Assembly: GCA_039806955.1 (NCBI GenBank)
Contig: JBDHQI010000003.1
Coordinates: 29,856-93,855 of the forward strand
Source: Verrucomicrobiota bacterium
GTDB taxonomy: Bacteria; Verrucomicrobiota; Verrucomicrobiia; Limisphaerales; JADLHS01
Reading direction: 5' to 3'
DNA: 64,000 bases
The notes below the pieces were generated by a model. It was not told the origin of the DNA. It saw only the letters and a list, made by a program, of their open reading frames with translations, and did not search any database. Below, one piece after another: positions 1 through 64,000 of this stretch (position 1 is the stretch's first letter; the number at the start of each line of letters is the position of its first letter). The translations under genes were made by a program, and so were the position numbers.

Positions 1-1921
1 GTTCGTGCGCGGAAGACTCCATCGGCGGATGCTGCTTGCGCCAGTTCTCCTCCGCGATTTTGCCGTGCGCGACTGTGCTCGTGAGCACGAGGTCCATTTC
101 ACACTTCGGACATTTTCCGGGTTTGTCGGAGACCACATCGGCATGAACTGCCATCGGGCAGGTATAGAGCGTGGAAGGAATCGCGGCTGAAGTTGCAGAT
201 GGTTGAGGAATCGGCGGTGCTTCCATCACGGGAATGAGTGTCATGGCGCACTTGGGGCAGTTGCCGGGTTTCTCCGCGCGCACGTCATTGTGTTCGGGCA
301 TCGGGCAGGTGTAGTAAAGGAGCTTCCCGCCGGGTTGTAGTTTTTTCAGCGTCGCTTGAGACACGGGCACGAGCGTCATGGCGCACAGCGGGCACTTGCC
401 GGGTTGGTTGTATTCAATGGAGACGTGCTCCGGCATCGGGCAGATGTATTTGACGGTTGCGTTGGTGGCGGCGGAAGCCATGCCGGGCATTCCCTCGTGA
501 CCTGTTGCTGTCGCGCTTTCCTTGCCCGCCGATGTCGCCGGGCCGGATTCTTTTGGCTTCAACATCTTTTGGATGGCCTCGCGAAGTTGGCTCTCCGAAT
601 CCAACATGAATTGGCCGGACGTAACGATTCGTTCGCCTTCGTTCAATCCACTCAACACTTGATACATGTCACCCTCGGCCTGCGGACCGAGCGTGACGGT
701 GCGCGGATCGAACTTGCCGCCGTCCAACGCCACGAAAACGGTGGTCTTCTCACCGCTGCGCAAAATGGCCATGTCGGGCGCGAGCAACGCGGACGGTTCT
801 AACTCCGACATAACCTGAACCGTGGCAAACATTCCGGGTTTGAGGAAATAGCCGGGGTTGTGGAACTCCATCCGCACTTTTGCGGTGCGGGTTTTCTCGT
901 CCACATTCGGATAGATATAAGTCACCCGCCCACGGAACTCGCGGTCGTTCAGATACGAAAGTGTGACGGTCGCTTCCTGGCCGAGCTTGAGATAAACCAA
1001 ATCCTGTTCGTAAATCTGCGCCTGCACCCAGACCAGTCCCAAGTCAGCCAGCCGGTAAATCTTCATGCCGGCATCCACCATCTGGCCTTGGACCACCATT
1101 TTATCAGCTACAAATCCATCCTGCGGCGCGACGATTCGCAATGTCTTCGTCGCTTTCCGTGTCTTCTCCAGTTCGGCGATCTGCTCGTCTGAAATGTCGA
1201 AGAATTTCAATTTCGTCAGCGCGGAAGTTTTGAGTGCATCATTTCCCGCGCCCGCTTTGTTCGCGGGATCGGTGGCGAGCAGATACTCGACTTGCGCGCT
1301 GTAAAGCTCGGGCGAATAAATCTCGAACAGCGGATCGCCCTTCATCACCAGTTGCCCGGTGGCATTCACGTGAAGCTTTTCAATCCAGCCTTTGAACTTG
1401 GTCGTCACGTCCGCCAGCGCCGTCTCGTTATATTCAATCGCGCCGACAGTGCGAATGGCCCGGCGCAGCGGTCCTCGCGTGACGGTCGCGGTTCGGATTC
1501 CCATAGTCTGCGTGGTCACCGGGTCAACCGCGATGGCGGAAGATTCTGCCGCCGCCGCTTCATCTTCGTAAACCGCGACCATGTCCATGCCCATGCTGTC
1601 CTTGCCCGGCCCGGGCTTCACCTCGCCGGGATTCATGGTGGATTTGTAGTATTTAATCTTCCGTTCGCCGGACGTGGTAGGCGTGCCGCTTGCACCCGAT
1701 GCCTGTTTGCGAATGGGCGTGAGCTTCATGCCGCAAATCGGGCAGTTGCCGGGCGTGTCTTGAACGACCTGCGGGTGCATTCCGCAGGTGTAAAGGGTTT
1801 TGCCTTCCTTGGCGGACTCGCTCGTGACGGCGTGGTTGTGGCCGGTGGAACGTCCGGCGAAAAATGCGCCCACGCCAACTACGGCGATGGCAATAATGGC
1901 AACAATGGTCTTGGCTTTCAT
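1..1921 (-). CDS. RND efflux periplasmic adaptor (CusB/CzcB-type MFP) carrying 4 heavy-metal-binding CxxC modules; C-terminus runs off the window
   Basis: Not in ORF track because it leaves the window. My minus-strand translation from ATG 1921-1919 stays open to nt 1: MKAKTIVAIIAIAVVGVGAFFAG.. It has an N-terminal LYTCGMHPQVVQDTPGNCPICGMKL and an MFP core (VGAIEYNETALADVTTKFKGWIEKLHV; RIVAPQDGFVADKMVVQGQMV). Three C-terminal modules follow: KYICPMPEHV..PGKCPLCAMTL, YYTCPMPEHNDV..PGNCPKCAMTL, LYTCPMAVHADV..PGKCPKCEMDL. Confidence 0.85.
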   Translation of the reverse strand, partial: MKAKTIVAIIAIAVVGVGAFFAGRSTGHNHAVTSESAKEGKTLYTCGMHPQVVQDTPGNCPICGMKLTPIRKQASGASGTPTTSGERKIKYYKSTMNPGEVKPGPGKDSMGMDMVAVYEDEAAAAESSAIAVDPVTTQTMGIRTATVTRGPLRRAIRTVGAIEYNETALADVTTKFKGWIEKLHVNATGQLVMKGDPLFEIYSPELYSAQVEYLLATDPANKAGAGNDALKTSALTKLKFFDISDEQIAELEKTRKATKTLRIVAPQDGFVADKMVVQGQMVDAGMKIYRLADLGLVWVQAQIYEQDLVYLKLGQEATVTLSYLNDREFRGRVTYIYPNVDEKTRTAKVRMEFHNPGYFLKPGMFATVQVMSELEPSALLAPDMAILRSGEKTTVFVALDGGKFDPRTVTLGPQAEGDMYQVLSGLNEGERIVTSGQFMLDSESQLREAIQKMLKPKESGPATSAGKESATATGHEGMPGMASAATNATVKYICPMPEHVSIEYNQPGKCPLCAMTLVPVSQATLKKLQPGGKLLYYTCPMPEHNDVRAEKPGNCPKCAMTLIPVMEAPPIPQPSATSAAIPSTLYTCPMAVHADVVSDKPGKCPKCEMDLVLTSTVAHGKIAEENWRKQHPPMESSAHE

Positions 1922-1922
1922 A

Positions 1923-2345
1923 TCAGTGGGAGGATGGCGTCACCGAGTCGGAGGAATTGGTTGAGTTGTTCACGGACGGGGCAACCGTCCAGCCAGGAAT
2001 CGGCGGATGGCCGGGCGGCAAAGTCCGTTCCGGCACAGGTTCGTTTGTGCTTTTGGCGGCGCAGCAACCAGGATGATTCTCGCCGCTGCTGCCGCATTGT
2101 TCGTGGCCGGCTTTCATCTCGCCCGCAGGCACGAGGGCCATGCCGCACTTCGGGCAATCGCCCGGCTTGGCGCTCACCACGTCGGGGTGCATCGGACAGG
2201 TGTATTGCCCGCTGGCGACAGTTTTCGCCCGCACGTTTTGCAGGCGGGTTGGCACGTCGAAATACAGGCCCGCTGCCGCGCCGACAAAAATCGTCAATAC
2301 AAGAATGCCGAGAAACAGCCGGAGATTTTTGGAGAAGAAGTTCAT
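1923..2345 (-). CDS. membrane-anchored heavy-metal-binding-domain (HMBD) protein
   Basis: 140-aa ORF with an N-terminal TM (LRLFLGILVLTIFVGAAAGLY), then [25 protein letters not shown] and a Cys/His tail (HEQCGSSGENHPGCCAA). It lies between the tolC-like and MFP genes with 1-18 nt gaps. Confidence 0.7.
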   Translation of the reverse strand: MNFFSKNLRLFLGILVLTIFVGAAAGLYFDVPTRLQNVRAKTVASGQYTCPMHPDVVSAKPGDCPKCGMALVPAGEMKAGHEQCGSSGENHPGCCAAKSTNEPVPERTLPPGHPPIPGWTVAPSVNNSTNSSDSVTPSSH

Positions 2346-2363
2346 GGTTGATTGGGTTCGTTG

Positions 2364-3788
2364 TTACATTCCGCCCCGACTCTTTTTATTCATGGAAGGT
2401 TGCGCGCTCTTTGGGGTGTTGCTGCTCACACTGCCGGCCATCGCCGCGCCCGTCGGGGGCATTCCACGGACGATCAAGGACAGTTCCGCCAAAACCACTT
2501 CGCGTTGCGCGGCGACTTCCACCTTGTCCAACTGAAAACCGAGCAACGTGCGTTCGGCGTCAATCACGTTGATGAACTCCGTCTGCCCGGACAGATAACT
2601 CGCCCGCGCGACTTCCAGCGACTTCAGCGCCTTGGGCACAAGCTGGTCGTTCAAGACCTCCAGGTTGCGCGTAGTCTCACGGTAGAGATACATTCGTTCA
2701 GTCACGTCCACCGCGAGTTTGATTTGTTCGTCGGACAAGCGCGCCTGCGTGGAACGCTTGCTGGCCTGCGCTTCGGCGATTTGCGCTGCGATTTTGTCAC
2801 GCCAGATGGGCAACGAAACAGTTCCGAGCGGACGATAGAGCGTGGGATTCATCTTCACGTCCGCCATCAAGCCGAGGGTGAAATCCGGCAAGCGCGACCG
2901 CGTGGCCAAAGTGATCGAGGCTTCGGCAGCACGCACGTCAGCCGCCATCGCTTTCAGTTGGGTGTTCTGCGCCAAGGCCGCTTCAAACACCTGATTGCCG
3001 GAAAGGTCCAGCGCGGTGGATTCGAATCGGCTGGGCATCGGTGGTTCGGGGTCAGTCCCGCCCAAGCCGAGCGCGGCTTTGAATTGAGCCATGAGCGCGC
3101 TACGCGAGTCTTCGAGATTGGCGATTTCCGTCTGGAGGCTGTCCTGTTCGATCTGGGCGCGCAGCACGTCCTGCAAGGTGGCTTTGCCGACTTCGTTTTG
3201 GGCGCGGGCGGATTTTTCCACTTCGTTCAAGAGTTGCAGCGTCTCGCGATCAACGCGGATTTTTTCCGCCAAGAAATAAAGCTGGTAATAGGCACGCTTC
3301 ACATCGAATGCGCTCGCGAGTGCCGCTGACTGAAACGTGAAATACCGGGATTGACTCTCCTCCGACGCGATCTGCGCGCCGACGCGCAGCTTGTCCGGCC
3401 ACGGAATAGCTCCCATCAGACCGGGCATGACGGACGTGACGATGTTTTGAATGTCCATCTGAAACGTCAACTGCGGGTCAGGCAGCGACCGCGCCTGGGT
3501 GATGCGTTCAATGGATGACAACCAATCGTAGTATGCCGCTTCCACCTTGGGCTGGTTGAGCAGCGCGAACGCGAGATAATTGCTCAAGCCGGACTCGCCG
3601 GTCAGTTCAGGCAACGCGGGCTTTTCACCGTGCGGTCGGTAACTGCTCGCCGCCTCTTGCGCCTGACGACGCGCGGCCTTCTCGGTTTTCGTGGGAATGC
3701 CCTTGCAACCGGCGAGCAGCAAACCAACGAGCACAAGACTGGTTGCGCCAGTGAGCCAGCGGCGATGAGATTTGTTTTCTGAATTCAT
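2364..3788 (-). CDS. TolC-family outer-membrane efflux lipoprotein (CusC/CzcC-like)
   Basis: 474-aa ORF with a signal peptide and lipobox (VGLLLAGC) and helical-repeat OMF-like composition. It is the first large gene of a tolC - HMBD - MFP string on the same strand. Confidence 0.85.
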   Translation of the reverse strand: MNSENKSHRRWLTGATSLVLVGLLLAGCKGIPTKTEKAARRQAQEAASSYRPHGEKPALPELTGESGLSNYLAFALLNQPKVEAAYYDWLSSIERITQARSLPDPQLTFQMDIQNIVTSVMPGLMGAIPWPDKLRVGAQIASEESQSRYFTFQSAALASAFDVKRAYYQLYFLAEKIRVDRETLQLLNEVEKSARAQNEVGKATLQDVLRAQIEQDSLQTEIANLEDSRSALMAQFKAALGLGGTDPEPPMPSRFESTALDLSGNQVFEAALAQNTQLKAMAADVRAAEASITLATRSRLPDFTLGLMADVKMNPTLYRPLGTVSLPIWRDKIAAQIAEAQASKRSTQARLSDEQIKLAVDVTERMYLYRETTRNLEVLNDQLVPKALKSLEVARASYLSGQTEFINVIDAERTLLGFQLDKVEVAAQREVVLAELSLIVRGMPPTGAAMAGSVSSNTPKSAQPSMNKKSRGGM

Positions 3789-3835
3789 GCAGTCGAGTTT
3801 CGTTCAATTTCGTCACGACGACGAGCCGGATCGAG

Positions 3836-3982
3836 CTAGTGACAAGAACCCTGATGCGTGGAATGATCGGCTGCGCCGTCGCCTGTGGAAGCGCATCCCG
3901 TCAAAAAGATCACGCCCGCGAGTGCTACCGCGAGCGCGATGAGAGCGAAATTGATTTTGGAAAGGTCTCGGATTGGTTTCAT
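3836..3982 (-). CDS. mini-lipoprotein; predicted mature 19-aa His/Cys-tailed peptide
   Basis: Internal ATG (3982) of the 86-aa track ORF gives MKPIRDLSKINFALIALAVALAGVIFLTGC/ASTGDGAADHSTHQGSCH. Lipobox LTGC. It sits between the promoter motif at 4103-4127 and the tolC-like gene. A paralogue-like ORF lies at 20525-20644. Confidence 0.5.
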   Translation of the reverse strand: MKPIRDLSKINFALIALAVALAGVIFLTGCASTGDGAADHSTHQGSCH

Positions 3983-4102
3983 GGTCGGTTTCAAGTTTTG
4001 TCGTTGCTTTATTACCATTGCGACTCCGCCCCCATCGTTTGGGGCAGCGGAGTCGCGCAATTTTCCGCTTTGTGATCGGGAGCTTTTCCGCTCCACACAT
4101 TG

Positions 4103-4127
4103 ATTACGTTGTCGGAGACGGAATCCC
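4103..4127 (-). promoter_or_regulatory. ECF-type promoter candidate GGGATT-N13-CGTAAT
   Basis: Minus strand reads GAGGGATTCCGTCTCCGACAACGTAATCAAT. Geometry is the same as five other sites in the window. It lies 121 nt upstream of the 3982 start, ahead of the RND operon 1 genes. Confidence 0.55.
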
Positions 4128-4150
4128 TCCAGATTTTTTCTGTGGCCTGC

Positions 4151-4534
4151 TTAATGAAGCGGAGCGTATGGGACGGTGAGATAAACGTGGTGTGCGATGT
4201 ATTGGCTGGCCGCAAAATGCGCTTGCGTGCCCGATGCCGGATGGAAATGCACCTTCACGGATCTTCCTGGTTCAATCTCCTCGGGCCGAATCGGAATCCC
4301 GTTCTTCCAAAACTTTGTGCTCCTGTCCCACGCGAAGACAACAGGCTCACCCGGCTTCAACGGCAACAAGGTGAGACTTTGGTTTGTGAGATTTATGGAC
4401 TGGAGTGTGCCGTCGAAGCTCAAGCCGTGAATTGATCCGGGGTAGGCGCGGTGACTCGCGCAACCAGACCAAACCAAACCGGCCATGAGGAGAGTAAAGC
4501 CAGCGATCAGGAAATTCTTTCGCGTGGTTTTCAT
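4151..4534 (-). CDS. small lipoprotein, tandem paralogue of 4531-4872
   Basis: Start moved to MKTTRKNFLIAGFTLLMAGLVWSGC (lipobox). ATGA overlap with the upstream stop (4531-4534). It shares S-I-(N/E)-L-T-N..L.L...K....F.W..ST.F motifs with its neighbour. Confidence 0.6.
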   Translation of the reverse strand: MKTTRKNFLIAGFTLLMAGLVWSGCASHRAYPGSIHGLSFDGTLQSINLTNQSLTLLPLKPGEPVVFAWDRSTKFWKNGIPIRPEEIEPGRSVKVHFHPASGTQAHFAASQYIAHHVYLTVPYAPLH

Positions 4535-4872
4535 TTCTGATTTCGGTTGGCCTCGCTCCACCGCACTTCACGCAACACAAGTTTTCCGCTCTCTCTGCGG
4601 TAATACACCTTGATGGGCTGGCCTGCACGAAGTGAATTGGGCGATGTCTTTTGCCCGCCAACAAGAAAGCGCGTGGAATCCTTCCAGATGAAGATGCGAT
4701 TGGTCGCAGCCTTGGGTTCAGTCAGAACCAGAGTATGGTTCGTCAGCTCAATGCTTTGAACCACACCTTGAGCCGGATGCTGCACGGGCGGACGCGCCTG
4801 AGTCTCGAATGCCGCCAACGTCACGCCGAGCAGAATCAGAAAGCGAGTTAAAATGAGCGCGGGGAGTTTCAT
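4531..4872 (-). CDS. small secreted protein, tandem paralogue of 4151-4534
   Basis: Start moved to ATG 4872 (MKLPALILTRFLILLGVTLAAFETQA, signal peptide). The upstream part of the 173-aa track ORF is Arg/Gly-rich and looks non-coding. Confidence 0.6.
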   Translation of the reverse strand: MKLPALILTRFLILLGVTLAAFETQARPPVQHPAQGVVQSIELTNHTLVLTEPKAATNRIFIWKDSTRFLVGGQKTSPNSLRAGQPIKVYYRRESGKLVLREVRWSEANRNQK

Positions 4873-4919
4873 AGGTCTTTCATTGGTTCTCTTGTGGCAA
4901 AAAGACTGCGCGACACCGT

Positions 4920-5222
4920 TCAGTGTTGCATCAATAACGTTGCGCCTTTTACCGGCTCGCTGCTTCCAACGCTTGTGTGATGGCCCGCGTTGTTGGTGGC
5001 GCAGGAGGTCGTGATCACCGCGAGCAACACGGCCAGCGCCGCCGCTTGGCACGCTTTGATTGCGCGCGGTGATCGAATTGTGCTTGCGGAGTTCATTGAT
5101 GGTTGCTCAATGAGATTGCTGTTTCCCGGCGTGGGAATCGGGCGGGACGCCGCCGCGCACATTGCCAGAACGAAGAGCGCTGCGAGCAGCGTCCACAGAA
5201 TTGCGATGAGCCAGATTCCCAT
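4920..5222 (-). CDS. small hydrophobic protein (or a 58-aa His-containing lipoprotein from an internal start)
   Basis: 100-aa ORF with two hydrophobic segments. The internal MNSASTIRSPRAIKACQAAALAVLLAVITTSC/ATNNAGHHTS..LLMQH would be a short lipoprotein. There is no homology anchor. Confidence 0.35.
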   Translation of the reverse strand: MGIWLIAILWTLLAALFVLAMCAAASRPIPTPGNSNLIEQPSMNSASTIRSPRAIKACQAAALAVLLAVITTSCATNNAGHHTSVGSSEPVKGATLLMQH

Positions 5223-5258
5223 AACCGGTTTGTGTTTTGGTTGGTGACGTGACGTGCC

Positions 5259-5729
5259 TTACTTCAGCGGCGCAACTTCCACGTTTTTCTTCTCCATGCC
5301 TTTGGTGGCAACGCTGCTGCCCTTGCTCGTGTTGCAGCATGCGGCACTTTCCGCGCCGCATGACGAGCAAGTGTGGGTGGCAACGGATTGTTTGGCTTTG
5401 CCGTGGCCCACGATTTTCCAATCCGTTCCGCAGCCGTCGCAGAGGTGCGTCGAGACGCGGATGAGCGGCTTGTTTGCCCCTCGCGCGGAATAATCCACTC
5501 GCTCCGTCACTTTGTCTTTGCACTTTGCGCACGGCATCGCCGGGATTTCGGCAACCGCAGGAACAGGACTGTGATTCCGCTTATACTCATCGAGGAACTG
5601 GCGCTGTTTCGGCGAGGCAGTAATGCCATCGTCGCCCGTGGGTTTGTATTGGGCCTGTGCTGAACCGGCGAACAGGGACAGGGCAATGCCTGCCAGCGCC
5701 GCGATCAGGAGGTTGTTTGTGCGTTTCAT
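5259..5729 (-). CDS. secreted fusion protein: one ASPK repeat + 8-Cys domain + VAPLK tail
   Basis: Signal peptide MKRTNNLLIAALAGIALSLFAGSAQA, then GDDGITASPKQRQFLDEY. The Cys domain follows: PCAKCK..THLCDGCG..HGKA..THTCSSCGAESAACCNT..KGMEKK. It ends NVEVAPLK. Confidence 0.75.
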   Translation of the reverse strand: MKRTNNLLIAALAGIALSLFAGSAQAQYKPTGDDGITASPKQRQFLDEYKRNHSPVPAVAEIPAMPCAKCKDKVTERVDYSARGANKPLIRVSTHLCDGCGTDWKIVGHGKAKQSVATHTCSSCGAESAACCNTSKGSSVATKGMEKKNVEVAPLK

Positions 5730-5794
5730 AGTTTGCCTTTCGTTTTGTGGTGGTTTGTTTGTTGGTGTGATCCCTTTCGCCCGATGTAAATTGC

Positions 5795-6091
5795 CTATTT
5801 GCCGGTCCAGACAGTGACGGAGGGCGTCGCGTTGTTCGGCGCGTGCAACTCAATGAGCCGGGCAGCGCCGCCCTTGGCGGTCTTCGCTTCGTTGCGGGAA
5901 GGCGTTGCTGACCTGGACGTCCAGATGGTGACGGACGCCGTGGCATTGTTCGGCGCGTGGAGTTGAATCAACTGCGAAGCGCCGCCTTTGGCCGTCGAGG
6001 TTTCGGCGGCGGCGACAATTCCCGCGCTCGTGACGAGCAGAGCTGTTGCGATAGTGAGCCGGGCTAGCGCCGTGATTCGATTCGTTTTCAT
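5795..6091 (-). CDS. secreted protein with two tandem ~40-aa repeats
   Basis: Start moved to ATG 6091 (MKTNRITALARLTIATALLVTSAGIVAA). Repeats are AKGGASQLIQLHAPNNATASVTIWT and AKGGAARLIELHAPNNATPSVTVWT. Confidence 0.6.
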   Translation of the reverse strand: MKTNRITALARLTIATALLVTSAGIVAAAETSTAKGGASQLIQLHAPNNATASVTIWTSRSATPSRNEAKTAKGGAARLIELHAPNNATPSVTVWTGK

Positions 6092-6125
6092 ATTCGTGGG
6101 CTTTCGTCGTGAATTCATTCCGCCT

Positions 6126-6575
6126 CTACTTGAGCGGCGCGACCTCGATGGTTTCCGCCGCAGGCTTGTAACCCCGCGCGAGCCACGGAAACTGTTCAAT
6201 GGCCCTCGGGCTGGCCGCGTAAGCGCGATTCTTGAGCACCCTGGCAATCTCACTGTTCACGGATGCTGGTGTGGTCGTCGGCTTCGCGGTGTTGACGCGG
6301 GCCAACTGCGGGAACTGCTCCAACATGCGCGGGCTGGCGGCCAGCGCGCGGTTGTTCCTGATGTTGGCTGGAACGCTGTCGAAGCGTGTGCTTGATGCCG
6401 TCGTCGCCGACGACTGACGTGTCAGCCAGGGGAACTGCTCCTTCGCACGCGGACTGGCGGCGATGGCGCGGTTGGACAAGTCTTTGACCGAGAAGTCGGC
6501 GGCTTGGATGGTTGCGGTTGCGGTGAGGAGAGCGGCGGCGACCGCTCCCAGCAGAAGTGTTTGTGTCGTTTTCAT
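6126..6575 (-). CDS. secreted repeat protein (3x AASPR..EQFPxL) with IEVAPLK tail
   Basis: 149-aa ORF with a signal peptide ..ATATIQA. Repeats are RAIAASPRAKEQFPWL, RALAASPRMLEQFPQL and RAYAASPRAIEQFPWL. The C-terminus is ETIEVAPLK. Confidence 0.7.
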   Translation of the reverse strand: MKTTQTLLLGAVAAALLTATATIQAADFSVKDLSNRAIAASPRAKEQFPWLTRQSSATTASSTRFDSVPANIRNNRALAASPRMLEQFPQLARVNTAKPTTTPASVNSEIARVLKNRAYAASPRAIEQFPWLARGYKPAAETIEVAPLK

Positions 6576-6634
6576 AGTAAAGTGTTTGCTTTTGTTTTTG
6601 TTATTTCCGGCGATGTCTCTGCCGTTCTCCCTTT

Positions 6635-6659
6635 AATACGTTCGCAGAGTGGAAATCCC
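6635..6659 (-). promoter_or_regulatory. ECF-type promoter candidate GGGATT-N13-CGTATT
   Basis: Minus strand reads AAGGGGATTTCCACTCTGCGAACGTATTAAAG, 60 nt upstream of start 6575. Confidence 0.55.
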
Positions 6660-6761
6660 CTTTGCCATTCCTTGCTATTCGTCGAACATTTTTTGCTCAC
6701 TGCGGCGCAATCGAGGAACGGGATGAAATCCTCTCCGCAAATTGAAGGGCGAGCAGCGGCG

Positions 6762-7022
6762 TTAACTCACCGCAATCAATGATACCTTTTCCCCTTGCGG
6801 GCCGCGCGCCGTGCCCAGCGCGTGGGCATCCAGTGTCGGAACGCCATCAACGAGGAACAGGTAACGATGGTGGCCGTGATGGAGCGGAATCTGGATCGTC
6901 CAGCCGCCATCGGGCTGGCGTTGCATCGGATGCGAGGTGTGATTCCAGTCATTGAAATCCCCCGTCACAAATACCGCTCCGGCTTGGGCGGATCGGTGGA
7001 ACAAGCTGACTGGTTTGCTCAT
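6762..7022 (-). CDS. stand-alone CBM48 / AMPK-beta glycogen-binding-domain-like (E-set) protein
   Basis: Start moved to ATG 7022 (MSKPVSLFHR..). Motif AVFVTGDFNDWNHTSHPMQRQPDGGWTIQIPLHHGHHRYLFLVDGVPTLD fits the xVxVxGxFNxW...W....L.pG.y.Y.f.VDG pattern. No signal peptide. Confidence 0.7.
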   Translation of the reverse strand: MSKPVSLFHRSAQAGAVFVTGDFNDWNHTSHPMQRQPDGGWTIQIPLHHGHHRYLFLVDGVPTLDAHALGTARGPQGEKVSLIAVS

Positions 7023-7140
7023 CCGTTTCGCGGAGTAGCAGTTTGTCGGGAAGCATGAACCCGGTGAGCGCCGAGATGTTTCAGCTTCCACGAGATCAAT
7101 GTCCGTCGTTGCGTAGTTCGGTTGCATAACTCTATCCATG

Positions 7141-7165
7141 ACTACGCCACTCCCGACTCCCGCCC
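7141..7165 (-). promoter_or_regulatory. weak variant of the ECF-type motif (GGGCGG-N13-CGTAGT)
   Basis: Minus strand reads AGGGCGGGAGTCGGGAGTGGCGTAGTCATGG. Spacing is correct (13 nt) and it lies 119 nt upstream of start 7022, but the -35-like hexamer is degenerate. Confidence 0.3.
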
Positions 7166-7223
7166 TTGCCGAAGAAATGGACGCTTGATTGTGAACGGGG
7201 AGAAACTGGACCAATGAAGGGCG

Positions 7224-8534
7224 TCAACGGCTGGAGATTTCTTCCACCATCGCCGTCCAGGTGGAGAGTTCGCGCGACCCTGCGAAACGTCGGCGCAAAT
7301 TTCCCTGCGCATCAATCAGCGCGTAGGTCGGAACTTCTTGCACGTTGAAGCGGAAGACGAGAGAACCGTTCGCGTCCAATAGCACCGGATGATTGATGCT
7401 CATTCGCGAGATCAGCTCCTTGAGAGCAGGCTTGTTCGCCGCGCAGTTGGCGTGGGGGTCAGCAGAGTGCGCGTGATTGTGTTGATGCTCGTGTCCAGCG
7501 CCGCAGTCGTCTTGCGGGCCGACGGCTGGGTCAAACGCGATGCCGACGACTGTCAGTCGCCGGGACTCCTGTTCCTGCAATTGCTTGAGCGTTGCCACAT
7601 CATCGAAACTTGCTGCATTGCCGACTTTCCAAAAGCAAAGCAGAACTGCCTTGCCCTGAAAGTCGGAGAGATGGACTAATCTTCCCTCCGAATCTTCGAG
7701 AGCAAAATCTTTGGCGGGCAATTTGCTGGCAATGATACGTGGCGGCGGGGACGGCTGCGGAAATTCTGCGCGATGCAGCATCCACCACTCGCGCCACTCT
7801 TGCGCGCCGTGACGGATCGCGTCGAGATTGAAAGGCGGAAGTGGGGCTTCATCTGAGCGAGTGAATTTCGGCAGCGCGTGGCTCGAACGGATTCCGAAAT
7901 CCAACCCGGTTGTCTTGCGCAACAGCAAGGCCGCTTGCACGGTCACACGCGGATCGGGATCATCGAGAAGATGAACCGCCAGCGGCACATCGTTGGAACT
8001 GGCAACGCGCTGAAGTTGCTGGAGTGCGAGCACGCGCACGGCTGGGTCGGCATCGTTCGACTGCTGTCGGAGCAAGATCATTGAGTTCGCGCTCCTGGCT
8101 TCTGCCAAAATGTTCATCGCTGGTTCGCGCACATTCAAGTCGGGATCGTTAGCCGCTTCGTTCACGATTGCTTCCATTGCGCCAGCCAGTGCCGGTTCTG
8201 TGTGAAGGCGCGTCTTGAGGTGTTCCATTACAAACTGCTGCACGGTTAGATTGCCACTCCGCCACATTCGCTCCAATGTCGGCGCTCGGTCTGACGTTCC
8301 CTCGACCAGTTCTGATAGCACCGCACCGGACGGCGCATCGGAGCGCAGAGCCAAGGTTATGACCAATTCGTGTCGCACGGGTTTCCAGCAGAGGACGACG
8401 ACTAAGGAGAAAAGCGCGAAGCCTATCAACCACCATCGGTCGCGCGGACCAATCTTCGGCCACCGTTGTCGCGAGGACTCTGAAGCGTTGGTGGGCGCTG
8501 TCGAAACAGTTTGTTTGGCTAATGGCGCTGACAT
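7224..8534 (-). CDS. membrane-anchored HEAT-repeat + thioredoxin-fold (TlpA/redoxin-like) protein lacking the CxxC, with a His-rich insertion
   Basis: 436-aa ORF with a TM (WWLIGFALFSLVVVLCW). HEAT-like DPDLNVREPAMNIL, DADPAVRVLALQQL and DPDPRVTVQAALLL. The redoxin-like C-terminus has KAVLLCFWKVGNAAS where W-C-x-x-C is expected. There is a CGAGHEHQHNHAHSADPHANC loop. Confidence 0.75.
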   Translation of the reverse strand: MSAPLAKQTVSTAPTNASESSRQRWPKIGPRDRWWLIGFALFSLVVVLCWKPVRHELVITLALRSDAPSGAVLSELVEGTSDRAPTLERMWRSGNLTVQQFVMEHLKTRLHTEPALAGAMEAIVNEAANDPDLNVREPAMNILAEARSANSMILLRQQSNDADPAVRVLALQQLQRVASSNDVPLAVHLLDDPDPRVTVQAALLLRKTTGLDFGIRSSHALPKFTRSDEAPLPPFNLDAIRHGAQEWREWWMLHRAEFPQPSPPPRIIASKLPAKDFALEDSEGRLVHLSDFQGKAVLLCFWKVGNAASFDDVATLKQLQEQESRRLTVVGIAFDPAVGPQDDCGAGHEHQHNHAHSADPHANCAANKPALKELISRMSINHPVLLDANGSLVFRFNVQEVPTYALIDAQGNLRRRFAGSRELSTWTAMVEEISSR

Positions 8535-8718
8535 ATTCCCATACCGATTCGAGCAGACGAGTTGGCGAGGCGCGGCCCATGAAACGGTTTGCTATTGCGG
8601 GCCGCGCGCTTCGCTCTTTTGTCTCAACTCATCCGCATCACTTCCTTTCCATTGGTTCGTGTTTTGTGTTTTCGGACCGATCCAAATTTGCTTCGTTCGC
8701 TTCAGGTTCGCGGGAGCG

Positions 8719-9294
8719 TCACTCATTCAAACCCCAATGATTCACGCCTGCACCCTGCTGGATTACGCGCACGGCATCCAGGTCCTCGCCAACATACTTT
8801 GACAATTCAAAGGTGCGGGCTGGGTGATGGGGTGCGTGACCTGACAAATAGTAGTTCACAAAGCAGGCCAGACCGCTGACGCGGGCCGTCTCGCGCAAGT
8901 CGCGCTCCACAAGTGTCTGCGACGGTGTCGTCCCTGCCACAAGCGGAAGCAGAATCACGAGAGCGCCATCCGGCTGCGTGCGCCGCGTGAGCCAGTGGCA
9001 AAGCCAATCTTGCACCGGACGCGGCAGCATGTGTGGATTGCTCGGGCAACAAAATACGACGTCAGCCTCGGCGGCGATGCCCACAGCACGGGCAAAAAGA
9101 CTCCGCTCCGTCAGTGCGTCGAAGCGCCACCAGAAATCACGGAATTCAAATTCCACAGTCAAACTGCGGATCACGCCGAGATACACTTCCTTCGCCGCGC
9201 GGAAGGCCGCATCGTCATCGTATGCCAGTGCCACGGTGATTGGTAAATCGTCCTTTGGTTTGCAGGTCGCGGCGATGGATTTCGGAAGCATCAT
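8719..9294 (-). CDS. hypothetical cytoplasmic protein
   Basis: 191-aa ORF with balanced composition, co-oriented within the operon. It ends ..GVNHWGLNE. No family recognised. Confidence 0.5.
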   Translation of the reverse strand: MMLPKSIAATCKPKDDLPITVALAYDDDAAFRAAKEVYLGVIRSLTVEFEFRDFWWRFDALTERSLFARAVGIAAEADVVFCCPSNPHMLPRPVQDWLCHWLTRRTQPDGALVILLPLVAGTTPSQTLVERDLRETARVSGLACFVNYYLSGHAPHHPARTFELSKYVGEDLDAVRVIQQGAGVNHWGLNE

Positions 9295-9334
9295 AATTTG
9301 TTACGCACCAAGCGGACGAATCCCTCTCACCCAA

Positions 9335-10105
9335 TCAATTCTTGAGAAGACTGTGAACGATGATGAACGCGCCCAAAAGCAGAAGGCCAGTGGCGAGCAC
9401 GCGCGTAAGCCAGAGGCCGGACAGCCGGGCGGCCAGCCACGTGCCCGGCCACAGGCCAATCATTCCACCGAGCGTGAACAGGCCGGTCGTTTCCCAAGAC
9501 ACCCGTTGACCTGTGAGAAAATGAGCGCCGGTCGCTGCTGCGCTGACGAGTGCCACGCTGAACATGGCAGTCGCGATGGCGCGATGAATCTCCACGCGAC
9601 TGATGAGCACCAATCCGGGAACGAGAATGAATCCGCCGCCCACGCCAAGCAGTCCCGACAGCACGCCCGTGCCGAACCCAAGCGACGCCAGCCGGAAAAA
9701 TTGATGTGTCCTTGCGCCGGAGTTTTCACCCGTTGGACCGGATGGATTCTGCGTGCCGTTGGATGGTTGAAGCCATAATCGAATCGCAACGATCAACACG
9801 AGCGCGGCAAATACCAGCAGCAGCCAGCGTTCAGGCAGGTGTCGGCCAATCAACGCACCCACGGGCGCGCCCGCTAACCCGCCGAAGGCAAGCTGCCAGC
9901 CCAGGCGTTTATCAATTCCACGGCCGCGTGTGGTCTGAATCGCACGCACTCCCGCCATCGCACCCACCGCAATCATCGAAGTGCAAACCGCCGCGTGCGG
10001 GCGCAGATGCAGGGCATACACCAGCAATGGCACGGCGAGGGTTGATCCGCCGTTGCCGGTCAACCCAAACAAGACTCCTACAATCAAACCGAGAATCAGT
10101 GTCAT
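9335..10105 (-). CDS. TSUP (TauE/SafE) family anion-exporter-type permease
   Basis: 256-aa polytopic membrane ORF. It has the duplicated 4-TM pattern with GxxGGG-type motifs (FGLTGNGGSTLAVPLL; GLLGVGGGFILVP). Confidence 0.85.
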   Translation of the reverse strand: MTLILGLIVGVLFGLTGNGGSTLAVPLLVYALHLRPHAAVCTSMIAVGAMAGVRAIQTTRGRGIDKRLGWQLAFGGLAGAPVGALIGRHLPERWLLLVFAALVLIVAIRLWLQPSNGTQNPSGPTGENSGARTHQFFRLASLGFGTGVLSGLLGVGGGFILVPGLVLISRVEIHRAIATAMFSVALVSAAATGAHFLTGQRVSWETTGLFTLGGMIGLWPGTWLAARLSGLWLTRVLATGLLLLGAFIIVHSLLKN

Positions 10106-10166
10106 CGCGGGTCATTGCGGTTCTCGCGCGGGTGAAGTGCGACTCATGCGCCGACGTTTCACCCGT

Positions 10167-10628
10167 TTAAGAGACCGCGAACAGATGTAAGCCATCAACT
10201 GGTTCGTTGCGATGCGGCTTCCCGCCGATGAGCGCGGCCAGTTGATCCGAATTCACCGGCTTTTCGAGAAACGCCATTGCACCCAAGCGGCGCGCGGCCT
10301 CGCGGCGCTCCGCGTTGCTGGTGGCGCTCATCAAAATGACTGGCAGTTCCGGCCAGCGAAGGCGGATGAACTGGAGCAAATCAAAGCCGTTCATCACGGG
10401 CATCTCGACATCACTGATGACTATCCCGACCGGTTGTTCGGCGAGCTGGTGGATGGCGTCTTCGCCGTCAAAGGCCACGATGACCTCAAATCCTATGCGG
10501 CGCACGAGTGATTCGACCCAGCGGGCAGTTATCGGATTGTCGTCCACGACAAGAATCGGTTTTGTTTCTGCATCCATACCTGGTGATACGCCGGTTTGCC
10601 TGCCAACCCTCGCGGCGTTGGCGGTCAT
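10167..10628 (-). CDS. single-domain response regulator (CheY-like receiver)
   Basis: ILVVDDNP...VISDVEMPVMNGFDLL...PVILMSA receiver signature with no output domain. An alternative start is ATG 10577. Confidence 0.85.
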   Translation of the reverse strand: MTANAARVGRQTGVSPGMDAETKPILVVDDNPITARWVESLVRRIGFEVIVAFDGEDAIHQLAEQPVGIVISDVEMPVMNGFDLLQFIRLRWPELPVILMSATSNAERREAARRLGAMAFLEKPVNSDQLAALIGGKPHRNEPVDGLHLFAVS

Positions 10629-10631
10629 TCG

Positions 10632-10976
10632 TCACAACGCCTTCTCGCCTTCCTCGCCCGAACGAATGTTGATGGCGCGTTCGATGTTCAGAACAAAGAT
10701 TCTCCCGTCACCTTTTTCGCCGGTGTAGAACGGCTCGCGCAGCACGCCCACAAAACGATCCACGTCGGCGTCGCCACACACGATCTCGATCTTGGCTATC
10801 TTGGAGTATTTCTCCCAATACTGTTTGAACATCTTCAGACGGAACTGTTCGGCGTCGGCGAAAGCGCCGATGGCGATGACGTGAGAGACAGCCACATCAG
10901 TCGCGCCCTCCTCGGTCAAGCGCCCCAACACATGCTCCAGAAAGTTCTCACCGACGTAGGCTTTGATTTCTTTCAT
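10632..10976 (-). CDS. P-II (GlnB-like) family protein with divergent T-loop
   Basis: 114 aa. MKEIKAYV.. N-terminus and a C-terminal TGEKGDGRIFVLNIERAINIRSGEEGEKAL typical of P-II. The T-loop region (AFADAEQFRLKMFKQYWEKY) is atypical. Confidence 0.8.
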   Translation of the reverse strand: MKEIKAYVGENFLEHVLGRLTEEGATDVAVSHVIAIGAFADAEQFRLKMFKQYWEKYSKIAKIEIVCGDADVDRFVGVLREPFYTGEKGDGRIFVLNIERAINIRSGEEGEKAL

Positions 10977-11023
10977 TGGAGCAGATGCTGTGGGTTCGGG
11001 TCGTCCGATCTACTTGCGCCAAT

Positions 11024-11464
11024 CTACTTGGGCGACATTCCCTCGGTGGGCGGCGCTCCCCGATGCGTGGCGCAGCAAAACACAGAGTCGCTCCCACACG
11101 CGTCGCATGTATGCTCGACCTGTTCCTTCGCGCCAAAACCCCGGCCCGTCACGGTGATCGTGGATTTGCAACCCGGACAATAATGCCGATGCTCGAACGG
11201 CGTGAAGAATCGGTTTCGTGGCCGGTTCACGTCGGCGAACAGGACGGTCTTGCATTTGGCGCACGCCATCGCGACGGCGTCGCCTTTTTTGAGATTCAGT
11301 TCGTCACCGGTGTTCTTGACGTGATACAGCGGAATGAATTTGCGTTCTTCATAAACACGCGTGGTTGATTTGCCTCCCGATGACGCGCAACCTGTGACCG
11401 CCAATCCCACCGTGAGGAGTGCCGCCCAAGCGGCGAGATGCTTAAAGTGCCGTGTGATCTTCAT
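11024..11464 (-). CDS. 8-Cys periplasmic lipoprotein (paralogue of 14656-15117 and 5259-5729)
   Basis: Start moved to ATG 11464 (MKITRHFKHLAAWAALLTVGLAVTGC). Cys domain is ACAKCK..RHYCPGCKSTITVTGRGFG..EHTCDACGSDSVFCCATH..PPTEGMSPK. Confidence 0.75.
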   Translation of the reverse strand: MKITRHFKHLAAWAALLTVGLAVTGCASSGGKSTTRVYEERKFIPLYHVKNTGDELNLKKGDAVAMACAKCKTVLFADVNRPRNRFFTPFEHRHYCPGCKSTITVTGRGFGAKEQVEHTCDACGSDSVFCCATHRGAPPTEGMSPK

Positions 11465-11538
11465 GACTTTGCCTTTCTCGTAAGCCGCCACAATGCTTCG
11501 CACTGACGCATGTGACCGCTCGTTTCGCTGTCATTCCT

Positions 11539-11865
11539 TTATACGATCAACACGGAGTTCACCCCTCTACTATCGGCTGTCGCCGTCCCATTTGTCGCCG
11601 GGTTGCTGACAACCTGCCCGTCAACCACCAAGGCATAATCATAACGCCCCGGTGACAGGAACAATGCGCGCGCCCAGCGACCGCGACCTGCCGAACACAT
11701 CGGTGTGGCGGTTGGATTCCAGCCGTTGAATGTTCCCACAATGCTGACGTGATGAACGAAAGCCCGCTGGAGTTTGAACAGAACACACCGCAACTTCGGC
11801 TTGGTTGCGGTGCATCCCGTTTTCACGTGTGCTTGCAGTGATTCGTCATGTCGCGTTGCGCGCAC
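11539..11865 (-). CDS. stand-alone CBM48 / AMPK-beta GBD-like protein
   Basis: HVSIVGTFNGWNPTATPMCSAGRGRWARALFLSPGRYDYALVVDGQVVSNP. It starts 5 nt after the upstream stop. No signal peptide. Confidence 0.7.
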   Translation of the reverse strand: MRATRHDESLQAHVKTGCTATKPKLRCVLFKLQRAFVHHVSIVGTFNGWNPTATPMCSAGRGRWARALFLSPGRYDYALVVDGQVVSNPATNGTATADSRGVNSVLIV

Positions 11866-11869
11866 TGCG

Positions 11870-12478
11870 TCAGTGCATGTGCGCCGAGTGGTCTGCGTGT
11901 TCAGGTGCTCCCGAAGCGGTGGCTTTGACGAACTGGCCGCAGCGGGCCATCGCTTTGCCCATGTAGGGATTGCTCACGGTTGTTCCGGTTTGCAGCCAAC
12001 TGGCTTTTGCCATCGGGCAATGCACCTGCCGATAGATGCCGGACACAGTTGAATCCTTGGCGGCGAATTGAATGAGCGATTCACTCAACGGCTTGAACGC
12101 CTCGCGTGCGGCAACCAGGTCTTTGGCTTTGGCCACGGCTTCCGCCTGCTGTCCAATCGTCGCCGAAAAGGTATTCGCCTTGTCTTCCTTCACCGACTTG
12201 GCAATTGCCTGCGCGCTCGTTGTGATACCTTCGAGCGAATCAGCGGCCAGCGCGGTCTGAATCTGGATGTATCCGTCGAAAACCGCCGAGACCGGCTGCG
12301 GCAACTTGCCGGTGGCGGTGGTTGCCTGCGCGTTGTGCGACTCGTGCCCGGACATTTGCGAACAGCCCGGCATCGTGCTCGGGGTTTCGCCGCCGCAACA
12401 ACCGGCTTGGGCTGCAAACGCGGGCACGGCGATGAACCCAGCTACAAGGACGGAGAGAACGAATGTTTGTTTTTTCAT
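11870..12478 (-). CDS. DUF3347-like periplasmic metal-cluster protein
   Basis: Start moved to ATG 12478 (MKKQTFVLSVLVAGFIAVPAFA). N-terminal GCCGGETPSTMPGCSQMSGHESH, a helical core, then HCPMAKASWLQ...NPYMGKAMARCG and a His-rich tail (EHADHSAHMH). ATGA overlap with the upstream sigma gene. Confidence 0.7.
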   Translation of the reverse strand: MKKQTFVLSVLVAGFIAVPAFAAQAGCCGGETPSTMPGCSQMSGHESHNAQATTATGKLPQPVSAVFDGYIQIQTALAADSLEGITTSAQAIAKSVKEDKANTFSATIGQQAEAVAKAKDLVAAREAFKPLSESLIQFAAKDSTVSGIYRQVHCPMAKASWLQTGTTVSNPYMGKAMARCGQFVKATASGAPEHADHSAHMH

Positions 12479-13341
12479 GTTTTGATTTCGATTTTGTGTT
12501 GAGGTTTGAACGGACAAACGGAAATCCGGGGATGGAGAAAACGCTCGAAGTCGGCGCGCAATTGTTTGCGCGCATGATACAGTCGTGACTCGACTGCTTT
12601 GGCGGAGCAGTGCAGCAGGCCGCCAATCTCGATTTGGGAAAGCTCATCGTAGGCGAACAGGCGCACTGACTCACGCAGTTGAGGCGTCAGCGCCGCAAGC
12701 GAATCCTCCAAGCTGCGCATTTCTTCCTCGTGCTCCAATCGAACATCCGGCGCTGGCTCGCGAGCCGGAATGCGCTGTTGCGATTCCAGTTCCTCCTCGT
12801 TCAATTCCTCCAACGAAATGATCTCGGGCTGGCGAGCGCGGTGACGAAGGCGGTTGCGAGCCAGATTAAATGCGATGGTGTAAAGCCAGGTCGTGAACCT
12901 CGCCTGCAAATCAAACCGATGCCGGTGGCGATAGACCCGGATGAAAGCCTCGTCCACAACGTCCGTCGCCTCGTTCCAGTCCTTCAGCATTCGCGCAATG
13001 ACACCATGCAGACGGGCGGCATGACGTTGCATCAAACGCGTCATCGCTTCGTCTTCATCCCGGCACAGGCAGGCCATGTCAGCCGCATCCTGTCGGGCAA
13101 TCGCTTCCCGTCCGTTCGTGCTTCGGTCTGGCGTGAGACATAAATCCTTTTCAACCGTGAGCGCGCCGGATCGGCTACCGATTTGGCGGGCGTCGACTAC
13201 GAGCGTCTGTGTGGTGCGACTCCATGTCCACTTCGCTTCATGGCCGTTGGTATGCTCACTTCCGTTCGCAGGCGAAACGGACTTGCCGTTTCGGTCCAAA
13301 GTCTGGGTCGTTGTGTCAGAAGGTGAAAGAATCAGAGCCAT
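12475..13341 (-). CDS. ECF (group IV) sigma-70 factor with a long N-terminal extension or upstream leader
   Basis: Region 2 (DVVDEAFIRVYRHRHRFDLQARFTTWLYTIAFNLARNRLRH) and region 4 (FAYDELSQIEIGGLLHCSAKAVESRLYHARKQL). The alternative start MACLCRDEDEAM.. at 13077 would remove the 88-aa extension. Confidence 0.8.
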   Translation of the reverse strand: MALILSPSDTTTQTLDRNGKSVSPANGSEHTNGHEAKWTWSRTTQTLVVDARQIGSRSGALTVEKDLCLTPDRSTNGREAIARQDAADMACLCRDEDEAMTRLMQRHAARLHGVIARMLKDWNEATDVVDEAFIRVYRHRHRFDLQARFTTWLYTIAFNLARNRLRHRARQPEIISLEELNEEELESQQRIPAREPAPDVRLEHEEEMRSLEDSLAALTPQLRESVRLFAYDELSQIEIGGLLHCSAKAVESRLYHARKQLRADFERFLHPRISVCPFKPQHKIEIKT

Positions 13342-13375
13342 GAAATCGCTCCCATGTCAGACACGGCGCGCTGCG

Positions 13376-13678
13376 TCAGCCAATGGTTAGAACCGCGTTC
13401 GCTCCGCCGTGTGGGTTTGCCACGGTCTCTTTGGCGTTCGGGTCGTCCACCCAATTGCCATCCACCACGAGGCGGTATTCGTAGCGCCCCGGCGGCAGTG
13501 TGAGTTCTTTCACCCAACGACCGTTACCGAGAGCAACCATTGGCGTTGCGCCCGGTTGCCAGTCGTTGAACGAACCGGCGATGCACACGGTCTTGGCTTC
13601 GCTGCTCTGAAACTCAAACCGGCAGGCACGTTTGCCGGAAGCGGAAGTCGTTGCGGGATTTTTGTTCTTTCTGGCCAT
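13376..13678 (-). CDS. stand-alone CBM48 / AMPK-beta GBD-like protein
   Basis: Start moved to ATG 13678 (MARKNKNPATT..). CRFEFQSSEAKTVCIAGSFNDWQPGATPMVALGNGRWVKELTLPPGRYEYRLVVDGNWVDDPNA. The promoter motif at 13800-13824 supports the shorter start. Confidence 0.75.
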   Translation of the reverse strand: MARKNKNPATTSASGKRACRFEFQSSEAKTVCIAGSFNDWQPGATPMVALGNGRWVKELTLPPGRYEYRLVVDGNWVDDPNAKETVANPHGGANAVLTIG

Positions 13679-13799
13679 GCGGATTCCTTTCTTGCTCGCG
13701 GGTGAGCATTCCCCTGTGCGATGGGAACTTGAAATCCGGTGCTGGACCAGTCGCGCAGAGGAATTTTCACGAGCGTATTCATAAACTTCGTCGAACCTT

Positions 13800-13824
13800 G
13801 ATACGCCGCAGAACAACGCATCCC
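13800..13824 (-). promoter_or_regulatory. ECF-type promoter candidate GGGATG-N13-CGTATC
   Basis: Minus strand reads CAGAGGGATGCGTTGTTCTGCGGCGTATCAAGG, 122 nt upstream of start 13678. Confidence 0.5.
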
Positions 13825-13909
13825 TCTGCAAACACGGAGAAATCGTGCCGCCCGGTCGGAATGGAAAGCTCCGTCCGTTCTTGCGTGCTGCCGCATTTCG
13901 CGCGTCAAC

Positions 13910-14575
13910 CTATTCCGCCAGTAGTGGCGCGAGGCTTTCGCGGAGTTGCTGACGCGCTTTGTAGATACGCACCTCGACTGCTTTGGCGGAGCAATTTAGA
14001 ATCTCGCCGATCTCGGCGTGGGACTTCTCCTCGTATTCCGCCAGCACCAGCGGGACGCGCCACTTTTCAGGCAACGCGGCAACGGCGCGGCGCACGGTCT
14101 CCGCCCGTTCCTCCGCTTGTGTGGCTTCACTTGGCGACGGCCTGTTTTCGGGAAGCGATTCACTGAAGCTATTGCCCGTGGCTTCGTTATCCGCGTCGAG
14201 CGAAACCTGCTGATGGCGTCCGCGCCAGCGGTAACGGTCGCGCACTAGATTGCTGGCGATGGCGTAGAGCCAGGTGGAGAATCGTTTGGCCGCGTCGAAC
14301 TTCGTCCGGTTCTGATAAACACGGACGAAAGTTTCCTGCGCCAAGTCCGCCGCATCCTCCTCGTTTTGCAATGAACGAACCAAATACTGGAAGATCCGTT
14401 CCGCGTGGCGTTCCATCAAATCGTTCAACGCCGCGCCATGTCCCGACGCCAACCGCGCCATGTCGAGGCGATCCTGCTCGTCGGCATCGGCGGGTTTCGC
14501 GAACGAACTGCCCGCCTCCGTCTGCACCGACAAGGTGCTGATGCCGGGATGCGTGGTTGGCTGCTGCGAGAACAT
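13910..14575 (-). CDS. ECF sigma factor, close paralogue of 31073-31669
   Basis: [71 protein letters not shown], plus region 4 AEYEEKSHAEIGEILNCSAKAVEVRIYKARQQL. By eye it is about two-thirds identical to the sigma at 31 kb. Confidence 0.85.
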   Translation of the reverse strand: MFSQQPTTHPGISTLSVQTEAGSSFAKPADADEQDRLDMARLASGHGAALNDLMERHAERIFQYLVRSLQNEEDAADLAQETFVRVYQNRTKFDAAKRFSTWLYAIASNLVRDRYRWRGRHQQVSLDADNEATGNSFSESLPENRPSPSEATQAEERAETVRRAVAALPEKWRVPLVLAEYEEKSHAEIGEILNCSAKAVEVRIYKARQQLRESLAPLLAE

Positions 14576-14655
14576 GGCTTCAATCTATTTGCCCCCGCAT
14601 CAGGGCGGGCGGACGGACTCATGCCGTCACGCCGCGCCCCGGCGGGCAATGCGCG

Positions 14656-15117
14656 TTACTTTTTCTCCATGCCTTCGGTGGGCTTGGCGCTCTTGGTCGT
14701 AGCGCAGCAAAATGCCGAGTCATCGCCACATGCCTTGCAACTGTGCTTGAGTTCGGTGATGTCGCCTTTAGCGTGGCCGGTGACGGTGATGGTGGAATTG
14801 CAGCCGGCGCACGCGTGCGTGCCGATCAACTCCTTCGGCTGGCCGCCTTCCATCAGAAGTTGCGCGCCTTTCGTGCCCTGCTTGACGCGGGTAACCCACA
14901 CGGTTTTGCACTTACTGCACACCATCGCCATCGTGTCGTCGTCCTTGAGTGCCGCTGCGTCCTTGGTGGTTTTCACTTCCTTGAGCAGCATGAGTTGATG
15001 CTCGCCGCCTTTCATGGGCTTCATCGGCTCATCCGCGCGGGCGTTGAGCGACATGGCCAGAGCGAACGCGACGCCGAGGCCGAGGATTGTTTTGCAGACT
15101 GACTTGTTTGTTTTCAT
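14656..15117 (-). CDS. 8-Cys secreted protein (family exemplar)
   Basis: Signal peptide MKTNKSVCKTILGLGVAFALAMSLNARA. Cys domain is VCSKCKTVW..THACAGCNSTITVTGHAKG..KHSCKACGDDSAFCCATT..PTEGMEKK. Confidence 0.75.
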   Translation of the reverse strand: MKTNKSVCKTILGLGVAFALAMSLNARADEPMKPMKGGEHQLMLLKEVKTTKDAAALKDDDTMAMVCSKCKTVWVTRVKQGTKGAQLLMEGGQPKELIGTHACAGCNSTITVTGHAKGDITELKHSCKACGDDSAFCCATTKSAKPTEGMEKK

Positions 15118-15177
15118 TTTTGTTCCTTTTGGCTTTTTGTTTGTTGTTCGTTTCGGGGCGAGCCTGCGACCGCAGGC

Positions 15178-15606
15178 TCAAAGCGTTTCATCGGGTTCTT
15201 CGTCCGCCTTCAGCACTTCGTGGATGATGGTGATCAATTTCTCCGGGCCGTCCTGTTTGGGAGCAAAACCGCAAGCCCCTGCCGCGCGGGCGAGACGCTC
15301 CGTTCGACGCACGTCGAACATGGTGGTGGCCACGATGGGAAGCGCGGGAGTTTGCGCGTGGAGCAGCTTGATTAAATCCAGTCCGCTGGAAGATTTGAGC
15401 TGGATGTCGGTTAAAACGAGATCGGGTTGCAGGGACGCAATGGCTTCAATTGCTTCGCGCGCGTCCTCGGCCTCGCCGCACACGGTCAAATCGGTCTCGC
15501 GTTCCAGTGCGCCGACGATGCTTTGGCGCATCAGCGGGTGATCCTCGATGACAAAAACTCGGCGTTTCAAAATCCGCGTCGGTCGTTGAACTTTTGTGGC
15601 GTTCAC
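15178..15606 (-). CDS. single-domain response regulator (NarL-type receiver without HTH)
   Basis: VFVIEDHPLMRQ...DLVLTDIQLKSSSGLDLIK..PIVATTMF. It resembles the receiver half of 17472-18209. The start is a GTG (uncertain). Confidence 0.8.
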   Translation of the reverse strand: MNATKVQRPTRILKRRVFVIEDHPLMRQSIVGALERETDLTVCGEAEDAREAIEAIASLQPDLVLTDIQLKSSSGLDLIKLLHAQTPALPIVATTMFDVRRTERLARAAGACGFAPKQDGPEKLITIIHEVLKADEEPDETL

Positions 15607-15773
15607 GAGAGCAGATTACGTCGAGGTGGAACGCCTGCCCATTGGCGCAGAAGTCACGCTCGCGTAAAGGAGGGAGAATGCTGCGGATAAAGGAAATGCT
15701 TATGCACGAGGCGATGATGATGTCCGCTGTCCTTGCCTGCTCCTGGCGCTCGGGTTAATTTGGTTGCCTGACG

Positions 15774-16244
15774 ATGGCAGAATCTCTTTTCAAAGTTGGT
15801 GAACTAGCCGAGCGCGCCGAAGTCGGTGTGCAGACGCTGCATTATTACGAGCGGCTTGGACTGTTGCCGAAACCAGAACGCTCCGCCTCGAATTATCGTC
15901 TTTACCCGACGGATGCCCTTCGCCGAGTCCAGTTCATCAAGAAATCTCAATCGCTCGGTTTTGCGTTGGAGGAAATCAAAGAGATTCTCGGCTTGCGCGG
16001 GCAAGGCCGCGCTCCCTGCCGCTGCGTTGCGGACGTGGGCAAAAAGCATTTGAAAGAGTTGGATGCGCGCATTGCGGCGTTGCAGGAATTCCGGCGGGCG
16101 TTGGCAGCCGTCGTGCCGAAATGGGAAAAGGAAACGTCACGTCAACGGAAGTGTGCGGGCGAGTTTTGCGATTTAATCGAGCGTTTGCCCCAGATTCCAA
16201 GCGGCCCTCCTCCTCTTGAAAAACGGGTAAGAAAAGGCCCTTGA
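15774..16244 (+). CDS. MerR-family heavy-metal-responsive transcriptional regulator
   Basis: N-terminal wHTH FKVGELAERAEVGVQTLHYYERLGLL, then a coiled-coil dimerisation helix. Cys ligand candidates are PCRC and, ~46 aa later, KCAGEFC. Confidence 0.9.
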   Translation: MAESLFKVGELAERAEVGVQTLHYYERLGLLPKPERSASNYRLYPTDALRRVQFIKKSQSLGFALEEIKEILGLRGQGRAPCRCVADVGKKHLKELDARIAALQEFRRALAAVVPKWEKETSRQRKCAGEFCDLIERLPQIPSGPPPLEKRVRKGP

Positions 16245-16272
16245 CCCTCTAGCCAGATAGAGGCTGTAGGTT
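16241..16272 (+). promoter_or_regulatory. MerR-type promoter/operator: TTGACC - 19/20 bp spacer containing dyad CCTCTA-N6-TAGAGG - TAGGTT
   Basis: Sequence TTGACCCTCTAGCCAGATAGAGGCTGTAGGTT overlaps the merR-family stop codon and lies 29 nt upstream of the merT-like start. An over-long spacer carrying a dyad is the hallmark of MerR-family activated promoters. Confidence 0.55.
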
Positions 16273-16300
16273 TGTTCAGAAACTGAAACTGGAAAAGTTT

Positions 16301-16912
16301 ATGGACAAATCGAAAGCTCTACAAAAGGCCACGTTGGGCGGCAGTCTTCTCGCTGCTGTCATTGCCTCGCTGTGTTGCATCGGGCCGCTGCTCGCGGTGG
16401 CGTTCGGACTCGGCGGCTTTGCCGCGTCCGCCGTGTTTGAAAAATGGCGACCGGTATTTTTGGGCGTGACGTTCGCCCTGCTCGCGCTGGCCTGGTATCT
16501 TACTTATCGCAAACCGAAAGAAAGCTGCGAGGAAGGCTCGGCCTGCGCGACCAAGCCGGCGGGCAAATGGAACAAAGTAGTTTTGTGGATTGCTACGGGC
16601 ATTGTCTTACTCACGACCGCCTTTCCCAGTCTTTCGTCGGTGATCCTTCGCGGAACGCAGTCGAGTGTTCCCGGCGCGGTCGCGGGCGATAACAGCGTCG
16701 TCTTGAAGGTGGAGATACCGAGCATGGATTGCGCGGCGTGCGCCGTCAGCATCCAGACGAAAATGCGCAAGCTGGCAGGCGTCATCACCGCCAGCGTCAA
16801 CTACGACACGAAGGAGGCCGAGGTGCAATACGACGCCACAAAACTCGCGCCGGAGAAGATCATCGCGGCCATTGATGAAACCGGGTTCAAGGCCGAGCCT
16901 GCCAACAAATAA
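16301..16912 (+). CDS. MerT-like transporter fused to a MerP-like HMA domain (MerTP)
   Basis: TM1 has the vicinal Cys pair (ASLCCIGPLLAV) and there is a second Cys pair, CEEGSAC. The C-terminal ferredoxin-like HMA domain carries MDCAACAVSI. Confidence 0.85.
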   Translation: MDKSKALQKATLGGSLLAAVIASLCCIGPLLAVAFGLGGFAASAVFEKWRPVFLGVTFALLALAWYLTYRKPKESCEEGSACATKPAGKWNKVVLWIATGIVLLTTAFPSLSSVILRGTQSSVPGAVAGDNSVVLKVEIPSMDCAACAVSIQTKMRKLAGVITASVNYDTKEAEVQYDATKLAPEKIIAAIDETGFKAEPANK

Positions 16913-16933
16913 TTTCAACCAAGTCACCCTACG

Positions 16934-17446
16934 ATGTCAGACTGCTGCTTAATCAACTCAACGGATGAAAAGCCTTGCCCCGAAACAGAGAGGGCCGGAG
17001 CGAGCAATTGCCCGGAATGTGGTCACCCCGGCAAGGCCGTCGAAACGAAAACGCTGAAACAAATGGTGCAACCGCAGCACCTCGAACTTGCCAGCAAGCC
17101 GGGTTTCTTGTTTTGCCGCACCGCAGATTGCGACGTGGTTTATTTCCATCCTGACGGCGACTGTTTGCGGAAGCCCGATGTGCGCGTGCGGGTGGGACTC
17201 AAGGAAACCGAAGATCCCGTGCCTGTCTGCTACTGCTTCGGGTTCACGGAGGCGATGGCCGTGGAGGAAATCCGTGCGACCGGCAAATGCAGCATCCCGC
17301 GACGCATCACCGCCGAAGTGAAAGCCGGAAACTGCGCCTGCGAAATCCGCAATCCGCAAGGCTCATGCTGTCTGGGCAACGTCAACGCCGCAGTCAAAAG
17401 AGTGATGAGACTCATGGCGGTCGAAAACCCGGCAGCACTCCCCTGA
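16934..17446 (+). CDS. Cys-rich CopZ-N-terminal-domain-like metallochaperone (Zn/[2Fe-2S]-type)
   Basis: CPECGHPGKAVETKTL.., FLFCRTADCDVVYF, RVGLKETEDPVPVCYCFGF and NPQGSCCLGNV. This matches my recollection of the Archaeoglobus CopZ N-terminal domain family. I cannot confirm it without a profile search. Confidence 0.65.
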   Translation: MSDCCLINSTDEKPCPETERAGASNCPECGHPGKAVETKTLKQMVQPQHLELASKPGFLFCRTADCDVVYFHPDGDCLRKPDVRVRVGLKETEDPVPVCYCFGFTEAMAVEEIRATGKCSIPRRITAEVKAGNCACEIRNPQGSCCLGNVNAAVKRVMRLMAVENPAALP

Positions 17447-17471
17447 AATCCGCCGGCTGTTACGAACCTGC

Positions 17472-18209
17472 CTATACACTCGGCCCGCCCTGCGAAGCAA
17501 CCCACCGAATCGCAAACCGCGTGAACTCGGGCGTGGCTTTCAGGCCGAGCTTTTCTTTGATGTGCATCCGATGCACGTCAACGGTCTTGGGACTAAGATG
17601 AAGGCGCTGGGCAATCTCATCGGTGCTCCAGCCTTCGCCAAAAAGGCGCATCACTTCCAGTTCGCGGTCACTCAATTTGGTTTCCGGGTCGTTGCCGATT
17701 TTGCCGGAGGGAGCGGCCACGGATTCCAGAATCTTGGCGGACATGCGCGGGCTTACCGCAATTTGCCCGCTCAACACGGTGCGGATGGCGTTTGCAAGTT
17801 GCTCGTCCGAACCCGCGCCTTTCATCACGTATCCGCGTCCGCCTGCTCGCAACACGCGTGCCGCGTAAAGCGATTCATCCTGCATGGACATCGCGAGCAC
17901 GGGCAGACCGGGATGCAATGCGAGAATGTCCTTGATCAGTTCAAGGCCCTCCTTGTCGGGCAGCGTCATGTCCACCAGGACGAGATCGGGTTTCAGTTTT
18001 GCAATGGCTTCCATCGCTTCGCGCGCTGTGCCCGCCTCGCCGCAGACCATCAAGTCTTGTTCACGGCTCAAGAGATCAGCCTGACCTCGGCGCATCAACG
18101 GGTGGTCGTCCACCAGCAGAATCCTTTTGAACTGCGGAGGCGCTGGGCGCAAGGCAGGCGGCGCGAGCTTGCGCTGAGAACGGCTCGATCCTGACTCCAG
18201 ATGGCTCAT
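17472..18209 (-). CDS. NarL/FixJ (LuxR-HTH) family response regulator
   Basis: Receiver (ILLVDDHPLMRR..DLVLVDMTLPDKEGLELI) plus C-terminal LSDRELEVMRLFGEGWSTDEIAQRLHLSPKTVDVHRMHIKEKL. 4-nt overlap with the kinase gene. Confidence 0.9.
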   Translation of the reverse strand: MSHLESGSSRSQRKLAPPALRPAPPQFKRILLVDDHPLMRRGQADLLSREQDLMVCGEAGTAREAMEAIAKLKPDLVLVDMTLPDKEGLELIKDILALHPGLPVLAMSMQDESLYAARVLRAGGRGYVMKGAGSDEQLANAIRTVLSGQIAVSPRMSAKILESVAAPSGKIGNDPETKLSDRELEVMRLFGEGWSTDEIAQRLHLSPKTVDVHRMHIKEKLGLKATPEFTRFAIRWVASQGGPSV

Positions 18210-19357
18210 AGATTTCCTTTCGATTCAGTTGCTTTTCCGAGCATTGCCTCCGGCACGGAACAAATCACGGTGACACCTGCGCCGGGTTCGATGTTCACCT
18301 TTAATTGCCCGCCAATCAGTCGAGCACGCTGTTCCATCGTGCGCAAACCCAGGCCGTGGCAATTCTTCTGCGTGTCAAAACCGACGCCGTTGTCACGCAC
18401 GCGCAATTCCACATCTGCGGGGCGGCGCACCAGCTCAATGGCGATCCGCGAAGCGTGCCCGTGCTTGAGCGCGTTATGCACCGCTTCCTGCGCGATACGA
18501 TAAATGTGACTCGCCACATTCAGGTCATGCACCACAATCGCATCGGAAGACAATTCGGACGTGATGCCGTAACTGGCAGAAATACGTTCAGCGAGACTGT
18601 CCAACGCCTGAACCAAACCGTCGGGCTGCGGCGGCACGGCGTAAAGTTCGTGAGACAGATCGCGCGCCTGGGTGATGGCGGTGGCGAGCTCCTTGGAAAG
18701 TTGCGCGGCGATTTCGGCCTGTGCCGAGTTGGCGGATTTCAAATCACGATGCAGTCCGTTCATCAAAAAGAGCAATCCGCCAAGCTGTTGCCCCAAGCCA
18801 TCGTGCAATTCCCTCGCGATGCGGGAGCGTTCCTGCTCCGCCGCTGCCGCGACCGTCTGCTCAAGCTGCCGCCGCTCGGCTTCGCTCTGACGAAGCTTCT
18901 CCTCGGCGCGTTTGCGCTCGGTGATGTCGGCACGGATGGCGATGTATTGGCGGGGTTTGCCATGTTCGTCGAGGAAAGGGACGATGGTGGTATCCACCCA
19001 ATAAAACGAACCGTCCTTGGCCTTGTTCTTAATTTCGCCCTTCCAAACCTTGCCACGCGCAATGGTCGTCCACAGGCCGCGCATGAATTCCTTGGCATGG
19101 TGGCCGGAATTGATTACGCGGTGGTCCTGACCCAAGAGTTCCTCACGCGAATACTTCGAGATCGCGCAGAACTTGTCGTTGACGTAGGTAATCTTTCCTT
19201 GCGGATCGGTGATGGCCACGATGGCGTGCTCGTCGAGCGCGGCCTTCAATTCAGCCACTTCGCGATACCGCTCGTCACCTTGTGCAGAATGGGTTTTGCT
19301 CATCCGGTCTCCTTGGTTGTTTTCGGCGGTGGAAGTGGATCGCCACTTCCCGACCAA
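18206..19357 (-). CDS. cytoplasmic PAS-domain sensor histidine kinase (HisKA_3/NarX-type)
   Basis: PAS (AIVAITDPQGKITYVNDKFCAISKYSREELLGQDHRVINSG..), H-box IARELHDGLGQQL, and HATPase N/G boxes (QEAVHNALKHG; DNGVGF; GLGLRTMEQRA). An alternative start is ATG 19303. Confidence 0.9.
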   Translation of the reverse strand: MVGKWRSTSTAENNQGDRMSKTHSAQGDERYREVAELKAALDEHAIVAITDPQGKITYVNDKFCAISKYSREELLGQDHRVINSGHHAKEFMRGLWTTIARGKVWKGEIKNKAKDGSFYWVDTTIVPFLDEHGKPRQYIAIRADITERKRAEEKLRQSEAERRQLEQTVAAAAEQERSRIARELHDGLGQQLGGLLFLMNGLHRDLKSANSAQAEIAAQLSKELATAITQARDLSHELYAVPPQPDGLVQALDSLAERISASYGITSELSSDAIVVHDLNVASHIYRIAQEAVHNALKHGHASRIAIELVRRPADVELRVRDNGVGFDTQKNCHGLGLRTMEQRARLIGGQLKVNIEPGAGVTVICSVPEAMLGKATESKGNL

Positions 19358-19438
19358 ATGCAGAGGAACGGCAGCGCGCTGCCGAGGGCATAAAGCAGGA
19401 AGATGGCGACAATGAACGCAGTCATGTTTTGCCCAGGA

Positions 19439-20452
19439 TTACTCTTTCGCCACATTCAGAGTGAACCGCGCGAATTTGGACACGCCGCCGATTTGGACTT
19501 GGGCGTAGAGTCGCATCAGGCCGGGTTGCTCGGGTTCAATGTGGAACTCCAGACTGCCCGCGCCGCGATCGGCATCTGACTTCGGCTCTGCGCCCATCGG
19601 GTGAATGTGGACGATGGATTTGTAATCTTCGCCAAAGCCCACAAGGTGCGCGTAGGTGGCCATGATGGGTTCAAGCTGGGTGAAGATTTTTCCGTCGGGC
19701 GAGGTGATGCGGAGTTTGCCCATCGTGGCTTCGCCAACCTTGAGCTTGGCTTTGTTGAACACGACTTCGTATTTCAACCCTTCCACCTCGGTCACCGTCT
19801 TGATGTCCCGCTCAGTGATCGGTTCGCCCTGGGTGGGTGCGGCGATGTCCGTCATGGAATACTCCTGCGCGTCCGTGGCGACAGGGAGCAAGTCTGCCCA
19901 TGCACGATAAGCGCCCGGCTTGAGTGGTGTGAAGCTGAAGGCGTATTCGCCCGGTGTGCCGGTCGGCACGGGGTGTTCGTGATGATAATCCGTGAGGCTC
20001 TGGTCGTTGATGAGCAGGTGAATCTTTTTCGTGTGCGCGTCCTTCAAGTCGGAGAGCAGCACGGGCGAGCCGTCCTTCTTGGTCAGCCGCAAGATGGCTT
20101 CGGCCTTCTGCCCCACCTGCAAAGGCGCGGTGGTGGTGACGGTGGCGATGAGCGTCGGCTCGGTGGCATGGCCGCCGTGTGCGCCTTCCTCGTGTCCGCC
20201 GCCTGCGACCTGTTTCAACGTCATGCCGCACTTGGGACATTTGCCCGGTTTGTCGGATTCACTGCCCTCGCACTTCATCGGACAGATGTATTTGGCGGCG
20301 GCAACGGCGTGTTCATGGCCGGCCTTTTCAGCAGTGGCATGATCGTGGCCGGGCGCTTCGCCAGCGCTGTGTTCGTGTTCGCTGCGGTTGCAGGCGGTGA
20401 ACGCCAGCGCGATGGCCAGCACGGAAACGGAGAGGAGCAATGTTTTCTTCAT
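19439..20452 (-). CDS. lipoprotein with His-rich linker, HMBD module and two Ig-like (YtkA/FixH-like) domains
   Basis: Start moved to ATG 20452 (MKKTLLLSVSVLAIALAFTAC). HEHSAGEAPGHDHATAEKAGHEH, then YICPMKCEGSESDKPGKCPKCGMTL, then ..IHLLINDQSLTDYHHEHP.. and ..HIHPMG.. Confidence 0.75.
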   Translation of the reverse strand: MKKTLLLSVSVLAIALAFTACNRSEHEHSAGEAPGHDHATAEKAGHEHAVAAAKYICPMKCEGSESDKPGKCPKCGMTLKQVAGGGHEEGAHGGHATEPTLIATVTTTAPLQVGQKAEAILRLTKKDGSPVLLSDLKDAHTKKIHLLINDQSLTDYHHEHPVPTGTPGEYAFSFTPLKPGAYRAWADLLPVATDAQEYSMTDIAAPTQGEPITERDIKTVTEVEGLKYEVVFNKAKLKVGEATMGKLRITSPDGKIFTQLEPIMATYAHLVGFGEDYKSIVHIHPMGAEPKSDADRGAGSLEFHIEPEQPGLMRLYAQVQIGGVSKFARFTLNVAKE

Positions 20453-20524
20453 GGATTTTGGATTGATGAGTTTGGTGCGCGGCGGGTGGACGACCAAAGT
20501 CGCCCGCCCGCCGCCGAGATTTTA

Positions 20525-20644
20525 TTAGTGGCTATGCGTGTGAGTCGCGGAAGGCTGGCTGGAATTATCCTCCATGCTGGCGCAGCCGGTCAGCATAAGG
20601 CCCGCCGCCAACAACGTGAGCAAGACGGTGATTTTGATTTTCAT
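20525..20644 (-). CDS. mini-lipoprotein (39 aa; predicted mature 19-aa His-tailed peptide), absent from ORF track
   Basis: My translation gives ATG 20644 .. TAA 20527-20525: MKIKITVLLTLLAAGLMLTGC/ASMEDNSSQPSATHTHSH. Lipobox and mature length match 3836-3982. It is wedged between two HMBD genes. Confidence 0.5.
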   Translation of the reverse strand: MKIKITVLLTLLAAGLMLTGCASMEDNSSQPSATHTHSH

Positions 20645-20673
20645 TATTTAGTTGGAGCAACGCGTTCTGGCGT

Positions 20674-21234
20674 TCAGTGTTTGTGTTCGTCCTTTTTGGC
20701 CACGAGCTTCATGCCGCACTTGGGGCATTTACTGGGGCTGTCCTGCACCACGTCTTCGTGCATCGGGCAGGTGTATTGCATCGCGTGCTCGCCGCTTTCC
20801 ATCTTCATGCCGAACTGCGTTCCCAGCACTTTGAGCAAGCCGTCGAGCTTCTTGAGGTTCGCCTCGGTCTTCGCCTGATCCTTCGCGTCGCCGGAGGCGT
20901 CGAGGTCCTCGGCCAGCTTGGCGATGTTCTTTACCGTGCCTTCGACCTGGGTTTTCTTGTCTGCGGGAGCTTTGGGCACGAGCGCCTTCGCCAAGTCACG
21001 GATTTCAAAGGCAGTTTCGTGGACCTTTTCGAGCTGCTTCTTTTCCACGATTTCCTTCAACTCCGCGTGGTGCTCTTTGATTTCCTTCCAGATACCTTCG
21101 ACCGTGTCGGGGATTTTCGCCTTCTCCCCGGCCTTGTGTTCGTGGCCTTCCTGCGCCGACGCGGTGGTGGCGGTCAGGCCGGTAAATCCGATGGCGGCGC
21201 AAAGCCCCATCGCCAGTAGTGTTTTCATTTTCAT
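20674..21234 (-). CDS. periplasmic helical protein with C-terminal HMBD module
   Basis: Signal peptide ..TATTASA, a Lys/Glu-rich helical domain, then YTCPMHEDVVQDSPSKCPKCGMKLV and a KDEHKH tail. Its start overlaps the RND pump stop by 1 nt (TAATG). Confidence 0.75.
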   Translation of the reverse strand: MKMKTLLAMGLCAAIGFTGLTATTASAQEGHEHKAGEKAKIPDTVEGIWKEIKEHHAELKEIVEKKQLEKVHETAFEIRDLAKALVPKAPADKKTQVEGTVKNIAKLAEDLDASGDAKDQAKTEANLKKLDGLLKVLGTQFGMKMESGEHAMQYTCPMHEDVVQDSPSKCPKCGMKLVAKKDEHKH

Positions 21235-24200
21235 TATTTTTCTTTCGTGGTTGCTTCTCCAACACCGGACGCAACACCGGTTTCCGCCAACGTGGCGGCG
21301 GCGTCTTGTTTGCGATGTTGGGGAAAATCATTTGAGCCGTTCCCCGGCAAAGCCGGGATGGCATCCAGTGGATCGGTCTGGTCGCGCTGGATGTATTTCT
21401 CCGCCGCTTTGCGGCCGAATTTGAAAAACACGGCGGGCGTCACCGCCATGTCGAGCAGCGTCGAGCTGATGAGTCCGCCGAGAATGACAACGGCGACCGG
21501 ATACAAAATCTCTTTACCGGGCTGACCCGCCGCGAGCACGAGCGGAATGAGCGCCAGGCCCGCGACGGCGGCGGTCATCGTCACGGGCACGAGCCGTTCG
21601 AGCGAGCCGCGCACGATCATCTTCTCGTCGAACTTCTCGCCCTCGTGTTCCATCAGGTGGATGTAGTGCGAAATCATCATGATGGTGTTGCGCGAGGCGA
21701 TGCCGGCCAGCGTGATGAGGCCGACGAGCGTGGCGATGGAAACTTTGCCGACCATGAAGTAGGTCAGCGCCAGCCCACCGATGAACGCCAGCGGGATGTT
21801 CAGCAGGATTTGCCCAACAATCATCGTCGAGCGGAAGTGTGAAAAGAGGACGAGGAACATCGTCGCCAGCGTCACGATGGAAAGGATGCCGATGAGCCGT
21901 GTGGCTTCCTGCTGGCTCTGGAACTGGCCTTCGTAGCTGATGAAGAAACCGGTCGGCAAGTGAACCTTCTCGGTAATCTTCTTTTGAATTTCAGTGACGA
22001 CCGCCCCGAGGTCGCGCCCGGAGACGTTCGCCTGAACCACGATGCGCCGCTGGACGTTTTCGCGGTTGATGATGTTCGGGCCTTTGCTCTCGCGCACGTC
22101 CGCCAGCAACGCCAGCGGAACTTTCTGGCCGTTGGCCGTATCCACGAGCATCTGGCGCATGTCTTCAACGTGGTTGCGCGACACTTCGTCGTAGCGGACA
22201 AACACATCGTAAGTCTTCTGGCCGTCGAGCACCTGGGCGACCGTTCGACCGTTGAGCGCGGTTTCGAGCAGCTCGTTGAGTTCGCCCACTTGAATGCCAT
22301 AGAGCTTGGCCTTTTCGCGGTCGGGCTGGATGCGGACTTGCGGCATCAACACCTGCTTCTCGATCTGCAAATCCACGATGCCCTCCACGGTTTTCATCTG
22401 GCCCTCGACCTCGGCGGCGGCGGCGCGTAACGCTTCGAGGTTCTCGCCGAAAATCTTCACGGCGATTTGCGCGCGCACGCCGGAAAGCAAATGATCCAGT
22501 CGGTGCGAAATCGGCTGGCCCACGCTGAAGACCACGCCGGGGATTTGGCCGAGTTTGTCGCGCACGTCGTCGAGGATTTGCTCGCGCGTTCGTTTGGACT
22601 TGCGGAAGTCCACGTCAATTTCGGTGTAGTGAACGCCTTCGGCGTGTTCATCCAGTTCCGCGCGCCCGGTGCGGCGTCCGGTGGAGATGACTTCGGGGAC
22701 GGTGAGCAAAAGCTTCTCGGCGATTTCGCCGATGCGGTCGGATTGTTTGAGCGACGTGCCGGGTGCGGACAGCACGTTGATGGTGGCCGTGCCTTCGTTG
22801 AACTCCGGCAAAAATTCCTTGCCCATCATCGGGTAAAGCGCGAATGAGCCGATCACCAGCACCAGCGCGATGCCCATTACCCACCACGGATGGCGCAGCG
22901 TGTATTTCAAAATCACCGCGCGGTCGAAGGCTTTGAGTTGCCGCACGACCCAGCCGTCCGCCTCGTGTTCCATGCGTTTCATGCGCGGCAACAGGTAGGA
23001 ACAGAGCGCGGGAATCACCGTCAACGACACGACGAACGACGCAATCATTGCCACGATGGTCGCCACGCCGATGGGTGCGAACAATCGGCCTTCAATGCCG
23101 CCCAATCCGAACAGCGGGATGAACACCAGGATGATGAGCAGCGTGGCGAACAGGATGGAGTTCCGCACTTCCGCCGAAGCGTTGGCGATGACGCGCAGAA
23201 CCGGCTTCGGTTGCGTCGCGTGGCGGTTCTCGCGCAGGCGGCGGAAGACGTTTTCCACATCTACAATCGCGTCGTCCACCACCATGCCGATGGCTACGGC
23301 CAGACCGCCGAGCGTCATGGTGTTGATGGTGATGCCCGCCCACTTGAAATAGAGAATCGTCACAACGAACGACAGCGGGATGGCCGTGAGCGTGATGAGC
23401 GTGGTGCGGAAGTTCAGCAGGAACAGGAACAGGATGATGACGACCATGATCGCGCCGTCGCGAATGGCTTCTTCGACGTTGCTGATGGCGGCGTCAATGA
23501 AGCTGGCCTGCTTGAACAGCGGCGTGATTTTGATGTCGGCGGGCAAACCTTTTTGGATTTCGGCCAGCGCCTTCTCGACTTCAGCGGTGAGTTTGATGGT
23601 GTCCATGCCGGGCTGTTTCTGCACCGACACAATGACGGCGGACACGCCGTTGACGCCCGCGTCGCCGCGCATGACCCGTTTGTCGAACTTCACCTCGGCC
23701 ACGTCCTTGAGCAGGATGGGCACGCCCTGGCGCGATTCGATGACGGTGTTGGCGATGTCCTCGATGGCGATGCTGCGTCCGATATTACGGATGAGCGCCT
23801 CTTGGTTCGCGCCTTCGAGAAATCCACCGGCGGTGTTGACCTGCGACTTCTCAGCGGCATCAGTGACTTGTTTGAGCGTGATGCCAAAGGCCGCCATCTT
23901 CTCCGGCGAAGCAAGCACCTGGTATTGTTTCACGCCGCCGCCAATCGGGATGACTTGCGATACGCCCGGAATGGTCAGCAGGCGCGGGCGCACCGTCCAA
24001 TCGGCGATGGTGCGCACGTCCATCGGCGCGGTCTTGCCGCCCTCGCTCGACAGGCCGATCAACATGATCTCGCCCATGATGGAGGAAATCGGACCCATCA
24101 CCGGGCTGACGCCCTTGGGCAATTTTTCGGCGGCAAGTTGCAGACGTTCCTGAACAAGTTGGCGAGCGCGATAGATGTCCATGCCCCAATCGAATTCCAC

Positions 24201-24482
24201 GTAAAGAATCGAAAGTCCGATGCCGGAGTTGGAGCGGACACGCTTGACGCCCGGTGCGCCGTTCAACGCGGTTTCCAGCGGCAGCGTGACCAGCGTCTCG
24301 ACTTCTTCGGGCGCGAGGCCGGCCGCTTCCGTGAGGATGTTGACGGTCGGGCGGTTCAAGTCCGGGAACACGTCCACCGGCAGTTTGAGCGCCACGAACG
24401 CGCCGTAAGCCAGCACGAGGATGCTGGCCGCCACGATGAACAGGCGGTTGCGCAGCGAAAATTCAATGAGGCGGTTTAACAT
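21234..24482 (-). CDS. heavy-metal-efflux RND inner-membrane pump (CusA/CzcA family)
   Basis: 1082-aa, 12-TM RND architecture. MLNRLIEFSLRNRLFIVAASILVLAYG N-terminus. The TM4 motif is AIGMVVDDAIVDVENVFRRL. Confidence 0.95.
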   Translation of the reverse strand: MLNRLIEFSLRNRLFIVAASILVLAYGAFVALKLPVDVFPDLNRPTVNILTEAAGLAPEEVETLVTLPLETALNGAPGVKRVRSNSGIGLSILYVEFDWGMDIYRARQLVQERLQLAAEKLPKGVSPVMGPISSIMGEIMLIGLSSEGGKTAPMDVRTIADWTVRPRLLTIPGVSQVIPIGGGVKQYQVLASPEKMAAFGITLKQVTDAAEKSQVNTAGGFLEGANQEALIRNIGRSIAIEDIANTVIESRQGVPILLKDVAEVKFDKRVMRGDAGVNGVSAVIVSVQKQPGMDTIKLTAEVEKALAEIQKGLPADIKITPLFKQASFIDAAISNVEEAIRDGAIMVVIILFLFLLNFRTTLITLTAIPLSFVVTILYFKWAGITINTMTLGGLAVAIGMVVDDAIVDVENVFRRLRENRHATQPKPVLRVIANASAEVRNSILFATLLIILVFIPLFGLGGIEGRLFAPIGVATIVAMIASFVVSLTVIPALCSYLLPRMKRMEHEADGWVVRQLKAFDRAVILKYTLRHPWWVMGIALVLVIGSFALYPMMGKEFLPEFNEGTATINVLSAPGTSLKQSDRIGEIAEKLLLTVPEVISTGRRTGRAELDEHAEGVHYTEIDVDFRKSKRTREQILDDVRDKLGQIPGVVFSVGQPISHRLDHLLSGVRAQIAVKIFGENLEALRAAAAEVEGQMKTVEGIVDLQIEKQVLMPQVRIQPDREKAKLYGIQVGELNELLETALNGRTVAQVLDGQKTYDVFVRYDEVSRNHVEDMRQMLVDTANGQKVPLALLADVRESKGPNIINRENVQRRIVVQANVSGRDLGAVVTEIQKKITEKVHLPTGFFISYEGQFQSQQEATRLIGILSIVTLATMFLVLFSHFRSTMIVGQILLNIPLAFIGGLALTYFMVGKVSIATLVGLITLAGIASRNTIMMISHYIHLMEHEGEKFDEKMIVRGSLERLVPVTMTAAVAGLALIPLVLAAGQPGKEILYPVAVVILGGLISSTLLDMAVTPAVFFKFGRKAAEKYIQRDQTDPLDAIPALPGNGSNDFPQHRKQDAAATLAETGVASGVGEATTKEK

Positions 24483-24495
24483 GATGGCATCCTGT

Positions 24496-25695
24496 TCACT
24501 TGGAAACCGATCCGGTTGGTGCGTTGCTGGCAGACGGCGGCACCGCAGCCTCGGTCGTGGTGACTGCGCGTTTTTTCAGCAGCACCGCAATCAGGTTCGC
24601 CAGCAACAGCACGCCCAGCGCGAGGCCCATCCAGAGCAATGGCGAAGCCGCCGCGCCTGCGTGTTCGTGGTCGGCAGTCTTTGGCTCATCATGGGTGGCA
24701 GCGGGTGCATTTGTGCCGCCCGCTGCGGCGGGCTTGCGCGTGGTAACATATTGAAGCTGGTAGTTGCCGAGCGTGACGACTTTGTCGCTGGGGAAAATGC
24801 CCTCGACCACTTCCACGTAACGGTCGTCCTTCATGCCGAGCACGACGGGCTTTCGCTCAAACACCAATTCGTCCGTGTCCGACTGCACGAAGGCGAACAA
24901 GTTACCCGCCTCGCCAAGCACGGCGCTGTGCGGCACGGTTACGACCGAATCCGCCTCGGCGGTGACGATGTTGAGTCGCGCGCGCATGTTGGGGCGCAAC
25001 TTGAGGTCGGGGTTCTTGATTCGCACCCACACCTTGAGCGTGCGGGTTTCGGCATCGAGCGTGCCACTCAACAAATCCACCGTGCCGATGAACTCGTTCG
25101 TAGGATACGATTCAACCGAGACGCGAACCTTCTGGCCCGTTTTAATCGCGGCGATTTGTCCCTCGAAAATCCGCCCTTCGGCATAGACCTCCGACAAATC
25201 CACGATTTCCATCAAGTGTTTGTTCGGCTCAACCGAGTCACCTTGCACGGCGTGGCGGTCAATGACGACGCCATCAATCGGCGCGGCGTATTGCACGCGC
25301 GGCGGCGGGTCGCCGAGTTGCAGGCTTTCCACTTCCACGACGACCTGGCCTTTCTTCACCGACTCGCCATCGCTGACTTTCACATCAATCACGCGACCGG
25401 CGATACGGCTGCTGACGGCAGCGGAGTGATTGGGGATGATTTCGATCTGGCCGAAGACGAGCACGGTTTTGTCGAGCGTGCGCAACTGCGCTTCCTCGAC
25501 CACAAGCGCGAGGTTTTTCCTCGCCTCGGCGGTAATGGCAATTGGACCGGTGGTCGCGGCGTTGCCATCTTCGCCGGGTGCTTTGTTGTGGCCTTCATGC
25601 GGGAAGGCGGCAGGCGCGAAAGCGAGCAGCGCGACGAGTGTCGCGGATAATTTCAAATGGTTTGGTTTCATAATCGTTTCAGTCGGTAATTTCAT
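24496..25695 (-). CDS. RND efflux periplasmic adaptor (MFP)
   Basis: Biotinyl-lipoyl/beta-barrel MFP pattern (APIDGVVIDRHAVQGDSVEP..; VRVSVESYPTNEFIGTVDLLSG). The C-terminal TM tail is unusual. The start at 25695 gives an ATGA overlap with the tolC-like stop; an alternative start is ATG 25671. Confidence 0.9.
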   Translation of the reverse strand: MKLPTETIMKPNHLKLSATLVALLAFAPAAFPHEGHNKAPGEDGNAATTGPIAITAEARKNLALVVEEAQLRTLDKTVLVFGQIEIIPNHSAAVSSRIAGRVIDVKVSDGESVKKGQVVVEVESLQLGDPPPRVQYAAPIDGVVIDRHAVQGDSVEPNKHLMEIVDLSEVYAEGRIFEGQIAAIKTGQKVRVSVESYPTNEFIGTVDLLSGTLDAETRTLKVWVRIKNPDLKLRPNMRARLNIVTAEADSVVTVPHSAVLGEAGNLFAFVQSDTDELVFERKPVVLGMKDDRYVEVVEGIFPSDKVVTLGNYQLQYVTTRKPAAAGGTNAPAATHDEPKTADHEHAGAAASPLLWMGLALGVLLLANLIAVLLKKRAVTTTEAAVPPSASNAPTGSVSK

Positions 25696-26957
25696 TTCAC
25701 GGGCAGCACGGCGGCAGTTGCCGTTTCCCACTCGGTCTTGGCGCGGACAAATCCAGCGAGTGACTCAAGGTAGGAGAGGCGCAAATCCGTCAACTGTTGT
25801 TGCGCTTGAATGACGGCGGTGATGGTGACGAGGCCGTCGGCGTAGCCCTTTTGCAGCAGCGCGATGTTTTCCTCCGCGAGCTTGATGGATTCCTCGCGAT
25901 ACTGGCGCAGGATGTCGAGCAATCGGCGCATCTGGTTCTCCGCCGTCTGCGCCTCGGTGGCGATGCGCAAATCGAGCGCGTTTAACTCGGCTTCGGCGCG
26001 CTGTTGGGTGGCTTGCGCTTCGTTGACTCGACCTTGATTGCGATTCCAAAATGGCAGCGGAATCGAAACACCCACGCCAAGGAAATTGTCGGTCTTTGTG
26101 CCAATGGGCGCATCGAACTTGCCCACCGAGCGGCTGTAATCAAAGCCCACCGTCCAATCCTCCCACTTCTCTGCCTTGGCCAGTTTGATTTCCGCTCCCG
26201 CGCGGTCAATGCCGAGCGCCGCCAACTGACGGTCGGGGCGGCGGGCAATCGCCTGGCGCGAAATCTCTGCAACGGTATTCGTGTCAAACTCTGCGCTCGT
26301 CGCGCCGGACATCTGGAGCGGCGTTTGCGGCTCGCGCCCAAGCAGGCGGTTCAGCGTCGTCGCGGCGATTTCCTGCTGATTGCTCAACGTCGCCTGCGCC
26401 AACGCCAGCCTCTGCAATTCCAGCTTGGCTGAGTTCACATCAGCAGCAGAAACCTCGGCGACTTTCAATCGCTTCTCCGAAACCTCGATGACTTTTTGAA
26501 TGACGCCCTGAATCTCCTGATTCGCCTTGAGCTTCTCCTGCGTGACGAGTAGTTCGCGGCTCAGCCCAAGCGCTTCACCCGCAAGCAGCCGCTCCTGATT
26601 GCGCACTTCGGCCAACGCCATCGCCACGTCCACGCGGGCGACGGCCTTGGCTTTCTTCAGTCGTCCGGTGATTGGGAAGCGTTGCTTGAAGCCGGTCGCG
26701 AAATCGTATTCGCCGTCGTTGGCAAACGCGCTGTCGTTCTTCCCGCCAAGTTCAAACTCCGGATTGGGCCACAGCCCGGCCTGCTTCAGCCGCCCCTCGG
26801 CTTGGCGGATGGCAAAGCGCGCGGCGGCAAGATCGCGGTTCTCTGCCAGCGCCGTTGCCACGGCGCTTTCCGGCGTGAGGTTGGTCGCTATTGGCCCGGC
26901 GATTGCGCTGAACCCGGCCAACAGAACCACTGAATAAATTGAAAATCGTTTGAACAT
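25692..26957 (-). CDS. TolC-family outer-membrane efflux protein (CzcC-like)
   Basis: 421-aa ORF with a signal peptide and two OEP repeats. It lies directly upstream of the MFP and RND pump. Confidence 0.9.
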   Translation of the reverse strand: MFKRFSIYSVVLLAGFSAIAGPIATNLTPESAVATALAENRDLAAARFAIRQAEGRLKQAGLWPNPEFELGGKNDSAFANDGEYDFATGFKQRFPITGRLKKAKAVARVDVAMALAEVRNQERLLAGEALGLSRELLVTQEKLKANQEIQGVIQKVIEVSEKRLKVAEVSAADVNSAKLELQRLALAQATLSNQQEIAATTLNRLLGREPQTPLQMSGATSAEFDTNTVAEISRQAIARRPDRQLAALGIDRAGAEIKLAKAEKWEDWTVGFDYSRSVGKFDAPIGTKTDNFLGVGVSIPLPFWNRNQGRVNEAQATQQRAEAELNALDLRIATEAQTAENQMRRLLDILRQYREESIKLAEENIALLQKGYADGLVTITAVIQAQQQLTDLRLSYLESLAGFVRAKTEWETATAAVLPVK

Positions 26958-27046
26958 AATTCGTCATCTAAAATTGGATTTCGGAAATAATCTGCCTGTA
27001 ACAAGACAGAGGACTCCCCTGACACAAAGGACAGGGAACGGAGAGG

Positions 27047-27090
27047 AACTTGAATCAGGCCCGCGCGATGGCGCGCAGTTGATTCAAGTT
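27047..27090 (-). other. two-tier intercistronic stem-loop (11-bp outer + 5-bp inner stem)
   Basis: AACTTGAATCA (27047-57) pairs with TGATTCAAGTT (27080-90). Inner GCGCG (27063-67) pairs with CGCGC (27072-76). It starts at the stop codon of 27089-27550 and precedes the tolC-like gene. Confidence 0.5.
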
Positions 27091-27550
27091 AAACGAGGGG
27101 CGGAGCGTGACTGCGGAACGCCGGACCAAGGCACACTTCAGGCGTGAAGATGAATTCACGGTGTGGCGGTTGGCGCGAAATTGGCGCTTCGGACTGAACG
27201 AAAGTCAGCGCCTGGGACAGCCAAAGCAGATTAAACGAGAGCAGCTTCCCAAAATCAGGCTTGGTAAGGATGGTTTGGTGGGCCGAAGGCGCGGCGGCTG
27301 TGAGCGAAGAACAACAGGCATGTTCGTCGCCGCTGTTCTTGTCCGAATCGTGCGAGTGATGATCGGAATCTGCGGACGCAGGAGCAGCGTCGTGCTCATG
27401 TTGGACTGCACCGTCTGCATGATGATCTGCACCGATCAAGGACTCCACCGAGCAGAAGCCGGACGCAGCAACCCAGACCAATAGCGACACCACCGCACAG
27501 AGGCGAAGGGCCAGCGATGATTTGCGTTGTCGCGAATGGGTCATGCTCAA
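27089..27550 (-). CDS. His/Asp-rich membrane-anchored or secreted protein
   Basis: 153-aa ORF with a hydrophobic N-terminus (LALRLCAVVSLLVWVAASGFC), then ADHHADGAVQHEHDAAPASADSDHHSHDSDKNSGDEHACC. It holds the position occupied by small accessory genes upstream of czcC-type genes. Confidence 0.55.
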   Translation of the reverse strand: MSMTHSRQRKSSLALRLCAVVSLLVWVAASGFCSVESLIGADHHADGAVQHEHDAAPASADSDHHSHDSDKNSGDEHACCSSLTAAAPSAHQTILTKPDFGKLLSFNLLWLSQALTFVQSEAPISRQPPHREFIFTPEVCLGPAFRSHAPPLV

Positions 27551-27603
27551 TTGAAATCCGCCCGTATATTATTGAAATTGATTCTCACCGTCAACGCCGC
27601 TGG

Positions 27604-27894
27604 TTACTTCTTGGCCTTCTTTTCCTCCTCGGAAAGTTTCTTCATGTATTTGGCACTGTCCTTCTTGAAGTCGGAGAGGCAGCCCTTGCAGCAGAGTTTG
27701 ATTTCTTGGCCTTCGTGCGTGAACACGTAAGGATCGCCCATGCTGCCAAGCTTTTCGCCATCGGTGATGCAGGTCGTGAGCGGATACGGCTTGGGTTTGT
27801 CAGCTTTCTTGGCATCGTCAGCAAATCCGGCGAACGGCGCGGCCAGCAGGGTGGCAGCGATGAGTGCGGCAAAGGCGTGTTTCAATGATTTCAT
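27604..27894 (-). CDS. secreted YHS/TRASH-like Cys protein
   Basis: Signal peptide ..APFAGFA, then YPLTTCITDGEKLGSMGDPYVFTHEGQEIKLCCKGCLSDFKKDSAKY (C..CC-x2-C-x3-F pattern as in YHS/TRASH metal domains) and a Lys/Glu tail. Confidence 0.6.
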   Translation of the reverse strand: MKSLKHAFAALIAATLLAAPFAGFADDAKKADKPKPYPLTTCITDGEKLGSMGDPYVFTHEGQEIKLCCKGCLSDFKKDSAKYMKKLSEEEKKAKK

Positions 27895-27932
27895 GGCTTT
27901 TAATCTTATGTCGTGTTCAGACCGACGCTTGT

Positions 27933-27957
27933 ATTACGCCGGTGCGCGGCAAATCCC
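27933..27957 (-). promoter_or_regulatory. ECF-type promoter candidate GGGATT-N13-CGTAAT
   Basis: Minus strand reads TGAGGGATTTGCCGCGCACCGGCGTAATACAAG, 39 nt upstream of start 27894. It heads the RND operon 2 gene string. Confidence 0.55.
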
Positions 27958-28069
27958 TCAAAAATCTTTTGGCCGTGCCAGCGCATACCTGATCAGACAC
28001 CGGGACGGGCTGAAGATTCAATTTGACGCGGCTGGCACGCCACCCGTCTCATGTTGAGGGATAACCCGT

Positions 28070-29362
28070 ATGGACACGACTGCCTTGGTTGAATTGATCG
28101 CCCGCTACAAAGCCGACCCGGAGTCGGTCTATAACACCTGGTTCATCAACGGCGCGGAGCGCATGAAGGCGTTTCGCGCGATTCGACGCGGGGTGAAGGA
28201 CACGGTTGACGCCATCGCCGCCGGCACTTTTGGCAATGATTTCAAAGGCTCGCCGCTGGAAATCGTGCTCACGGCCATCACGGAGCAAAAGCAGGTCTTT
28301 GAGGGCGCGGCCCATCCGTTTTACTGGAAGCCCAAGCTGCGGATTCCCGACATTTACGAGAATCAGATCAACAAACAGAAGTTTGGCGCATTTCTGCAAG
28401 CGTGCCTCGTCGCGACTCGCGAAGACCAGGTGCTTGCCGAAATGAGTCGCCTCGGTTCGGCGCAAATCAAAGGGCTTGGCCCGGCGGCTGCCAGCATCAT
28501 TTACTTTTTACACCCAACGCTCGTTCCGCCGTTCAACACGGCGATGGTCAACGGATTCAACGCACTGTTTGCGGACAAGAAGAAACTCGGTTCGTGGACC
28601 AGCTATCTCGACATGCGCGAAGTCATCGTCCGCACGAATGACGAAGTGCGCGATCATCTCTCGAAAGACCTTGGCGCGTTTGCTGGTTTGTTATTTGAAA
28701 TCGGCAGTGGACGACTCGTCATCGCGGGCAATGCCGAGAACGTGCTGCAAGACGCAAAAGAGAAAGCGGTGAAAGTCGCCCGTGCTCGCCACAAAGATGT
28801 CCTGGCCGAACAAGAGGAAGAATCCGAGCACACGCGGATGCAACACCTGCTCATCAAAATCGGGCGTTCGCTGAAATACGATGTCCATGTCGCCCGCAAC
28901 GACCGGCATCGCACCTGTCACGGCGAAAACTTTGCGATGCTCACCGTGCCGCAACTACCACCGCAGAACTTGTCGGCGGAAGTGATGGACACCGTGACAT
29001 TGATTGACGTGATCTGGCTCAAGCCCGGCAACGGCGAGATTGTGAGCGCGTTTGAAATCGAGAAAAGCACGTCCATCTATTCCGGCATCCTGCGGCTGGA
29101 GGATTTAGCGCGCTCGATCCCCAACGGCGCGTGCCCGCTTTACCTCGTCGCGCCGAATGACCGCGAGAAGGAAGTCTTGGCACAATTGGCCCGTCCCGCG
29201 TTTCGCGCCGACCTTGAAAAAATCTCGCTCGCGTTTCTGCCGTTCAAGGAGCTTGCCGAACATTGCGACGCGCTTTGCAAGTTTGGAGACGACCACACGA
29301 TCTTGCAGAAGATTGCACGCGGCTTGAAGTCTTCCGCGCCGCCGCTTCAGCCGGCCAATTGA
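28070..29362 (+). CDS. PD-(D/E)xK nuclease-fold protein (restriction-endonuclease-like), solitary
   Basis: 430-aa ORF. The C-terminal HLLIKIGRSLKYDV...TLIDVIWLKPGNGEIVSAFEIEKSTSIYSGILRLEDL fits a D...(D/E)xK core (IDV..EIEK). The N-terminal ~230 aa domain is unassigned. It is the only plus-strand gene between 19.4 and 34.4 kb. Confidence 0.55.
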   Translation: MDTTALVELIARYKADPESVYNTWFINGAERMKAFRAIRRGVKDTVDAIAAGTFGNDFKGSPLEIVLTAITEQKQVFEGAAHPFYWKPKLRIPDIYENQINKQKFGAFLQACLVATREDQVLAEMSRLGSAQIKGLGPAAASIIYFLHPTLVPPFNTAMVNGFNALFADKKKLGSWTSYLDMREVIVRTNDEVRDHLSKDLGAFAGLLFEIGSGRLVIAGNAENVLQDAKEKAVKVARARHKDVLAEQEEESEHTRMQHLLIKIGRSLKYDVHVARNDRHRTCHGENFAMLTVPQLPPQNLSAEVMDTVTLIDVIWLKPGNGEIVSAFEIEKSTSIYSGILRLEDLARSIPNGACPLYLVAPNDREKEVLAQLARPAFRADLEKISLAFLPFKELAEHCDALCKFGDDHTILQKIARGLKSSAPPLQPAN

Positions 29363-29371
29363 GCTTCGTTC

Positions 29372-29869
29372 TCAATTTCCAACGCGACTGTAAGTGTCGG
29401 TGCGCGAAACGTCGTCGTGATTCATCATCTGCTCGCGCAGGCAGGTTTGCTCCTGCACCCAGGATAAATAGCGCCTACCTTGTTCCGGCGGCATGGCGCG
29501 GCTGACTTCAAAGAAATGCTTGAGCATCGCGGTCTGACATTCGCTTCGCATTTTGGCCCGTTCGGTGAGTGCGTTTTCAATTGCGGGCGTCAGGTCGGAA
29601 GTGGTGGCAAGCAATTGGCCCAGCCTGTCGTTCATTTGCCGGATGAGACGACAACGCTCCCGGCACTGCGGGAGATAGGCTTCATGCAATTTTGAAAGCC
29701 GCTCGAATTCCCCGTCGCTTAATTTGAACTCCTGCTTGAGCCAGACGAGTTCGGGTTGGCGGCTTTGCAACAATGCTCGCGGCCCGGTCGTTCCTGCCAG
29801 ATAGATGCAGTAATAGGAAGCAATTGCTGCCATCATACCGAAACCGAGAATCAAGAATCCGCGTCGCAT
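29372..29869 (-). CDS. membrane-anchored helical periplasmic sensor, CnrX-like architecture (copy 2)
   Basis: N-terminal TM (FLILGFGMMAAIASYYCIYL). It shares PEL.WL..EF, LH.AY.P.C.E.C, R.EC.TAML.HF and MPPEQG.RYL.WVQ.QT with 31666-32154. Confidence 0.7.
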   Translation of the reverse strand: MRRGFLILGFGMMAAIASYYCIYLAGTTGPRALLQSRQPELVWLKQEFKLSDGEFERLSKLHEAYLPQCRERCRLIRQMNDRLGQLLATTSDLTPAIENALTERAKMRSECQTAMLKHFFEVSRAMPPEQGRRYLSWVQEQTCLREQMMNHDDVSRTDTYSRVGN

Positions 29870-29872
29870 AGC

Positions 29873-30217
29873 TCACCTGGCCGCTTGATAGGGATCAACC
29901 GATTGCACATAGCGCTGGCTCATCTGTGTGCTAACTCGCAACCTCTCCTGCTGCGCCTGCGCCCACCCCGCACTTGCACCAATGACGAGGAGGATCGCCA
30001 CGTAGGAAACGGCCAACCCGGGGCGGCGCAACCGCGCGTCAACCCAGCGCGCGCAAGTCAGCCACAGGGCAACGAGAGTGGAAGGCTCGTCTTCTTGGCG
30101 CGCGATTTGTCGCCAGACTCTCTCTTGGAAACGCGGTGGCAACGTGACTGTGATCTTGCACTCGCGCAACAAGGCGCTCAATCCCGCGTCCTGCTCAATT
30201 CGTGCTTCGGCTTTCAT
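29873..30217 (-). CDS. single-pass anti-sigma-like protein, CnrY-like architecture (copy 2)
   Basis: 114 aa with LPPRFQERVW in the cytoplasmic part, one TM (LAVSYVAILLVIGASAGW) and a short periplasmic tail ending YVQSVDPYQAAR. Paralogue of 32155-32493. Confidence 0.6.
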   Translation of the reverse strand: MKAEARIEQDAGLSALLRECKITVTLPPRFQERVWRQIARQEDEPSTLVALWLTCARWVDARLRRPGLAVSYVAILLVIGASAGWAQAQQERLRVSTQMSQRYVQSVDPYQAAR

Positions 30218-30227
30218 TGTTTGATTC

Positions 30228-30257
30228 GGAGGGCGGTGGGTTTGAGCCGCGCCCTCC
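30228..30257 (-). other. GC-rich stem-loop between repeat-protein gene and anti-sigma-like gene
   Basis: GGAGGGCG (30228-35) pairs with CGCCCTCC (30250-57), 11 nt upstream of the 30217 start. Its position is equivalent to the hairpin at 32501-32525. Confidence 0.4.
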
Positions 30258-30287
30258 AGTTTGGTGGTTGCCGGTTTTGATTCGCTC

Positions 30288-30692
30288 TCACTTCAATGGC
30301 GCGATCTGGTAAGCGCCGTTGCGCTCGTCGAGAAACTGACGGAGTTTCGGCGAGGCTGTGATACCGTCATCGCCGGTCGCGCGATAGCCGACCTTGACGA
30401 CTGCTGTTCCGGGCATGCTCTCCACACCACGGCTGTCATTGATGAATTGCCGCAGTTTCGGCGAAGCGGTTATCCCATCCACGCCGGTGGCTCGATAACC
30501 GACGGACGCGACGGTGGCAGACTTCGCGCCTTTCACCATCGGCTTGCCGCGCTCATTCATAAACTGGCGCAGTTTGGGAGACGCCGCGATGCCATCATCG
30601 CCCACGGTGTTGTGTTGAGCCTGGCTTTGGCTGGTCGAGGCGAGCAAAGCGACTGCGGCGGCTGCAATCAGAATCAATTTTGTATTTTTCAT
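30288..30692 (-). CDS. secreted repeat protein (3x DGI(T/A)ASPKLRQF) with YQIAPLK tail
   Basis: Start moved to ATG 30692 (MKNTKLILIAAAAVALLASTSQSQA). Repeats are GDDGIAASPKLRQFMNERG, GVDGITASPKLRQFINDSRG and GDDGITASPKLRQFLDERNG. It ends AYQIAPLK. Confidence 0.75.
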   Translation of the reverse strand: MKNTKLILIAAAAVALLASTSQSQAQHNTVGDDGIAASPKLRQFMNERGKPMVKGAKSATVASVGYRATGVDGITASPKLRQFINDSRGVESMPGTAVVKVGYRATGDDGITASPKLRQFLDERNGAYQIAPLK

Positions 30693-30738
30693 AGTGTTAC
30701 TTTCGTTGGGTGCGCTTTGTTCGCACCATCCACTCTTC

Positions 30739-30763
30739 ATTACGCCGCAGCCGGGAAAATCAC
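30739..30763 (-). promoter_or_regulatory. ECF-type promoter candidate GTGATT-N13-CGTAAT
   Basis: Minus strand reads CGAGTGATTTTCCCGGCTGCGGCGTAATGAAGA, 47 nt upstream of start 30692. Confidence 0.5.
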
Positions 30764-30834
30764 TCGCAGGAAGGAAAAAGCCGTCTCGCTGCGAACTTCG
30801 GCAGTGAGACGGCTGAGAAGGAATGGCCTTGGGG

Positions 30835-31041
30835 TCAGCGTTTTTCGACTAGCGCCATACCGCACTTGGGGCAGCTACCGGGCTTGTCCTGCACAACTTC
30901 CGGGTGCATACCACATGTGTATTTGACGGCCTGTCCACTGCCTTGCGTGGAGGATTCTTTTTTGCAGCCGGTCGCACCAATGGCAATGACTGCGACTGCT
31001 GCAACCGTGAACGCAGCGATGATGAGTTTGGATGTCTTCAT
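30835..31041 (-). CDS. small lipoprotein consisting of one HMBD module
   Basis: [26 protein letters not shown], then a short linker, then [28 protein letters not shown]. Confidence 0.7.
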
Positions 31042-31072
31042 GTTGTGTCGTTTGTGGAGTGAGGTTTTCGGT

Positions 31073-31669
31073 TCACGCGTAACTTTTCAGCAGCCAGCCG
31101 AGGTTTTCGCGCAAGAGTTTTCGGGCGCGGTAAATCCGCGTCTCCACCGCCTTTGGAGTGCAAGCCAGGATCGCGCCAATCTCCGCATGGGAAAGTTCCT
31201 CATATTCGGAAAGGATGAGTGGCGTGCGGAGTTCTTCGGGCAGTTGACCCACCGCGTTACGAACGGCTTCCGCCCGCTCTGCGCCTTGCAGTGACTCGCT
31301 GGGTGTCGGTTTGTCCTCCGCCACGCTCTCCCGGAAGCTCTCGCCGGTAACTTCGTTTTCTGCGTCCAGCGACACTTGCGGATGGCGCGTGCGGTAGCGG
31401 TAGCGGCTTTTGACGAGGTTGGTGGCGATAACGTAAAGCCATGTCGAAAACTTGTGGCTCGCATCGAACCTCGCGCGGTTCTGGTAAACGCGCACAAATG
31501 TCTCCTGCGCGAGATCAGCGGCATCCTCCTCGCTTTGCAAACTGCGGACCAGATAGTGAAACAGTTTCTCGGCGTGTCGCTCCATGAGATCGTTCAACGC
31601 CGCGTCGTGGCCGGCGACCAATCGCGCCATGTCCGTCCGATCCGGGTCGTCGGTCGTGGCGGAATTCAT
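31073..31669 (-). CDS. ECF sigma factor (CnrH-like position in a Y-X-H module)
   Basis: Start moved to ATG 31669 ([17 protein letters not shown]..), giving an ATGA overlap with the upstream stop. Region 2 is [42 protein letters not shown]. Region 4 is [33 protein letters not shown]. Confidence 0.85.
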
Positions 31670-32154
31670 GGTTTGTTCATCGGAGCGACAGACGGCGAAT
31701 CGCCGGGCATCATCTTGCTCGGCTTCAAGGTTTGCTGCTGCACCCAATCGAGATAGCGTTTGCCCTGCTCGGGGGGCATGGTCTGCGCGACCTTGTAGAA
31801 GTGGTCAAGCATCGCGGTTTCACACTCGGCGCGGATTTCAGCAGCTTGGGCGAGCGCCTGTTTGATCTCCGGGGTGATGATGTTGGTGGCGGCGAGCAAC
31901 CTTTGGATTTCTGCGTTCTTCGCGTCAATCGTGCGGCACATTTCCTCGCACTTGGGCGCGTAAGCATTATGCAGTTCCATGACACGCGCCAACTGCGCGT
32001 CGGTGAGTTGAAACTCCATCTGCAACCACGCCAGCTCCGGGCGGGTGTTGCGTTCAACAGAACGCTGTGCGGATGTTTTGCCGAAATAGATGCAAAGGTA
32101 GGCGCACACCGCGAGCGCCAGCCCGCCGAAGATGATGAGCCACGGACGTTTCAT
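31666..32154 (-). CDS. membrane-anchored helical periplasmic sensor, CnrX-like architecture (copy 1)
   Basis: N-terminal TM (WLIIFGGLALAVCAYLCIYF). Helical periplasmic domain with C-x3-C (PKCEEMC), AEC, HF and MPPEQGKRYLDWVQQQT. Confidence 0.7.
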   Translation of the reverse strand: MKRPWLIIFGGLALAVCAYLCIYFGKTSAQRSVERNTRPELAWLQMEFQLTDAQLARVMELHNAYAPKCEEMCRTIDAKNAEIQRLLAATNIITPEIKQALAQAAEIRAECETAMLDHFYKVAQTMPPEQGKRYLDWVQQQTLKPSKMMPGDSPSVAPMNKP

Positions 32155-32493
32155 TCAGTTGCGGGGCGCTTGATACGGGTCAATGGACTGAACGTAGAGA
32201 GAGCGCATCTTGGATTCGGTTTGCGCGGTCTTGTCCTGCGCTTGCAAGTAGCCCGCTCCCAAGCCGACGAACAGGAGCACGGCGACATACACGGTGGCAA
32301 ATGCCGGACGCCGAAACACGGCCTCAATCCAGCGAACAGCCCCGGCAAAGACGCTCTGCGGCTTGCTTGCTTCCGCCCGGTCAATGGCTTTCCAAACCCG
32401 CTCTTGAAAGCGTGGCGGCAATGATGATTGTGGCTTCCACTCGTGGAGCAGTCCGCTCAACTGCCGGTCATTTTCGGGAATAGGTGTTTTCAT
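32155..32493 (-). CDS. single-pass anti-sigma-like protein, CnrY-like architecture (copy 1)
   Basis: 112 aa with LPPRFQERVW, a TM (FATVYVAVLLFVGLGAGYL) and a tail ..YVQSIDPYQAPRN. Its stop abuts the next start (TGAATG). Confidence 0.6.
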   Translation of the reverse strand: MKTPIPENDRQLSGLLHEWKPQSSLPPRFQERVWKAIDRAEASKPQSVFAGAVRWIEAVFRRPAFATVYVAVLLFVGLGAGYLQAQDKTAQTESKMRSLYVQSIDPYQAPRN

Positions 32494-32500
32494 AACGTGT

Positions 32501-32525
32501 GGGCGGCGGATTCATTCCGCCGCCC
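32501..32525 (-). other. perfect 10-bp GC stem-loop between repeat-protein gene and anti-sigma-like gene
   Basis: GGGCGGCGGA (32501-10) pairs with TCCGCCGCCC (32516-25) with a 5-nt loop. It ends 8 nt upstream of the 32493 start codon and has no U-tract. Confidence 0.5.
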
Positions 32526-32558
32526 GCTAAGTGTCGTTTGCGCGCCCGACATTTCAAG

Positions 32559-32909
32559 TTACTTCAGCGGCGCGATTTGAACTTCAGCCTTGCTGACGGC
32601 GTTGGCGCGGAGCGCGGCCTCGTAGCGCGAGTCTTTGGGCGACATCGTGGGGCGCGGCGCATGGGCCAGGTCAATACTCGGACCAGTGCTGGGCACAGAG
32701 CGGAAACTGCGGGCGAGTTCCCACGCTTTGGCGTTTCCTGCCGGGCGGTCCAGCGCCAGATTCACGTCGCTGGTGGCGGCGGGGACTTTCTTGAGCGAAT
32801 CGGCGAGGGCTTTGGCCTTCGGCGAATAGAGGGGTTCACCGGCATTGGCGTTGGCCGCGAGCGTGAACACACCGACAGCGGCAACTGCGAGGAGGATCAT
32901 TTTTTTCAT
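32559..32909 (-). CDS. secreted divergent SPK/AKA-repeat protein with VQIAPLK tail
   Basis: Start moved to ATG 32909 (MKKMILLAVAAVGVFTLAANANA). Degenerate repeats are YSPKAKALADSLKKVP, GNAKAWELARSFRSVP and MSPKDSRYEAALRANA. It ends AEVQIAPLK. Confidence 0.7.
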   Translation of the reverse strand: MKKMILLAVAAVGVFTLAANANAGEPLYSPKAKALADSLKKVPAATSDVNLALDRPAGNAKAWELARSFRSVPSTGPSIDLAHAPRPTMSPKDSRYEAALRANAVSKAEVQIAPLK

Positions 32910-32963
32910 AGCTTTATCTTTCTTTTTGCTGCGGCGTTTTGCCGCTGTTAATTCACATCCTTG

Positions 32964-32988
32964 AATACGCCGGGGGTCAAAGAATCCC
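32964..32988 (-). promoter_or_regulatory. ECF-type promoter candidate GGGATT-N13-CGTATT
   Basis: Minus strand reads TGGAGGGATTCTTTGACCCCCGGCGTATTCAAGG, 55 nt upstream of start 32909. The unit it heads contains the sigma gene 31073-31669. Confidence 0.55.
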
Positions 32989-33080
32989 TCCAAGATTCTT
33001 CAAAAGTGTGAACGCGAGGTAGATTTCTCAACGCAACCCGCAGAAATGCAGCCTAAAATGGAAGAAGACGACCCGAAGAC

Positions 33081-33932
33081 TTATCGCGCTTGGATGCGCT
33101 TTTCCAAGATTACGCGACCGGCCTTTGCATCAATGGTGACGGTGGAAAACCGGGAAAGCAGGCCGTTGCCGAGCAAACCAGCCTCGCCGGGAAAGATTGC
33201 CTTTTCGTGCAAGCCGGTTGGAACGTCGGAAAACTGATTTCCACCAATGCCGACAGATGTTTTGGTCTGAGGAATGGAAATCTCGGCCAAGCCGATGGCC
33301 ATCTGGTGCGTGCATTGGTCGGGCACATCCGAAGTCACCCATTGCAGCGCGGTGGCGCAACCGGTGTCGAGCCGCACCCATTGGCGGTCGTGACCATTTA
33401 CGCTGATCGGCACGCGCATCCCGCAGGAACGCAATTGGAGCGGCAAAGTTTCGCCGGATTGTCCGCCCTTCGGTGATTTCACCAACCGTATCTTCTTCGC
33501 GTCGAAATCAATTTGCACCACGCGCTCGCGAAAGAAATCCGCACCCACCAGTCCGTCCACGGGTCGCTCGCATGAACTGCTCAACTTTTCCAAATCAACC
33601 GCCAGATATTCGCTGGGCAACTTCGTGTCGCCGATTTTGGCGATCATGTGTTGCTGCCAATAGCCGGTGAGCATCGTGTCCACGCCGCGAACCGTGACCT
33701 GTTGTCCCAGCTTCAATCCGATGCGTTTGGCCGTGTCGAGATTGATGACGCTGACGCCCGCGCCGGTATCTACGAGAAAATTGAGCGGCTTCTCCGACTG
33801 CGGGATGACGACTTTGATCCAAAGCAATCCCTCGCGGTATTCAAACGGAAACTCGGTGGGAGAAGTTGCCGCCACTTCGTCGCGAGCAAACGCGACTTGA
33901 ACGGCTAAAATTGAGCACAACAACCAACGCAC
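33081..33932 (-). CDS. secreted two-lobed retropepsin-like aspartic protease
   Basis: Signal peptide MRWLLCSILAVQVAFA. Two catalytic-type motifs, FLVDTGAGVSVI and VRLDTGCATALQW, each sit in a ~120-aa lobe. Confidence 0.75.
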   Translation of the reverse strand: MRWLLCSILAVQVAFARDEVAATSPTEFPFEYREGLLWIKVVIPQSEKPLNFLVDTGAGVSVINLDTAKRIGLKLGQQVTVRGVDTMLTGYWQQHMIAKIGDTKLPSEYLAVDLEKLSSSCERPVDGLVGADFFRERVVQIDFDAKKIRLVKSPKGGQSGETLPLQLRSCGMRVPISVNGHDRQWVRLDTGCATALQWVTSDVPDQCTHQMAIGLAEISIPQTKTSVGIGGNQFSDVPTGLHEKAIFPGEAGLLGNGLLSRFSTVTIDAKAGRVILEKRIQAR

Positions 33933-34454
33933 TCCCGACAGCTTGCAGGAACAATGCCGTCGAAATCAACGGCAACCGATGCCTCAAAACTAAGGGGTTT
34001 CGCAGACAGCTATGAAGCGCGCATGATTTTATGTGTCGCCTTTTGCTCATGCCGTCGAAGATTTGCCATCGTTTTGTGCGACCCGCTCCCGTTGGCCGAA
34101 TCATGTTTTGCGAAAAAGCTTCGGTCGGGAGTTTGACGGCGTGAAGCGGAAGGCGAAGCGGACGGAACGAAATGAGTGAAGCCGCGCAGCCAGAGCGACG
34201 ACGCCAAACTCCCGACGGAAGCGCCGGCGGATGCGTTGCGTGTGGAGAATTCCGCTCGTGACGAGCGCGCGGTTTGTGACGCGGAACGGGCGTCGTCGAG
34301 AGGGGGACAGGGACGACGGGTAGCCCGTGGAGAGGAGCAAGCCGCGCGTTGGTCACGGCGGCTTCCGTCTCCGTGTGAGACGATAATGCAGATTGTCGGC
34401 CTCCGCTCCATCAGATAGCCTTCGGAGAACGCAGCGCACGGAAACCCTTGGCAC

Positions 34455-37400
34455 ATGGACATCTTTGAAGTTCACCGTCGAATTATGGACGATTATGCGA
34501 GCTACATTCGCAGTTTCGTTTCCATTTCTGATGATGAGATGCGCAAGCGGGTCGAGCAGCATCTGAATGACGGGCATCTCTGGCCAGAGCCGCTGCTGAC
34601 ATTCAATCCGTCGTTCGCGAAGGTTGGACGGATTGAAGAACTCGTCGCGTCGAAGGTGTTGGCCGCGCCATTGGGGGATGCGTTTCGTGGCTACGAATTG
34701 TTCGAGCACCAGTTGCAGGCGATCCAGCTTGGCGCGGGCGGCAACGATTTCGTTGTCACCTCCGGCACAGGTTCAGGGAAATCGCTCACTTACATCGCTG
34801 CGATTTTTGATCACTTGTTCAAGTCTGGCAATCCGATGCCGAACGGAGTGACGGCGGTAATCGTTTATCCGTTGAACGCGCTGGTGAATTCACAGGAGGA
34901 GGAGCTTCGCCGTTACGCTGAAAATTACAGCCTGGCACGCGGCGGCGAGAAATTTCCCATTCGCTTTGCGAAATTCACCGGCCAGGAGGACAAAACCCGC
35001 CGTGACGAATTGGAAGCTGAACCGCCGCACATTCTCCTCACGAATTACATGATGCTGGAGTTGCTGCTGACCCGTGGGGGGCAACGAACCTTGCGAGAGG
35101 CAATTTACGATCAGGTTCGCTTTTTAGTTTTTGATGAGCTGCACACCTATCGCGGTCGGCAAGGCGCGGACGTTGGCCTGCTCATTCGCCGGATTCGGGC
35201 GCGGGCAAAACACCCGGTCGTCTGCATCGGCACTTCTGCGACGATGATTTCGGTCGGCACGATTGCGGAACAAAAGCAACAGGTGGCGAAAGTCGCCGAA
35301 CAACTTTTCGGAAAGTCCTTCAATCCCGAAGCCGTCGTTCGTGAAACGCTGGTGGCAAAATTTCCCGGCGCTCCCAAATCGGACGCTTTGAAATCGGCTG
35401 TTGCCACGCCGGTGAACATAAACGCGCCGGAAGCGGCGCTGTTGGCGCACCCGACAGCCGCATGGCTCGAAGCTCTCATCGCCTTGGCCGAGCGCGAAGG
35501 GCAACTGGTTCGCAACAAGCCGTTGCGCTTTTCCGATGTCGTCGCTTTGCTGGCGGATGCAACGGGCCTTTCGCAACCGCAGTGCGATGCTCATCTGCGC
35601 GAAGTTTTGCTTTGGATTGGCGGAACGAACAAGCGCCTGCTCGATTCGGGCAAGCGATACACGCACCTGCCGTTCAAGCTTCATCAGTTTTTTTCTCAAA
35701 CGGGCGCGATCTACGTCACCCTCGACCGGGGAGCGGAACGTCACATTACGTTGCAGGCTGGGTATCATGTCGTCGGCGAACCAGACAGGCCGCTGTTCGC
35801 CGCCGTCTTCAGTCGCTACTCCGGCGAGACGCTCCTTTGCGTCTCGAAAGACCCGGCGGGCCGCAAACTGATGCCGCGTGCATTTTATCCGTCCCAAGAC
35901 GAGGAAGACGACATCACACGAGGCTATCTCATCCCGAACGCCGACTTGTGGAATCCCGAAACTGATTTGGAACTGCTGCCCGATTCCTGGCTGGACATAA
36001 ACTCCTCCGGGCAAATCCGCGTGCAAAAGAAATACAAAGCGCGGATACCGCAACGCATCTATTACGACACCCACGGCAATTGCTCGGATGAACCGCGTGA
36101 GGGCTGGATGCAGGGATGGTTCATGACAGCGCCGTTGCTGTTCGATCCGACTTCGGGACTGATGCCCGACCGTCAGACGAAGGATTCCACCAAGCTCAGT
36201 CAGCTTGGCACTGAAGGTCGCAGCACGGCGACTAGCATTTCTGCTTTCGCGATTCTCACACGAATGGCGGAACATGGCTATCGGCTGCGTGACCAAAAAC
36301 TTCTCAGCTTCACAGACAATCGGCAGGACGCCGCGCTTCAAGCCGGGCACTTCAACGACTTCATGGATGTCGTCCGGCTGCGCTCGGCGATTCGCAAGGC
36401 CGTCGAGATGGCGGAAGGAAAGGAACTCCGCCTCACTACGCTGGGTCGGGCGGTGCGCGTTGCCAGCGGCCTTCGATTTGATGATTACGCGACGGGCGGT
36501 TCGGACCTCCCGGAATTTCGCAAACGCATTTACGAAGAAACACTGGAAAGCTACTTTGCGTTTCGCTCAATCCACGACCTGCGCCGTGGCTGGCGCGTGG
36601 TGCTGCCCAATCTCGAACAATGTGCGCTACTAGAAATTGACTACGACCATCTCGACGAGATTGCCGCGATGGACAAACTCTGGGCGGATGTTCCGGTGTT
36701 CAACCAAATCAGCGCAGGCGACCGCCGTGAGTTGATTCGTGCGACGCTTGATTTCTTCCGGCACGAATTCGCGCTTCATAGCGAATCGTATCTGACGGAA
36801 GCGAAAATCAAGGAACACGCGACGGCCTTCCGCGAACGGCTTCGCGCGCCGTGGCGGTATGAGGATGAAGACGATATTCCGTCGCCCGCTTCGATTCGCA
36901 CCGAATCGCTCGCGCGTTACAGTCGCCGCGAGACGAGGAGCATCGGGCCGCAAAGCGGATACGGAAGGTTTGTGCGTCGTTTCGCGCAAGACAAACTGAA
37001 CCACACATTGAAGGCTGCGGACTACCAGGACTTCATCGAGAAGTTGTTGGCCGCGCTGGAAAACAAAGCCGGTTACTTGACCAGCACGGAAGCTAAAAAT
37101 CGCGAGGGCAAACCAACTCGTCTCTACCAACTGAAACTCACGGAAGTCATTTGGAAGCCCGGCGACGGTCAGACCGTGCGTGCGGACGCAGTGAAGTCGC
37201 GCGCTTACAAAAAGCTCGAACTTCGTCCGAATTCATTTTTTCAGGGCGTTTATCGCCGCGATTACGGCGTCGGAAAGCTGCTGCTCGCCGCCGACCATAC
37301 CGGGCAACTCAACTACAAAGACAAGCAGGATCGCGAGGATCGCTTTCGCGCGGAGTGGAAGACGAAAGATGGTCGCGACGACGAAAGCGAAATCCGTCGC

Positions 37401-37550
37401 CGCTCCATCAGTTCGCTGTTCTGTTCGCCAACAATGGAATTGGGGATAGACATCGGCGGCTTGAGTGTCGTCCACATGCGGAACGCGCCGCCGAATCCGG
37501 CGAACTACGCGCAGCGCAGCGGTCGCGCGGGTCGCAGCGGACAGCCACCG
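34455..37550 (+). pseudogene. SF2 DEAD/DEAH-box helicase of the large defence/repair-associated type, truncated just after motif VI
   Basis: Motif I TSGTGSGKS, Ia VYPLNALVNSQ, II FDELH, III TSATM, VI QRSGRAGRSGQP. Immediately after motif VI (about nt 37545-37555) the frame switches to hydrophobic membrane-protein sequence. No C-terminal domain (for example DUF1998-type) is present. Confidence 0.6.
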
Positions 37551-38048
37551 GAATACATCCACACGCTGCTGAATCCGCTGCCAGTTTATGGATTAAGCAT
37601 GGGTGTGCTGGCTTTGATGGCAGCCTTGTTCACGCGAAGTCGTGCAGCGAAGGGCGTCGCGCTGGGAATCATCATTCTTACATCGGCGGCGGCGTGGCCA
37701 GTTCTGCATTACGGGCAGAATGGTTATCAAAACGTCAGCAACACCAGCGATGAAGAAGGGAGACGCTGGCTGGCGGAACACATGGCGCGCGCGGCAAAGT
37801 TTATCTGGGGATTTTACGCGACCGCGTTGCTCGGTGTTGCCGCGCTGGTCAGTTTGAGAAAATTCCCGAAGGCAGCGAATCCACTGACGGTGACGACGCT
37901 GATTGTGGCCGTGATTTCGCTGGGCGTCGGCGCGTGGGTCAGCCGCGCGGGCGGACAAATTCACCATCCGGAATTTCGCCACGAACCCGCGCCGTTGGAT
38001 TCTTCCTCAGCCAGTGAAGATCATCATTCATCAGAAGCAAACCAATAG
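37551..38048 (+). pseudogene. 3' fragment of a polytopic membrane-protein gene fused in frame to the helicase
   Basis: ..YGLSMGVLALMAALF..GVALGIIILTSAAAWPVLHYG..FIWGFYATALLGVAALVSL..LTVTTLIVAVISLGVGAWV..HHPEFRH.. followed by a stop. It is followed 7 nt later by a multicopper-oxidase 5' stub, so it looks like a piece of a copper locus. Confidence 0.5.
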
Positions 38049-38055
38049 AATTACC

Positions 38056-38220
38056 ATGAAATCAAAACCGTCGAACCGCCGCCCTTTTCAACTGCTCGCC
38101 GCCACAATCCTTGCGCTCTGCGCCCTGCCTGTCGCCGCTGCGACTGTGGAATATCATCTCACCATTGCGGAGAAGGCCGTGAACTTCACGGGCAAGCCGC
38201 GCACCGCCATCGCGGTCACC
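38056..38220 (+). pseudogene. 5' stub of a Tat-exported multicopper oxidase (CopA/CueO-like)
   Basis: MKSKPSNRRPFQLLAATILALCALPVAAATVEYHLTIAEKAVNFTGKPRTAIAV. This shows a twin-Arg signal plus the typical MCO N-terminus. It breaks off near 38220, where the sequence becomes antisense of an integrase-like fragment. Confidence 0.5.
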
Positions 38221-38442
38221 CCACGTGCGGGTTGCGGCTTTGGGGTCGCTTACGGAAAGGTAAGCCCTGGCAATCTGCAAATTGATAATCGGCTGGCGGT
38301 GCGCCTCGTTCCTGGCCTGAAGAAGTTGCTCCGCTTCATCCCGGTCCTTTACGCCAAGCGATTCCTGTTTCCTCGTGAAGTTGTCCTGAACCCAATAAAC
38401 AGAACCACGGAGGAACATCCGAAACTTTTTCTTTACGCTCAT
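38221..38442 (-). pseudogene. N-terminal stub (~74 aa) of a probable tyrosine recombinase/integrase
   Basis: MSVKKKFRMFLRGSVYWVQDNFTRKQESLGVKDRDEAEQLLQARNEAHRQPIINLQIARAYLSVSDPKAATRTW resembles phage/ICE integrase N-termini. The rest of the 126-aa track ORF is antisense of the MCO stub. It lies next to the tRNA-like sequence. Confidence 0.45.
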
Positions 38443-38614
38443 AATTTTTCATTACGAGCTTAGAGCGGTTTCCTCTCGACCAGTCAGAACTGTCTGAGCC
38501 CCTTTTGCCGGTATGGTGCCGGTGTAGTGGCATCGTCAGTTTGTTTGCTGACGATTTTGCTGACAGTTCGCTCGTCAGTCCTCCAAAAACCACTGAAACA
38601 CGCGGGTTTCAGAT

Positions 38615-38689
38615 TGGAGGCGAGGGTCGGAATCGAACAGATGCAGGGAGTTTTTTCAAAATCCACTACTCCGTTACTACCACCCCGCC
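38615..38689 (-). pseudogene. degenerate tRNA-like sequence (GAA-anticodon-like loop, encoded CCA)
   Basis: Minus strand reads GGCGGGGTGGTAGTAACGGAGTAGTGGATTTTGAAAAAACTCCCTGCATCTGTTCGATTCCGACCCTCGCCTCCA (75 nt). The acceptor stem is 7 bp (1 G-U), with a TTCGATT T-loop and a TTGAAAA loop. However, the D-arm does not pair and the T-stem pairs at only 3 of 5 positions. Confidence 0.4.
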
Positions 38690-38994
38690 ACCAGAGGCGA
38701 ACAGCCTCATAACTAACGAACGCCAATAGAATCAGGCGTTTTCGCGTTTGTGTCAAGCACTCGACATCACGCACCAGATACCAAGCAGCTACTCCCCAAT
38801 TACTCATTTATCACCCGTTCACTGGCACTTTCACTGGCACTTCCTTATGCAAAAATGCCCTGTTAATCAGGGCTAAATGGCATTCGCCATCGGTGTGTGT
38901 TTGCTGACGCGACAGGGCATCTGCCGATGAGTTTATCCGCCGTGTTCATCCCGTCTGCACCCGCGCCTCTGGTTGCTCCGCGCAACCTCGCGCC

Positions 38995-39131
38995 AGCGGT
39001 CGAAACATCTTTTCGACCGCTGTCACTTTGTTGCTGATGCTCCGCTGCCCGGCGGCGCGGGCGCAGACGGGTGCGTTTCGTCAGGAGCGGGGCTGCTCTC
39101 TCCGTGCGGTGAAGAGAGCAGTCCCGCTCCT
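38995..39131 (+). other. two long perfect or near-perfect hairpins in the radC leader
   Basis: Hairpin 1: AGCGGTCGAAA (38995-39005) pairs with TTTCGACCGCT (39011-21). Hairpin 2: a ~19-bp stem, 39083-39101 with 39113-39131 (one G-T), and an 11-nt loop, ending 20 nt before the radC ATG. Confidence 0.5.
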
Positions 39132-39150
39132 TCGGAACGAAACGCAAAAC

Positions 39151-39696
39151 ATGAACACAACGGAAAACCTCATCTCCACTGGATGCCCCGCAACCACTCC
39201 GCAGCCCATCAATCAAATCATCAAGCCGGTAAAATTCCCGGCTCAACCGCAGGAATGGAAAATCGTATCACTTCGGGAATGTCCCACACCTGACACAATG
39301 CAACAGTGCGAAACACCGGATCAGGCAGCCGCCTATTGGAAAACGCACATCGCGACACATCCTTACTTCAATTCTGAATGTGAATGTCTGGTGGTGTTCA
39401 TCCTCAACACACGTCGGCGCATCAAGGGTCACTATCTGGTGTCCATTGGAACGATGGATACAATTCTCTGTCATCCCAGGGAAGTATTCCGTTTAGCAAT
39501 CATGGCGAGTGCCGCTGCAATCATCATCGCGCACAATCATCCGAGCGGTGAACCAACTCCGTCCGAAGCGGACATCAAAATCACCCGCGACCTCATCCGA
39601 GCCGGTCAACTTCTTAAAATCGAAGTTCTCGACCACATTGTAATTGGAAATCCCAACCATTCATCGCTCCGCTCCTTGGGTTATTTTTACTCCTAG
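39151..39696 (+). CDS. radC: RadC-like JAB/MPN domain protein
   Basis: Start moved to ATG 39151 (MNTTENL..). JAMM motif is AAIIIAHNHPSGEPTPSEADIKITRDL, followed by LDHIVIG. Confidence 0.85.
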   Translation: MNTTENLISTGCPATTPQPINQIIKPVKFPAQPQEWKIVSLRECPTPDTMQQCETPDQAAAYWKTHIATHPYFNSECECLVVFILNTRRRIKGHYLVSIGTMDTILCHPREVFRLAIMASAAAIIIAHNHPSGEPTPSEADIKITRDLIRAGQLLKIEVLDHIVIGNPNHSSLRSLGYFYS

Positions 39697-39780
39697 CCGA
39701 TCACGGCTTTCCCAAAAAAGGGGAGACCGCTGCTTGATCGAGCAGGTTGGACGACCTTCATTCCGTCCCCGACAGATTTC

Positions 39781-40137
39781 TCATTCCTGGTCTTTTTGAG
39801 CGCGCTTCTCAACATCTTTGGTCTCCGTAACGACAATTTCGACAATCACCGGCTGTCCCTCCGCAATTAGTTTCCGCTGACTGCTGGACAAAGCGGCGAG
39901 GAATGACAATTCCATTCGCTGCATCGTCGTCTCGATTCGGCGCAAGGCGTTGCCGCGAATCAAAACCTCGTGGGTCGCGAAGACCAAACGAAGATGCTGC
40001 TGCTTCGCTTCGGTTTTTAGTTCGGCGAAAGCGAACTGGTCAAACGGCAGCAATAGACTCCGTTCAGCCGACAGTTCGATTTTGACGCCGTGAGCGTTCG
40101 GATCGCTCGACCAACATTCGGGTGTTTTTGTGTTCAT
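39781..40137 (-). CDS. hypothetical protein (mobile-element accessory?)
   Basis: 118-aa ORF with balanced composition. It overlaps the Arg-rich 3' tail of the relaxase-helicase frame by 74 nt. No family recognised. Confidence 0.4.
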   Translation of the reverse strand: MNTKTPECWSSDPNAHGVKIELSAERSLLLPFDQFAFAELKTEAKQQHLRLVFATHEVLIRGNALRRIETTMQRMELSFLAALSSSQRKLIAEGQPVIVEIVVTETKDVEKRAQKDQE

Positions 40138-41461
40138 GTTTTTGCATTGGTTTTAGGTGACGACGATGCGCCAGTTTCAGCCGACAAAACGTGTCGGCGG
40201 CACGTTGTCCAAATCGAAGCATGTAGCCGTGCAACCGATCCCATAGCAGACGGCGTCCGCGCGGAACAAAGCCCGTCGCGAATTCCATTGCCAGTGGCCG
40301 ATGGCCGGAGCGGGTGACATTCTCGCGTAGCTGTTGCTTGTCCGGCGTGAAGATGCGGATGCCACGCCGCCCCCGCGAAATGGTCACATACCATTGCTGC
40401 GCGTTCGTCGCGGGCTTGATGGTCGAATCGGAGAACAAAACATAATCCACCGTCTTGCCTTGCGAACCGTAGGACGTGACCGCGTAGCCGGGAAGAAATT
40501 CACGGAATGATTTGTCCAGGACGCGGCCATCGGTGAGTTCAACTCCACCATCGGGACGAACTGACTTTGCGGTGACAAGCTCGCCATTCGTGACGCGCCC
40601 GCCCGAAGCCAGTTTGCGGTTCGCTTTGAGATGAAGACGGTCGCCTTGTGCGACCGAGATTTCGCGCGGGAGATAAACCGTAACGTGATCCAGAACTTTA
40701 TTTGAAACGGTGATGAACTTCCCGCCGACCTCGACGAGCACGCTTGATTTCAAAATGCCCGCCAGCTTTCCTTTCGCGCCCGGTTCAGCTTCACGCACTT
40801 TCTGATTGAAGACTACGACGGCATCAGGCGGGTAGAATCGTTCATCCCGTTTCTGCGCGTTCGTCAGGTCGAGCTTGTCCAGGACTTGAACCGCCGTGTC
40901 GGTTGCACCGAGCAACCCTTTGCCTTTGAGCGCATCGCGGACGCGCGAGTTGACCCGATGCACTTCACCCCAAGTCTGCGAGACGACGACCGCCGAAGCG
41001 TCTTGCTCGGCGAGTCGAAGATATTCTTCTGCCAGCTTGTCGGCTTGATCGCCCAAGCCGCACGCCACGACTGCGCCCATCTTGTCGAGGCGTTCAAACG
41101 ATTCACTCAATTTGCCCGCCGCCGCTGATTCGACCGCGTTTCGATAATCCTTGATGCGTGTGCGCTCATCGGCGTCTTTGCCAAGCGCGGGGTCTTGCCG
41201 ACGAATCTTGTGTAACTCGACCGGCCTGACGCCGGCGTGCCGCTCAATTGCCAGCAACGCGTCCGAAGCCTCAACTGCTCCGTGCTGCCGCGTGTCGCCC
41301 GAAAGAATCATTCGAGCATTACGCTCGCGGACCAACCGCATCAATTCCAACATTTGCCGCCCACCGATTTGCCCGGCCTCGTCCACGACAACGACGGCGT
41401 GTTCAGCCAGTTCACGCTTGAGGATGAAATTGGCGACCGTGGTGGGCGACGGGAATGGCGC
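40064..41461 (-). pseudogene. 5'-truncated conjugative relaxase-helicase (TraI/TrwC/MobF-type helicase half only)
   Basis: The frame is open from the stop at 41462-64 and begins mid-domain: ..ELAEHAVVVVDEAGQIGGRQMLELM..ARMILSGDTRQHGAVEA.. (Walker B onward). UvrD_C-like YAVTSYGSQGKTVDYVLF is present. There is no Walker A, no relaxase domain and no plausible start (the track M is an internal GTG). Confidence 0.65.
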
Positions 41462-41516
41462 TTAGGAAGGCACGCCGGGAGTGTGCATGTTTGGTTCAGG
41501 AATCGGCTTGTCGCCT

Positions 41517-41573
41517 GATTAGTTTAGGCGGTATAGTTAAAGCATGGCTTTAACTACGCGCCACAAACTAATC
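41517..41573. promoter_or_regulatory. nested palindrome centred on the abiEi-like start codon (candidate autoregulatory operator)
   Basis: Outer arms GATTAGTTT (41517-25) and AAACTAATC (41565-73). Inner arms AGTTAAAGC (41535-43) and GCTTTAACT (41547-55) flank the ATG at 41544-46. Both tiers share the same centre (41545). Confidence 0.5.
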
Positions 41574-42287
41574 AAAAGCCTGCAAACAGCTTTCCCACGC
41601 GGGACGCCGTTTGACCATCAACAACTGGCGAAATTGGGCGTGTCGTCGGCGTTGGCGCATCATTATTTGAAGTCGGGCTGGCTGACGCGACTGGGACGCG
41701 GTGTCTTTATGTTTCCGAACGACACATTGCGTCGGGACGATTGTTTGAAATTCCTGTCTCGTCAAATGCCGGGCTTTCACGTTGGCGGGAAAACAGCATT
41801 GGCTTGGCGCGGCGTTCGCCACAACCTGCCCGCACGTGAACCGCTGTCATTGTGGGGCGAGGGAAAGGCCAGCTTGCCGGAATGGTTTGAAAAGCTGTTT
41901 CCGTCGCGCTACACGACGCGAAACCCGTTCTCCCCCAAGTTGCCAAAGAACTTTGGCCTGCAACCGCTGCCCGAAACGTCCGGCGGAGTTCTCGTCTCCG
42001 TGCCGGAGCGAGCGTTGCTGGAAATGTTGAGCGAAGTGGGTGTGCATCAGGGAATCGAGGAGGCCCGCAATATCATGGAAGGGGCAAGGTCGCTCAGGCC
42101 AGAAGTGTTGACCACGCTGCTGAAGAACTGCCGGCGCGTCAAAGTCGTGCGGCTTTGCGTGAGTTGGGCAGAAGAACTTAACTTGCCGTGGGCCGACGCA
42201 GCGAAAAAGGCAGCGGAAAAGCGATTGGGCCGCGGTCGCTGGATGCATCGCCTCAAGGACGGAACATATCTCGTGCTGAAATCATAA
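41544..42287 (+). CDS. AbiEi-like (type IV TA antitoxin family) wHTH regulator
   Basis: N-terminal FDHQQLAKLGVSSALAHHYLKSGWLTRLGRGVFMF fits the AbiEi N-terminal wHTH pattern (..G.L.R..RG.Y). It is 247 aa. No nucleotidyltransferase toxin gene follows. Confidence 0.65.
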   Translation: MALTTRHKLIKSLQTAFPRGTPFDHQQLAKLGVSSALAHHYLKSGWLTRLGRGVFMFPNDTLRRDDCLKFLSRQMPGFHVGGKTALAWRGVRHNLPAREPLSLWGEGKASLPEWFEKLFPSRYTTRNPFSPKLPKNFGLQPLPETSGGVLVSVPERALLEMLSEVGVHQGIEEARNIMEGARSLRPEVLTTLLKNCRRVKVVRLCVSWAEELNLPWADAAKKAAEKRLGRGRWMHRLKDGTYLVLKS

Positions 42288-42557
42288 TGGACAAAGCTTA
42301 TAGGCGGCTGCCTGATCCGGTGTCTCGCACTGTTGCATGGTGTCGGGTGCCGGCGAGCGAACGAAGCGGTCCTTGCGGACAGCTACGTTGGCGTTGAATT
42401 ACCAGCGACGAACAGGCTCATCTGGCTGAAAGGCCAAGTGACGCACGAATTGTTGGGACGGACAGGACAGACACGACGAATGTGACCGGAAAAGGCTCAA
42501 AATCCCAATTTGCGGGTGTGAAAATAAGAAGCCGGCTTATTTGCGTTTTTTGGCTTT

Positions 42558-42588
42558 CGTGAAAATAGCGAGCTGTGCTATTTTCACG
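42558..42588. promoter_or_regulatory. perfect 12-bp inverted repeat upstream of fic
   Basis: CGTGAAAATAGC (42558-69), 7 nt spacer, GCTATTTTCACG (42577-88), ending 16 nt before the fic ATG (42604). Confidence 0.45.
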
Positions 42589-42603
42589 GTCGAAAGTAAC
42601 GAC

Positions 42604-43758
42604 ATGGCCAGCCAATCGAACATTCCGGGCCGGAAAGTGCCGCTGGGCAAATACGAAGCCTTCGTGCCTGCCCCACTGCCGCCCAAGTTTGAATGGACGC
42701 CGCGATTGATTCGAGTCCTTTCGGATGCTGATCGTCTGATTGGAAAACTTGCCGGGGAAGGCGGACGCCTGCCGAACCCGCATGTCCTCATGCGACCGTT
42801 CGTGAAACGTGAGGCCGTTCTTTCCAGCAAAATCGAGGGGACACAGGCCACGCTCGGTGAACTGCTGGCGGCGGAAGCGGGCGCAACCGTGGATCGCAGT
42901 CCCGAAGACTTGCGCGAAGTGGGCAACTACGTCATCGCGCTGGAACATGGCATCGCCCGACTGAAAGACCTGCCGCTTTGTGTCCACATCATCCGCGAGT
43001 TGCACGAAAAACTGATGACGGGAGTTCGCGGCGAACAAGCGACGCCCGGACGCTTCCGTAAAATCCAGAACTGGATTGGGAAACCCGGCAGCACGCCGCC
43101 CACGGCGTCCTTCGTGCCGCCACCGCCCGATGAAGTTGAACCGTGTCTGGCTGCGTGGGAAAAATTCGTTCATGATTCGGATTTGCCGCCGTTGATCACC
43201 GTGGCGCTGGCACACTACCAGTTTGAAGCCATCCATCCGTTCCTCGACGGCAATGGCCGTGTCGGTCGTTTGCTCATCACGCTCTTTCTGATTGAACGTG
43301 GCATACTGCCCACGCCGCTGCTCTATCTATCCGCATTCTTTGAGGCCGCACGCCGGGATTACTACGATGGCCTGCGTGGAGTGAGCGAGCGCGGCGAATG
43401 GAACGAATGGCTTGAATACTTTTTGCTCGGCGTGGCGCGCATGTCTGACGATGCCCTGAACCGCGCGACGCGGATCAACACAAAACTCGCCGACTGGCAG
43501 AAGAAAGTGGCTGGCGACTCGACCAACGCGCCGTTGCGCGTGGTGGAACTTCTGGCGGCGAATCCTTTCATCACCGCGAAAGGCGCGGCGGACAAACTGG
43601 ACGTGGCGTTCACGACGGCACAACGCGCAATTGAGCGATTGGCGCGATTGAAGATCGTGAAGCAGGTCGGTGACGCCAAGCGCGATCGCGTTTATTGTGC
43701 CGATGCATTGCTGGACATTCTGGAAGAACCGGCACAATTACGACCACAGAAAGAGTAG
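42604..43758 (+). CDS. Fic/DOC family protein (AMPylase-type) with N-terminal inhibitory helix motif and C-terminal wHTH
   Basis: Start moved to ATG 42604 (MASQSNIPG..). The active-site loop is HPFLDGNGRVGRLL. The upstream SSKIEG matches the (S/T)xxxE(G/N) auto-inhibition motif. Confidence 0.9.
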   Translation: MASQSNIPGRKVPLGKYEAFVPAPLPPKFEWTPRLIRVLSDADRLIGKLAGEGGRLPNPHVLMRPFVKREAVLSSKIEGTQATLGELLAAEAGATVDRSPEDLREVGNYVIALEHGIARLKDLPLCVHIIRELHEKLMTGVRGEQATPGRFRKIQNWIGKPGSTPPTASFVPPPPDEVEPCLAAWEKFVHDSDLPPLITVALAHYQFEAIHPFLDGNGRVGRLLITLFLIERGILPTPLLYLSAFFEAARRDYYDGLRGVSERGEWNEWLEYFLLGVARMSDDALNRATRINTKLADWQKKVAGDSTNAPLRVVELLAANPFITAKGAADKLDVAFTTAQRAIERLARLKIVKQVGDAKRDRVYCADALLDILEEPAQLRPQKE

Positions 43759-43778
43759 CGCGTTGGTGACATTGTTCG

Positions 43779-43816
43779 CGGCTCGCTGGCGCAAGTCAGC
43801 GAGCCGTTTCGTTTTT
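43779..43816 (+). terminator. intrinsic terminator after fic
   Basis: CGGCTCGCTG (43779-88), 8-nt loop, CAGCGAGCCG (43797-806), then TTTCGTTTTT. Confidence 0.7.
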
Positions 43817-44483
43817 GCCGCGCCGCCCGGCACGGCAATGAGTCAAGTGTCAGTCAAGTTATTGGTCAAGCGGCGCATGGTCGCCGGGTAGCTCACACTG
43901 GCCACTCGCGCCGCCGGGATGGCCGCGCCCAGCCGGTGATGACGAGCCAGCGCCAGACGAACGGCTGCCACCACGGGAGACGCGGAGTGAACTGTGCTGG
44001 ACGACCGAGCGCGTGCCAGAACTGCAACGGCTGTGTGACACGCCGGAAGTAAGCGCCGGAGATGCGCGACTGCAAGCGTAGCCAGTGCCCAAGTGCCGCG
44101 TTCCATCCAGTGGGTCGCTCATCGCCGCTTCCGTGGACATCTCGTATATCAATGCCGCTGAATGCATCAAGTAGCGCGGCATGCCTCCGTCTGGCTCCAT
44201 GAAAATGGCCGCCAGTCGCTCAAAATCTATCGGCGCTTCTGCTCCGGTTGGCAGACGAAACCCAGCGCAGGGGATGGTCGGACGCGCGGTGATGGGTCCG
44301 GGGCGTTGTCTGAACCTGCATCTGCGAAAGTGGCGGCGGAGCGCCCGACTGCAAGCGGTGCGCGGATAATTCTGGCCTCCTTTCCTTGACCGCTTCCATC
44401 AATGACGGTCCACTTCCGACGGCGCCGGCACGTCAGTTAGACAGATTTCGTGCCCGCGCGCGTCCTGAACGGGAACGACTTGA

Positions 44484-44990
44484 ATGGCAGCCGACTTGGA
44501 AAGGCTTTACGACGAACACGCCCAGGCGTTGTTCGCCTTCCTGCTGAATTTCACCCGCGACGAGGCGGATACCCGCGACGTGCTCCAGGACGTGTTCGTG
44601 AAACTGGCCCGGCAGTCGGAACTGCTTGCGGCGGTGCGCGACGAACGCGGCTTTCTGCTCCGCCTCGCCCACAATGCCGCGATTGATCTGATGCGCCGGC
44701 GCGGCACGCGCGACCGGAAGCATGAACAGTTCGGCACGGAGCAACTCCCGGCTTTTGCTCGCACCGAAGATCCTGACGAAGCCGCGTTTCGCACCGAACT
44801 CGCCGCCGCGCTCGGAGAGTTGCCCGCCGACCAGCGGGCCGTGGTTCACTTGAAACTTTGGGAAGGCTTGACCTTCGAGCAGATTGCCGCCGCGCTGGAA
44901 ATTCCCCTGAACACCGCTGCCAGTCGCTATCGCTACGGGCTAGACAAATTGCGCGACCGGCTGCGTCCCCTGTATGACGAGATCAAATGA
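44484..44990 (+). CDS. ECF sigma factor
   Basis: Region 2 DVLQDVFVKLARQ..ERGFLLRLAHNAAIDLMRRR. Region 4 LKLWEGLTFEQIAAALEIPLNTAASRYRYGLDKLR. ATGA overlap with the next gene. Confidence 0.85.
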   Translation: MAADLERLYDEHAQALFAFLLNFTRDEADTRDVLQDVFVKLARQSELLAAVRDERGFLLRLAHNAAIDLMRRRGTRDRKHEQFGTEQLPAFARTEDPDEAAFRTELAAALGELPADQRAVVHLKLWEGLTFEQIAAALEIPLNTAASRYRYGLDKLRDRLRPLYDEIK

Positions 44991-45427
44991 ACGACGACTT
45001 TGAAAAGCGATTGCAGCGTCAGCCGGTGCGGCCCGTGCCTTCCGCCTGGCGGGAGGAAATCCTCGGTGCCGCGCGTCAGGCTGCCCCGCTTGTTCACACG
45101 CGGCGCGAGGCGTCGTCCGACTGGCTGGTGACGATCCGCCAGGTTCTTTCATTCCTGTTTCGCCCGCAACGCGCTGGCTGGACAGGCCTCGCCGCTGTCT
45201 GGGTCGTCATCATCGCCTTGCATCTGGCCGCTCGCGATGATTCAGCGCCGGCTCCGACGATGCAGGCTGCGAACATCACCTCACCGGAAACCTTGCGGGC
45301 GTTGCGGCAACAACGCCTGCTGCTCACCGAACTTGTGGGCCGCCCGGAAGAACATCCGCCGACCCGGCAGCACTCCGCGTCTCCCGGGCCGCGGAGCCAA
45401 AGGTGGGAGACGGCGGTGGCCGTTTAG
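44987..45427 (+). CDS. single-pass anti-sigma-like protein
   Basis: 146 aa, translationally coupled to the sigma gene. One TM (WTGLAAVWVVIIALHLAA). No zinc-finger motif. Confidence 0.55.
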   Translation: MNDDFEKRLQRQPVRPVPSAWREEILGAARQAAPLVHTRREASSDWLVTIRQVLSFLFRPQRAGWTGLAAVWVVIIALHLAARDDSAPAPTMQAANITSPETLRALRQQRLLLTELVGRPEEHPPTRQHSASPGPRSQRWETAVAV

Positions 45428-45441
45428 TGAGGAACAAACGC

Positions 45442-47190
45442 ATGGACAAAGAACCCAAAAGTATTTGGCGACGGCATCTCAAAGGCAGGGCGGGGATCCT
45501 CGCCTGGCTGTTCATCCTGACGCTGGGGGTTTTTGCCGCATTGCTGATCCTCGGGTTGATTTCGGCTCGAAATATCGAATGGTCCACGTTTGCGATTGGA
45601 AGTCTAGGCATTTCGTTCGTCATTGCGACGGGGGCAATGTTGATTTTCTTTTTCCTGCGCTGGCTGTGTTGCTGGCGGAATGTCCGTCGGTTCCTGTTCG
45701 GCGTCGCGTGTCTGATCACGCTGGTTGCGCTGTTCTACGCGGAAGAGGACTGGCGCGGGAAGCGGGCGTGGGAGAAGCATCGCCGGGAGTGGGAGGCCAA
45801 AGGCGAGAAATTCAACATTGCGGACTTCGTGCCACCGCCGGTGCCGGATGAGAAGAATTTTGCCCTGACCCCATTGCTCAAACCGGCCTTGGAATTCAGC
45901 CACAGCCCGCGGGGTGTCGTGTGGACGGATACCAACGGCTGGGCGCGCCTGCGAAGCATTCGCGCCGATCTCGCGCCCAGCCCCAGGCGGCTCACCAACG
46001 ACCACCTGGTCCTGGGCAGTCTGGAGAAAGGGACCTTCGCCGATCTCGCGGCCTGCCGGGATTTTTACCGTGGCAATACCAACTACCCGCAACCCGCGAC
46101 CCCCGGAACACCGGCTGAGGACATCGCGTTTGCGCTGGCGAAATTTGATCCGGAAATGGCCGAGCTCCACGCGGCGACGATGAGCCGGCCTTTGTCGCGT
46201 TATCCCATCGAGTATGGATTTGAGCCGTCGTGGGGCATTCTGCTGCCGCATTTGGCGGATTTGAAAGGTTTGATCCAAGTAACGCAACTCCGCGCCGTCG
46301 CTGCGTTGGCAACGGGCCGATCCGCTGACGCGCTCGCGGATCTGGAGGTGGGATTGCGGCTTTCGGACAGCATTCGTGAGGAACCCACCCTGATTGCCCA
46401 CCTCGTGCGGATTGCCGGACTGGCGATCAATCTCCAAACCCTGCGCGAGGGATTGTGGCGCCACGCATGGAACGAATCTCAATTGGCCGAACTCCAGACG
46501 TCTCTGGCAGCGGTGGATTTGCTGGCCGAATACAAGCACGCGATGCGCGGTGAGCGCGCGTTCAATACCGCCGGCCTGGATTACCTGCGACGACAACGCT
46601 TTCGGCTTAATCCCATGGATTACCTTGGCAGCGAAGACGGTGGTGCAGCCTCCACGCCCACTCCGGTGTTGATGCCGTCCGGCTGGTTTTACCAGAACAT
46701 GCTGACCATTTCTGAACTGTACCAGAACTTCATCCTGACTTCGGTGGATGAAAACAATCGGCGTGTCTATCCCGGGCAGTGCGCGGCGTTCGATTCGCGG
46801 TTGGAAGCCATGCGCTCTGGTCCTTACACCATCTTTGCCAGACTGTTGATGCCCGCCTTGAGCCGGGCCATCGTCAAGTCGGCACGGATGCAATTCTACG
46901 TGGACACCGCGCAGGTGGCCTGCGCGCTGGAGCGCTACCGCCTGGCGAACGGCAAATTTCCCGAGACGCTCGATGCGCTGACCCCGCAGTTTCTCGGGAA
47001 AGTTCCGCACGACATCATTGACGGGAAACCGCTGCATTACCGCCCCACCTCAGACCACGACTACCTCCTCTACTCCGTGGGCTGGAATCAGACCGACGAC
47101 GGCGGCGAGCTGGCTTGGAAGACCGACAAGGAACGGACTGTGGACGCCACGCAGGGCGACTGGGTGTGGACCTGTCCTGCGCCGCTTTGA
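45442..47190 (+). CDS. large membrane protein with helical-repeat body and pseudopilin (GspG)-like C-terminal module; paralogue of 48272-49711
   Basis: Start moved to ATG 45442 (MDKEPKSIW..), with several N-terminal TMs. FYAEEDWRGKRAWEKHRREWEAKGEKFNIADFVPPPVPDEKN. The C-terminus is ALTPQFLGKVPHDIIDGKPLHYRP..YLLYSVGWNQTDDGG..GDWVW. Confidence 0.7.
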   Translation: MDKEPKSIWRRHLKGRAGILAWLFILTLGVFAALLILGLISARNIEWSTFAIGSLGISFVIATGAMLIFFFLRWLCCWRNVRRFLFGVACLITLVALFYAEEDWRGKRAWEKHRREWEAKGEKFNIADFVPPPVPDEKNFALTPLLKPALEFSHSPRGVVWTDTNGWARLRSIRADLAPSPRRLTNDHLVLGSLEKGTFADLAACRDFYRGNTNYPQPATPGTPAEDIAFALAKFDPEMAELHAATMSRPLSRYPIEYGFEPSWGILLPHLADLKGLIQVTQLRAVAALATGRSADALADLEVGLRLSDSIREEPTLIAHLVRIAGLAINLQTLREGLWRHAWNESQLAELQTSLAAVDLLAEYKHAMRGERAFNTAGLDYLRRQRFRLNPMDYLGSEDGGAASTPTPVLMPSGWFYQNMLTISELYQNFILTSVDENNRRVYPGQCAAFDSRLEAMRSGPYTIFARLLMPALSRAIVKSARMQFYVDTAQVACALERYRLANGKFPETLDALTPQFLGKVPHDIIDGKPLHYRPTSDHDYLLYSVGWNQTDDGGELAWKTDKERTVDATQGDWVWTCPAPL

Positions 47191-47264
47191 TCGCGATTCG
47201 CTCCGTTCACAAATCGGTGTTCTCATTGAACCTTTTCTCGCCTTGGGCATTCCTCTGATTGTAA

Positions 47265-47819
47265 ATGCTGGTGGTGGCTGCACCCGAACAACTGCCCGTG
47301 GCCCAGGCCCGCGCCGGGAAACCGGAGGCGTGGGACGCTTTGTTCCGCCGCTACCAGAAACCGCTTTACGTTTATGCGTATGAAATGGTTCACGACGAAC
47401 AAGCAAGCCTCGACATCGTGCAGGAAACGTTCATCGCGGCCACCCGTCACCTCGGCAGCCTGCGCGACGATGCCAGGTTCGGCAGTTGGCTGTTTGGCAT
47501 TGCGCACCAAAAGTGCCTGCAACGCTGGCGCAAGCAGGATCGCGAATCGCTCGCATTGGAGGAACTGGCAGCCGCCCCGGAGGAGTTTGAAACCGACCCC
47601 GCTGATCTGCTCATCCGCCGGGAACAGGAGGTCGAGTTCATGAACCTGTTGAATCAATTGCCCTGGCCGCAACGGTCGGTGTTGCTGCTTCATTTCATCG
47701 CGGATTTTTCCCTCGACGAAATCGCCATGGTCACCGCCACGCCGCTGGGCACGGTGAAGTCGCGCTTGCACTATGCCAGGCGCGCCTTGCGGGAACTGCT
47801 GAAGGAGAAGGTCCAATGA
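47265..47819 (+). CDS. ECF sigma factor
   Basis: Region 2 DIVQETFIAATRHLGSLRDDARFGSWLFGIAHQKCLQRWRK. Region 4 LHFIADFSLDEIAMVTATPLGTVKSRLHYARRAL. ATGA overlap with the next gene. Confidence 0.85.
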   Translation: MLVVAAPEQLPVAQARAGKPEAWDALFRRYQKPLYVYAYEMVHDEQASLDIVQETFIAATRHLGSLRDDARFGSWLFGIAHQKCLQRWRKQDRESLALEELAAAPEEFETDPADLLIRREQEVEFMNLLNQLPWPQRSVLLLHFIADFSLDEIAMVTATPLGTVKSRLHYARRALRELLKEKVQ

Positions 47820-48238
47820 AAACACCGCGAGACATCCTGTTCCACCGGCATCGAGCAGCCGAGTCAAAACTCAACGCCCTCCGCCATGAGGTCGTGGCGC
47901 AGCTTGCTCCTGTTGCCACCGAGCGTCCCGACGCGCTCCCGTGGCGCGTGGCCTTCACCCTCTGGCGGGAACTCATCCTGCCCGCCCACCGGATTTGGGC
48001 CGGGCTGGCCTGTGCTTGGGTTCTGTTGCTCCTCGTCAACTCGCAGCTTGCGCCGCCGCCTCGTGCAACCGTCGCCGGGCAAGACGACTCGTCGATGGCA
48101 TTCTGGCAACGTTACCAGGAGGAAAGACGATTCTTCGCCGAATTGTCGGGAGTGGCGGGAATCAAAGCCGTCCCCCCGGCGCAACCGTTCACGCCGCGTC
48201 CACGCAGTGAACGTCCGTTTCAACGGAGGCCGGCGTGA
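47816..48238 (+). CDS. single-pass anti-sigma-like protein
   Basis: 140 aa, coupled to the sigma gene. One TM (IWAGLACAWVLLLLV). Confidence 0.55.
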   Translation: MKTPRDILFHRHRAAESKLNALRHEVVAQLAPVATERPDALPWRVAFTLWRELILPAHRIWAGLACAWVLLLLVNSQLAPPPRATVAGQDDSSMAFWQRYQEERRFFAELSGVAGIKAVPPAQPFTPRPRSERPFQRRPA

Positions 48239-48271
48239 TGCTGTCCCCAACCTCCTCGCCAACGATTTGCC

Positions 48272-49711
48272 ATGACTGATCCGCGAACCTCTCCTCGTCC
48301 CGGGCGATTGAAACAGCTTTGGAACTGGCTGACCGCCTGGCGTTTCATCCGGCGTGCGCTGCTCACAATGGTGGTGTTCGCCACGCTGGTCGCGACGTTT
48401 TACACTGTTGAAAACTGGCGCGGCCGGCGGGCTTGGGAGCGGTGCAAGCGCGAACTCGTGGCCGCCGGTTTTGAACTGGATTGGAATAAATTCATCCCGC
48501 CGCCAATTCCAGACGGACAAAACATTTTCAAAGCCCCACACATGGAGGAATGGTTCGTCAAATCCAACACCGTCCCCGGCGGCGAGATTTCCCGGGTACT
48601 GGTCCAGCGACTCAGTAATACCAACACCACCGTTACCATCACCAATCGCCAAGTCGCGCAAAGTTATCTTGCATGGAGTGACGAACACGCGGCGGAATTT
48701 GAGGCCATCCGCGTGGCACTCCAGCGTCCGCAGGCCCGGATTGATTGTGATTATCGAGACCCGTACAAAATCGCCATTCCCAATTTCGTCAACCTGCGGG
48801 TTGTAGCCCAAGTGCTGGCACAACGGGCGCGCTGTCATCTGCTGCTGGGTGAACCGGCCGAGGCCGCCCGGGATTTGAGCCTGATATTTGAAACCCGCCG
48901 CCTGATGGAAACCCGCCCATTGACGTTGGTTGCGGCCATGATCAACGTGGCCATCACCGGCCTATACATGGAAGTCGTGAGCGAGGGAATACAACAACAG
49001 GCCTGGACGGAAACCGAGTTGAAACAACTGGAGCCGCAATTGAATCAAATCAAGCTCACACCGTTGATGCTGGCGGCTTTTCGGATGGGACTCACGGCCA
49101 CGAGTCATAGCTGGCATGAGAATCCGCGCCCTCTGTTGGAATTCTGGCGCTCGTCAAACGAGAACTCGGGCTGGAAGCGATACGCAAATCCCACATTTTG
49201 GTTCGCTCATTTCGCGCCCCGGGGCTGGTTTGACCAGAATTTGGTTGTCTTCTCCTCGTATCTCAAACGCATCACGGAAGTCTGCGTCTCGCAAGGCCGC
49301 TATTTCGAGCCCGCCAAACAGGAAAGCATCTTCAGTGAGTTGACTTCATTGCCGCAGCCACATTACAACCCGTTTGCCATCCTCGCCAACATCGGGATTC
49401 CCAATTCTCTCAAGGCCAGCCAGACCGCCGCGCGCGCTCAGGCCAAAGCTGATCAGGCGTTGATCGTTCTCGCCTTGGAAAAATTCCGTCAAGTGAACGG
49501 GCAATTCCCAACTGCGCTGGCCGCGCTGAAACCGCAGTTCCTGGCGGAAATCCCCGGCGATGTCATCAATGGCCAGCCGCTCCACTATCGGCGCGTGGAC
49601 AACGACTCTTTCCTTCTCTATTCGGTTGGTTGGAATGAAACTGACGACGGTGGCAAGACCGCCTCCTCCATTACCGAAGGCGACTGGGTCTGGCGGTATC
49701 GGTGGGAATAG
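48272..49711 (+). CDS. membrane-anchored helical-repeat protein with pseudopilin-like C-terminal module; paralogue of 45442-47190
   Basis: One TM (ALLTMVVFATLVATF). FYTVENWRGRRAWERCKRELVAAGFELDWNKFIPPPIPDGQN. The C-terminus is ALKPQFLAEIPGDVINGQPLHYRR..FLLYSVGWNETDDGG..GDWVW. Confidence 0.7.
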   Translation: MTDPRTSPRPGRLKQLWNWLTAWRFIRRALLTMVVFATLVATFYTVENWRGRRAWERCKRELVAAGFELDWNKFIPPPIPDGQNIFKAPHMEEWFVKSNTVPGGEISRVLVQRLSNTNTTVTITNRQVAQSYLAWSDEHAAEFEAIRVALQRPQARIDCDYRDPYKIAIPNFVNLRVVAQVLAQRARCHLLLGEPAEAARDLSLIFETRRLMETRPLTLVAAMINVAITGLYMEVVSEGIQQQAWTETELKQLEPQLNQIKLTPLMLAAFRMGLTATSHSWHENPRPLLEFWRSSNENSGWKRYANPTFWFAHFAPRGWFDQNLVVFSSYLKRITEVCVSQGRYFEPAKQESIFSELTSLPQPHYNPFAILANIGIPNSLKASQTAARAQAKADQALIVLALEKFRQVNGQFPTALAALKPQFLAEIPGDVINGQPLHYRRVDNDSFLLYSVGWNETDDGGKTASSITEGDWVWRYRWE

Positions 49712-49799
49712 AGGTGTCGCATTGGTTCGTCGTTTCCGTTCCGCCGGAATTCGGCGGCTTGATTCTGAACCGCGACATCCGGCACGAAGGGGCTCAGTG

Positions 49800-49870
49800 A
49801 ATGCGGAAGCATTTTGGAGTGCGGCGGAAAGCGAAGCGTCACGCCGCCATGGAAGGCTCCGGGGCGCAGG
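49800..49870. repeat. REP-like intergenic element (tentative)
   Basis: Its two strands translate to ..ECGGKRSVTPPW.. and ..VTLRFPPHSKML.. I recall these strings as signatures of a dispersed intergenic repeat in PVC/soil-bacterial genomes. Only one copy is visible here, with a short GCGGCG/CGCCGC stem. Confidence 0.3.
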
Positions 49871-50057
49871 ACAGTTTCGACGGCCCACTCCATCTGCCAG
49901 CGGGATCGCCGCCGCAACGCATGCGATCGGGGAAGACCTGCGGCGGCACCCGGGCTTCAGCGGTCGCAAGCGTGTCCGGTCGCGCGCGGTCCGGCGGGAA
50001 AATCATTTGACGCGGCGGATGGCGGTTTGTAGAGTTCGCGTCCGACTTGATCTGGGT

Positions 50058-50132
50058 TCCAGAGTAGCTCAATGGTAGAGCACGCGGCTGTTAACCGTGT
50101 GGTTGAAGGTTCGAGTCCTTCCTCTGGAGCCA
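50058..50132 (+). tRNA. tRNA-Asn (anticodon GTT), CCA encoded
   Basis: TCCAGAG TA GCTC AATGGTA GAGC A CGCGG CTGTTAA CCGTG TGGTT GAAGG TTCGAGT CCTTC CTCTGGA G CCA. All four stems pair. Confidence 0.9.
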
Positions 50133-50430
50133 TATTCAAACTCCTGTTCTCCGGGTTTTCTTCAAGGAAGGACTGGCCACTGGCAGGCACACGCGCTGGG
50201 GATCGTCAACTACTCCAGTAAATTGCCGGGAAACCGCCCGCCTGTAACTCCAATTCTTCCCACCTTAACCCAAAATCGTCGAAACCGGTTTTTAACCCGC
50301 GCTCCCCGGAAAAACGACGCTTCATGACGCTCTACACGCGGTTTTTAGAGCGGGCGAGGCTAAAGACCGGATCGCGTTCACCTGTCGGTCTGGGTTGCTT
50401 CCGGTACGCGTCGTAGTCCATATTGCCGCC

Positions 50431-51831
50431 ATGAAATTCGCCCGGAATAATTTTTCATCCCCAACGGCGTTCAACATCAATCGCCGCCAGTTTCTCAAAT
50501 CGGCCTCAGCGCTTACCGCGTTGGCGGCGCTGCCGAGCTGGGGCGCAGACGCGCTGGACTTGATCAACGGCAAACCCAAACGCGTGGGGTTGATTGGCGC
50601 GGGTTGGTACGGGAAAAGTGATTTGTGGCGGCTGATGCAGGTCGCTCCCGTTGAAGTGGTTTCCATTTGTGATCCGGACAAAAATCTGCTGGCGGGCGCG
50701 GTGGAGATGGCGAGTCAGCGGCAAAAATCCAACCGCAAGCCACGCGGGTATGGCGATTACCGCGAGATGCTGCGCGAAAAAGATTTGGACGTGGTGCTGG
50801 TCGGTTCGCCGGATCACTGGCACGCGTTGCACGCGATCGCCGCAATGGAAGCGGGCGCGGACGTTTACTGCCAGAAACCCATCAGTCGGGACGTGCGCGA
50901 AGGGGAAGCGATGCTGGACGCGGCGCGTAAATATGGGCGGGTGGTGCAGATCGGCACCCAACGCAGAAGCACACCGCATTTGATTGATGTAAAGAAGCAG
51001 GTGGTGGATGCCGGATTGTTGGGCAAGATCGGCCTCGTCGAGGTGTGTTGTTATTATCACATGCGCGCCAATGGCAATCCGCCGGTGCAGCCCGTGCCGG
51101 ATTTTCTGGATTATGAAATGTGGACCGGCCCCGCGCCGTTGCGTCCGTACGACCGGCTGCCGCATCGCAGTTGGTGGCGTACGTTCATGGAATACGGGAA
51201 CGGCATTATGGGCGACATGTGCGTTCACATGCTGGACGCCGGGCGCTGGATGCTGGATCTGGGCTGGCCGAAAGCCGTTCATTCCACGGGCGGCATCTTC
51301 GTGCAGAAGGAAGGGAAATCCAACATCGCGGACACGCAACACGCGGTGTTTGAATTCAAGGAGTTCAACGTCGCTTGGCAACACCGCACCTGGGGCAGCG
51401 CGCCCGATCCGGATTATCCGTGGGCGCTGTTTATTTATGGCGAAAAAGGCACGCTCAAGGTCAGCGTGATGCGCGCGGATTTTATTCCCATGGATCGGAA
51501 TGAAAAATCGCTGCACTTCGATTGTGTGTACGAACGCGAGCAGTATCCCGAGGATTTAACCGAGAAGGACATTGAACTTAACGCCGCTCCAGCAACGCGG
51601 CGGCACATGCTGGATTTTCTTGCGGCCATCGAAAAACGCAGCCGTCCGGTGGCGGACATCGAGGAGGGACACATTTCGACCGCCAGTTGCATTCTCGCCA
51701 ACCTGGCCATGGATCAGGGACGACCGGTGTACTACGATCCGGGGCAACGGGTGGCGTTGGGAGATGACGTTGTCACCAAATTGCTGAAGCGCGAGTATCG
51801 CGGTCCGTGGCAACATCCGAATCCAGTCTGA
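50431..51831 (+). CDS. Tat-exported Gfo/Idh/MocA family oxidoreductase
   Basis: Start moved to ATG 50431. Twin-Arg signal NINRRQFLKSASALTALAALP. Rossmann motif VGLIGAGWYG. EKP-type motif YCQKPIS. Confidence 0.9.
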   Translation: MKFARNNFSSPTAFNINRRQFLKSASALTALAALPSWGADALDLINGKPKRVGLIGAGWYGKSDLWRLMQVAPVEVVSICDPDKNLLAGAVEMASQRQKSNRKPRGYGDYREMLREKDLDVVLVGSPDHWHALHAIAAMEAGADVYCQKPISRDVREGEAMLDAARKYGRVVQIGTQRRSTPHLIDVKKQVVDAGLLGKIGLVEVCCYYHMRANGNPPVQPVPDFLDYEMWTGPAPLRPYDRLPHRSWWRTFMEYGNGIMGDMCVHMLDAGRWMLDLGWPKAVHSTGGIFVQKEGKSNIADTQHAVFEFKEFNVAWQHRTWGSAPDPDYPWALFIYGEKGTLKVSVMRADFIPMDRNEKSLHFDCVYEREQYPEDLTEKDIELNAAPATRRHMLDFLAAIEKRSRPVADIEEGHISTASCILANLAMDQGRPVYYDPGQRVALGDDVVTKLLKREYRGPWQHPNPV

Positions 51832-51876
51832 TCCGTGAGCGGTCCAGGTTGGGAATGGGAACACCCAGGTGTGACA

Positions 51877-52776
51877 ATGGCAATTGATCAACCGATGATG
51901 ACTTCATTCCGCTCCATTCGCTGTTTCGCAATCTGGTGCGCAGGATTTGGTTTGCTGGGTTCGCACCTGGCTCGCGCAGATAGCTTGACGACCGAGCATC
52001 CGTTTCCGGGCGTGTTGCTTTATTCCGAGGTGCGCACGAATCCACCGCAGTGCCTGTTTGTGGCTGAGATTGATTTGACGAACCCGCAGTTGCGGTTGTG
52101 CGTTGCGCCGGGCGGCGCGGATCCGGATGGGCCGGGCCCGTGGCAGACCACGCTGATGCATCCGACGCAAATAGCCATGCGGGAGAAATTCGATCTGGTG
52201 GTGAATGGAGATTTTTTCTCGATCCGCCGAACCAACGTCGCGGGCGCACCCAACCCCGGCTTTCGCCCCGCAGTTTGGAGTTCCGTTTTGGGACCGGCCA
52301 TGAGCGCGGGCCAGCTTTGGTCGTCGGGAACGGGCACGCGCCCGGCCTTGGTGGTGGATCGCGCGGGTCGGGTGTCCATTCGTCCCCTGCAGAAACCAGG
52401 CTCGAACGATTGGCAGATTGTTTCAGGAAACGTGATGCTGGTGCAGGCGGGGAAAGCCGTTAAACCCAATAACCAGGCGCGACACCCGCGTACTGTGGCG
52501 GGGCTGAATCAGTCGGCGACCAAACTGATTTTGCTGGTGGTTGACGGACGCAAACCGGGAATAGCGCGAGGGATGAGTTATGCCGAGCTGGCACAGGAAA
52601 TGTTGGCTCGCGGTTGCTCTGAAGCTCTGAATCTGGATGGCGGTGGCAGTTCGGTGCTGGCGGTGCGTGATCCAGATCAAAATACATTCAGGATTCTCAA
52701 TCAACCCTCGGACGGGCGCGAGCGGGCTGTGGCCAATGTGTTGGGCATCCGTGTTTCGTCGCGTAAAGATCCGTAA
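51877..52776 (+). CDS. phosphodiester glycosidase (DUF2233/NAGPA-like) family protein
   Basis: ..LVVNGDFFS.., HPRTVAGLN..LILLVVDGR.., MSYAELAQEML..GCSEALNLDGGGSSVL. The start is uncertain (51835, 51877 or 51895). Confidence 0.75.
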   Translation: MAIDQPMMTSFRSIRCFAIWCAGFGLLGSHLARADSLTTEHPFPGVLLYSEVRTNPPQCLFVAEIDLTNPQLRLCVAPGGADPDGPGPWQTTLMHPTQIAMREKFDLVVNGDFFSIRRTNVAGAPNPGFRPAVWSSVLGPAMSAGQLWSSGTGTRPALVVDRAGRVSIRPLQKPGSNDWQIVSGNVMLVQAGKAVKPNNQARHPRTVAGLNQSATKLILLVVDGRKPGIARGMSYAELAQEMLARGCSEALNLDGGGSSVLAVRDPDQNTFRILNQPSDGRERAVANVLGIRVSSRKDP

Positions 52777-52895
52777 GCTTTCCAATTCACCAGCGGGGTC
52801 ATCGCCGCCGTTGAGCGATTTACTTTCGACCCATTCAAAATCTGAACGAACGCGTTTTGGCCCGGTCGAAGAACTTGGTCAATACTGGAAATACC

Positions 52896-53171
52896 ATGAA
52901 ACAAGCACGAGTGAAAGTAGCGTGGGACCGGCGGTTTCCCATGCGGGCGACCGTTCAAATGGTGCAACTTGCGCGTCGGTTCCGTTCCCGCATCCTGTTC
53001 CGCGCGGAGGCACAGTTGGCCGACGCCCAGAGTATTTTGGGAATCTTGATCCTGGCCTCGAGCCTGGTTTCCTACATGGATGTCGAGGTTTCCGGCGACG
53101 ACGAACAAGAGGCAGTTCAAGCCATGGTTGAGCATTTCGATCGCCACCAACCGCCAGCTCAGAGCGCGTAG
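52896..53171 (+). CDS. HPr-like phosphocarrier-fold protein lacking the active-site His
   Basis: Start moved to MKQARVKV. It aligns by eye to HPr: RRFPMRATVQMV where G(I/L)HARPA is expected, ADAQSILGIL retaining the Ser46-like Ser, and VSGDDEQEAVQAMVEHF. Confidence 0.65.
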   Translation: MKQARVKVAWDRRFPMRATVQMVQLARRFRSRILFRAEAQLADAQSILGILILASSLVSYMDVEVSGDDEQEAVQAMVEHFDRHQPPAQSA

Positions 53172-53244
53172 GCGCGGCACGGGCGGCTCGGTTGGTTCTC
53201 TGATGCGAAGCGATCGGCCCCGAACGGAATGTCGAAGGTTGCAA

Positions 53245-53277
53245 TAAAAAAGCGCAGGTGAAGCACCTGCGCTTTGT
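53245..53277. terminator. bidirectional intrinsic terminator between convergent HPr-like and gnd genes
   Basis: AATAAAAA AGCGCAGGTG aag CACCTGCGCT TTGT. This is a 10-bp stem with an A-tract on one side and a T-tract on the other. Confidence 0.6.
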
Positions 53278-53345
53278 AAGACTGTAACTTCGTTGACGCT
53301 CAATTCCCCGCCTGCCGCATGGCGCGGACGGGGTTGACTCAGCCA

Positions 53346-54818
53346 TCAGACATTGTAGGTGCTGCTGCTTGTGGTACCGCCGCGCCCGGTCCAATTGGTA
53401 TGGAAAAATTCGCCGCGCGGTTTGTCCACGCGCTCGTAAGTGTGCGCGCCGAAGTAATCACGCTGCGCCTGCAACAAATTGGCCGGCAATATCGCGCTGC
53501 GATACTGATCATAAAATGCCAGTGCGGTGCTGAAGGCCGGCGCGGGGATGCCCTTCTTTGCGGCGGTGGCCACGACGTTGCGCCAGCCTTTTTGCGCCTT
53601 CTTAATTTCGGCGCGAAAATAATCATCCAGCAGCAGATTTGAGAGCTTGGGCTTGGCATCGTAAGCCGCTTTGATTTTCCCGAGGAAGCGCGAACGGATG
53701 ATGCAACCGCCCCGCCACATCAACGCAATCCCGCCGTAGTTCAAGTTCCATTTGTATTGTTGGGCCGCCGCGCGCATCAGCATGTAGCCCTGCGCGTAAC
53801 TGATGATTTTTGAAGCGTAAAGAGCGTTTTTGATGTCGTTGATAAACGCTTTTTTCTTTTCCGGATTGGTGGCAGTTGTGCCCAGGACCGGACGGGGGCC
53901 TTTCAATTTGCGCGCGGCTTTCACACGCTCGTCCTTCAAGGCGGAAACGCAACGGGAATAAACCGCTTCCGCAATCAACGTGATCGGAATCCCGAGGTCC
54001 TGCGAATTGATCACCGTCCATTTCCCCGTGCCTTTCTGGCCGGCGGTGTCGAGAATGTTGTCCACCAACGGCGTACCGTCGGCGTCTTTGTGCGCCAGGA
54101 TGTCGCGGGTGATTTCAATCAGATAACTGTCCAGCTCGCCCTGATTCCACTCGGCAAAGACGGAGTGCATTTCATCAGCGCTCATGCCCAGGCCATGCTT
54201 CATGATGTTGTAGGCTTCACAAATGAGTTGCATGTCGCCGTATTCAATGCCGTTATGCACCATCTTGACGTAATGGCCGGCGCCCTGTTCGCCGACCCAA
54301 TCGCAACACGGCGTGCCGTCCTCTACTTTGGCGGCAACGGCCTGCAATATATTTTTAACATGCGGCCAGGCGGCGGAAGAACCGCCCGGCATGATGCTGG
54401 GGCCGTGGCGCGCGCCTTCTTCACCGCCGCTCACGCCCGTGCCGATGTAGAGCAGCCCTTTGCTTTCGACATAGTGCTGGCGGCGGTTGGTATCCTCAAA
54501 GAGGGAGTTGCCGCCATCAATGATGATGTCGCCCGATTCGAGGTGCGGCAGCAGTTGTTCGATAAAATCATCCACCGGCTTGCCCGCCTTGACGAGCAGC
54601 ATCACGCGGCGGGGCCGCTTCAGCTTGGCGACCATTTCCGCGATGGAATGAGCGCCAAGGACTTTCGTGCCCCGGGCCTCATTCGCCAGAAAGTGATCCA
54701 CTTTTTCGATGGTGCGATTATAAGCCACGACGGTAAAACCGTGGTCGTTCATGTTTAAGATGAGATTCTGGCCCATGACGGCCAGACCAATGAGAGCAAT
54801 GTCACCTGTAGGTTGCAT
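53346..54818 (-). CDS. gnd: 6-phosphogluconate dehydrogenase, decarboxylating
   Basis: Start moved to ATG 54818 (MQPTGDIALIGLAVMGQNLILNMNDHGF..). It is full-length with a conserved core (IIDGGNS; GTGVSGGEEGAR; GAGHYVKMVHNGIEYGDMQ). Confidence 0.95.
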   Translation of the reverse strand: MQPTGDIALIGLAVMGQNLILNMNDHGFTVVAYNRTIEKVDHFLANEARGTKVLGAHSIAEMVAKLKRPRRVMLLVKAGKPVDDFIEQLLPHLESGDIIIDGGNSLFEDTNRRQHYVESKGLLYIGTGVSGGEEGARHGPSIMPGGSSAAWPHVKNILQAVAAKVEDGTPCCDWVGEQGAGHYVKMVHNGIEYGDMQLICEAYNIMKHGLGMSADEMHSVFAEWNQGELDSYLIEITRDILAHKDADGTPLVDNILDTAGQKGTGKWTVINSQDLGIPITLIAEAVYSRCVSALKDERVKAARKLKGPRPVLGTTATNPEKKKAFINDIKNALYASKIISYAQGYMLMRAAAQQYKWNLNYGGIALMWRGGCIIRSRFLGKIKAAYDAKPKLSNLLLDDYFRAEIKKAQKGWRNVVATAAKKGIPAPAFSTALAFYDQYRSAILPANLLQAQRDYFGAHTYERVDKPRGEFFHTNWTGRGGTTSSSTYNV

Positions 54819-55004
54819 ATTCGTAGTCGTTTTGAATGGAAACCAAACCAGGGAACCATACAAAAGTTCCGCCGTCCCGCCAGAAGATTTATGGGCTGCA
54901 AAATTTACCAGGAAGAACGGAACGAGTCAGTGTGGCCAGCTCTCTGACCGAGACGGGGCAGAATCGGGGCGGATTTCGATTGAGTGGCGACGTTTAATCG
55001 AGGT

Positions 55005-55508
55005 TCAACTCGCGCCGAGCTGCAAACGGGTGTCGTTCTCCAGCAGGGTTTGGAGATTCGACCAGTTCGCCTCATTCATTCCGTTGAAAGCGTTCAGATA
55101 AACCGCCACAGCTTCCGGCGGATACTTGGCCAGCAACGCTTCCACGGCCGCCTTCAATTTTTCATCGCTCATGGATTCCGGCAGATCTTCCACCACGCCA
55201 TTTTCGTTCGGGATCTCCAAGGCGTTGAGAAAATCTGTCAGCATGGATTGATATTTTTTGACGAGCCAGGTACGAAGCAGCGTGCCGGCGGCGGCGTCCA
55301 AATTCGGTCGGGCGAGGGTACTCAACATGGTGGCATGACGCTCGTTGCGTTCGCGACGCTCGAGAAAAACCGGCCGCACCCGACGCGCCTCGGCCACGGC
55401 TTGCAGAACCGCGCGATACGTGGGCTTCTCCGATTCGTGAGCAAAGGTAAGAATTTCACTCGCCAGCGCGGGCGACATGAAGCCGAACAATTCGTAAGAC
55501 TTGAACAT
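55005..55508 (-). CDS. conserved hypothetical helical protein
   Basis: Start moved to ATG 55508 (MFKSYELFGFMSP..). Balanced composition. No family recognised. Confidence 0.55.
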   Translation of the reverse strand: MFKSYELFGFMSPALASEILTFAHESEKPTYRAVLQAVAEARRVRPVFLERRERNERHATMLSTLARPNLDAAAGTLLRTWLVKKYQSMLTDFLNALEIPNENGVVEDLPESMSDEKLKAAVEALLAKYPPEAVAVYLNAFNGMNEANWSNLQTLLENDTRLQLGAS

Positions 55509-55662
55509 CGTTAGGGAGGTTAAGTTCTGAAGTCTGCGGTCTTTGGTCAAGCGGCGAGTTTTGACGACCCGGTCGCCTATGGCGGTTCGCGGGCCGGGTT
55601 CAAGCCAGCCTGGCGGGAAAGTTTGCTTCGGTTACTCGATATCCGCTATAAACCTGCGCCAC

Positions 55663-56331
55663 ATGAGAGAACTGTTACAACCAATCGTGGACTGGTATTT
55701 CAGCGTCCTCAGCACGTGGGGCGTTTGGGCCGTGGTGCTGTTGATGGCGGTGGAGAGTTCCATTGTCCCGTTGCCCAGTGAAGTGGTGATTCCCCCTGCC
55801 GCGCATCTGGCCTGGACGGGCGAAGGTATCTCCTGTTTGGGCTGGCGCTTGAGCGGCTGGCCAGCTCAAGGCGCGATCGTAGCGGCCGGCACGCTGGGGT
55901 CCTGGCTGGGCGCAGCGTTGATGTACTGGGTGTCGCGGATCGCAGGGCGTCCGTTTGTCCTGCGGTACGGAAAGTTTCTTTTCATCGGTCCGGAAAAGGT
56001 GAAAGGCGCGGAGCGTTGGGCGGCGCATTACGGCGCCATGGGAATTTTCGCCGCGCGATTGTTGCCCGTGGTGCGGCATCTCATCGGGATTCCCGCCGGC
56101 ATCGTGCGGATGAATTTTTGGAAGTATTCGTTCTACACCGTGCTGGGATCGGCGCTTTGGTCGGCGGTGTTATGCTGGCTGGGCGTGAAAATCGGCGGGG
56201 ACATCAGCAACGGAGAAATGCACCAGGTGACGTTCTGGCTGGTCGGTTTTGTGGGCGTGGTTGGCATCCTTTATTACTTTTTCGTGCATCGCCACATGAA
56301 GCCACCGTCGTCCAATGATGCCGCCGATTAA
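55663..56331 (+). CDS. DedA family membrane protein
   Basis: Start moved to ATG 55663 (MRELLQPIVDWYF..). ..AVESSIVPLPSEVVIPPAA.. and ..RLLPVVRHLIGIPAGI.. are DedA signatures. Confidence 0.85.
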   Translation: MRELLQPIVDWYFSVLSTWGVWAVVLLMAVESSIVPLPSEVVIPPAAHLAWTGEGISCLGWRLSGWPAQGAIVAAGTLGSWLGAALMYWVSRIAGRPFVLRYGKFLFIGPEKVKGAERWAAHYGAMGIFAARLLPVVRHLIGIPAGIVRMNFWKYSFYTVLGSALWSAVLCWLGVKIGGDISNGEMHQVTFWLVGFVGVVGILYYFFVHRHMKPPSSNDAAD

Positions 56332-56339
56332 GAAGCGGA

Positions 56340-56993
56340 TTAAATCGGCAGGCGGCGCGGCGGCGGCGCCTTGACGAAGGTTGTTTCCCGGAGGTAAATG
56401 GGCGTCAGATTTTCCGCAGTCACGAAATCCGGGCGCTGAGCCGCGAGTTGAGCCAGCAGGGTGGCGGAGGGGAAAACATCCCGTCCGCGCGGAAACCATC
56501 GCGTCACCCCCGGGCCGACGATCAACTCTCCCGCGCTGGCGCGGTGTTCCACTTCGGCACGCGTGACGATTTGCAAGGGCGTCATCACGCGCGCGTGCCC
56601 CGACTCAGCAAGATAACTGGCGCGATAAAATTCACCGCGCTGTGCATCCACTACGATCTGAAACTTGCCTTCCTTTTCCTGAATCGCAGTTTGCGCCGCC
56701 ATGCACTTCACGCTGCTGATTCCGAGTAGTTTTGCGTCGGTGACCAAATGCCAGCCTTGCGCCAGCGCGATCGCCACGCGGATTCCCGTATAGGACCCCG
56801 GCCCGATTCCAATTGCCAGAACGTCGATGTCTTCCCGGCGCAGCGCAGCGGCTTGCAAGGCGGATTCGATCAGATCGAAAGGGCGCATTTCATGGCCGGG
56901 CCGCTGTTCCGCCACTTCCCGAACACTTCCGCTCCCGTTCCAAACGGCGGCGCTCCGTCGCGCGGAACTGAAATCAAGCGCCAGAATCCTCAT
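56340..56993 (-). CDS. tsaB: tRNA t6A37 biosynthesis protein TsaB
   Basis: MRILALDFSSARRSAAVW.. and IDVLAIGIGPGSYTGIRVAIALAQGW. Confidence 0.85.
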   Translation of the reverse strand: MRILALDFSSARRSAAVWNGSGSVREVAEQRPGHEMRPFDLIESALQAAALRREDIDVLAIGIGPGSYTGIRVAIALAQGWHLVTDAKLLGISSVKCMAAQTAIQEKEGKFQIVVDAQRGEFYRASYLAESGHARVMTPLQIVTRAEVEHRASAGELIVGPGVTRWFPRGRDVFPSATLLAQLAAQRPDFVTAENLTPIYLRETTFVKAPPPRRLPI

Positions 56994-57420
56994 AAGTAAT
57001 GCGTCGTTCCGTTTCACCAATCACTTCGATCTGTGCGCGCCAGGGCGGTATCGGCGCGCTTTTTTTCCAGGTCGCCCAATTGCCCGGCAGGCGTTCGGCC
57101 CATTCGATGACGGCCACGCCATCGGGTTGCAAAAACTCTTCCAAACCCGCGCCGTGGATTTGTTCCGGCGTTTCGAGCCGATACAGGTCCAGATGAAATA
57201 ATTTCAACCGGCCACCCGGATACTCATTAACCAGAGTGAAGGTGGGCGAATGTACTCGTGCGGTGGCGCCCAGCCCCCGCGCAAGGCCGCGCACCAACTG
57301 GGTTTTGCCCGCGCCGAGATCACCGCTCAAGGCGATCACCAAACCGTGCCGCGCTTGGCGACCCCACTCGAAGCCGAACCGTTCGGTGTCCACCGGACTA
57401 TGAGAAATGAACATACCCAT
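56974..57420 (-). CDS. tsaE: tRNA t6A37 biosynthesis ATPase TsaE
   Basis: LSGDLGAGKTQLVRGLARGLG, SPTFTLVNEY and LFHLDLYRL. The start is 57420 or 57414. Confidence 0.85.
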   Translation of the reverse strand: MGMFISHSPVDTERFGFEWGRQARHGLVIALSGDLGAGKTQLVRGLARGLGATARVHSPTFTLVNEYPGGRLKLFHLDLYRLETPEQIHGAGLEEFLQPDGVAVIEWAERLPGNWATWKKSAPIPPWRAQIEVIGETERRITYEDSGA

Positions 57421-58330
57421 GAGCGGTAATTGGATGCAACCCGGTCTGGTCGCGGAGACGCAAGCCGGTCCCCGCAACAATTTTGCCGATGCAGCTTAGT
57501 TTTAATTCGGGAAATCGCGCCTTCCATGCATCCAACAACGGAACGGCATCCCGGCTCGCGACGGTGAACAGCAATTCAAAATCCTCGCCATCAGTGAGCG
57601 CCGCCACCAAAGCGGGTTTGGCGGCATCGCCACGACGAGCCATTGCCCGCGCGGCCCCGCTGATGGGCACGGCGGATTTGAGCAGCTCCGCGCCCACCTC
57701 GCTGGCGCGCAAAATGTGCGGTAAATCTCCCGCCAATCCGTCGCTCAAATCCATCATGGCGTGAATGGGATAATGTTCCGCCAGCCAGCGCGCCTCGACG
57801 AGTCGCGGCGTAAAGTCCAGATGCTTGCCGTTGATGCTGCCACCCAATTCGCCCGTGACCAAAATCGCATCGCCAACCTGCGCCCCCGAGCGCCGGATGG
57901 CTTTACCGGCGGCGACCCGGCCGAGCAACGCCACGGAAATCAGCAGCCGTTCGGGATTGGTGGTGGTTTCACCACCGACGATGGCGACGTCGTATTGGCG
58001 GGCGAGTTGATTCAATCCTGCGTAAATTTCGCTGACGAACTCAGGCGAGAATTGTTGGGGCAATCCCAACGTGATAATGGCGGCGAACGGGGTGCCGGCC
58101 ATCGCGGCCATATCGCTCAAACCACGCGCCAGCGCTTTACGCCCGATTTTTTGCGGCGGCGTGTCGTGCTTGAAATGAATGCCCTCCACCACTGCATCCG
58201 TCTTGAACAGTAACTGCTGTCCCGGAGCGCCGCCGTCCAACACCGCACAGTCGTCGCCGGCGCCGAGAACCACCGAGCCATTCGTCGGCAAGTCGCGGGT
58301 TAGTTGCGCGATCAATTCAAACTCATTCAT
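57398..58330 (-). CDS. thiL: thiamine-monophosphate kinase
   Basis: MNEFELIAQL..GAGDDCAVL.., AIITLGLP and IVGGETT. 310 aa. Confidence 0.9.
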   Translation of the reverse strand: MNEFELIAQLTRDLPTNGSVVLGAGDDCAVLDGGAPGQQLLFKTDAVVEGIHFKHDTPPQKIGRKALARGLSDMAAMAGTPFAAIITLGLPQQFSPEFVSEIYAGLNQLARQYDVAIVGGETTTNPERLLISVALLGRVAAGKAIRRSGAQVGDAILVTGELGGSINGKHLDFTPRLVEARWLAEHYPIHAMMDLSDGLAGDLPHILRASEVGAELLKSAVPISGAARAMARRGDAAKPALVAALTDGEDFELLFTVASRDAVPLLDAWKARFPELKLSCIGKIVAGTGLRLRDQTGLHPITAHGYVHFS

Positions 58331-58343
58331 ACGGCGGCAACGA

Positions 58344-59060
58344 TCATGGGGTGCGTTCGCGCAAGACCAGAAATAAGGTGAAGTTCACCGCATTAAACAG
58401 AGTGTGCGCGAGGATAGGAGCGAGGAGGTTATCCGTCTTTTCATAGAGCCAGACGAAGAGCAACGCCAGCCCCACCAGCGGCAGCAAAGCCGCCAGATTC
58501 CAATGAATGGCGCCGAACAGAATCGCCGTGCTCCATAAGGCCAGTCGCGGGAATCCCAGGTTTTTGATCCAAGGATACAACACGCCGCGGAAGACGATTT
58601 CCTCCGCCAGCGGCGCGAGAACTACGACGATGAATCCCAGCAGCAACAGGGCGGGCAGCGTGTTGGCGCTTTGCAGAATGAGTAAAGCGCTCTGCTCCTG
58701 ATCCGACCAGCCCACTGATTTCAACAGCAGCGCAATTCCGCCCCGCAGCAGCGCGCCGACGGGAAGAAACAAGGCAATGGTCACCAGAGGCAGCCAAAGC
58801 ACTGGCGCGCCATGGTTGCCCCAGCCAAACCCGGCGCGCCAGCCCGTCTGGTGCTGACGCAGAAACCGGCCGGCGCAGATCAAAGTGCCCAACTGATAGC
58901 ACAGCACACCGATCGCAACGCGCGGGACGGTCGGGACCGCGTCCTCGGGCAGCGGCCTGAAAAACAGGCGGGTGAGCACCATGCCGAGCAACAAAAAACT
59001 CAGCACGCCGAGCAGAAAAGCCACGACGGTTTCCGTTTTCCAATGACGATTGGACAACAC
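58344..59060 (-). CDS. CPBP family intramembrane glutamic endopeptidase
   Basis: Polytopic, with LAPLAEEIVFRGVLY, FGAIHWN and AHTLFNAVNF motifs. Confidence 0.8.
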   Translation of the reverse strand: MLSNRHWKTETVVAFLLGVLSFLLLGMVLTRLFFRPLPEDAVPTVPRVAIGVLCYQLGTLICAGRFLRQHQTGWRAGFGWGNHGAPVLWLPLVTIALFLPVGALLRGGIALLLKSVGWSDQEQSALLILQSANTLPALLLLGFIVVVLAPLAEEIVFRGVLYPWIKNLGFPRLALWSTAILFGAIHWNLAALLPLVGLALLFVWLYEKTDNLLAPILAHTLFNAVNFTLFLVLRERTP

Positions 59061-59235
59061 GGCGTCAGCTTAATGCAGCGGTTGCCGCCGGGCGAGAATT
59101 GGTTTCGCCTGCGGCCTTGGTCGGCAAGTTTAACCTGAAATCAATTGGTCAGCGGGACGAGGGTTACCCATTAGGGCCGACACCCGATGGCCATGTTGCG
59201 TTTGCGCTTTGGGTTCCTGAGAGTAGCTTTTCCTC

Positions 59236-59415
59236 ATGGAAGTCACTGAAACCATTCAATGCCCGTTTTGCGGACAACGCTTTGAGATCGTCGTGGACAC
59301 GAGCATGGGCGCGAACCGGTTCACGACGGATTGTGAAGTGTGCTGTCGCCCGATCGAAGTGGTGGCCGAGTGCGAACCGGGGGAAATTCTGAGCTTGGAC
59401 GTGCAGGCGGGCTGA
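59236..59415 (+). CDS. CPXCG-motif cysteine-rich small protein (59 aa), absent from ORF track
   Basis: My translation gives MEVTETIQCPFCGQRFEIVVDTSMGANRFTTDCEVCCRPIEVVAECEPGEILSLDVQAG, a zinc-ribbon-like CPFCG ... CEVCC. Confidence 0.6.
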   Translation: MEVTETIQCPFCGQRFEIVVDTSMGANRFTTDCEVCCRPIEVVAECEPGEILSLDVQAG

Positions 59416-59430
59416 GGCATTCTGCGCGCA

Positions 59431-59721
59431 ATGCAAAACACGGTCCTCTGGGTTTACATCGGCCTGCTGGTGCTCGGCGGCCTTCTCGGCTATTTCAAGG
59501 GCAAGAGCAAGGTTTCACTCCTCATGTCCGTGGGCTTTGCCGCGCCTCTGATTCTTTGCGCGCTGGGTGCCATCACCCAGCCGAAGGTTCCGGATGTTCT
59601 CATGACGGTGTTGTTGATCGTGTTTGCCATCCGCCTTGCCAAGACCAAAAAACTCATGCCGGCGGGCCTCATGCTGCTGGTGACAGTGGTTGCGCTGGCG
59701 TTGCGGAACATTCAATTTTGA
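59431..59721 (+). CDS. TMEM14-like small membrane protein
   Basis: 96 aa with four hydrophobic helices and GGLLGYFKGKS typical of TMEM14/UPF0136. Confidence 0.55.
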   Translation: MQNTVLWVYIGLLVLGGLLGYFKGKSKVSLLMSVGFAAPLILCALGAITQPKVPDVLMTVLLIVFAIRLAKTKKLMPAGLMLLVTVVALALRNIQF

Positions 59722-59866
59722 ACGGCTCCCCGGAAAATGTCAGCTTCCCTTTTGGCCTTCGCCAGCCACCAAGGAAAGCTGGGGAATTGATTTATCGAAG
59801 CTTCGTCTTGCACACACTGCCGTCGGATTTGTTCGTGAGGAATGACCGGCCTCGTGGTCTGTTGAA

Positions 59867-60697
59867 GTGGTGAACTGGAGTCCCTGGCTCGAATCGGCGG
59901 CGGTGGCCTTGCTGGCCGCGGGTGGTTTCCTGTTGGGCCATTGGTTTTCCCGGTTGCCCCGGCATTATTGGCTGCTTGGCTACTTCCTGCCATTGTTCCT
60001 CGTCCTTGTTTATGGTGCCGCCATGCGGTTTCCCCAGCTCTCATTTGTTCCGCCGGTCTCGTGGATGATGATGGGCCGCAACAAATTTGCCACCATCGGC
60101 TTCATTGCGGCCATGGTGTTGACCGCACCACTTTCCCGGCTGCCGCAACGGCGCAGTCGTATTGCCGTCGTTGTCTTGATGGTGGTGGTCGTTTGTGTCA
60201 TGTCGGTGTGGCCATTTCTCGCACCGGCCTTCAACCGGAAACATCTGGCTGGGTTGAAGACCCGTTTTGATGCCGATGGCATTTGCCTGCAAAGCAACGA
60301 CTACAACTGTGGGCCCGCTGCTGCCGTCACCGCCTTGCGCAAACTGGGTTTGCCCGCCGAGGAAGGAGAGATTGCTCTGCTTGCGCACACCAGTTCAGCG
60401 ATTGGCACGCCGCCCGATATGCTCGCCCGCGCGCTTCGAGACCGTTATGAGAAGGAAGGTTTGGTGAGCCAATACCGGGTCTTCAACCGGGTGGATGAAC
60501 TCAAGCACGATGGGCTGACTCTGGTCGTCATCAAGTACCGTTTCTGGGTGGATCATTATGTAACCGTGCTGGAAGTCACCGATGAGCAGATCGTGGTGGG
60601 CGACCCGTCGCGGGGACGAGGCACATTCACGCACCAGGAGTTCCGTGACAAGTGGCGCTTCGAGGGAGTGGTGCTCAGGCGTCCACAGCGTTCCTGA
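59867..60697 (+). CDS. membrane-anchored C39-like cysteine peptidase domain protein
   Basis: About 4 N-terminal TMs, then LQSNDYNCGPAAAVTALRKLG (catalytic-Cys context of C39 peptidases) and ..VDHYVTVL.. (His). There is no ABC-transporter domain. Confidence 0.65.
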   Translation: MVNWSPWLESAAVALLAAGGFLLGHWFSRLPRHYWLLGYFLPLFLVLVYGAAMRFPQLSFVPPVSWMMMGRNKFATIGFIAAMVLTAPLSRLPQRRSRIAVVVLMVVVVCVMSVWPFLAPAFNRKHLAGLKTRFDADGICLQSNDYNCGPAAAVTALRKLGLPAEEGEIALLAHTSSAIGTPPDMLARALRDRYEKEGLVSQYRVFNRVDELKHDGLTLVVIKYRFWVDHYVTVLEVTDEQIVVGDPSRGRGTFTHQEFRDKWRFEGVVLRRPQRS

Positions 60698-60836
60698 TGG
60701 AACGAAGAAGTAGCGGCGACGCCCCGTAGCCACAGTCCGGGAGTTCGAAGCACCAAGCGGTCGAAATGCGACAAGGCGGCGCTGCCACCATGTGGAAATT
60801 CGTTTTCATCTGTTCGCCATTCGCTATCTTCCGCGC

Positions 60837-62564
60837 ATGAGTTTATTGCCTTTTGGTGCGTTGCCGGCCTACAAACCCCGCCGCTTTGTGCCGGCGCAAC
60901 TGGATTTTGGTGACTGGTCAAAAATCGCGTCACTGTTCGATCAACTGGAAGCCCGCGTTGACCAATGCCGGACGGTCGCCGAACTGGAGCAATGGCTCTT
61001 GGATTGGGGTGAAATGAGCGCCGCGTTGGACGAGGAATCTTCACGTCGCCACATCGCCATGACCTGTCACACAGACAATGCCGAGGCGGAGAAAGCTTTT
61101 CTGTATTTTGTCGAGCACATCGAACCGCAACTCAAGCCGCGTCAGTTCCAGTTGGAGAAGCGGTTCATCGCCCACCCGCAGCGGGCAAAGTTGCCCTCAC
61201 CGCGTTATGACGTGTTCATCCGCGATGTCCAGAACCACCTCGAGTTGTTTCGCAAGGAGAACGTGGCGTTGGAAACGGAGGAAGCCAAGGTCGGCCAGCA
61301 ATACCAGAAAATCAGTGGCTCGCTCACCGTGCAATTTCGTGGTGAGGAGAAAACGCTTACTCAGATGGGCAAGTTTCTCGAAGAACCGGATCGCCCGTTG
61401 CGGCGGGAGGTGTGGGAACTGGTGGGCAAGCGTCGTTTGCAGGAACGCGACCAGTTCGAGGAGCAGTTCGATCAACTGGTGAAACTGCGCGAACAGATGG
61501 CGGCCAACGCAGGCTTCCAGAATTATCGCGACTACGCCTTTCGGCTGAAAGGGCGCTTTGATTACACGCCTGAAGATTGTGTGAAGTTCCACGATGCCGT
61601 CGCCAGCGAAGTGATGCCGGTCTTACGTGAATTGCAGGCGCAACGACGCCGGCAGCTTGGTTTGGAAAAACTGCGCCCGTGGGATCTGGCTGTGGACCCG
61701 ATGAATCGTCCGGCGCTCAAGCCGTTTGAGAAGGTTGAGGGCATGGTGACACGTTCCCAGCGCATCTTCGACAAACTGGATGGTGAACTGGCCGGAGGTT
61801 TTCAGCAGATGCAGGATTTGAAACTGCTCGATCTGGCGAATCGCAAAGGCAAGGCGCCCGGTGGCTATCAATCCACACTCAACGAGGCGCGCTTGCCGTT
61901 CATTTTCATGAACGCGGTCGGTCAGCAGCGTGACGTGGAGACAATTTTGCACGAAGCCGGGCACGCCTTTCACGCGCTCGCCACGCGCGACGAGGATTTG
62001 CTCGCCTATCGCAGCGCGCCGATCGAGTTTTGCGAGGTCGCCTCGATGAGCATGGAATTGCTCGGCAATGAGTTTATCGAGGAATTTTATTCGCCCACCG
62101 ACGGCAACCGTGCCCGGCGCGCGCACCTGGAAGGCATCATTGGCGTGCTGGCGTGGATTGCGACGGTGGACGCGTTTCAGCACTGGATTTACACGCACCC
62201 AGGGCACAGCCGCGCCGAACGCGCCGCTGCCTGGCAAGCCCGGATGGATCGCTTTGCCGGGGACGTGGACTGGAGCGGTTACGAGGAAGCCCGCGCACAT
62301 GCGTGGCATCGGCAACTGCACATCTTTCTGTATCCGTTTTACTACATCGAATACGGCATTGCCCAATTGGGCGCGTTGCAGGTGTGGGCCAATTCCCGAC
62401 GGGATAAAGCGAAGGCGCTGCGGGACTACAAAGCGGCGCTCGCCCTGGGTGGTTCGAAGTCCCTGCCGGAATTGTTCGCCACAGCGGGTTGCAAATTTCA
62501 GTTTGACGCGGCCACCATCAAACCGTTGGTGGAACTGGCCCGATCGGAACTAAAGAAGCTTTAA
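60837..62564 (+). CDS. M3B family oligoendopeptidase (PepF-like)
   Basis: Start moved to ATG 60837. Zinc motif ILHEAGHAFH with a downstream E (EVASMSMELL). About 575 aa. Confidence 0.9.
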   Translation: MSLLPFGALPAYKPRRFVPAQLDFGDWSKIASLFDQLEARVDQCRTVAELEQWLLDWGEMSAALDEESSRRHIAMTCHTDNAEAEKAFLYFVEHIEPQLKPRQFQLEKRFIAHPQRAKLPSPRYDVFIRDVQNHLELFRKENVALETEEAKVGQQYQKISGSLTVQFRGEEKTLTQMGKFLEEPDRPLRREVWELVGKRRLQERDQFEEQFDQLVKLREQMAANAGFQNYRDYAFRLKGRFDYTPEDCVKFHDAVASEVMPVLRELQAQRRRQLGLEKLRPWDLAVDPMNRPALKPFEKVEGMVTRSQRIFDKLDGELAGGFQQMQDLKLLDLANRKGKAPGGYQSTLNEARLPFIFMNAVGQQRDVETILHEAGHAFHALATRDEDLLAYRSAPIEFCEVASMSMELLGNEFIEEFYSPTDGNRARRAHLEGIIGVLAWIATVDAFQHWIYTHPGHSRAERAAAWQARMDRFAGDVDWSGYEEARAHAWHRQLHIFLYPFYYIEYGIAQLGALQVWANSRRDKAKALRDYKAALALGGSKSLPELFATAGCKFQFDAATIKPLVELARSELKKL

Positions 62565-62849
62565 CCAGAAACATTCCGCGATTGCGTGGAAGCACCCTGC
62601 CGCTTATCTGCTGGCTGCAGGTTCTGCCGGGAAGAGATTCTGGCGCGGGGCGGAGCGCGCGGGGTGCATTACAGCGTAGGCCTGTCAAAAAATCCCGGGT
62701 TGATTGAGCGATTGCAACCGACGCCGGCCGACGCGCGGGCGCGGCGGGGTCTGACCGGAGCGGCCGGTGTGCGGGTGTTCACTGAGTTTGCCCATCTGCT
62801 GCTGGAACGGGTACGGGCTTGGACTGCAGTTTTCACACTCGCATCGTAG

Positions 62850-62965
62850 CGCAGACTTCCCGTGTGCCGTCTCGCAGGTTTCCAAACCCGCGAACGCCTC
62901 GGACCATCGGACCGTCTGCCGATTTGGAAACCGGCGACACGGCAGGTTGGGAAACCTGCGCTCCA
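62850..62965. repeat. structured intergenic REP/MITE-like element
   Basis: CGCAGGTTTCCAAACC (62873-88) is inverted against GGTTGGGAAACCTGCG (62945-60), with 1 mismatch. GGTTTCCAAA (62877-86) is also inverted against TTTGGAAACC (62923-32). Translations give ..FGNRRHGRLGNLRS.. and ..ETGDTAGWETCA.., which I recall from dispersed PVC repeats. Confidence 0.45.
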
Positions 62966-63009
62966 CGGATTGTGTCCGGCGTCACCCGGCTGCCTGCAAA
63001 ATATCCGGG

Positions 63010-63702
63010 CTAATTGGTTTTCGGCTGGGCTGGGCCATCCTTGTCTGCTTCCAACAGGAACAAATCGTCCTTATCGGTGAGGGAGCAGAGTCGCAGCCCG
63101 GCCGCACTGGTGAGACCAAGCCATTGGTCTGGCGAGGGCATGAGGTCGCGGCAGACGGGATGACTGAGCTTGGAGTGGAACTGATCCAGATGGGCGCTGC
63201 CAGCAAGGTGCAAGATTAACAAGCGACCACCCGATTTGAGCAACCGCCCGATGTTCTGGAGGGCTCGCGGTTTGTCACGGAAATGCGGAAACGCATTGAA
63301 ACAGAAAACCACATCGAATCGCTCGGCCCCGGGCGGGTCCTGGCAAATATCCAACAACCAGAACTCGGCCGCGGTCTTGCGGGCCTGAGCCTGGGCCAGC
63401 ATGTCGGGAGAAAAGTCCGCCGCCACCACGCGTCCGGGGTGAACGCAATCCACCAGCCAGTTCGTGAGGCGACCGGTGCCACAGCCCAATTCCAGCAGGT
63501 CTTGCCCGGGGCGGAGCGCCAGCCGTTCGCGCAACGCATTGAGCCGTTCCAAAGTTCGCGTCACCTCCTGGTTGTTCTGATCCCAGGTGGGCGCATGATG
63601 GTTGAAGAAGGCCACGCGCGGATCGGAAGCCGGATGCGCTCCAGGGGGGTGATGCACACGAAATTGCGGTTGCGTAACACTGGATTTGTCAGTAAGACTC
63701 AT
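63010..63702 (-). CDS. class I SAM-dependent methyltransferase
   Basis: Motif I is DLLELGCGTGRLT. Post-I is VVAADFS. It is 230 aa. Confidence 0.85.
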   Translation of the reverse strand: MSLTDKSSVTQPQFRVHHPPGAHPASDPRVAFFNHHAPTWDQNNQEVTRTLERLNALRERLALRPGQDLLELGCGTGRLTNWLVDCVHPGRVVAADFSPDMLAQAQARKTAAEFWLLDICQDPPGAERFDVVFCFNAFPHFRDKPRALQNIGRLLKSGGRLLILHLAGSAHLDQFHSKLSHPVCRDLMPSPDQWLGLTSAAGLRLCSLTDKDDLFLLEADKDGPAQPKTN

Positions 63703-63706
63703 TCCT

Positions 63707-64000
63707 GTGAGCGTAACCCTCGATACAAATGCCGGTCAAGCGCAGCCCGCGCGGCGCTTTTCTGAAACCGTTTCCCACTCGCTGCTGAGAGCTTTTTGCA
63801 GTTTGCTTCTGGCCGCTGGCGTCAGCCACGCGGAGACGCACTGGAATCTGCAAGCCGTCAATGCCAACGGGGTGGCCACCTGGAGCGGACCCTTTCCCGG
63901 CACCGTGGTCGGAGTGCTGTTGACGGATCCGGAAGAGATGCTCGATGCAACCCCGAATTTTCTGCCGTGGGATGGCGGCGCCAACCAGTTCAACCTGGGG
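63707..64000 (+). CDS. secreted protein, 5' part only (runs off window)
   Basis: The GTG at 63707 opens a frame to the window end: ..RRFSETVSHSLLRAFCSLLLAAGVSHA/ETHWNLQAVNANGVATWSGPFPGTVVGVLLTDPEEML.. It has a signal-peptide-like segment. The start is uncertain. Confidence 0.35.
   Translation, partial: MSVTLDTNAGQAQPARRFSETVSHSLLRAFCSLLLAAGVSHAETHWNLQAVNANGVATWSGPFPGTVVGVLLTDPEEMLDATPNFLPWDGGANQFNLG

Follow-up and report, generated by a model that had tools for sequence, protein, structure and literature searches.

Two tiny predicted lipoproteins with candidate metal-binding tails accompany HME-RND efflux operons in Verrucomicrobiota

A 64-kb stretch of DNA from a Verrucomicrobiota bacterium, referred to here in its entirety as the window, carries two very short reading frames (ORF1 and ORF2) that, judged by their pattern of conservation, are very probably real translated genes. 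We lean toward the interpretation that their products are lipid-tethered periplasmic metal-capture peptides that would work with the neighboring pumps. The features on which this analysis draws are listed in Table 1.

Table 1. Features of the two operons (positions in the window; all features lie on the minus strand; HME-RND, heavy-metal-efflux RND; HMBD, heavy-metal-binding domain; MAG, metagenome-assembled genome)
Feature	Coordinates	Strand	Description
ORF1	20525..20644	-	39-aa prolipoprotein, family 1, tail H-x-H-x-H-COOH
ORF1 signal peptide	20585..20644	-	Residues 1-20, MKIKITVLLTLLAAGLMLTG, includes lipobox L-T-G
ORF1 predicted mature peptide	20528..20584	-	Cys21-His39, 19 aa; H-T-H-S-H encoded at 20542-20528
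337-aa HMBD lipoprotein	19439..20452	-	His-rich tether CNRSEHEHSAGEAPGHDH... after lipobox; downstream neighbor of ORF1
GC-rich hairpin after ORF1	20479..20514	-	No U tract; MFE -34.1 kcal/mol, z -6.45
186-aa secreted helical protein	20674..21234	-	C-terminal HMBD (Pfam 1.6e-13), KDEHKH tail; upstream neighbor of ORF1
HME-RND pump, operon 1	21234..24482	-	1082 aa; TIGR00914 826.5 bits vs cutoff 701
Adaptor (membrane fusion protein), operon 1	25731-24496	-	Pfam HlyD_D23 1.3e-37
Outer membrane factor (OMF), operon 1	26957-25692	-	Pfam OEP 3.2e-44
ORF2	3836..3982	-	48-aa prolipoprotein, family 2, tail DHS-x-H-QGSCH-COOH
ORF2 signal peptide	3896..3982	-	Residues 1-29
ORF2 predicted mature peptide	3839..3895	-	Cys30-His48, 19 aa; D-H-S-T-H-Q-G-S-C-H encoded at 3868-3839
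OMF lipoprotein, 474 aa	2364..3788	-	Pfam OEP 9.4e-36; 47 nt downstream of ORF2
140-aa HMBD protein	2345-1923	-	Operon 2
CusB-like adaptor, several HMBD motifs	1921 to window edge, partial	-	Operon 2; with 140-aa protein spans 1..2345
Conserved hairpin upstream of ORF2	4020..4056	-	MFE -32 kcal/mol, z -3.74

The two short reading frames and their families

ORF1 translates as MKIKITVLLTLLAAGLMLTGC/ASMEDNSSQPSATHTHSH (20644-20525, minus strand) and ORF2 as MKPIRDLSKINFALIALAVALAGVIFLTGC/ASTGDGAADHSTHQGSCH (3982-3836, minus strand), coordinates and translations being exactly those of the original prediction. The ATG at 3982 is supported as the start of ORF2 because a 1-nt indel just upstream of it, found in a related locus (L090), breaks the longer in-frame extension; the alignment of family 2 also backs this start. 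In ORF1 a basic n-region (MKIK) is followed by 14 uncharged residues that form the h-region, in ORF2 the n-region MKPIRDLSK is followed by an uncharged stretch, and a basic n-region with an uncharged h-region is kept in all members of both families. Both ORFs fit the lipobox pattern [LVI][ASTVI][GAS]-C with the residues L-T-G-C, followed in each case by A-S, and the common LTGCAS context that had been described for them is correct. The G-C of the lipobox is invariant, being preceded by [LF]-T in the alleles of family 1 and by L-[TAV] in family 2, and Asp is never found at position +2 in either family. The mature parts are polar, and the sole hydrophobic segment ends in the lipobox and is predicted to be removed. 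Judging from these signals, the two products are quite probably processed lipoproteins.

The possibility, raised originally, that the reading frames lack conservation or a synonymous pattern of change is contradicted by their history in diverged relatives, where both are intact with in-frame indels, invariant lipobox and tail residues, and an excess of synonymous changes. Purifying selection acts on both families: the uncorrected pN/pS is 0.16-0.73, in most pairs 0.2-0.55, and synonymous sites are near saturation. For family 1 the uncorrected pN/pS is 0.2-0.5 across alleles, with pS up to 0.76; for ORF2 and family 2 it is 0.16-0.73 and mostly 0.4-0.55, with pS up to 0.85 and Fisher p down to 4e-8. 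ORF1 is constant in length among the six distinct alleles of family 1, which switch the stop codon from TAA to TGA and differ in the h-region by hydrophobic replacements only and one in-frame 3-nt indel. In both families, conservation of the C-terminal motif extends as far as the stop codon.

The window was scanned in all six frames for short ORFs that combine a lipoprotein signal with a short mature part; of the five matches, two are ORF1 and ORF2, and two others also appear genuine. When 1.6 Mb of related loci were passed through a class filter (lipoprotein signal, mature part of 10-32 aa, and at least two His in the last six residues), eight matches were found on the operon strand versus none on the opposite strand. 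By tblastn against all fetched loci, neither ORF has similarity to the 5' ends of neighboring lipoprotein genes. Rfam returned nothing near ORF1 or ORF2 and one tRNA only in the window, and scans for sigma-70 promoters and terminators gave no usable result. No Shine-Dalgarno sequence precedes either ORF, but this is likewise the case for the neighboring genuine genes, so its absence was not counted as evidence. Peptides of this size were originally described as usually unannotated; this does not apply to ORF1 and ORF2, which are both called as genes ('hypothetical protein') in metagenome assemblies, ORF1 on over 50 public contigs.

Single peptides used as queries in word-indexed protein searches retrieved near-identical sequences only. 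Family 1 comprises 3-4 clusters at 50% identity in an exhaustive profile search of 1.84 billion representative proteins, family 2 comprises 32 clusters by profile search, and both families are phylogenetically narrow. The fourth match of the exhaustive family-1 search (P0009, E 8e-5) is doubtful and was excluded from membership; it is a 57-aa lipoprotein with the start CASMED, a different tail, and a non-metal context beside carbonic anhydrase. A RecA (P0011) in the cluster listing of ORF2 is an apparent clustering artefact. All alleles of family 1 end in H-x-H-x-H, in the forms HTHSH, HSHTH, and HNHSH. The tail of family 2 is (H)DHS-x-x-QGSCH-COOH, the C-terminal 11 residues being the best-conserved block among 28 aligned sequences, and in one variant (P0040) the tail Cys is replaced by Ser.

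The original prediction treated the two peptides as a pair with a shared H-x-T-H-x2-3-H terminus, a motif that fits neither literally: ORF1 has H-T-H-S-H and ORF2 has H-S-T-H-Q-G-S-C-H. The equal mature length that it reported is correct in that both peptides have 19 aa, but it is a coincidence within the family ranges of 19-20 aa (family 1) and 19-22 aa (family 2). ORF1 and ORF2 compared by tblastn give a non-significant E of 0.45. The HMM of family 2 detects family 1 at 25-31 bits (E 5e-7 to 3e-5 among 46,669 ORFs), the alignment covering mainly the h-region, the lipobox, and CAS-x-D, and the reciprocal search of family 2 with family 1 gives E of approximately 1e-3 to 0.2. The cross-family score thus comes mostly from the signal peptide and lipobox; the two do not form one demonstrable family, and the pair is therefore an architectural resemblance.

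Neither family is covered by Pfam or NCBIfam, the matches being sub-threshold and to signal peptides only. The best in NCBIfam were LptM (15.5 bits, cutoff 27.7) and YgdI/YgdR (12.9 bits, cutoff 42), and in Pfam LPAM_1 only was matched, at 7.5 bits. There was no entericidin match in Pfam for either ORF, and the CusF beta-barrel domain was absent from both peptides in Pfam and NCBIfam at E up to 10; a mature peptide of 19 residues cannot form the CusF barrel. We found no description of such peptides in the literature searched, the coverage of which was incomplete, and this is absence of evidence only.

Operon context and pump type

ORF1 closes its operon, preceded by the genes for the RND permease and the 186-aa HMBD protein. 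A CusA/CzcA-family permease, an adaptor, and an OMF are encoded on one strand, the composition of an HME-RND operon. The permease is similar to CusA (3e-152) and ZneA (2e-145), and the Met triad of CusA (M573/M623/M672) is replaced in it by N/Y/H; aligned N, Y, and H are also found at the triad positions in the RNDs of the related loci L008, L011, and L096. Homologues of the 186-aa protein are located before ORF1 in L008, L009, L011, L095, and L096. The 337-aa lipoprotein is the same downstream neighbor in L008, L009, L095, and L096; in L011 a multicopper oxidase follows ORF1 instead. PDB sequence searches with both neighbors of ORF1 returned only the HMBD-like N-terminus of Cu-ATPases, and an AlphaFold2 single-sequence model of the 337-aa lipoprotein was discarded (mean pLDDT 39).

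The hairpin at 20479..20514 probably marks where the RND transcription unit ends or is processed. It is kept in L008 and L011, and also in L010, a locus from the closest GTDB MAG, in which ORF1 is cleanly absent and the flanking genes are intact. The best segment of the L010 RND is 99% identical. The loss of ORF1 in L010 indicates that it is dispensable there, so that ORF1 is not an obligatory partner of this pump. A PAS histidine kinase and a LuxR-type response regulator are encoded just downstream of the ORF1 module, the kinase having PAS, HisKA_3, and HATPase domains only and no obvious periplasmic sensor domain, and ECF sigma factors are found in the same islands.

ORF2 is the first gene of a Cus-type operon, the gene order of which was compared through the gene tables of L004, L090, and L091. 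Its RND gene is located past the left edge of the window and is visible in homologous contigs only. The RND operon setting proposed for both peptides thus stands as conserved synteny, directly in the window for ORF1, which follows its RND gene, but through homologous contigs for ORF2. Members of family 2 are always found immediately upstream of the OMF gene, followed by a CusB-like adaptor with HMBD and the RND, and the spacer from the family-2 stop codon to the OMF start varies from approximately 4 to 150 nt. Such a member is present in approximately 9 of the approximately 70 related OMF loci with upstream sequence. No CusF homologue was found among the called genes of the family-2 operons, which are apparently of the CusA type. 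Upstream of ORF2, the non-coding sequence is almost invariant, with approximately 1-2 changes per 100 nt relative to L090 versus 16 changes in ORF2 itself, and the hairpin at 4020..4056 could either terminate transcription of the gene before it or have a regulatory function.

The pumps of family-2 operons retain M573/M623/M672, as read in three relatives (L181, L184, and L168). L091 contains a 90% homologue of the window's operon, and the N-terminal part of its RND is 90% identical to the Met-triad CusA-type pumps of L181 and L184. The pumps beside HxH-tailed peptides have N, T, or G, then Y, F, or S, then H at the triad positions. Tail chemistry thus apparently tracks pump type across these loci, which are few and phylogenetically linked. 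The partner of ORF2 would presumably be a CusA-type pump for Cu(I)/Ag(I), and the partner pump of ORF1 may possibly have divalent cations as its substrate. In other related OMF loci the same slot is occupied by an HMBD protein, by a YHS-like protein (one of which ends in SAHDHNGH), or by two Met-rich tiny lipoproteins. A metal-related role for the peptides is backed by these comparisons, because the His/Cys tail is the most conserved part, the slot is shared with HMBD, YHS-like, and Met-rich proteins, and the tail appears to track the pump. Short His-rich tails bind metals promiscuously, so that binding alone would not establish the role.

Proposed role and alternatives

We propose that the 39- or 48-residue precursor is exported post-translationally, after which its lipobox Cys would be acylated and the signal peptide cut off. 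The product would then be tethered by its lipid anchor, from which a polar, flexible linker of 8-15 residues leads to a cluster of metal ligands at the C-terminus, the tail being kept within approximately 6 nm of the membrane surface on the predicted periplasmic side. There it would most likely bind metal ions and work with the neighboring efflux system, either by capturing metal and handing it off to the adaptor, the pump, or the HMBD proteins, or by local buffering of metal. Taken separately, metal binding by the tail is likely, and direct action of the peptides with the pump is more doubtful. A bolder version, which we consider rather unlikely as a whole, is that the peptides represent a new class of minimal 'lipopeptide metallochaperones', ribosomally made, lipid-anchored, and of approximately 20 residues, that would serve as dedicated extra HME-RND subunits in Verrucomicrobiota, taking up periplasmic metal at the membrane surface and passing it into the pump, and fill the role that CusF has in E. 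coli. Their C-terminal ligands would correspond to the type of pump, with HxHxH accompanying a pump without the Met triad, His/Cys accompanying a CusA-type pump, and Met-rich tails found elsewhere.

An alternative, to which we assign a low probability, is that the lipid-anchored peptides sense metal or modulate a signal, the loaded tail signaling to a two-component system or to an ECF sigma/anti-sigma pair and not to the pump, by analogy with the lipoprotein NlpE, which signals to Cpx. The kinase and regulator near ORF1 and the ECF sigma factors of the same islands are consistent with such a role, and the dispensability of ORF1 in L010 would fit a tuning function. However, the adjacent kinase is without an obvious periplasmic sensor domain, the synteny of family 2 is kept with the OMF gene and with no regulator, and the slot is common to HMBD and YHS metal-binding proteins, not to signaling proteins.

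Less probable again is a function in the assembly or stability of the outer-membrane channel or tripartite complex, with the peptides as small structural partners comparable to the small lipoproteins that assist envelope machines, the His/Cys tail then serving for protein contacts and not for metal traffic. The constant position of family 2 directly upstream of the OMF gene, whose product is itself a lipoprotein, would suit this role, as would the lack of Asp at +2, since by the E. coli rule lipoproteins without Asp at this position are sorted to the outer membrane. Family 1 is not beside an OMF gene, however, and the majority of related OMF genes are without a partner of this kind; in addition, the residues conserved at the free C-terminus (His, Cys, and Asp) are those that classically bind metal, and bona fide metal-binding domains occupy the same slot in relatives.

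There is a small chance that the ORFs act in cis as leader or monitor peptides of the SecM, VemP, MifM, or attenuation type, in which translation and not the product controls the downstream genes. In favor of this are the position of ORF2 at the head of its operon, the high conservation of its C-terminal block, the strong hairpins flanking the two ORFs, and the near-invariant stretch upstream of ORF2. On the other hand, ORF1 is at the end and not the start of its transcription unit, and the variable spacer between family 2 and the OMF start leaves no fixed geometry for an RNA switch. Given the length of the ribosome tunnel, the signal peptide of a 39-51 aa precursor would still lie mostly within it when translation terminates, so that force sensing during translation is excluded; nor would an invariant lipobox have any purpose in a leader peptide. 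That the ORFs are non-functional, either chance frames or the decaying 5' remains of longer lipoprotein genes, is suggested by their shortness, the presence/absence polymorphism of ORF1, the narrowness of family 1, and the similar design of the downstream 337-aa lipoprotein (a lipobox, then a His-rich tether), but this very improbable reading appears largely refuted by the purifying selection on frames intact at saturated synonymous divergence, the dissimilarity to neighboring lipoprotein 5' ends, the conservation of the motif up to the stop codon, and the restriction of class-filter matches to the operon strand.

Relation to known small proteins of metal handling and RND pumps

The interpretation that ORF1 and ORF2 encode metal-capture peptides can be set beside several known systems. 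[quoted passage not shown] The tiny lipoproteins resemble CusF as small, putatively metal-binding products inside an HME-RND operon, and their proposed role would be functionally analogous, but they have 19-22 residues, are presumably unfolded and predicted to be lipid-anchored, and carry C-terminal His or His/Cys ligands. The N-terminal Met-triad tail of CusB and the CNRSEHEHSAGEAPGHDH tether of the 337-aa neighbor, which follows directly on its lipobox, are likewise short, flexible, ligand-rich segments near the membrane that take up metal for the pump; these are parts of large proteins, whereas here the tail and anchor make up the whole gene product.

SilE and PcoE are disordered His/Met-rich periplasmic proteins of metal-resistance clusters that bind several ions and probably buffer metal. 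They are soluble proteins of approximately 120-145 aa with repeated HxxM/MxxH motifs; the peptides described here have no sequence similarity to them and differ in having one short ligand cluster on a predicted lipid anchor. Lipid-anchored proteins that bind or sense copper are represented by CopL of Staphylococcus aureus and NlpE of E. coli, which are folded, with domains exceeding 100 aa, and are not known to be encoded in RND operons. ORF1 and ORF2 would resemble these in the lipid anchor and in metal binding at the membrane surface, in both respects by prediction, but are tiny peptides encoded with RND operons.

Entericidins A and B and LptM, with precursors of approximately 40-50 aa and mature forms of approximately 20-25 aa, demonstrate that export and processing are possible for prolipoproteins of such short length. 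They are of the same size class as ORF1 and ORF2 but unrelated in sequence, and have neither a metal-ligand tail nor a known link to efflux operons. AcrZ, a 49-aa accessory of the RND multidrug pump AcrB, provides a precedent for very small proteins as RND accessories. It acts as a retained transmembrane helix on the membrane domain of the pump, whereas the hydrophobic segment of ORF1 and ORF2 is a predicted cleavable signal peptide and the functional part would be the periplasmic tail.

Metal-binding accessories such as CusF and SilE/PcoE and small RND partners of the AcrZ type are thus already known. If the role proposed here is correct, an anchor with a tail of approximately 5-11 metal-ligand residues would be smaller than any component of this kind yet described, and annotation that takes account of small ORFs would alter the parts list of metal efflux in poorly studied phyla. 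If the match between tail and pump holds, the tail would offer a simple sequence clue to the substrates of uncharacterized HME-RND pumps.

Two small genes for predicted lipoproteins in metal-efflux operons

ORF1 and ORF2 translate to MKIKITVLLTLLAAGLMLTGCASMEDNSSQPSATHTHSH and MKPIRDLSKINFALIALAVALAGVIFLTGCASTGDGAADHSTHQGSCH, respectively, matching exactly the sequences quoted in the original prediction. In both, a basic n-region leads into an uncharged h-region and the lipobox L-T-G-C, with A-S next, but the shared tail motif H-x-T-H-x2-3-H that had been proposed literally fits neither. The predicted mature part, from the Cys on, is indeed 19 residues in each, but this identity is a coincidence within the narrow length ranges of the two families. 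Peptides of this kind had also been described as usually unannotated; public assemblies already list both genes as 'hypothetical protein'. When all six frames of the window were scanned for short ORFs that combine a lipoprotein signal with a brief mature region, five matches emerged: ORF1, ORF2, a 68-aa lipoprotein with a heavy-metal-binding domain (HMBD), a third, His-containing candidate at 5096-4920, and an apparently spurious one.

One peptide had been assigned to each RND operon. The RND gene of operon 1 is in the window; that of operon 2 lies outside it: the operon-2 adaptor, which carries several HMBD motifs, runs past the left edge, and the RND gene comes next in homologous contigs. 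GC-rich hairpins without a U tract are found 3' of ORF1 (-34 kcal/mol, z -6.5) and upstream of ORF2 (-32 kcal/mol, z -3.7), the non-coding stretch around the latter being nearly invariant.

Features of the two operons and their surroundings
Feature	Position	Strand	Remarks
68-aa lipoprotein	30835-31041	minus	lipobox plus one HMBD only; conserved in L010 and L011
Outer membrane factor (OMF), operon 1	26957-25692	minus
Adaptor, operon 1	25731-24496	minus
CusA/CzcA-family RND pump, operon 1	24482-21234	minus
186-aa secreted helical protein	21234-20674	minus	HMBD at C-terminus
ORF1, operon 1	20644-20525	minus	between 186-aa HMBD protein and strong hairpin
Hairpin 3' of ORF1	20479-20514	minus
337-aa HMBD lipoprotein	20452-19439	minus	mature N-terminus His-rich (CNRSEHEHSAGEAPGHDH...)
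41-aa hydrophobic ORF	19300-19425	minus	MTAFIVAIFLLYALGSALPFLCIWSGSGDPLPPPKTTKETG; overlaps kinase start
PAS histidine kinase; LuxR-type regulator			after 41-aa ORF
mer-like module	15774-17446	plus	MerR regulator, MerT-HMA fusion, zf_CopZ protein
Secreted proteins ending E-[VI]-A-P-L-K	6126-6575; 5259-5729	minus
Third tiny-lipoprotein-like reading	4920-5096	minus	MNSASTIRSPRAIKACQAAALAVLLAVITTSC/ATNNAGHHTSVGSSEPVKGATLLMQH; ends in His
Hairpin upstream of ORF2	4020-4056	minus
ORF2, operon 2	3982-3836	minus
OMF, operon 2	3788-2364	minus
140-aa HMBD protein, operon 2		minus	after OMF
CusB-like adaptor, operon 2		minus	after 140-aa protein
Site of ORF1 absence in L010	20452-20674		corresponds to L010 11794-11900

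Several neighboring features were recorded. The mer-like module adjoins the operon-1 regulators, indicating that the window represents a multi-metal resistance island. The 41-aa ORF is called as a gene in the related loci L001-L003, and in L008 a 47-aa gene occupies its slot, judged by position alone. The third tiny-lipoprotein-like reading, among small secreted proteins upstream of ORF2, sits inside a public 100-aa gene call (4920-5222), as callers favor a longer form with an extra N-terminal hydrophobic segment. The C-terminal end E-[VI]-A-P-L-K, which may be a sorting or recognition tag, is shared by several secreted, function-unassigned proteins of the window and of loci L167, L129, L168, and L150, none of which has a Pfam family match.

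Conservation of the two families

The original prediction was to be abandoned if the ORFs lacked conservation and a synonymous versus non-synonymous pattern in relatives; both are conserved and carry a coding signature, and the prediction therefore survives that challenge. ORF2 differs from its 90% homologue by about 10-11 synonymous and 5-6 non-synonymous changes, and a 1-nt indel just 5' of the ATG at 3982 breaks the longer in-frame extension, fixing the start codon there. For ORF2 and its relatives, pN/pS ranges over 0.16-0.73, with most values at 0.4-0.55; pS reaches 0.85, and Fisher p falls as low as 4e-8. A profile search places ORF2 in a family of 32 clusters (family 2). The lipobox G-C is invariant across the alignment of these clusters, and the C-terminal block (consensus S-A-H-D-H-S-S-G-Q-G-S-C-H) shows stronger conservation than either the signal peptide or the linker. 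Gene order is constant: the peptide gene is followed by the OMF gene, an optional 140-aa HMBD protein, a CusB-like adaptor with HMBDs, and the RND pump, often with a YHS/HMBD P1B-type ATPase nearby. In an OMF-anchored metagenome scan, L118, L133, L137, L140-142, L150, and L168 each proved to have a diverged member immediately 5' of the OMF gene. Between the peptide gene and the OMF start codon lie anywhere from about 4 to 150 nt.

ORF1 (family 1) is represented by six distinct alleles (the window, L009, L008, L011, L096, and L095), collected by word-indexed and exhaustive profile searches and from related loci. Each has 39-40 codons, arranged as MK[IF]KI, h-region, [LF]-T-G-C, polar linker, H-x-H-x-H, and a stop that varies from TAA to TGA. 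A 3-nt indel within the h-region is in frame, a 12-nt indel falls in the flanking spacer, and pairwise uncorrected pN/pS is 0.2-0.5 at pS up to 0.76. That the ORFs are non-functional is contradicted by the selection data and is very improbable.

Family 1 is rare, with four matches, one of them doubtful, in an exhaustive profile search of 1.84 billion representative proteins, and with L011 as the sole carrier among 80 RND-related genome loci. Its neighbors are conserved, a 134-186-aa helical periplasmic protein upstream and an HMBD lipoprotein downstream, except in L011, where a multicopper oxidase replaces the latter; the L096 cluster also has genes for CopA-type multicopper oxidase, CopB, and HMA proteins. 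In the closest reference metagenome-assembled genome (MAG), L010, whose RND is 99% identical in its best segment, ORF1 is cleanly absent; about 150 nt are missing, and the flanking genes and even the hairpin are intact. Because more distant relatives have ORF1, this absence is a loss, so that at least one lineage can do without ORF1. The L010 upstream protein ends ...TAKK, compared to ...VAKKDEHKH in the window; ORF1 and the KDEHKH tail co-occur in the window, L008, L009, and L011, and the L095 upstream protein ends ...GHEHKE.

Tail composition, pump type, and related peptides

The operon-1 RND resembles CusA and ZneA to about the same degree. N, Y, and H replace the methionines of the CusA triad (M573, M623, M672) in this pump and in the pumps of L008, L011, and L096; in the operon-1 RND they lie within a conserved HRLDH motif. 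Triad methionines are also missing from the pumps beside two H-x-H-tailed peptides, CESFSDYHSAPGSGSVGGHSH, encoded directly after the RND gene in L019, and CETPPSGGSGPAPGGHRH, encoded last in a metal cluster of L044. The family-2 operon pumps of L181, L184, and L168 keep all three. For the out-of-window operon-2 RND we used L091, a close homologue of operon 2, whose RND N-terminal part is 90% identical to the L181/L184/L168-type pumps and 35% to the operon-1 type. His-only tails thus pair with a triad-less pump and His/Cys tails with a CusA-type pump, in a small sample of phylogenetically non-independent loci. The operon-1 RND subtype was also found at 73-86% identity in MAGs of Opitutae, Chthoniobacterales, and even Myxococcota or 'Deltaproteobacteria', a distribution that points to a pump type of wide occurrence, which may have spread horizontally.

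Direct comparison of the ORF1 and ORF2 peptides gave no significant similarity. The best non-self matches of the family-2 HMM are family 1 (25-31 bits), aligned mostly over the h-region, lipobox, and CAS-x-D, and the reciprocal search is weaker. By sequence comparison they appear to be two families with one architecture, for which common descent is possible.

A filter for a lipoprotein signal, a mature part of 10-32 aa, and at least two His among the last six residues gave eight matches in 1.6 Mb of related loci, all of them on the operon strand. The L019 and L044 peptides share the architecture of the two families, and so do those of L111, where the family-2 slot is taken by a tandem pair of tiny lipoproteins whose tails are rich in Met and His, CSTSSGGGMQPMSSGEHQQMSK and CSTTTSTGDGMKPMKGGEHLMMLNK (4053-4199 and 4782-4937), upstream of an OMF gene 71% identical to that of the window; a 161-aa protein of this locus also contains the motif MKPMKGGEHLMM. 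In other relatives of the OMF gene the slot 5' of it is filled by an HMBD protein, by a YHS-like protein (SAHDHNGH, an echo of the family-2 tail, ends one of these), or by a Cys-rich protein with the C-terminus PLYQ(R/Q)NCTFLI, indicating that it is generally used for small secreted metal-binding proteins. The Cys-rich secreted protein, which has no Pfam match, precedes the more distant OMF relatives of L155-L178 (e.g. L174 3133-3627) and seems to represent one more small, unclassified accessory of heavy-metal-efflux (HME) RND operons.

Predicted function

On balance we favor the prediction that ORF1 and ORF2, genes of uncultured organisms, encode pump-associated metal-binding lipopeptides. 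Conservation, synteny, and the pump-type match uphold the original reading insofar as the genes are real, conserved, and likely to serve a function related to metals; its mechanism is a proposal. The precursors would be exported post-translationally, being too short for the signal peptide to leave the ribosome before termination, and the Cys would be lipidated and the signal peptide cleaved off. The product would be an anchor plus 18-21 residues, which would limit the reach of the tail to about 6-7 nm from the membrane surface. Position +2 is occupied by A, E, V, G, Q, or T, never D; by the E. coli rule, unvalidated in Verrucomicrobiota, a non-Asp residue would direct outer-membrane sorting. 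Metal would be bound by the ligands clustered at the C-terminus along with the free carboxylate, and the peptide would hand it to, or buffer it for, the adaptor, pump, or HMBD proteins encoded nearby.

A role as sensor or modulator is unlikely, and one as assembly factor for the OMF or the complex somewhat more so. That the ORFs are cis-acting leader or monitor peptides is improbable: ORF1 lies at the operon end, spacers are variable, force sensing would require longer precursors, and a lipobox is superfluous in a leader peptide.

Among small proteins that invite comparison with the favored metal-binding lipopeptides, SilE and PcoE are disordered metal sponges, the entericidins are lipoproteins of the same size class, AcrZ is a small accessory of an RND pump, and the lipoproteins CopL and NlpE bind copper; none matches in sequence. 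The nearest analogue by proposed function, also without a sequence match, is CusF, a soluble chaperone with a beta-barrel fold that is encoded in cusCFBA and supplies CusB with Cu(I) (PMC7558416). Neither family is covered by a Pfam or NCBIfam model, members are publicly named 'hypothetical protein' or mislabeled, for example as LpoA or YajG, and comparable peptides were not found in the literature searched. Judged from their sequences, the ORF1 and ORF2 peptides would represent a new form of a known class, the small periplasmic metal-binding accessories of HME-RND systems.

Follow-up and report, generated by a model that had tools for sequence, protein, structure and literature searches.

A Probable CnrYXH-Type Signalling Module with a Cysteine-Based Sensor Signature beside a Heavy-Metal Efflux Operon in a Limisphaerales Bacterium

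A cassette of small genes found in a 64,000-nt stretch of DNA (the window) from a Limisphaerales (Verrucomicrobiota) bacterium is a real regulatory module, and it is probably a three-protein transmembrane signalling module of the CnrYXH type that controls the adjacent heavy-metal RND efflux operon. Judged from aligned homologues, the conserved residue set of its sensor is cysteine-based, unlike that of nickel/cobalt CnrYXH. All coordinates given below refer to features on the minus strand.

The five open reading frames (ORFs) proposed by an earlier, sequence-only reading are all present: Y1 (32155–32493; 112 aa), a single-pass membrane protein presumed to be an anti-σ; X1 (31666–32154; 162 aa), a predicted membrane-anchored sensor of the CnrX fold; σ1 (31073–31669; 198 aa), an ECF σ factor matching Sigma70_r2, Sigma70_r4_2, and TIGR02937; and the second copies Y2 (29873–30217; 114 aa) and X2 (29372–29869; 165 aa), the latter likewise predicted to be a sensor of that fold, bearing the Cys/His/Met signature of X1 and having no σ gene after it. 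The stop codon of Y1 abuts the ATG of X1, the overlap ATGA that couples X1 to σ1 can be read directly in the sequence, and the gap between Y2 and X2 is 3 nt. As had been claimed, the genes run Y(−2) X(−1) σ(0) just as in cnrYXH on pMOL28; the translational coupling is the same as well. Since X1 and X2 are 46% identical (E 3e-55), and Y1 and Y2 48% identical (E 1e-33), the alignments indicate that the likeness within each pair is not due to chance.

The duplicated unit is P-Y-X. Unit 1 starts with P1 (32559–32909), a small secreted protein with a signal peptide, SPK motifs, and the C-terminus QIAPLK, and unit 2 with P2 (30288–30692), likewise small and secreted, with three GDDGI(A/T)ASPKLRQF repeats and the same C-terminus. 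P1 matched no Pfam or NCBIfam family; no Pfam domain was found in P2, none of whose 446 homologues is annotated. P-type genes stand before Y in many related loci. The last gene of unit 1 encodes a 68-aa HMBD lipoprotein-like protein (30835–31041; PF19335, 54 bits), the gene for which lies after or before σ in the related loci L001–L011, and the unit ends in an intrinsic terminator-like hairpin and U-run (30774–30814; −25.2 kcal/mol, z −4.3, then UUUUU). GC-rich hairpins occupy the P1-Y1 spacer (32501–32525; no T-run; RNA fold −28.9 kcal/mol, z −3.0) and the P2-Y2 spacer (30227–30258; −19.4 kcal/mol, z −2.2), and are similarly placed in four of the five P-Y spacers tried from other loci. The sequence-only reading overlooked the P proteins and the HMBD gene, as well as the conservation of H62, H118, M115, and M126 of X alongside the cysteines.

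That X is a relative of CnrX is borne out by several comparisons. Both copies exceed the PF13801 cut-off of 29.2 bits (X1, 48.2; X2, 35.6), the best PDB sequence matches are CnrX and NccX, and the X family profile aligns with that of CnrX over 91 columns (hhalign probability 95%, E 3.6e-8). The fold comparison with CnrX, Spy, and CpxP suggested earlier was run with Foldseek on the AlphaFold model (for X1, an AF2 model of pLDDT 84 with helices at 39–48, 52–88, 95–123, and 128–142); the 15 best PDB matches are all CnrX or NccX (target TM-scores 0.54–0.78; 0.67–0.78 for the 14 CnrX chains), and ZraP, CpxP, and STV follow. X also has weak NCBIfam matches to ZraP, CpxP, and Spy. These three, which belong to the same Pfam clan as PF13801, share the helical-hairpin fold, a periplasmic location, and a part in envelope or zinc stress signalling, but they are soluble and partnered with two-component systems, not ECF σ factors, whereas X is membrane-anchored, lacks significant LTXXQ motifs (17.8 bits; cut-off 24.3), and carries the Cys/His/Met signature.

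The X motifs quoted earlier (LH.AY.P.C-x3-C, R.EC.TAML.HF, and MPPEQG.RYL.WVQ.QT) were all found in the translations. The near-invariant signature is E47-H62-Y65-C69-C73-C111-M115-H118-M126, within which Y65-C69-C73-C111-M115-H118 is invariant in 45 of 45 σ-linked genomic orthologues at identities down to 27%. The cysteine triad is also conserved among 150 representatives of 50%-identity clusters: C69 is found in 144, C73 in 142, and C111 in 139. The site had been called unlike that of CnrX, which is correct: the ligands of CnrX are not retained as a set. In the hhalign alignment H42, H46, and M123 have no counterpart, and two of the five ligand positions are still ligand-bearing (E63→H62, H119→H118); a Cys3/Met cluster has been added one heptad away, with C69 falling on R70 and C111 on L112. 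Since the shift from the E63 and H119 positions is exactly one heptad on each of the two antiparallel helices, C69 and C111 should sit opposite one another, like E63 and H119. CsoR-type Cu(I) sites combine a Cys with H-x3-C across two antiparallel helices; C69-x3-C73 facing C111, a geometry that comes from alignment register only, presumably resembles such a site in having an x3-spaced pair on one helix of a bundle and a third ligand on the helix opposite. CsoR itself is a cytoplasmic DNA-binding repressor, unrelated to X in function. Counting against a metal site, cysteines in the oxidising periplasm may be disulfide-bonded instead of serving as metal ligands.

Y had been described as CnrY-like, and this stands for size and topology but not for sequence. 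Y1 has a predicted cytoplasmic N-terminus of about 63 aa, a transmembrane helix at 64–84, and a 28-aa outer tail containing YVQSIDPYQ; the AF2 model, of low confidence (pLDDT 66), places helices at 7–18, 27–42, 48–60, and 64–104. Charge counts favour the N-in topology for both X and Y. The quoted motifs LPPRFQERVW and YVQS[IV]DPYQA are present in the translations, and Y1 has a weak NCBIfam 'antisigma' match (E 2.5e-4). Profile comparison of Y with CnrY gave no similarity (probability 0.2%), and neither sequence nor profile similarity linked Y to any solved anti-σ. A CnrY-like fold or σ binding is therefore inferred for Y. Because X has only about four cytoplasmic residues, Y would be the sole protein of the cassette able to reach σ.

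Among solved structures, σ1 is nearer to SigW, AlgU, and RpoE than to CnrH (34% identical); shared ancestry with cnr is therefore not established for the cassette as a whole. An orphan ECF σ without an adjacent Y-X pair (13910–14575), earlier taken to be near-identical to σ1, proved only 70% identical; it is a candidate second partner of Y2. Where four local σ factors had been counted, the window yields at least five recognisable ECF-like ORFs.

A new putative ECF-type promoter motif, TGAGGGATT-N10-CGGCGTAWT, occurs five times in the window, where 0.07 occurrences would be expected. Three exact matches precede the units of interest: motif 1, GAGGGATT-N10-CGGCGTATT (32964–32990), before P1-Y1-X1-σ-HMBD; motif 2, GAGTGATT-N10-CGGCGTAAT (30739–30765), before P2-Y2-X2; and motif 3, GAGGGATT-N10-CGGCGTAAT (27933–27959), before the efflux operon. 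Many related loci have the pattern of motif 1 in front of P or Y, the site of motif 2 is conserved in three (L008, L009, and L011), and in other loci T96 or OMP genes are preceded by equivalents of motif 3. The motif resembles cnrYp and cnrCp as read from pMOL28, (A/G)GGGG(A/G)-N13/14-CGTATA. The second Y-X pair had been said to have its own promoter motif and no σ; both points are correct, except that the motif precedes P2 and not Y2 directly. From the presence of the motif before both units and the efflux operon, the σ-less P2-Y2-X2 would belong to the same regulon.

The predicted target, the HME-RND efflux operon (21234–27894), has five genes: a YHS/TRASH-like small protein (27604–27894; weak TRASH/YHS match), a His-rich CzcI-like protein (27089–27550; weak CzcI match), an OMP (25692–26957; OEP match), an MFP (24496–25731; RND_mfp match), and the HME-RND pump (21234–24482; TIGR00914 CusA/CzcA family, 826 bits). 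The pump shares just 31% identity with CnrA, and its TM4 motif differs. This low identity, like the absence of three of the five CnrX ligands, counts against a CnrYXH-type reading.

The closest known systems are CnrYXH and NccYXH of Cupriavidus metallidurans (nickel/cobalt; ECF20, now ECF291), whose mechanism, together with the CnrX ligands, has been described (PMC6851896); ECF291 is described as linking the σ to a CnrY-like anti-σ, encoded at −2, and to an efflux operon (PMC7826278). Shared with them are the order anti-σ, sensor, σ, with stop/start and ATGA coupling; a PF13801 sensor built as a four-helix hooked hairpin and anchored in the membrane; a roughly 100-aa anti-σ that crosses the membrane once and has an outer tail of some 30 aa; an adjoining HME-RND operon; promoters with a G-rich −35 (GAGGG) and a CGTA(T/A) −10; and autoregulation, predicted here from the promoter motif. 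Besides the divergence of X, Y, σ, and pump described above, the module differs in its extra conserved genes (P, HMBD lipoprotein, and Asp protease), in its second, σ-less P-Y-X unit, and in its host phylum, Verrucomicrobiota as opposed to Betaproteobacteria. In ECF281 and ECF290 an ECF σ is also genetically linked to a PF13801 'heavy-metal resistance' protein and to metal stress, but with the anti-σ at +1 and the PF13801 protein at +2 (Casas-Pastor et al. 2021, PMC7826278), the reverse of the order seen here (anti-σ −2, sensor −1); unlike the anti-σ factors of those groups, Y has no zinc-finger or RskA-like domain.

In the mechanism we propose, Y would be a minimal single-pass anti-σ that holds the ECF σ at the membrane through its cytoplasmic N-terminus of about 60 residues, and X, anchored by one transmembrane helix, would expose its CnrX-type hairpin to the periplasm. 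The ligand, most likely a soft or borderline metal ion, would bind on the two long helices, where C69/C73 would lie opposite C111/M115, beside the H62/H118 pair at the positions of CnrX E63/H119. Binding would alter how X contacts the outer tail of Y, with its conserved YVQSxDPYQ, and the σ thus released would transcribe its own operon, P2-Y2-X2, and the efflux operon from the promoters described above.

It is unlikely that the same Y-X-σ wiring instead senses thiol or redox state, through a reversible C73/C111 or C69/C111 disulfide such that oxidants, thiol-reactive compounds, or Dsb failure alter the X-Y contact, or that X is a chaperone-type sensor of envelope-protein stress like its clan relatives. 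The odd number of conserved cysteines in the presumed periplasmic helix pair, the second-tier matches to ZraP, CpxP, and STV, the weak family matches, and the lost CnrX ligands would all suit such a sensor. The genomic context, however, is consistently metal-related (HME-RND pump, HMBD, YHS/TRASH-like and His-rich proteins), the positions equivalent to CnrX 63 and 119 still bear ligands, and conservation of H62, M115, H118, and M126 with the cysteines is more easily reconciled with a metal site than with a disulfide switch alone. Least probable is that Y is no anti-σ, that Y and X are accessory membrane and periplasmic metal-handling proteins, and that σ is controlled in some other way, for instance by the secreted aspartic protease encoded upstream, with P or X as its target, or by transcription only. 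Y does lack a recognisable anti-σ domain, and about 10 loci keep the retropepsin-like protease and P proteins as neighbours; yet the σ-dependent transcript does not include the protease, which most loci lack, Y has its weak 'antisigma' match and alone could reach σ, and CnrY, the proven analogue, is just as small (95 aa).

P2-Y2-X2 may either feed a second sensor signal to σ1 (or to the orphan σ) or provide induced negative feedback. Convergence of two sensors on one σ is plausible, because the same motif precedes both units and some related genomes have a σ after an X2-type pair. The closest relative of X2 outside its own lineage, the X of locus L020 (64%), has its own σ. That the second unit is an induced brake, with an extra anti-σ and sensor re-sequestering σ to reset the system, or else a remnant whose σ was lost on insertion of an NmeDI-like gene, is possible, though less likely than not. 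Its sole recognisable promoter is the σ-dependent motif, one locus (L005) has two complete modules, and where related loci carry σ after an X2-type pair the window has a reverse-oriented NmeDI_C-like gene. Against this, X2 and Y2 have intact ORFs, L008 and L011 retain the same arrangement (X2 87% and 73% identical), the orphan σ is on hand, and both the full ligand signature, which X2 would not need if merely titrating σ, and the Y tail motif are retained.

The cassette is conserved across Verrucomicrobiota. About 45 occurrences of the Y-X-σ order were found in this phylum, across 48 genome loci and L005; in essentially every locus with enough flank X directly follows Y, and σ comes next or next but one, an arrangement that also argues for Y as the anti-σ. 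Efflux genes lie no more than 6 kb away in about 28 loci. The earlier interpretation thus holds for the kinship of X, the gene order, the efflux neighbour, and the conserved cysteines, and as regards likeness to CnrY for the size and topology of Y only. Most likely, the small membrane protein, the CnrX-like periplasmic sensor, and the ECF σ together turn on the neighbouring heavy-metal efflux pump.

The five minus-strand ORFs that a sequence-only reading had placed within 29372-32993 are all present. They are Y1 (32155-32493, 112 aa), a presumed single-pass anti-σ factor; X1 (31666-32154, 162 aa), a CnrX-like sensor; the ECF σ factor σ1 (31073-31669, 198 aa); and a second presumed anti-σ/sensor pair, Y2 (29873-30217, 114 aa) and X2 (29372-29869, 165 aa). 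Each pair belongs to a unit whose first gene encodes a small secreted protein, P1 (32559-32909, minus strand) or P2 (30288-30692, minus strand), and the first unit ends with the gene for a 68-aa HMBD (PF19335) lipoprotein followed by a strong terminator hairpin. The X1 start codon directly follows the Y1 stop, X1 and σ1 overlap by ATGA, and Y2 and X2 are separated by 3 nt. Every Y and X peptide motif quoted in that reading occurs in the translations. X1 and X2 are 46% identical (E 3e-55) and Y1 and Y2 48% identical (E 1e-33); because of these E-values the two pairs represent a true duplication, and chance resemblance is ruled out. The σ factor at 13910-14575, previously described as near-identical to σ1, shares 70% identity with it.

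A GC-rich hairpin of 8-10 bp, lacking a T-run, lies a few bases 5' of the Y start codon in six of seven P-Y spacers: those of both units (32501-32525 and 30227-30258, minus strand) and four of the five tried in other loci (L005:7588-7654, L016:5584-5654, L023:5578-5654, and L012:2072-2129). It may act as an attenuator or mRNA-stabilizing element that sets a high ratio of P to Y-X-σ. The idea that Y1 or Y2 has a promoter immediately in front of it was rejected, since those spacers hold only the GC hairpins. The promoter motif earlier ascribed to the second pair does exist, but it is located upstream of P2, not of Y2.

Both sensors belong to the Metal_resist family (PF13801; 48.2 bits for X1 and 35.6 bits for X2, above the gathering cut-off of 29.2 bits), and the NCBI name for X is already "periplasmic heavy metal sensor." In searches of PDB sequences the top matches of X were CnrX and NccX, only at E about 0.1; a profile of the X family (147 sequences) aligned to CnrX of pMOL28 with an hhalign probability of 95% (E 3.6e-8, 91 columns). 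The AlphaFold2 model of X1 (pLDDT 84.3) comprises helices at residues 4-35 (transmembrane), 39-48, 52-88, 95-123, and 128-142, predicting an N-terminal membrane anchor and the four-helix hooked-hairpin fold of CnrX. The best 15 Foldseek matches of this model in the PDB are all CnrX or NccX chains (target-normalized TM-scores of 0.67-0.78 for 14 CnrX chains and 0.54 for NccX), followed by STV, ZraP, and CpxP. The family profile match and the structural matches together confirm the kinship of X with CnrX. Flank charge counts (for X, a net +1.8 on the N-flank vs +0.55; for Y, +1.06 vs 0) favor an N-in topology for both proteins. That X might itself be an anti-σ factor, in the manner of ECF241, was rejected, its cytoplasmic part being only about 4 residues long.

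CnrX binds metal through H42, H46, E63, and H119, plus M123 for Ni/Co (PMC6851896). In the hhalign register these positions correspond to L41, Q45, H62, H118, and V122 of X1, so that a potential ligand stands at only two of the five and the CnrX ligand set is not kept. X1 instead carries three cysteines, of which C69 and C111 align with R70 and L112 of CnrX. Both lie exactly seven residues past the equivalents of the E63/H119 pair, along each of two antiparallel helices, and because of this single seven-residue step they should, from the alignment register, face each other in the manner of that pair. C73 is one turn past C69, and M115 is one turn from C111 towards H118. The earlier claim of a site unlike that of CnrX is borne out, with the addition that two histidines and two methionines accompany the cysteines. 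In a set of 150 sequences, each representing a 50%-identity cluster, C69 is conserved in 144, C73 in 142, C111 in 139, H62 in 135, M126 in 124, M115 in 120, and H118 in 119, the remaining sequences being mostly truncated. Y65, C69, C73, C111, M115, and H118 are invariant in every one of the 45 X proteins whose genes are linked to those of Y and σ in assembled genomes, at identities as low as 27%. Given this conservation in both sets, the possibility that the cysteines are not shared by orthologues falls away. The most probable ligand is a metal ion of soft or borderline type, bound by a Cys3(Met) cluster beside the histidine pair; the main rival interpretation of the same residues is that the site is a disulfide or redox switch instead of a metal site.

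Y1, the presumed anti-σ factor, has about 63 predicted cytoplasmic residues, a transmembrane segment at 64-84, and a 28-aa outer tail containing YVQSxDPYQ; it shows the class II layout of CnrY, with about 100 aa, a short cytoplasmic N-terminus, one transmembrane segment, a tail of about 30 aa, and a gene directly upstream of that of the sensor. CnrY itself, at 95 aa, has the same layout. The cytoplasmic part of Y contains two conserved segments, D-x2-L-x3-L-x2-W and LPPRFQExVW. Y has no Pfam family, its match to the NCBIfam "antisigma" model is sub-threshold (E 2.5e-4), its family shows no profile similarity to CnrY (hhalign probability 0.2%), and searches of PDB sequences with Y by itself or with its profile gave no meaningful match to any solved protein. 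AlphaFold2 of Y alone returned low-confidence helices only.

σ1 consists of the Sigma70_r2 and r4_2 domains only and is 34% identical to CnrH; among PDB σ factors, SigW (1e-27), AlgU (3e-24), and RpoE (2e-19) all rank above CnrH (1e-17). Its surroundings have the form described for the CnrH-like group ECF291 (PMC7826278), in which the gene at -2 encodes an anti-σ factor (here the presumed one, Y) and that at -1 the sensor, and an operon for metal efflux lies close by. Links between PF13801 proteins and three σ groups, ECF281, ECF290, and ECF291, are already part of the published ECF classification (PMC7826278).

The motif GAG(G/T)GATT-N10-CGGCGTA(A/T)T is common to the regions upstream of P1 (32964-32990), of P2 (30739-30765), and of the first gene of the efflux operon (27933-27959), all on the minus strand. 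These three matches are exact; two more in the window have two mismatches each, and the five compare with 0.07 expected. In many diverse loci a consensus, tTGAGGGATTc-N-cGGCGTAtT, recurs within the 0-150 nt that precede P or Y, and likewise those that precede T96 (a gene of the efflux operons) or an OMP gene. Written as GAGGGATT-N13-CGTAAT, the window motif resembles by eye the pMOL28 promoters cnrYp (AGGGGGAG-N13-CGTATA) and cnrCp (GAGGGGAA-N14-CGTATA). This pattern is the picture expected for an autoregulated ECF σ factor that would also drive the efflux operon, and because the σ-less P2-Y2-X2 operon has the same promoter motif it is placed in the same regulon. The mismatched copies are at 13800-13826 and 4103-4129 (both minus strand). 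One is 5' of a CBM48/AMPK1_CBM-like ORF (13376-13681) and a third ECF σ factor (12475-13341), which is 38% identical to σ1 by BLASTP; since a motif copy precedes this gene, a σ cascade is suggested. Downstream of the other come an ORF for a small lipoprotein-like product (3836-4096) and the gene of an efflux protein of the outer membrane (2364-3788).

The second unit has counterparts in related loci. In SCN 57-15 Verrucomicrobium (L005) there are two P-Y-X modules, each with a σ factor of its own, and the X protein nearest to X2 (64%, L020) is followed by σ and then by the efflux operon. Between X2 and the efflux-operon promoter of the window is a gene of opposite orientation (28070-29362, plus strand) encoding 430 aa with an NmeDI_C (PF27126) domain. 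The window and two other loci (L008 and L011) have such a reverse-oriented NmeDI_C-like gene where related loci have σ, and since it occupies that place, loss or displacement of σ in this lineage is the likeliest history; judging from gene order, the NmeDI_C-like gene probably displaced σ. Y2 and X2 are intact and keep all the signature residues, and L008 and L011 have conserved counterparts of both; the pair is probably functional. Its target could be σ1 or the orphan σ at 13910, and its role could be that of a second input or that of an induced brake.

The pump of the efflux operon (21234-24482, minus strand) is an HME-RND protein of the CusA/CzcA family (TIGR00914, 826 bits) that shares only 31% identity with CnrA. 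In TM4 it has AIGMVVDDAIVDVEN, with two adjacent Asp, where CnrA has DFG..DGA..VEN. As to the exported metal, NCBIfam gives the generic CusA/CzcA family only, the TM4 motif points to no particular metal, and tblastn against plasmids returned only "efflux RND transporter permease." Its nearest relatives on plasmids are RND permeases of Magnetospirillum and Hymenobacter that carry no specific name.

The X family comprises 713 representative clusters (E ≤ 1e-3); X1 has a 95% match in a Limisphaerales MAG, and relatives are encoded at 48 loci from GTDB species genomes, nearly all of them Verrucomicrobiota. In an ORF and HMM survey the order Y-X-σ was seen 45 times, at essentially all loci with sufficient flank. 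Commonly the genes that follow encode a YHS/TRASH-like small protein, then an OMP, an MFP that often carries HMBD, and an HME-RND pump. Efflux genes lie within 6 kb in about 28 loci.

Besides P1 and P2, the window holds P-type copies at 5259-5729 and 6126-6575 (both minus strand), the former fused to a Cys-rich domain resembling that of 14656-15117. The family has a signal peptide, (I/L)(A/T)ASP(K/R)xxxxF repeats, and a conserved C-terminus, (Q/E)(I/V)APLK; none of its 446 homologues has a Pfam domain or a telling name. The protein encoded ahead of Y in some related loci ends differently, in a Cys-rich tail. Directly upstream of P1, outside the σ-dependent promoter, is a secreted aspartic protease (33081-33932, minus strand) with two retropepsin-like lobes (DTGA and DTGC; PF13650/PF13975), a neighbor also found in L005, L008, L011, L012, L016, L018, L020, L022, and L023; its substrate could be P, X, or Y. 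The surrounding metal-handling island (19439-21234, 30835-31041, 27604-27894, 27089-27550, 11024-12517, and 14656-15117, minus strand; 15774-17446, plus strand) includes three HMBD (PF19335) proteins, one YHS/TRASH-like, one His-rich CzcI-like, and one DUF3347 protein, several Cys-rich secreted proteins, and a MerR/MerT-P-like cluster. The gene content of the whole region is consistent with a multi-metal resistance locus.

The best-supported model for the module is Cnr-like partner switching. From Y-σ binding onwards we infer that Y would sequester σ, that a ligand on periplasmic X would alter the contact of X with the Y tail, and that the freed σ would transcribe the three operons. The module and CnrYXH have in common a homologous sensor fold, gene order, coupling, and an efflux target, predicted for the module, and their promoters look alike by eye; they differ in that X lacks the CnrX ligand set and Y lacks similarity to CnrY. 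The literature searched yielded no study of the Cys-bearing X family of Verrucomicrobia. To our knowledge CnrYXH, known from a few Betaproteobacteria, is the only structurally understood case of a periplasmic metal sensor acting with an ECF anti-σ factor.

We put forward tentatively, as a possibility more doubtful than probable, that throughout the phylum the scaffold of CnrX has come to carry a thiolate site in the periplasm, made up of C69, C73, and C111 with M115, H62, and H118. Such a site would respond to a soft metal, for example Cu(I), Ag(I), Cd(II), or Hg(II), or to metal and redox signals combined, and would relay the input to an anti-σ factor, Y, of a new sequence family; two sensor/anti-σ pairs would converge on one σ, helped by the uncharacterized family of secreted "ASPK-repeat...APLK" P proteins. 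If true, this would be a multi-input metal-sensing circuit, CnrYXH-like yet mechanistically distinct. The module is a solid lead and not a surprise. It extends the CnrYXH logic widely through the Verrucomicrobiota, to about 45 genome loci and sequence clusters numbering in the hundreds, with a different, fully conserved set of Cys, His, and Met in the sensor and a presumed anti-σ family without annotation. It also supplies a sequence signature by which a possible thiophilic or redox form of CnrX could be recognized. The promoter motif and predicted regulon are of use in annotation and for metal biosensors, two sensor/anti-σ pairs with one σ offer a natural case for the study of signal integration, and the "hypothetical" families Y and P, common in soil and wastewater metagenomes, gain a functional hook.

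Follow-up and report, generated by a model that had tools for sequence, protein, structure and literature searches.

What is known of tag-directed proteolysis in bacteria concerns chiefly the cytoplasmic AAA+ proteases; the ssrA tag and the C-terminal ClpX-binding peptide of SspB (..LRVVK) are both C-terminal protease-docking or degradation peptides. Recognition of C-termini in the periplasm is known mainly for PDZ proteases, whose classical ligands are free C-terminal peptides. CpxP is a stress-induced periplasmic modulator that is removed by a protease, DegP.

The bacterial retropepsin-like peptidases RimB and RloA of Pseudomonas act on C-terminal tails: RimB trims the poly-Glu tail of RpsF, and RloA, which is secreted, matters for envelope stress tolerance (PMC12239564). 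The nickel/cobalt switch CnrYXH of Cupriavidus metallidurans is built from an ECF sigma factor, a Metal_resist sensor anchored in the membrane and a small anti-sigma factor with one membrane pass; the module is autoregulated, controls RND efflux genes, and the C-terminal periplasmic part of its anti-sigma factor binds the sensor (PMC6851896).

The locus analysed here, in a window of 64,000 nucleotides (the whole stretch of DNA under study), is a verrucomicrobial metal-resistance island in which several small, mostly unstructured proteins end in the same peptide. As in ssrA and SspB, this peptide is short and conserved, forms the very C-terminus, can be carried by unrelated bodies and, as proposed below, would be coupled to one protease; as in SspB, hydrophobic residues are followed by lysine. 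The sequences are unrelated, and the ssrA and SspB peptides are cytoplasmic and serve AAA+ proteases, whereas the putative partner here is a periplasmic, ATP-independent, pepsin-like enzyme (PR). PR is a bacterial clan AA aspartic peptidase like RimB and RloA, but those are homodimeric single-domain retropepsins that cleave poly-Glu, whereas PR has both of its DTG lobes in one chain and no ATP-grasp or transglutaminase-like neighbour, and its candidate tag is hydrophobic, proline-containing and lysine-ended. The resemblance to CpxP lies in a small induced periplasmic protein that is tied to a stress system and whose level would be set by proteolysis. Unlike the disordered repeats described here, CpxP folds as a helical dimer and belongs to the superfamily of the sensor X of this locus; it has neither a dedicated C-terminal tag nor an adjoining gene for a dedicated protease.

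The C-terminal tail and its carriers

The tail, [FYIV]-x-[IV]-A-P-L-K, is shared by four minus-strand ORFs with predicted signal peptides, types A to D. A fifth protein, type E, is encoded between C and D.

30288..30692, minus strand: type A tail protein, 134 aa, ending YQIAPLK (tail codons 30291-30311); signal peptide and three GYRATGxDGI(T/A)ASPKLRQF units
32559..32909, minus strand: type B tail protein, 116 aa, ending VQIAPLK (tail codons 32562-32582); signal peptide and modules YSPKAKALADSL and MSPKDSRYEAAL
6126..6575, minus strand: type C tail protein, 149 aa, ending IEVAPLK (tail codons 6129-6149); three NRAxAASPRxxEQFPxLAR units
5259..5729, minus strand: type D tail protein, 156 aa, ending VEVAPLK (tail codons 5262-5282); one DGITASPKQRQF unit and four CxxC pairs
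5795..6091, minus strand: type E repeat protein, between C and D; two KGGAxxLIxLHAPNNATxSVTxWT units

A preliminary description of this DNA had reported the four common ends and the repeat-built bodies; the ends are as it gave them, and so are the repeats apart from the type C spacing, which is AASPR-x2-EQFP and not x3. In a six-frame scan of the window, these four were the only stop-terminated frames with an AP[LIVM][KR] end. Of 5576 complete ORFs with 80 codons or more in all the DNA sampled, 118 ended in AP[LIVMF][KR], where about one would be expected by chance, as roughly estimated from amino-acid frequencies. Type E of the window ends in WTGK and lacks the tail, but the type E proteins of loci L026 and L005 do have it (..NLAPLK and ..FQLAPLK).

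The N-termini of types A to D are lysine-rich, then hydrophobic, then AxA, from which we infer export to the periplasm; no lipobox cysteine was found in the signal peptides. An AF2 model of type A, the only type modelled, had a pTM of 0.21 and consisted of three local bridge-plus-helix units, with the tail free of intramolecular contacts and secondary structure. On this model type A is largely disordered, a string of SP[K/R]-helix modules. Sortase, exosortase and rhombosortase signals (LPXTG, PEP-CTERM, GlyGly-CTERM) were also considered. The stop codon directly follows the tail lysine, leaving no downstream hydrophobic transmembrane segment or basic cluster, so the tail is not of the sortase or exosortase type, in agreement with the preliminary description.

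Searches of types A to D against Pfam and NCBIfam returned only sub-threshold chance matches, none above a curated cut-off, and the best match of the type A profile among PDB sequences had an E-value of 0.52, in keeping with the earlier failure to recognise a characterised family. Relatives of types A and B are annotated at source as 'hypothetical protein' or are evidently mis-annotated. No description of the tail family, nor of an ECF factor with an aspartic protease in Verrucomicrobia, was found in the literature, and the APLK-tail family appears to be undescribed.

The tail is kept in orthologues, on which its earlier interpretation had been made to depend. It was present in 107 of the best 120 relatives of type A, and a type B family search gave 178 matches, with an AP[LVIF]K end in 116 of the best 120. 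Residues A131, P132 and K134 were invariant in 93 type A sequences, the bodies of which averaged 49% column identity. All four alanine, all four proline, both lysine and all three stop codons are used in the tail; since synonymous codons vary freely, selection acts on the peptide. The final lysine occurred in 61 of 62 distinct protease-tail pairs, with at most one or two exceptional members per tabulated class, and in more than 95% of members overall, including the divergent ..VARVK, ..VASVK and ..IAPRK; members ending in arginine are rare but exist. In some lineages the tail is 2-8 residues longer, an argument against any strict need for a free carboxylate.

The tail is also modular. The same motif occurs on B and E bodies, which have nothing in common, and on A and D bodies, which share a single 21-residue module; it occurs on hybrid bodies and on further body types beside the protease. 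Type C orthologues carry it in L026, L027, L032, L033, L038 and L041, while orthologous type D and E bodies have it in some cases and lack it in others. The type A profile alone yielded 355 clusters at 50% identity. Conservation of a short terminal peptide across otherwise dissimilar proteins is a property of protease-docking and degron tags.

When bodies were clustered, 402 of 407 sequences fell into one single-linkage network, connected by hybrids and by the SP[K/R] module common to most bodies. The bodies are therefore better described as one mosaic superfamily than as a number of independent families, and common descent could explain part of the tail sharing. It could then be argued that the tail has no trans-acting receptor and is a structural or self-association element (a short beta-strand, oligomerisation) or simply the part that has evolved most slowly in a single mosaic family of paralogues. 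This seems very improbable: the tail is conserved far better than any body segment, sits on B and E bodies without detectable similarity to others, is gained or lost as a unit, and was unstructured in the AF2 model.

Regulatory setting of the tail genes

The tail genes lie among candidate promoter sites, hairpins and the genes of a CnrYXH-like module.

32964..32988, minus strand: ECF-type promoter motif GGGATT-N13-CGTATT, 54 nt upstream of the type B start codon
30739..30763, minus strand: one-mismatch motif GTGATT-N13-CGTAAT, 46 nt upstream of the type A start (30692)
6635..6659, minus strand: exact ECF-type promoter motif ahead of the C-E-D operon
30227..30258, minus strand: GC hairpin GGAGGGCG..CGCCCUCC between A and Y1, no U tract, z -2.0
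32501..32525, minus strand: GC hairpin GGGCGGCGGA-loop-UCCGCCGCCC between B and Y2, no U tract, z -3.4
29873..30217, minus strand: Y1, candidate CnrY-like anti-sigma factor, small and single-pass, periplasmic end RYVQSVDPYQAAR
29372..29869, minus strand: X1, CnrX-like membrane-anchored periplasmic sensor (Metal_resist, PF13801, E 1.2e-8, above cut-off)
32155..32493, minus strand: Y2, second candidate CnrY-like anti-sigma factor (weak NF052375 match, E 2.5e-4, below cut-off)
31666..32154, minus strand: X2, second CnrX-like sensor (PF13801, E 1.5e-12, above cut-off)
31073..31669, minus strand: ECF sigma factor (Sigma70_r2, r4_2 and TIGR02937 above cut-off)
30835..31041, minus strand: small HMBD protein, encoded between the gene for the sigma factor and the promoter of A (PF19335, E 1.3e-14)

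The motif GGGATT-N13-CGTAWT has four exact sites in the window against none expected, all on the minus strand, and is probably the target of the adjacent ECF sigma factor. Motifs of the GGGATT-N13-CGTA type also precede tail genes in related loci, and the GTGATT variant of the A site recurs in L007, L008 and L009. Three of the four tail genes had been placed behind this motif, always as first gene. The count is true only if one mismatch is allowed, because the sites at B and C are exact, the A site has one mismatch and D has no site of its own; 'always first' is too strong, D being the third gene of the C operon. A and B are each followed by a GC hairpin and then by an anti-sigma/sensor pair, as first described. 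Similar hairpins were found in almost all of the 52 distinct related intergenic regions compared, and that between A and Y1 is conserved in related loci with compensatory variants.

The window thus holds both an ECF sigma gene and genes for membrane-anchored Metal_resist sensors, the combination typical of CnrYXH. The likely ATG of the sigma gene at 31669 (listed ORF start 31747) overlaps the X2 stop codon, and the orthologue in L001 has 198 aa. The Y proteins fit the CnrY type in size, single transmembrane segment and gene position; Y1 matched nothing in Pfam or NCBIfam, and the sub-cut-off NF052375 match of Y2 is the sole profile match. CnrX and NccX were the best PDB sequence matches of X2, at a non-significant E-value of about 0.1. 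In cnr, a tail protein as first cistron and an aspartic protease are both missing. The locus here has two Y-X pairs for one adjacent sigma gene, and its X proteins carry a conserved CxxxC plus Cys/His (judged by eye) in contrast to the His/Met site of CnrX, whose metal ligands are His42, His46, Glu63, His119 and Met123.

Linkage of tail proteins to ECF, anti-sigma and CnrX-like modules, anticipated in the preliminary description, recurs in the neighbourhoods of related loci: 14 of 16 type A genes and 4 of 7 type B genes lie directly upstream of Y and X and are co-transcribed with them. This arrangement would suit a tail that is a ligand of the CnrX-like sensor or of the X-Y complex; once induced, the tail proteins would be competitors of Y and exert feedback on the release of sigma. 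Docking of the C-terminal part of CnrY in the CnrX cavity provides a precedent (PMC6851896), and a conserved Y motif, ..[VIL]-D-P-Y-Q, loosely resembles [IV]-A-P-L-K. This is nevertheless unlikely. In the Y/X/sigma loci L035, L036, L042 and L043 the first gene has the DGIxASPK module and a cysteine-rich end but no tail, so that X/Y function does not need the tail; these loci weaken the earlier proposal of a ligand for X, although the docking precedent stands. The genes for types C, D and E lie apart from X and Y, and L012 pairs a type A gene with PR without X or Y within 10 kb. The idea that the C-terminus of Y (..DPYQAPR) mimics the tail was likewise downgraded: a comparison of 25 distinct Y proteins showed conservation of the internal RYVQx[VIL]DPYQ alone, with variation in the last 2-5 residues.

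The neighbouring aspartic protease

Immediately upstream of the B promoter lies the gene for the candidate partner.

33081..33932, minus strand: PR, secreted single-chain aspartic protease with two DTG motifs (DTGAG, DTGCA)

PR belongs to clan AA by its profile matches to PF13975 (39.8 bits, cut-off 28.2) and PF13650 (38.5 bits, cut-off 24.3), and all 120 homologues listed have two DTG motifs. The AF2 model was of low confidence (pLDDT 51); compared with known structures by Foldseek, it gave weak matches to bilobed pepsins (E ~1e-3, TM 0.36). PR and the type B gene share a reading frame.

Pairing of tail and protease was assessed in both directions. Starting from PR, a tailed ORF was found within 2.5 kb in 52 of 56 evaluable metagenome loci; PR and tail gene were on the same strand in 62 of 66 pairs, with a median gap of 129 nt. 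Starting from type A, and taking as the unit the genome assembly with at least 10 kb sampled, 11 assemblies had tail and PR, five the tail only, none PR only and eight neither (Fisher p 0.002); the tail of L015, EFAPLK, lies outside the search pattern and was entered by hand. Two of the five tail-bearing assemblies without PR in the sampled DNA were cut at a contig edge. Tail-less loci retain Y, X, sigma and, as a rule, the RND pumps, but PR is absent, and type D orthologues without the tail were found in loci without PR. The pairing persists beside different upstream neighbours (JetD, BilD, Fic), in reversed orientation and without Y/X (L012, L021, L107). In these comparisons the tail tracks PR, not the sensor X, and PR, which had been named among several possible partners, is the one among them for which the comparative sequence data argue.

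Co-inheritance with a protease is a further property of docking and degron tags, but the loci are phylogenetically non-independent because the PR relatives compared are close (55-92% identity) and belong to one order; the association could in part be conserved synteny. The C-E-D operon does not adjoin PR. Mutual information between tail positions and PR columns in 62 pairs gave scattered top columns, which are uninterpretable without structure or phylogenetic control. The ECF motif was upstream of none of 82 PR genes and just downstream of 47 of 81, which places PR outside the regulon.

The best explanation, to which we assign a probability of roughly 40%, makes the tail a recognition tag for a constitutive PR, in the simplest case a degron. 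No requirement for a free, lysine-ended C-terminus is known for aspartic endopeptidases, and this counts against such a tag. A precedent for reading one is offered by the action of RimB and RloA on C-terminal tails (PMC12239564). The portable tag, [FYIV]-x-[IV]-A-P-[LV]-K-COOH, would couple ECF-induced, Sec-exported SP[K/R]-helix proteins to one partner, the co-inherited periplasmic two-DTG protease encoded just upstream, whose production would be independent of the ECF promoter. Metal stress would act through the CnrX-like sensor and CnrY-like anti-sigma pair to release the sigma factor, and this in turn would strongly induce the tagged proteins as first cistron, with the hairpin between that cistron and the regulatory genes stabilising or attenuating the message. 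PR would then recognise the free C-terminal peptide and degrade or process the tagged proteins, limiting their lifetime; for types A and B, degradation may tune feedback on the sensor module. The tail would presumably contact PR physically, and the tagged proteins may be its substrates, decoys or inhibitors.

The fuller form of this proposal is a periplasmic, ATP-independent, tag-directed proteolysis in which the heptapeptide (..[FY]-Q-[IV]-A-P-L-K) marks a stress-induced secreted regulon for the pepsin-like PR, either as timer or feedback of a CnrYXH-like switch or for the cutting of multi-unit precursors into single SP[K/R]-helix peptides; we regard it as tentative and somewhat unlikely. If true, the pairing of a portable C-terminal tag with a pepsin-like protease inside an ECF metal-stress regulon would be new, a function would be found for one clade of the clan AA peptidases, which are poorly understood in bacteria, the recurrent 'hypothetical' first cistrons of verrucomicrobial metal-resistance islands would be explained, and a compact periplasmic degron-protease pair for synthetic biology would be possible. 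Even without the protease link, the tail is a clean, searchable family marker with a clear regulatory context.

Other candidate partners of the tail

The tail might instead be read by a receptor encoded elsewhere, a PDZ protease of the DegS, DegP, Prc or CtpA type or another binder of C-termini, with the adjacency of PR reflecting synteny only. Free C-termini are what periplasmic PDZ proteases classically bind, and the five tail-bearing assemblies without an aspartic protease in the sampled DNA are consistent with a distant reader. The DegS pathway, in which a free C-terminal peptide of envelope proteins (YxF of outer membrane proteins) is likewise the signal in an ECF pathway, had been suggested as an analogy. 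Ligands of DegS, DegP and Prc have hydrophobic or aromatic ends, Phe in the YxF peptide, whereas the tail ends in lysine, and a PDZ domain was found neither among the scanned window ORFs nor in the neighbour gene lists of related loci; both points tell against the analogy. The tail proteins, moreover, are soluble and (in the type A model) disordered rather than misassembled barrels, and are products of the regulon rather than its input. The joint loss of tail and PR would also be left unexplained, and a receptor of this kind is improbable.

A final lysine that is this constant, even in divergent variants, recalls Braun's lipoprotein (Lpp), another abundant small envelope protein with an invariant C-terminal lysine. 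Lpp is joined to peptidoglycan through that residue (PMC8263019, PMC10653827). By analogy, an L,D-transpeptidase could join the epsilon-amino group of the tail lysine to peptidoglycan and so fix the proteins in the periplasm under metal stress. Such anchoring is highly improbable: the tail proteins have no lipobox or membrane anchor and therefore could not tether the outer membrane, the motif before the lysine differs from that of Lpp, and no gene for a YkuD-type L,D-transpeptidase was seen among the scanned window ORFs or in the neighbour lists. The rare arginine-ending members and the extended tails also speak against it, and neither the six conserved residues before the lysine nor the linkage to PR would be accounted for.

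RND pump components were rejected as receptors of the tail, as tail-less loci keep the pumps. P0393, a repeat protein of 1871 aa that matches the type A profile, is a different protein in which the SP-x-x-RQ-x-L motif is convergent.

Secreted proteins with a common C-terminal heptapeptide

The window has a G+C content of 58%, and its closest public DNA is that of metagenome-assembled genomes of Limisphaerales (Verrucomicrobiota), among which locus L007 is the best match and encodes a type-A protein with 90% identity. The four secreted proteins ending in APLK (types A to D) reported in the preliminary description are all encoded on the minus strand, and a six-frame scan of the 64 kb found no other stop-terminated frame ending in AP[LIVM][KR]. 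Their N-termini are signal-peptide-like (K-rich, hydrophobic, with AxA), and the proteins are presumably exported.

Genes for the tail proteins and the related repeat protein, type E
30288-30692, minus strand: type A gene, product ends YQIAPLK
32559-32909, minus strand: type B gene, product ends VQIAPLK
6126-6575, minus strand: type C gene, product ends IEVAPLK
5259-5729, minus strand: type D gene, product ends VEVAPLK
5795-6091, minus strand: type E gene, between C and D; two KGGAxxLIxLHAPNNATxSVTxWT units, product ends WTGK

The type A body consists of three GYRATGxDGI(T/A)ASPKLRQF units, type C of three NRAxAASPRxxEQFPxLAR units, type B of the looser modules YSPKAKALADSL and MSPKDSRYEAAL, and type D of a single type-A unit with four CxxC pairs after it; this is the ASPK/ASPR architecture described earlier, with a type-C spacer of x2, not x3. 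When bodies were compared after removal of signal peptide and tail, a 21-residue module was the sole part shared by A and D, A and C were marginally similar, B matched C non-significantly (E about 2) and showed no similarity to A, D or E, and the type-E body matched none of A, B, C and D.

A search with type A returned 498 proteins, all unnamed or "hypothetical" bar two evident mis-annotations, and none with a Pfam domain. Among the best 120, 82 end in APLK, 23 in APVK and 2 in APMK (107/120), and 116 of the best 120 from an independent type-B search (178 proteins) end in AP[LVIF]K; the tail is kept in orthologues. Its consensus is [FYIV]-[QME]-[IV]-A-P-[LV]-K-COOH, and an alignment of 93 type-A sequences, with a mean column identity of 49%, shows no variation at A131, P132 and K134. 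Across 101 distinct gene ends, every synonymous Ala, Pro and Lys codon and all three stop codons occur, as do several Leu and Val codons, so that the constraint acts on the peptide and not at the RNA or DNA level. When 1.84 billion cluster representatives were searched exhaustively with a profile, just 355 clusters matched at E ≤1e-3; the family is small and lineage-restricted. Distant members have a looser tail (..VARVK, ..VASVK, ..IAPRK) or 2-8 additional residues, the final lysine being the most persistent feature. Attachment to peptidoglycan through this lysine would account for its persistence and for nothing beyond it, and is hardly to be expected. The earlier judgement that this C-terminus is no sortase-type signal holds.

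Type-E relatives in two other loci (L026, 648-1004, ..NLAPLK; L005, 8274-8672, ..FQLAPLK) carry the tail, and type E of the window ends in WTGK; the tail is therefore gained or lost as a unit. In types B and E it is borne by bodies without other detectable similarity. At least one SP[K/R] occurs in 404 of 407 distinct tail proteins (mean 2.5 per protein), and hybrids of a type-A half and a type-B half occur, so that most bodies form one mosaic network. Judged by these sequences, the tail proteins would constitute a mosaic superfamily of secreted SP[K/R]-helix module proteins, not many unrelated families. Type A, the sole type modelled, is predicted to be disordered: AF2, run on the 93-sequence alignment, gave no global fold (pTM 0.21), a local beta-bridge and a ten-residue helix from S-P-K in the repeats (pLDDT 70-85), linkers below 50 and a tail without secondary structure. 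No relatives of the tail proteins were found in Pfam, NCBIfam or the PDB, and none in the literature searched, in line with the earlier failure to recognise the family; a C-terminal recognition tag of this kind is likewise undescribed in those sources. One type-A profile match (P0393, E 1e-37) was rejected as a member, as it lacks the tail and is otherwise unrelated. In this protein of 1871 aa, a unit of roughly 38 aa (GNALYGLxNLTDSPEVRQVLxALALKIQAS) is repeated in tandem about 22 times; its S-P-x-x-R-Q-x-L helix start is shared with type A.

Promoter sites and the anti-sigma/sensor operons

Four GGGATT-N13-CGTAWT sites lie in the window, all on the minus strand, versus zero expected. Exact sites precede B (54 nt) and C (59 nt); the site 46 nt upstream of A has one mismatch (GTGATT), a variant also found in A orthologues. 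D comes third in a C-E-D operon and lacks its own site, so the description of tail genes as first behind the ECF motif applies to B and C exactly, to A with a mismatch, and not to D. We infer that the GGGATT-N13-CGTA promoter is served by the ECF sigma factor of the B operon. Extra GGGATT-N13-CGTA sites, all on the minus strand, occur at 4103-4127, before a tiny lipoprotein-like Cys/His ORF that precedes the Cus-like pump, and at 27933-27957, before a His-rich protein of 153 aa that precedes the Czc-like pump; a one-mismatch site at 9300-9324 lies before a 191-aa protein of unknown type. They probably mark out the regulon.

The B promoter is followed by B, a GC hairpin, Y2 (a single-pass CnrY-like anti-sigma candidate of 112 aa), X2 (a Metal_resist/CnrX-like sensor; PF13801, E 1.5e-12), the ECF sigma factor and a small HMBD protein, and then by the A promoter, A, a second GC hairpin, Y1 and X1. 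The reported succession of tail gene, hairpin and anti-sigma/sensor pair was therefore found for both A and B. A single sigma gene is thus flanked by two Y-X pairs.

Hairpins and anti-sigma candidates
30227-30258, minus strand: GC hairpin between A and Y1; GC-rich stem, no U tract
32501-32525, minus strand: GC hairpin between B and Y2; GC-rich stem, no U tract
29873-30217, minus strand: Y1, with RYVQx[VIL]DPYQ-type motif
32155-32493, minus strand: Y2, with RYVQx[VIL]DPYQ-type motif

Of 52 distinct intergenic regions between tail gene and Y in related loci (median gap 72 nt, median folding energy -28 kcal/mol), nearly all have an equivalent stem, and its variants are compensatory. The stem is probably an mRNA stabiliser or attenuator acting between cistrons, and would let expression of the first cistron exceed that of the regulators.

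The tie to ECF modules extends beyond the window. Custom HMMs for Y, X, sigma and protease were run on 39 genome loci obtained with a type-A seed: Y lay 55-150 nt downstream of 14/16 type-A and 4/7 type-B genes with sufficient downstream DNA, and the promoter motif lay within 160 nt upstream of 14/18 type-A, 6/7 type-B and 6/11 type-C genes; C, E and D form a separate operon, usually next to a Cus-like pump. The refuting observations named earlier, a tail not conserved in orthologues and APLK-ended proteins without ECF modules nearby in other genomes, are therefore not borne out. Four metagenome contigs (relatives 50-77% identical to A) keep one gene order: the aspartic protease comes first, next the tail gene, Y and X, in some cases sigma, and after these HMBD, DUF3347 and Cus/Czc pump genes; farther upstream the genes vary (JetC/D, BilABCD, Fic or a large unknown protein).

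In four Y-X-sigma loci the first gene lacks the tail (L035, 9767-10240; L036, 4436-4732; L042, 9938-10261; L043, 9863-10186). Its product has a signal peptide and one DGI(A/T)ASPKVRQxLNE module, ends in a CC/CCC-rich stretch (e.g. ..EICCCKASCCVATH), and is a candidate periplasmic thiolate metal binder. Such tail-less X/Y loci weaken the earlier suggestion that the tail is a ligand of the CnrX-like sensor. That reading agrees with the operon structure and has a precedent in CnrY, whose C-terminal part docks into a CnrX cavity (PMC6851896), but at its periplasmic end Y conserves only an internal RYVQx[VIL]DPYQ, after which the last 2-5 residues vary (about 25 loci), and we consider the sensor-ligand reading unlikely. 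RYVQx[VIL]DPYQ is itself the likely contact of Y with the sensor. Speculatively, the SP[K/R]-helix module may be the part that addresses the sensor pair, because the module, unlike the tail, is in every Y-X operon examined. By eye, X1 (29372-29869, minus strand) and X2 (31666-32154, minus strand) have a conserved CxxxC and further Cys and His in place of the His/Met site of CnrX, which points to a metal of the thiophilic kind (Cu, Ag, Cd or Zn).

Co-occurrence of the tail with an aspartic protease

The protease at 33081-33932 (minus strand) has a signal-peptide-like N-terminus and retropepsin-type Pfam matches above cut-off, and all 120 listed homologues have two DTG motifs. It is probably a single-chain bilobed enzyme; a low-confidence model (pLDDT 51) gave weak full-length matches to pepsins of fungi and plants.

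The protease is absent from the three loci with full 10-kb flanks among the four above; these retain Y, X and sigma, and two of the three have RND pumps. Loci with tail-less type D (L028, L037, L040, L044, L045) are likewise protease-free. Among assemblies with at least 10 kb sampled, 11 had both tail and protease, 5 the tail only (two at contig edges), none the protease only and 8 neither (Fisher p 0.002); one cell was hand-corrected, the L015 tail (EFAPLK) lying outside the search pattern. In the reverse direction, a protease seed gave 422 relatives on metagenome contigs, of which 80 loci were kept; the protease relatives examined share at least 55% identity. Of the loci with enough flank, 52/56 had, within 2.5 kb, a reading frame of 80 codons or more with the ending AP[LIVMF][KR]. 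The p-value and percentages are descriptive and do not stand for independent tests: the loci, like all comparative data here, come from one order of uncultured bacteria and are kin by descent.

Protease-tail pairs are on the same strand in 62/66 cases, with a median gap of 129 nt, and are convergent in L012, L021 and L107; the L012 pair has no Y or X within 10 kb. The adjoining bodies vary (A, B, a B2 form, B/A hybrids, others) and the tail is constant. A purely structural or ancestral remnant would agree with the mosaic relatedness of the bodies but conflicts with unit-wise gain and loss and with the protease link, and is very unlikely. The ECF motif lies upstream of 0/82 protease genes and in the short spacer between protease and tail gene in 47/81, and the protease lies outside the ECF regulon. 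In L020, two aspartic protease genes (144-2001) overlap tail-to-tail on opposite strands, and a type-A-like gene downstream has an extended tail (..VEIAPIVPAK).

Among the partners proposed earlier, this protease is the best supported, by co-occurrence in both directions. On the most economical reading, to which we give a probability of about 0.4, the heptapeptide serves the neighbouring protease as a recognition tag; this contact, like every other protein-protein contact proposed here, we infer. The periplasmic protease would be made constitutively and the tagged proteins strongly induced, giving a short product lifetime; for A and B, co-operonic with anti-sigma and sensor, proteolysis could shape feedback. 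The tagged proteins may simply be substrates; they may also be decoy substrates or inhibitors, or precursors from which single modules are cut. The tail can be likened to the ..LRVVK of SspB, a C-terminal docking peptide. The DegS/PDZ analogy drawn earlier fares less well: a PDZ-type receptor encoded elsewhere in the genome is quite unlikely, a terminal lysine being atypical of PDZ ligands and no PDZ domain having been found locally. For the protease reading, a precedent is offered by retropepsin-like RimB, which trims a C-terminal tail of RpsF; tolerance of envelope stress requires the RloA peptidases, secreted relatives of RimB (PMC12239564).

The surrounding metal-resistance island

The surrounding 44 kb (1-44000) form a metal-resistance island with two RND systems (Cus-like and Czc-like), and it looks mobile.

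Other genes of the region
11870-12517: DUF3347
12475-13341; 13910-14575; 31073-31669: three ECF sigma paralogues
16301-16912: MerT-HMA
16934-17446: zf_CopZ-domain protein
39028-43758: RadC, AAA_30, AbiEi and Fic, mobile-element genes after the island

Near the protease gene, an ORF at 34455-38048 (plus strand) encodes 1197 aa with DEAD and Helicase_C domains, the last ~170 residues resembling a run of four or five transmembrane segments; the ORF could represent a fusion, or a junction of the island. The island also encodes two small proteins (6762-7214 and 13376-13831, minus strand) whose domains are of the CBM48/AMPK1_CBM glycogen-binding type, one directly downstream of a two-mismatch motif site, an unexpected association.
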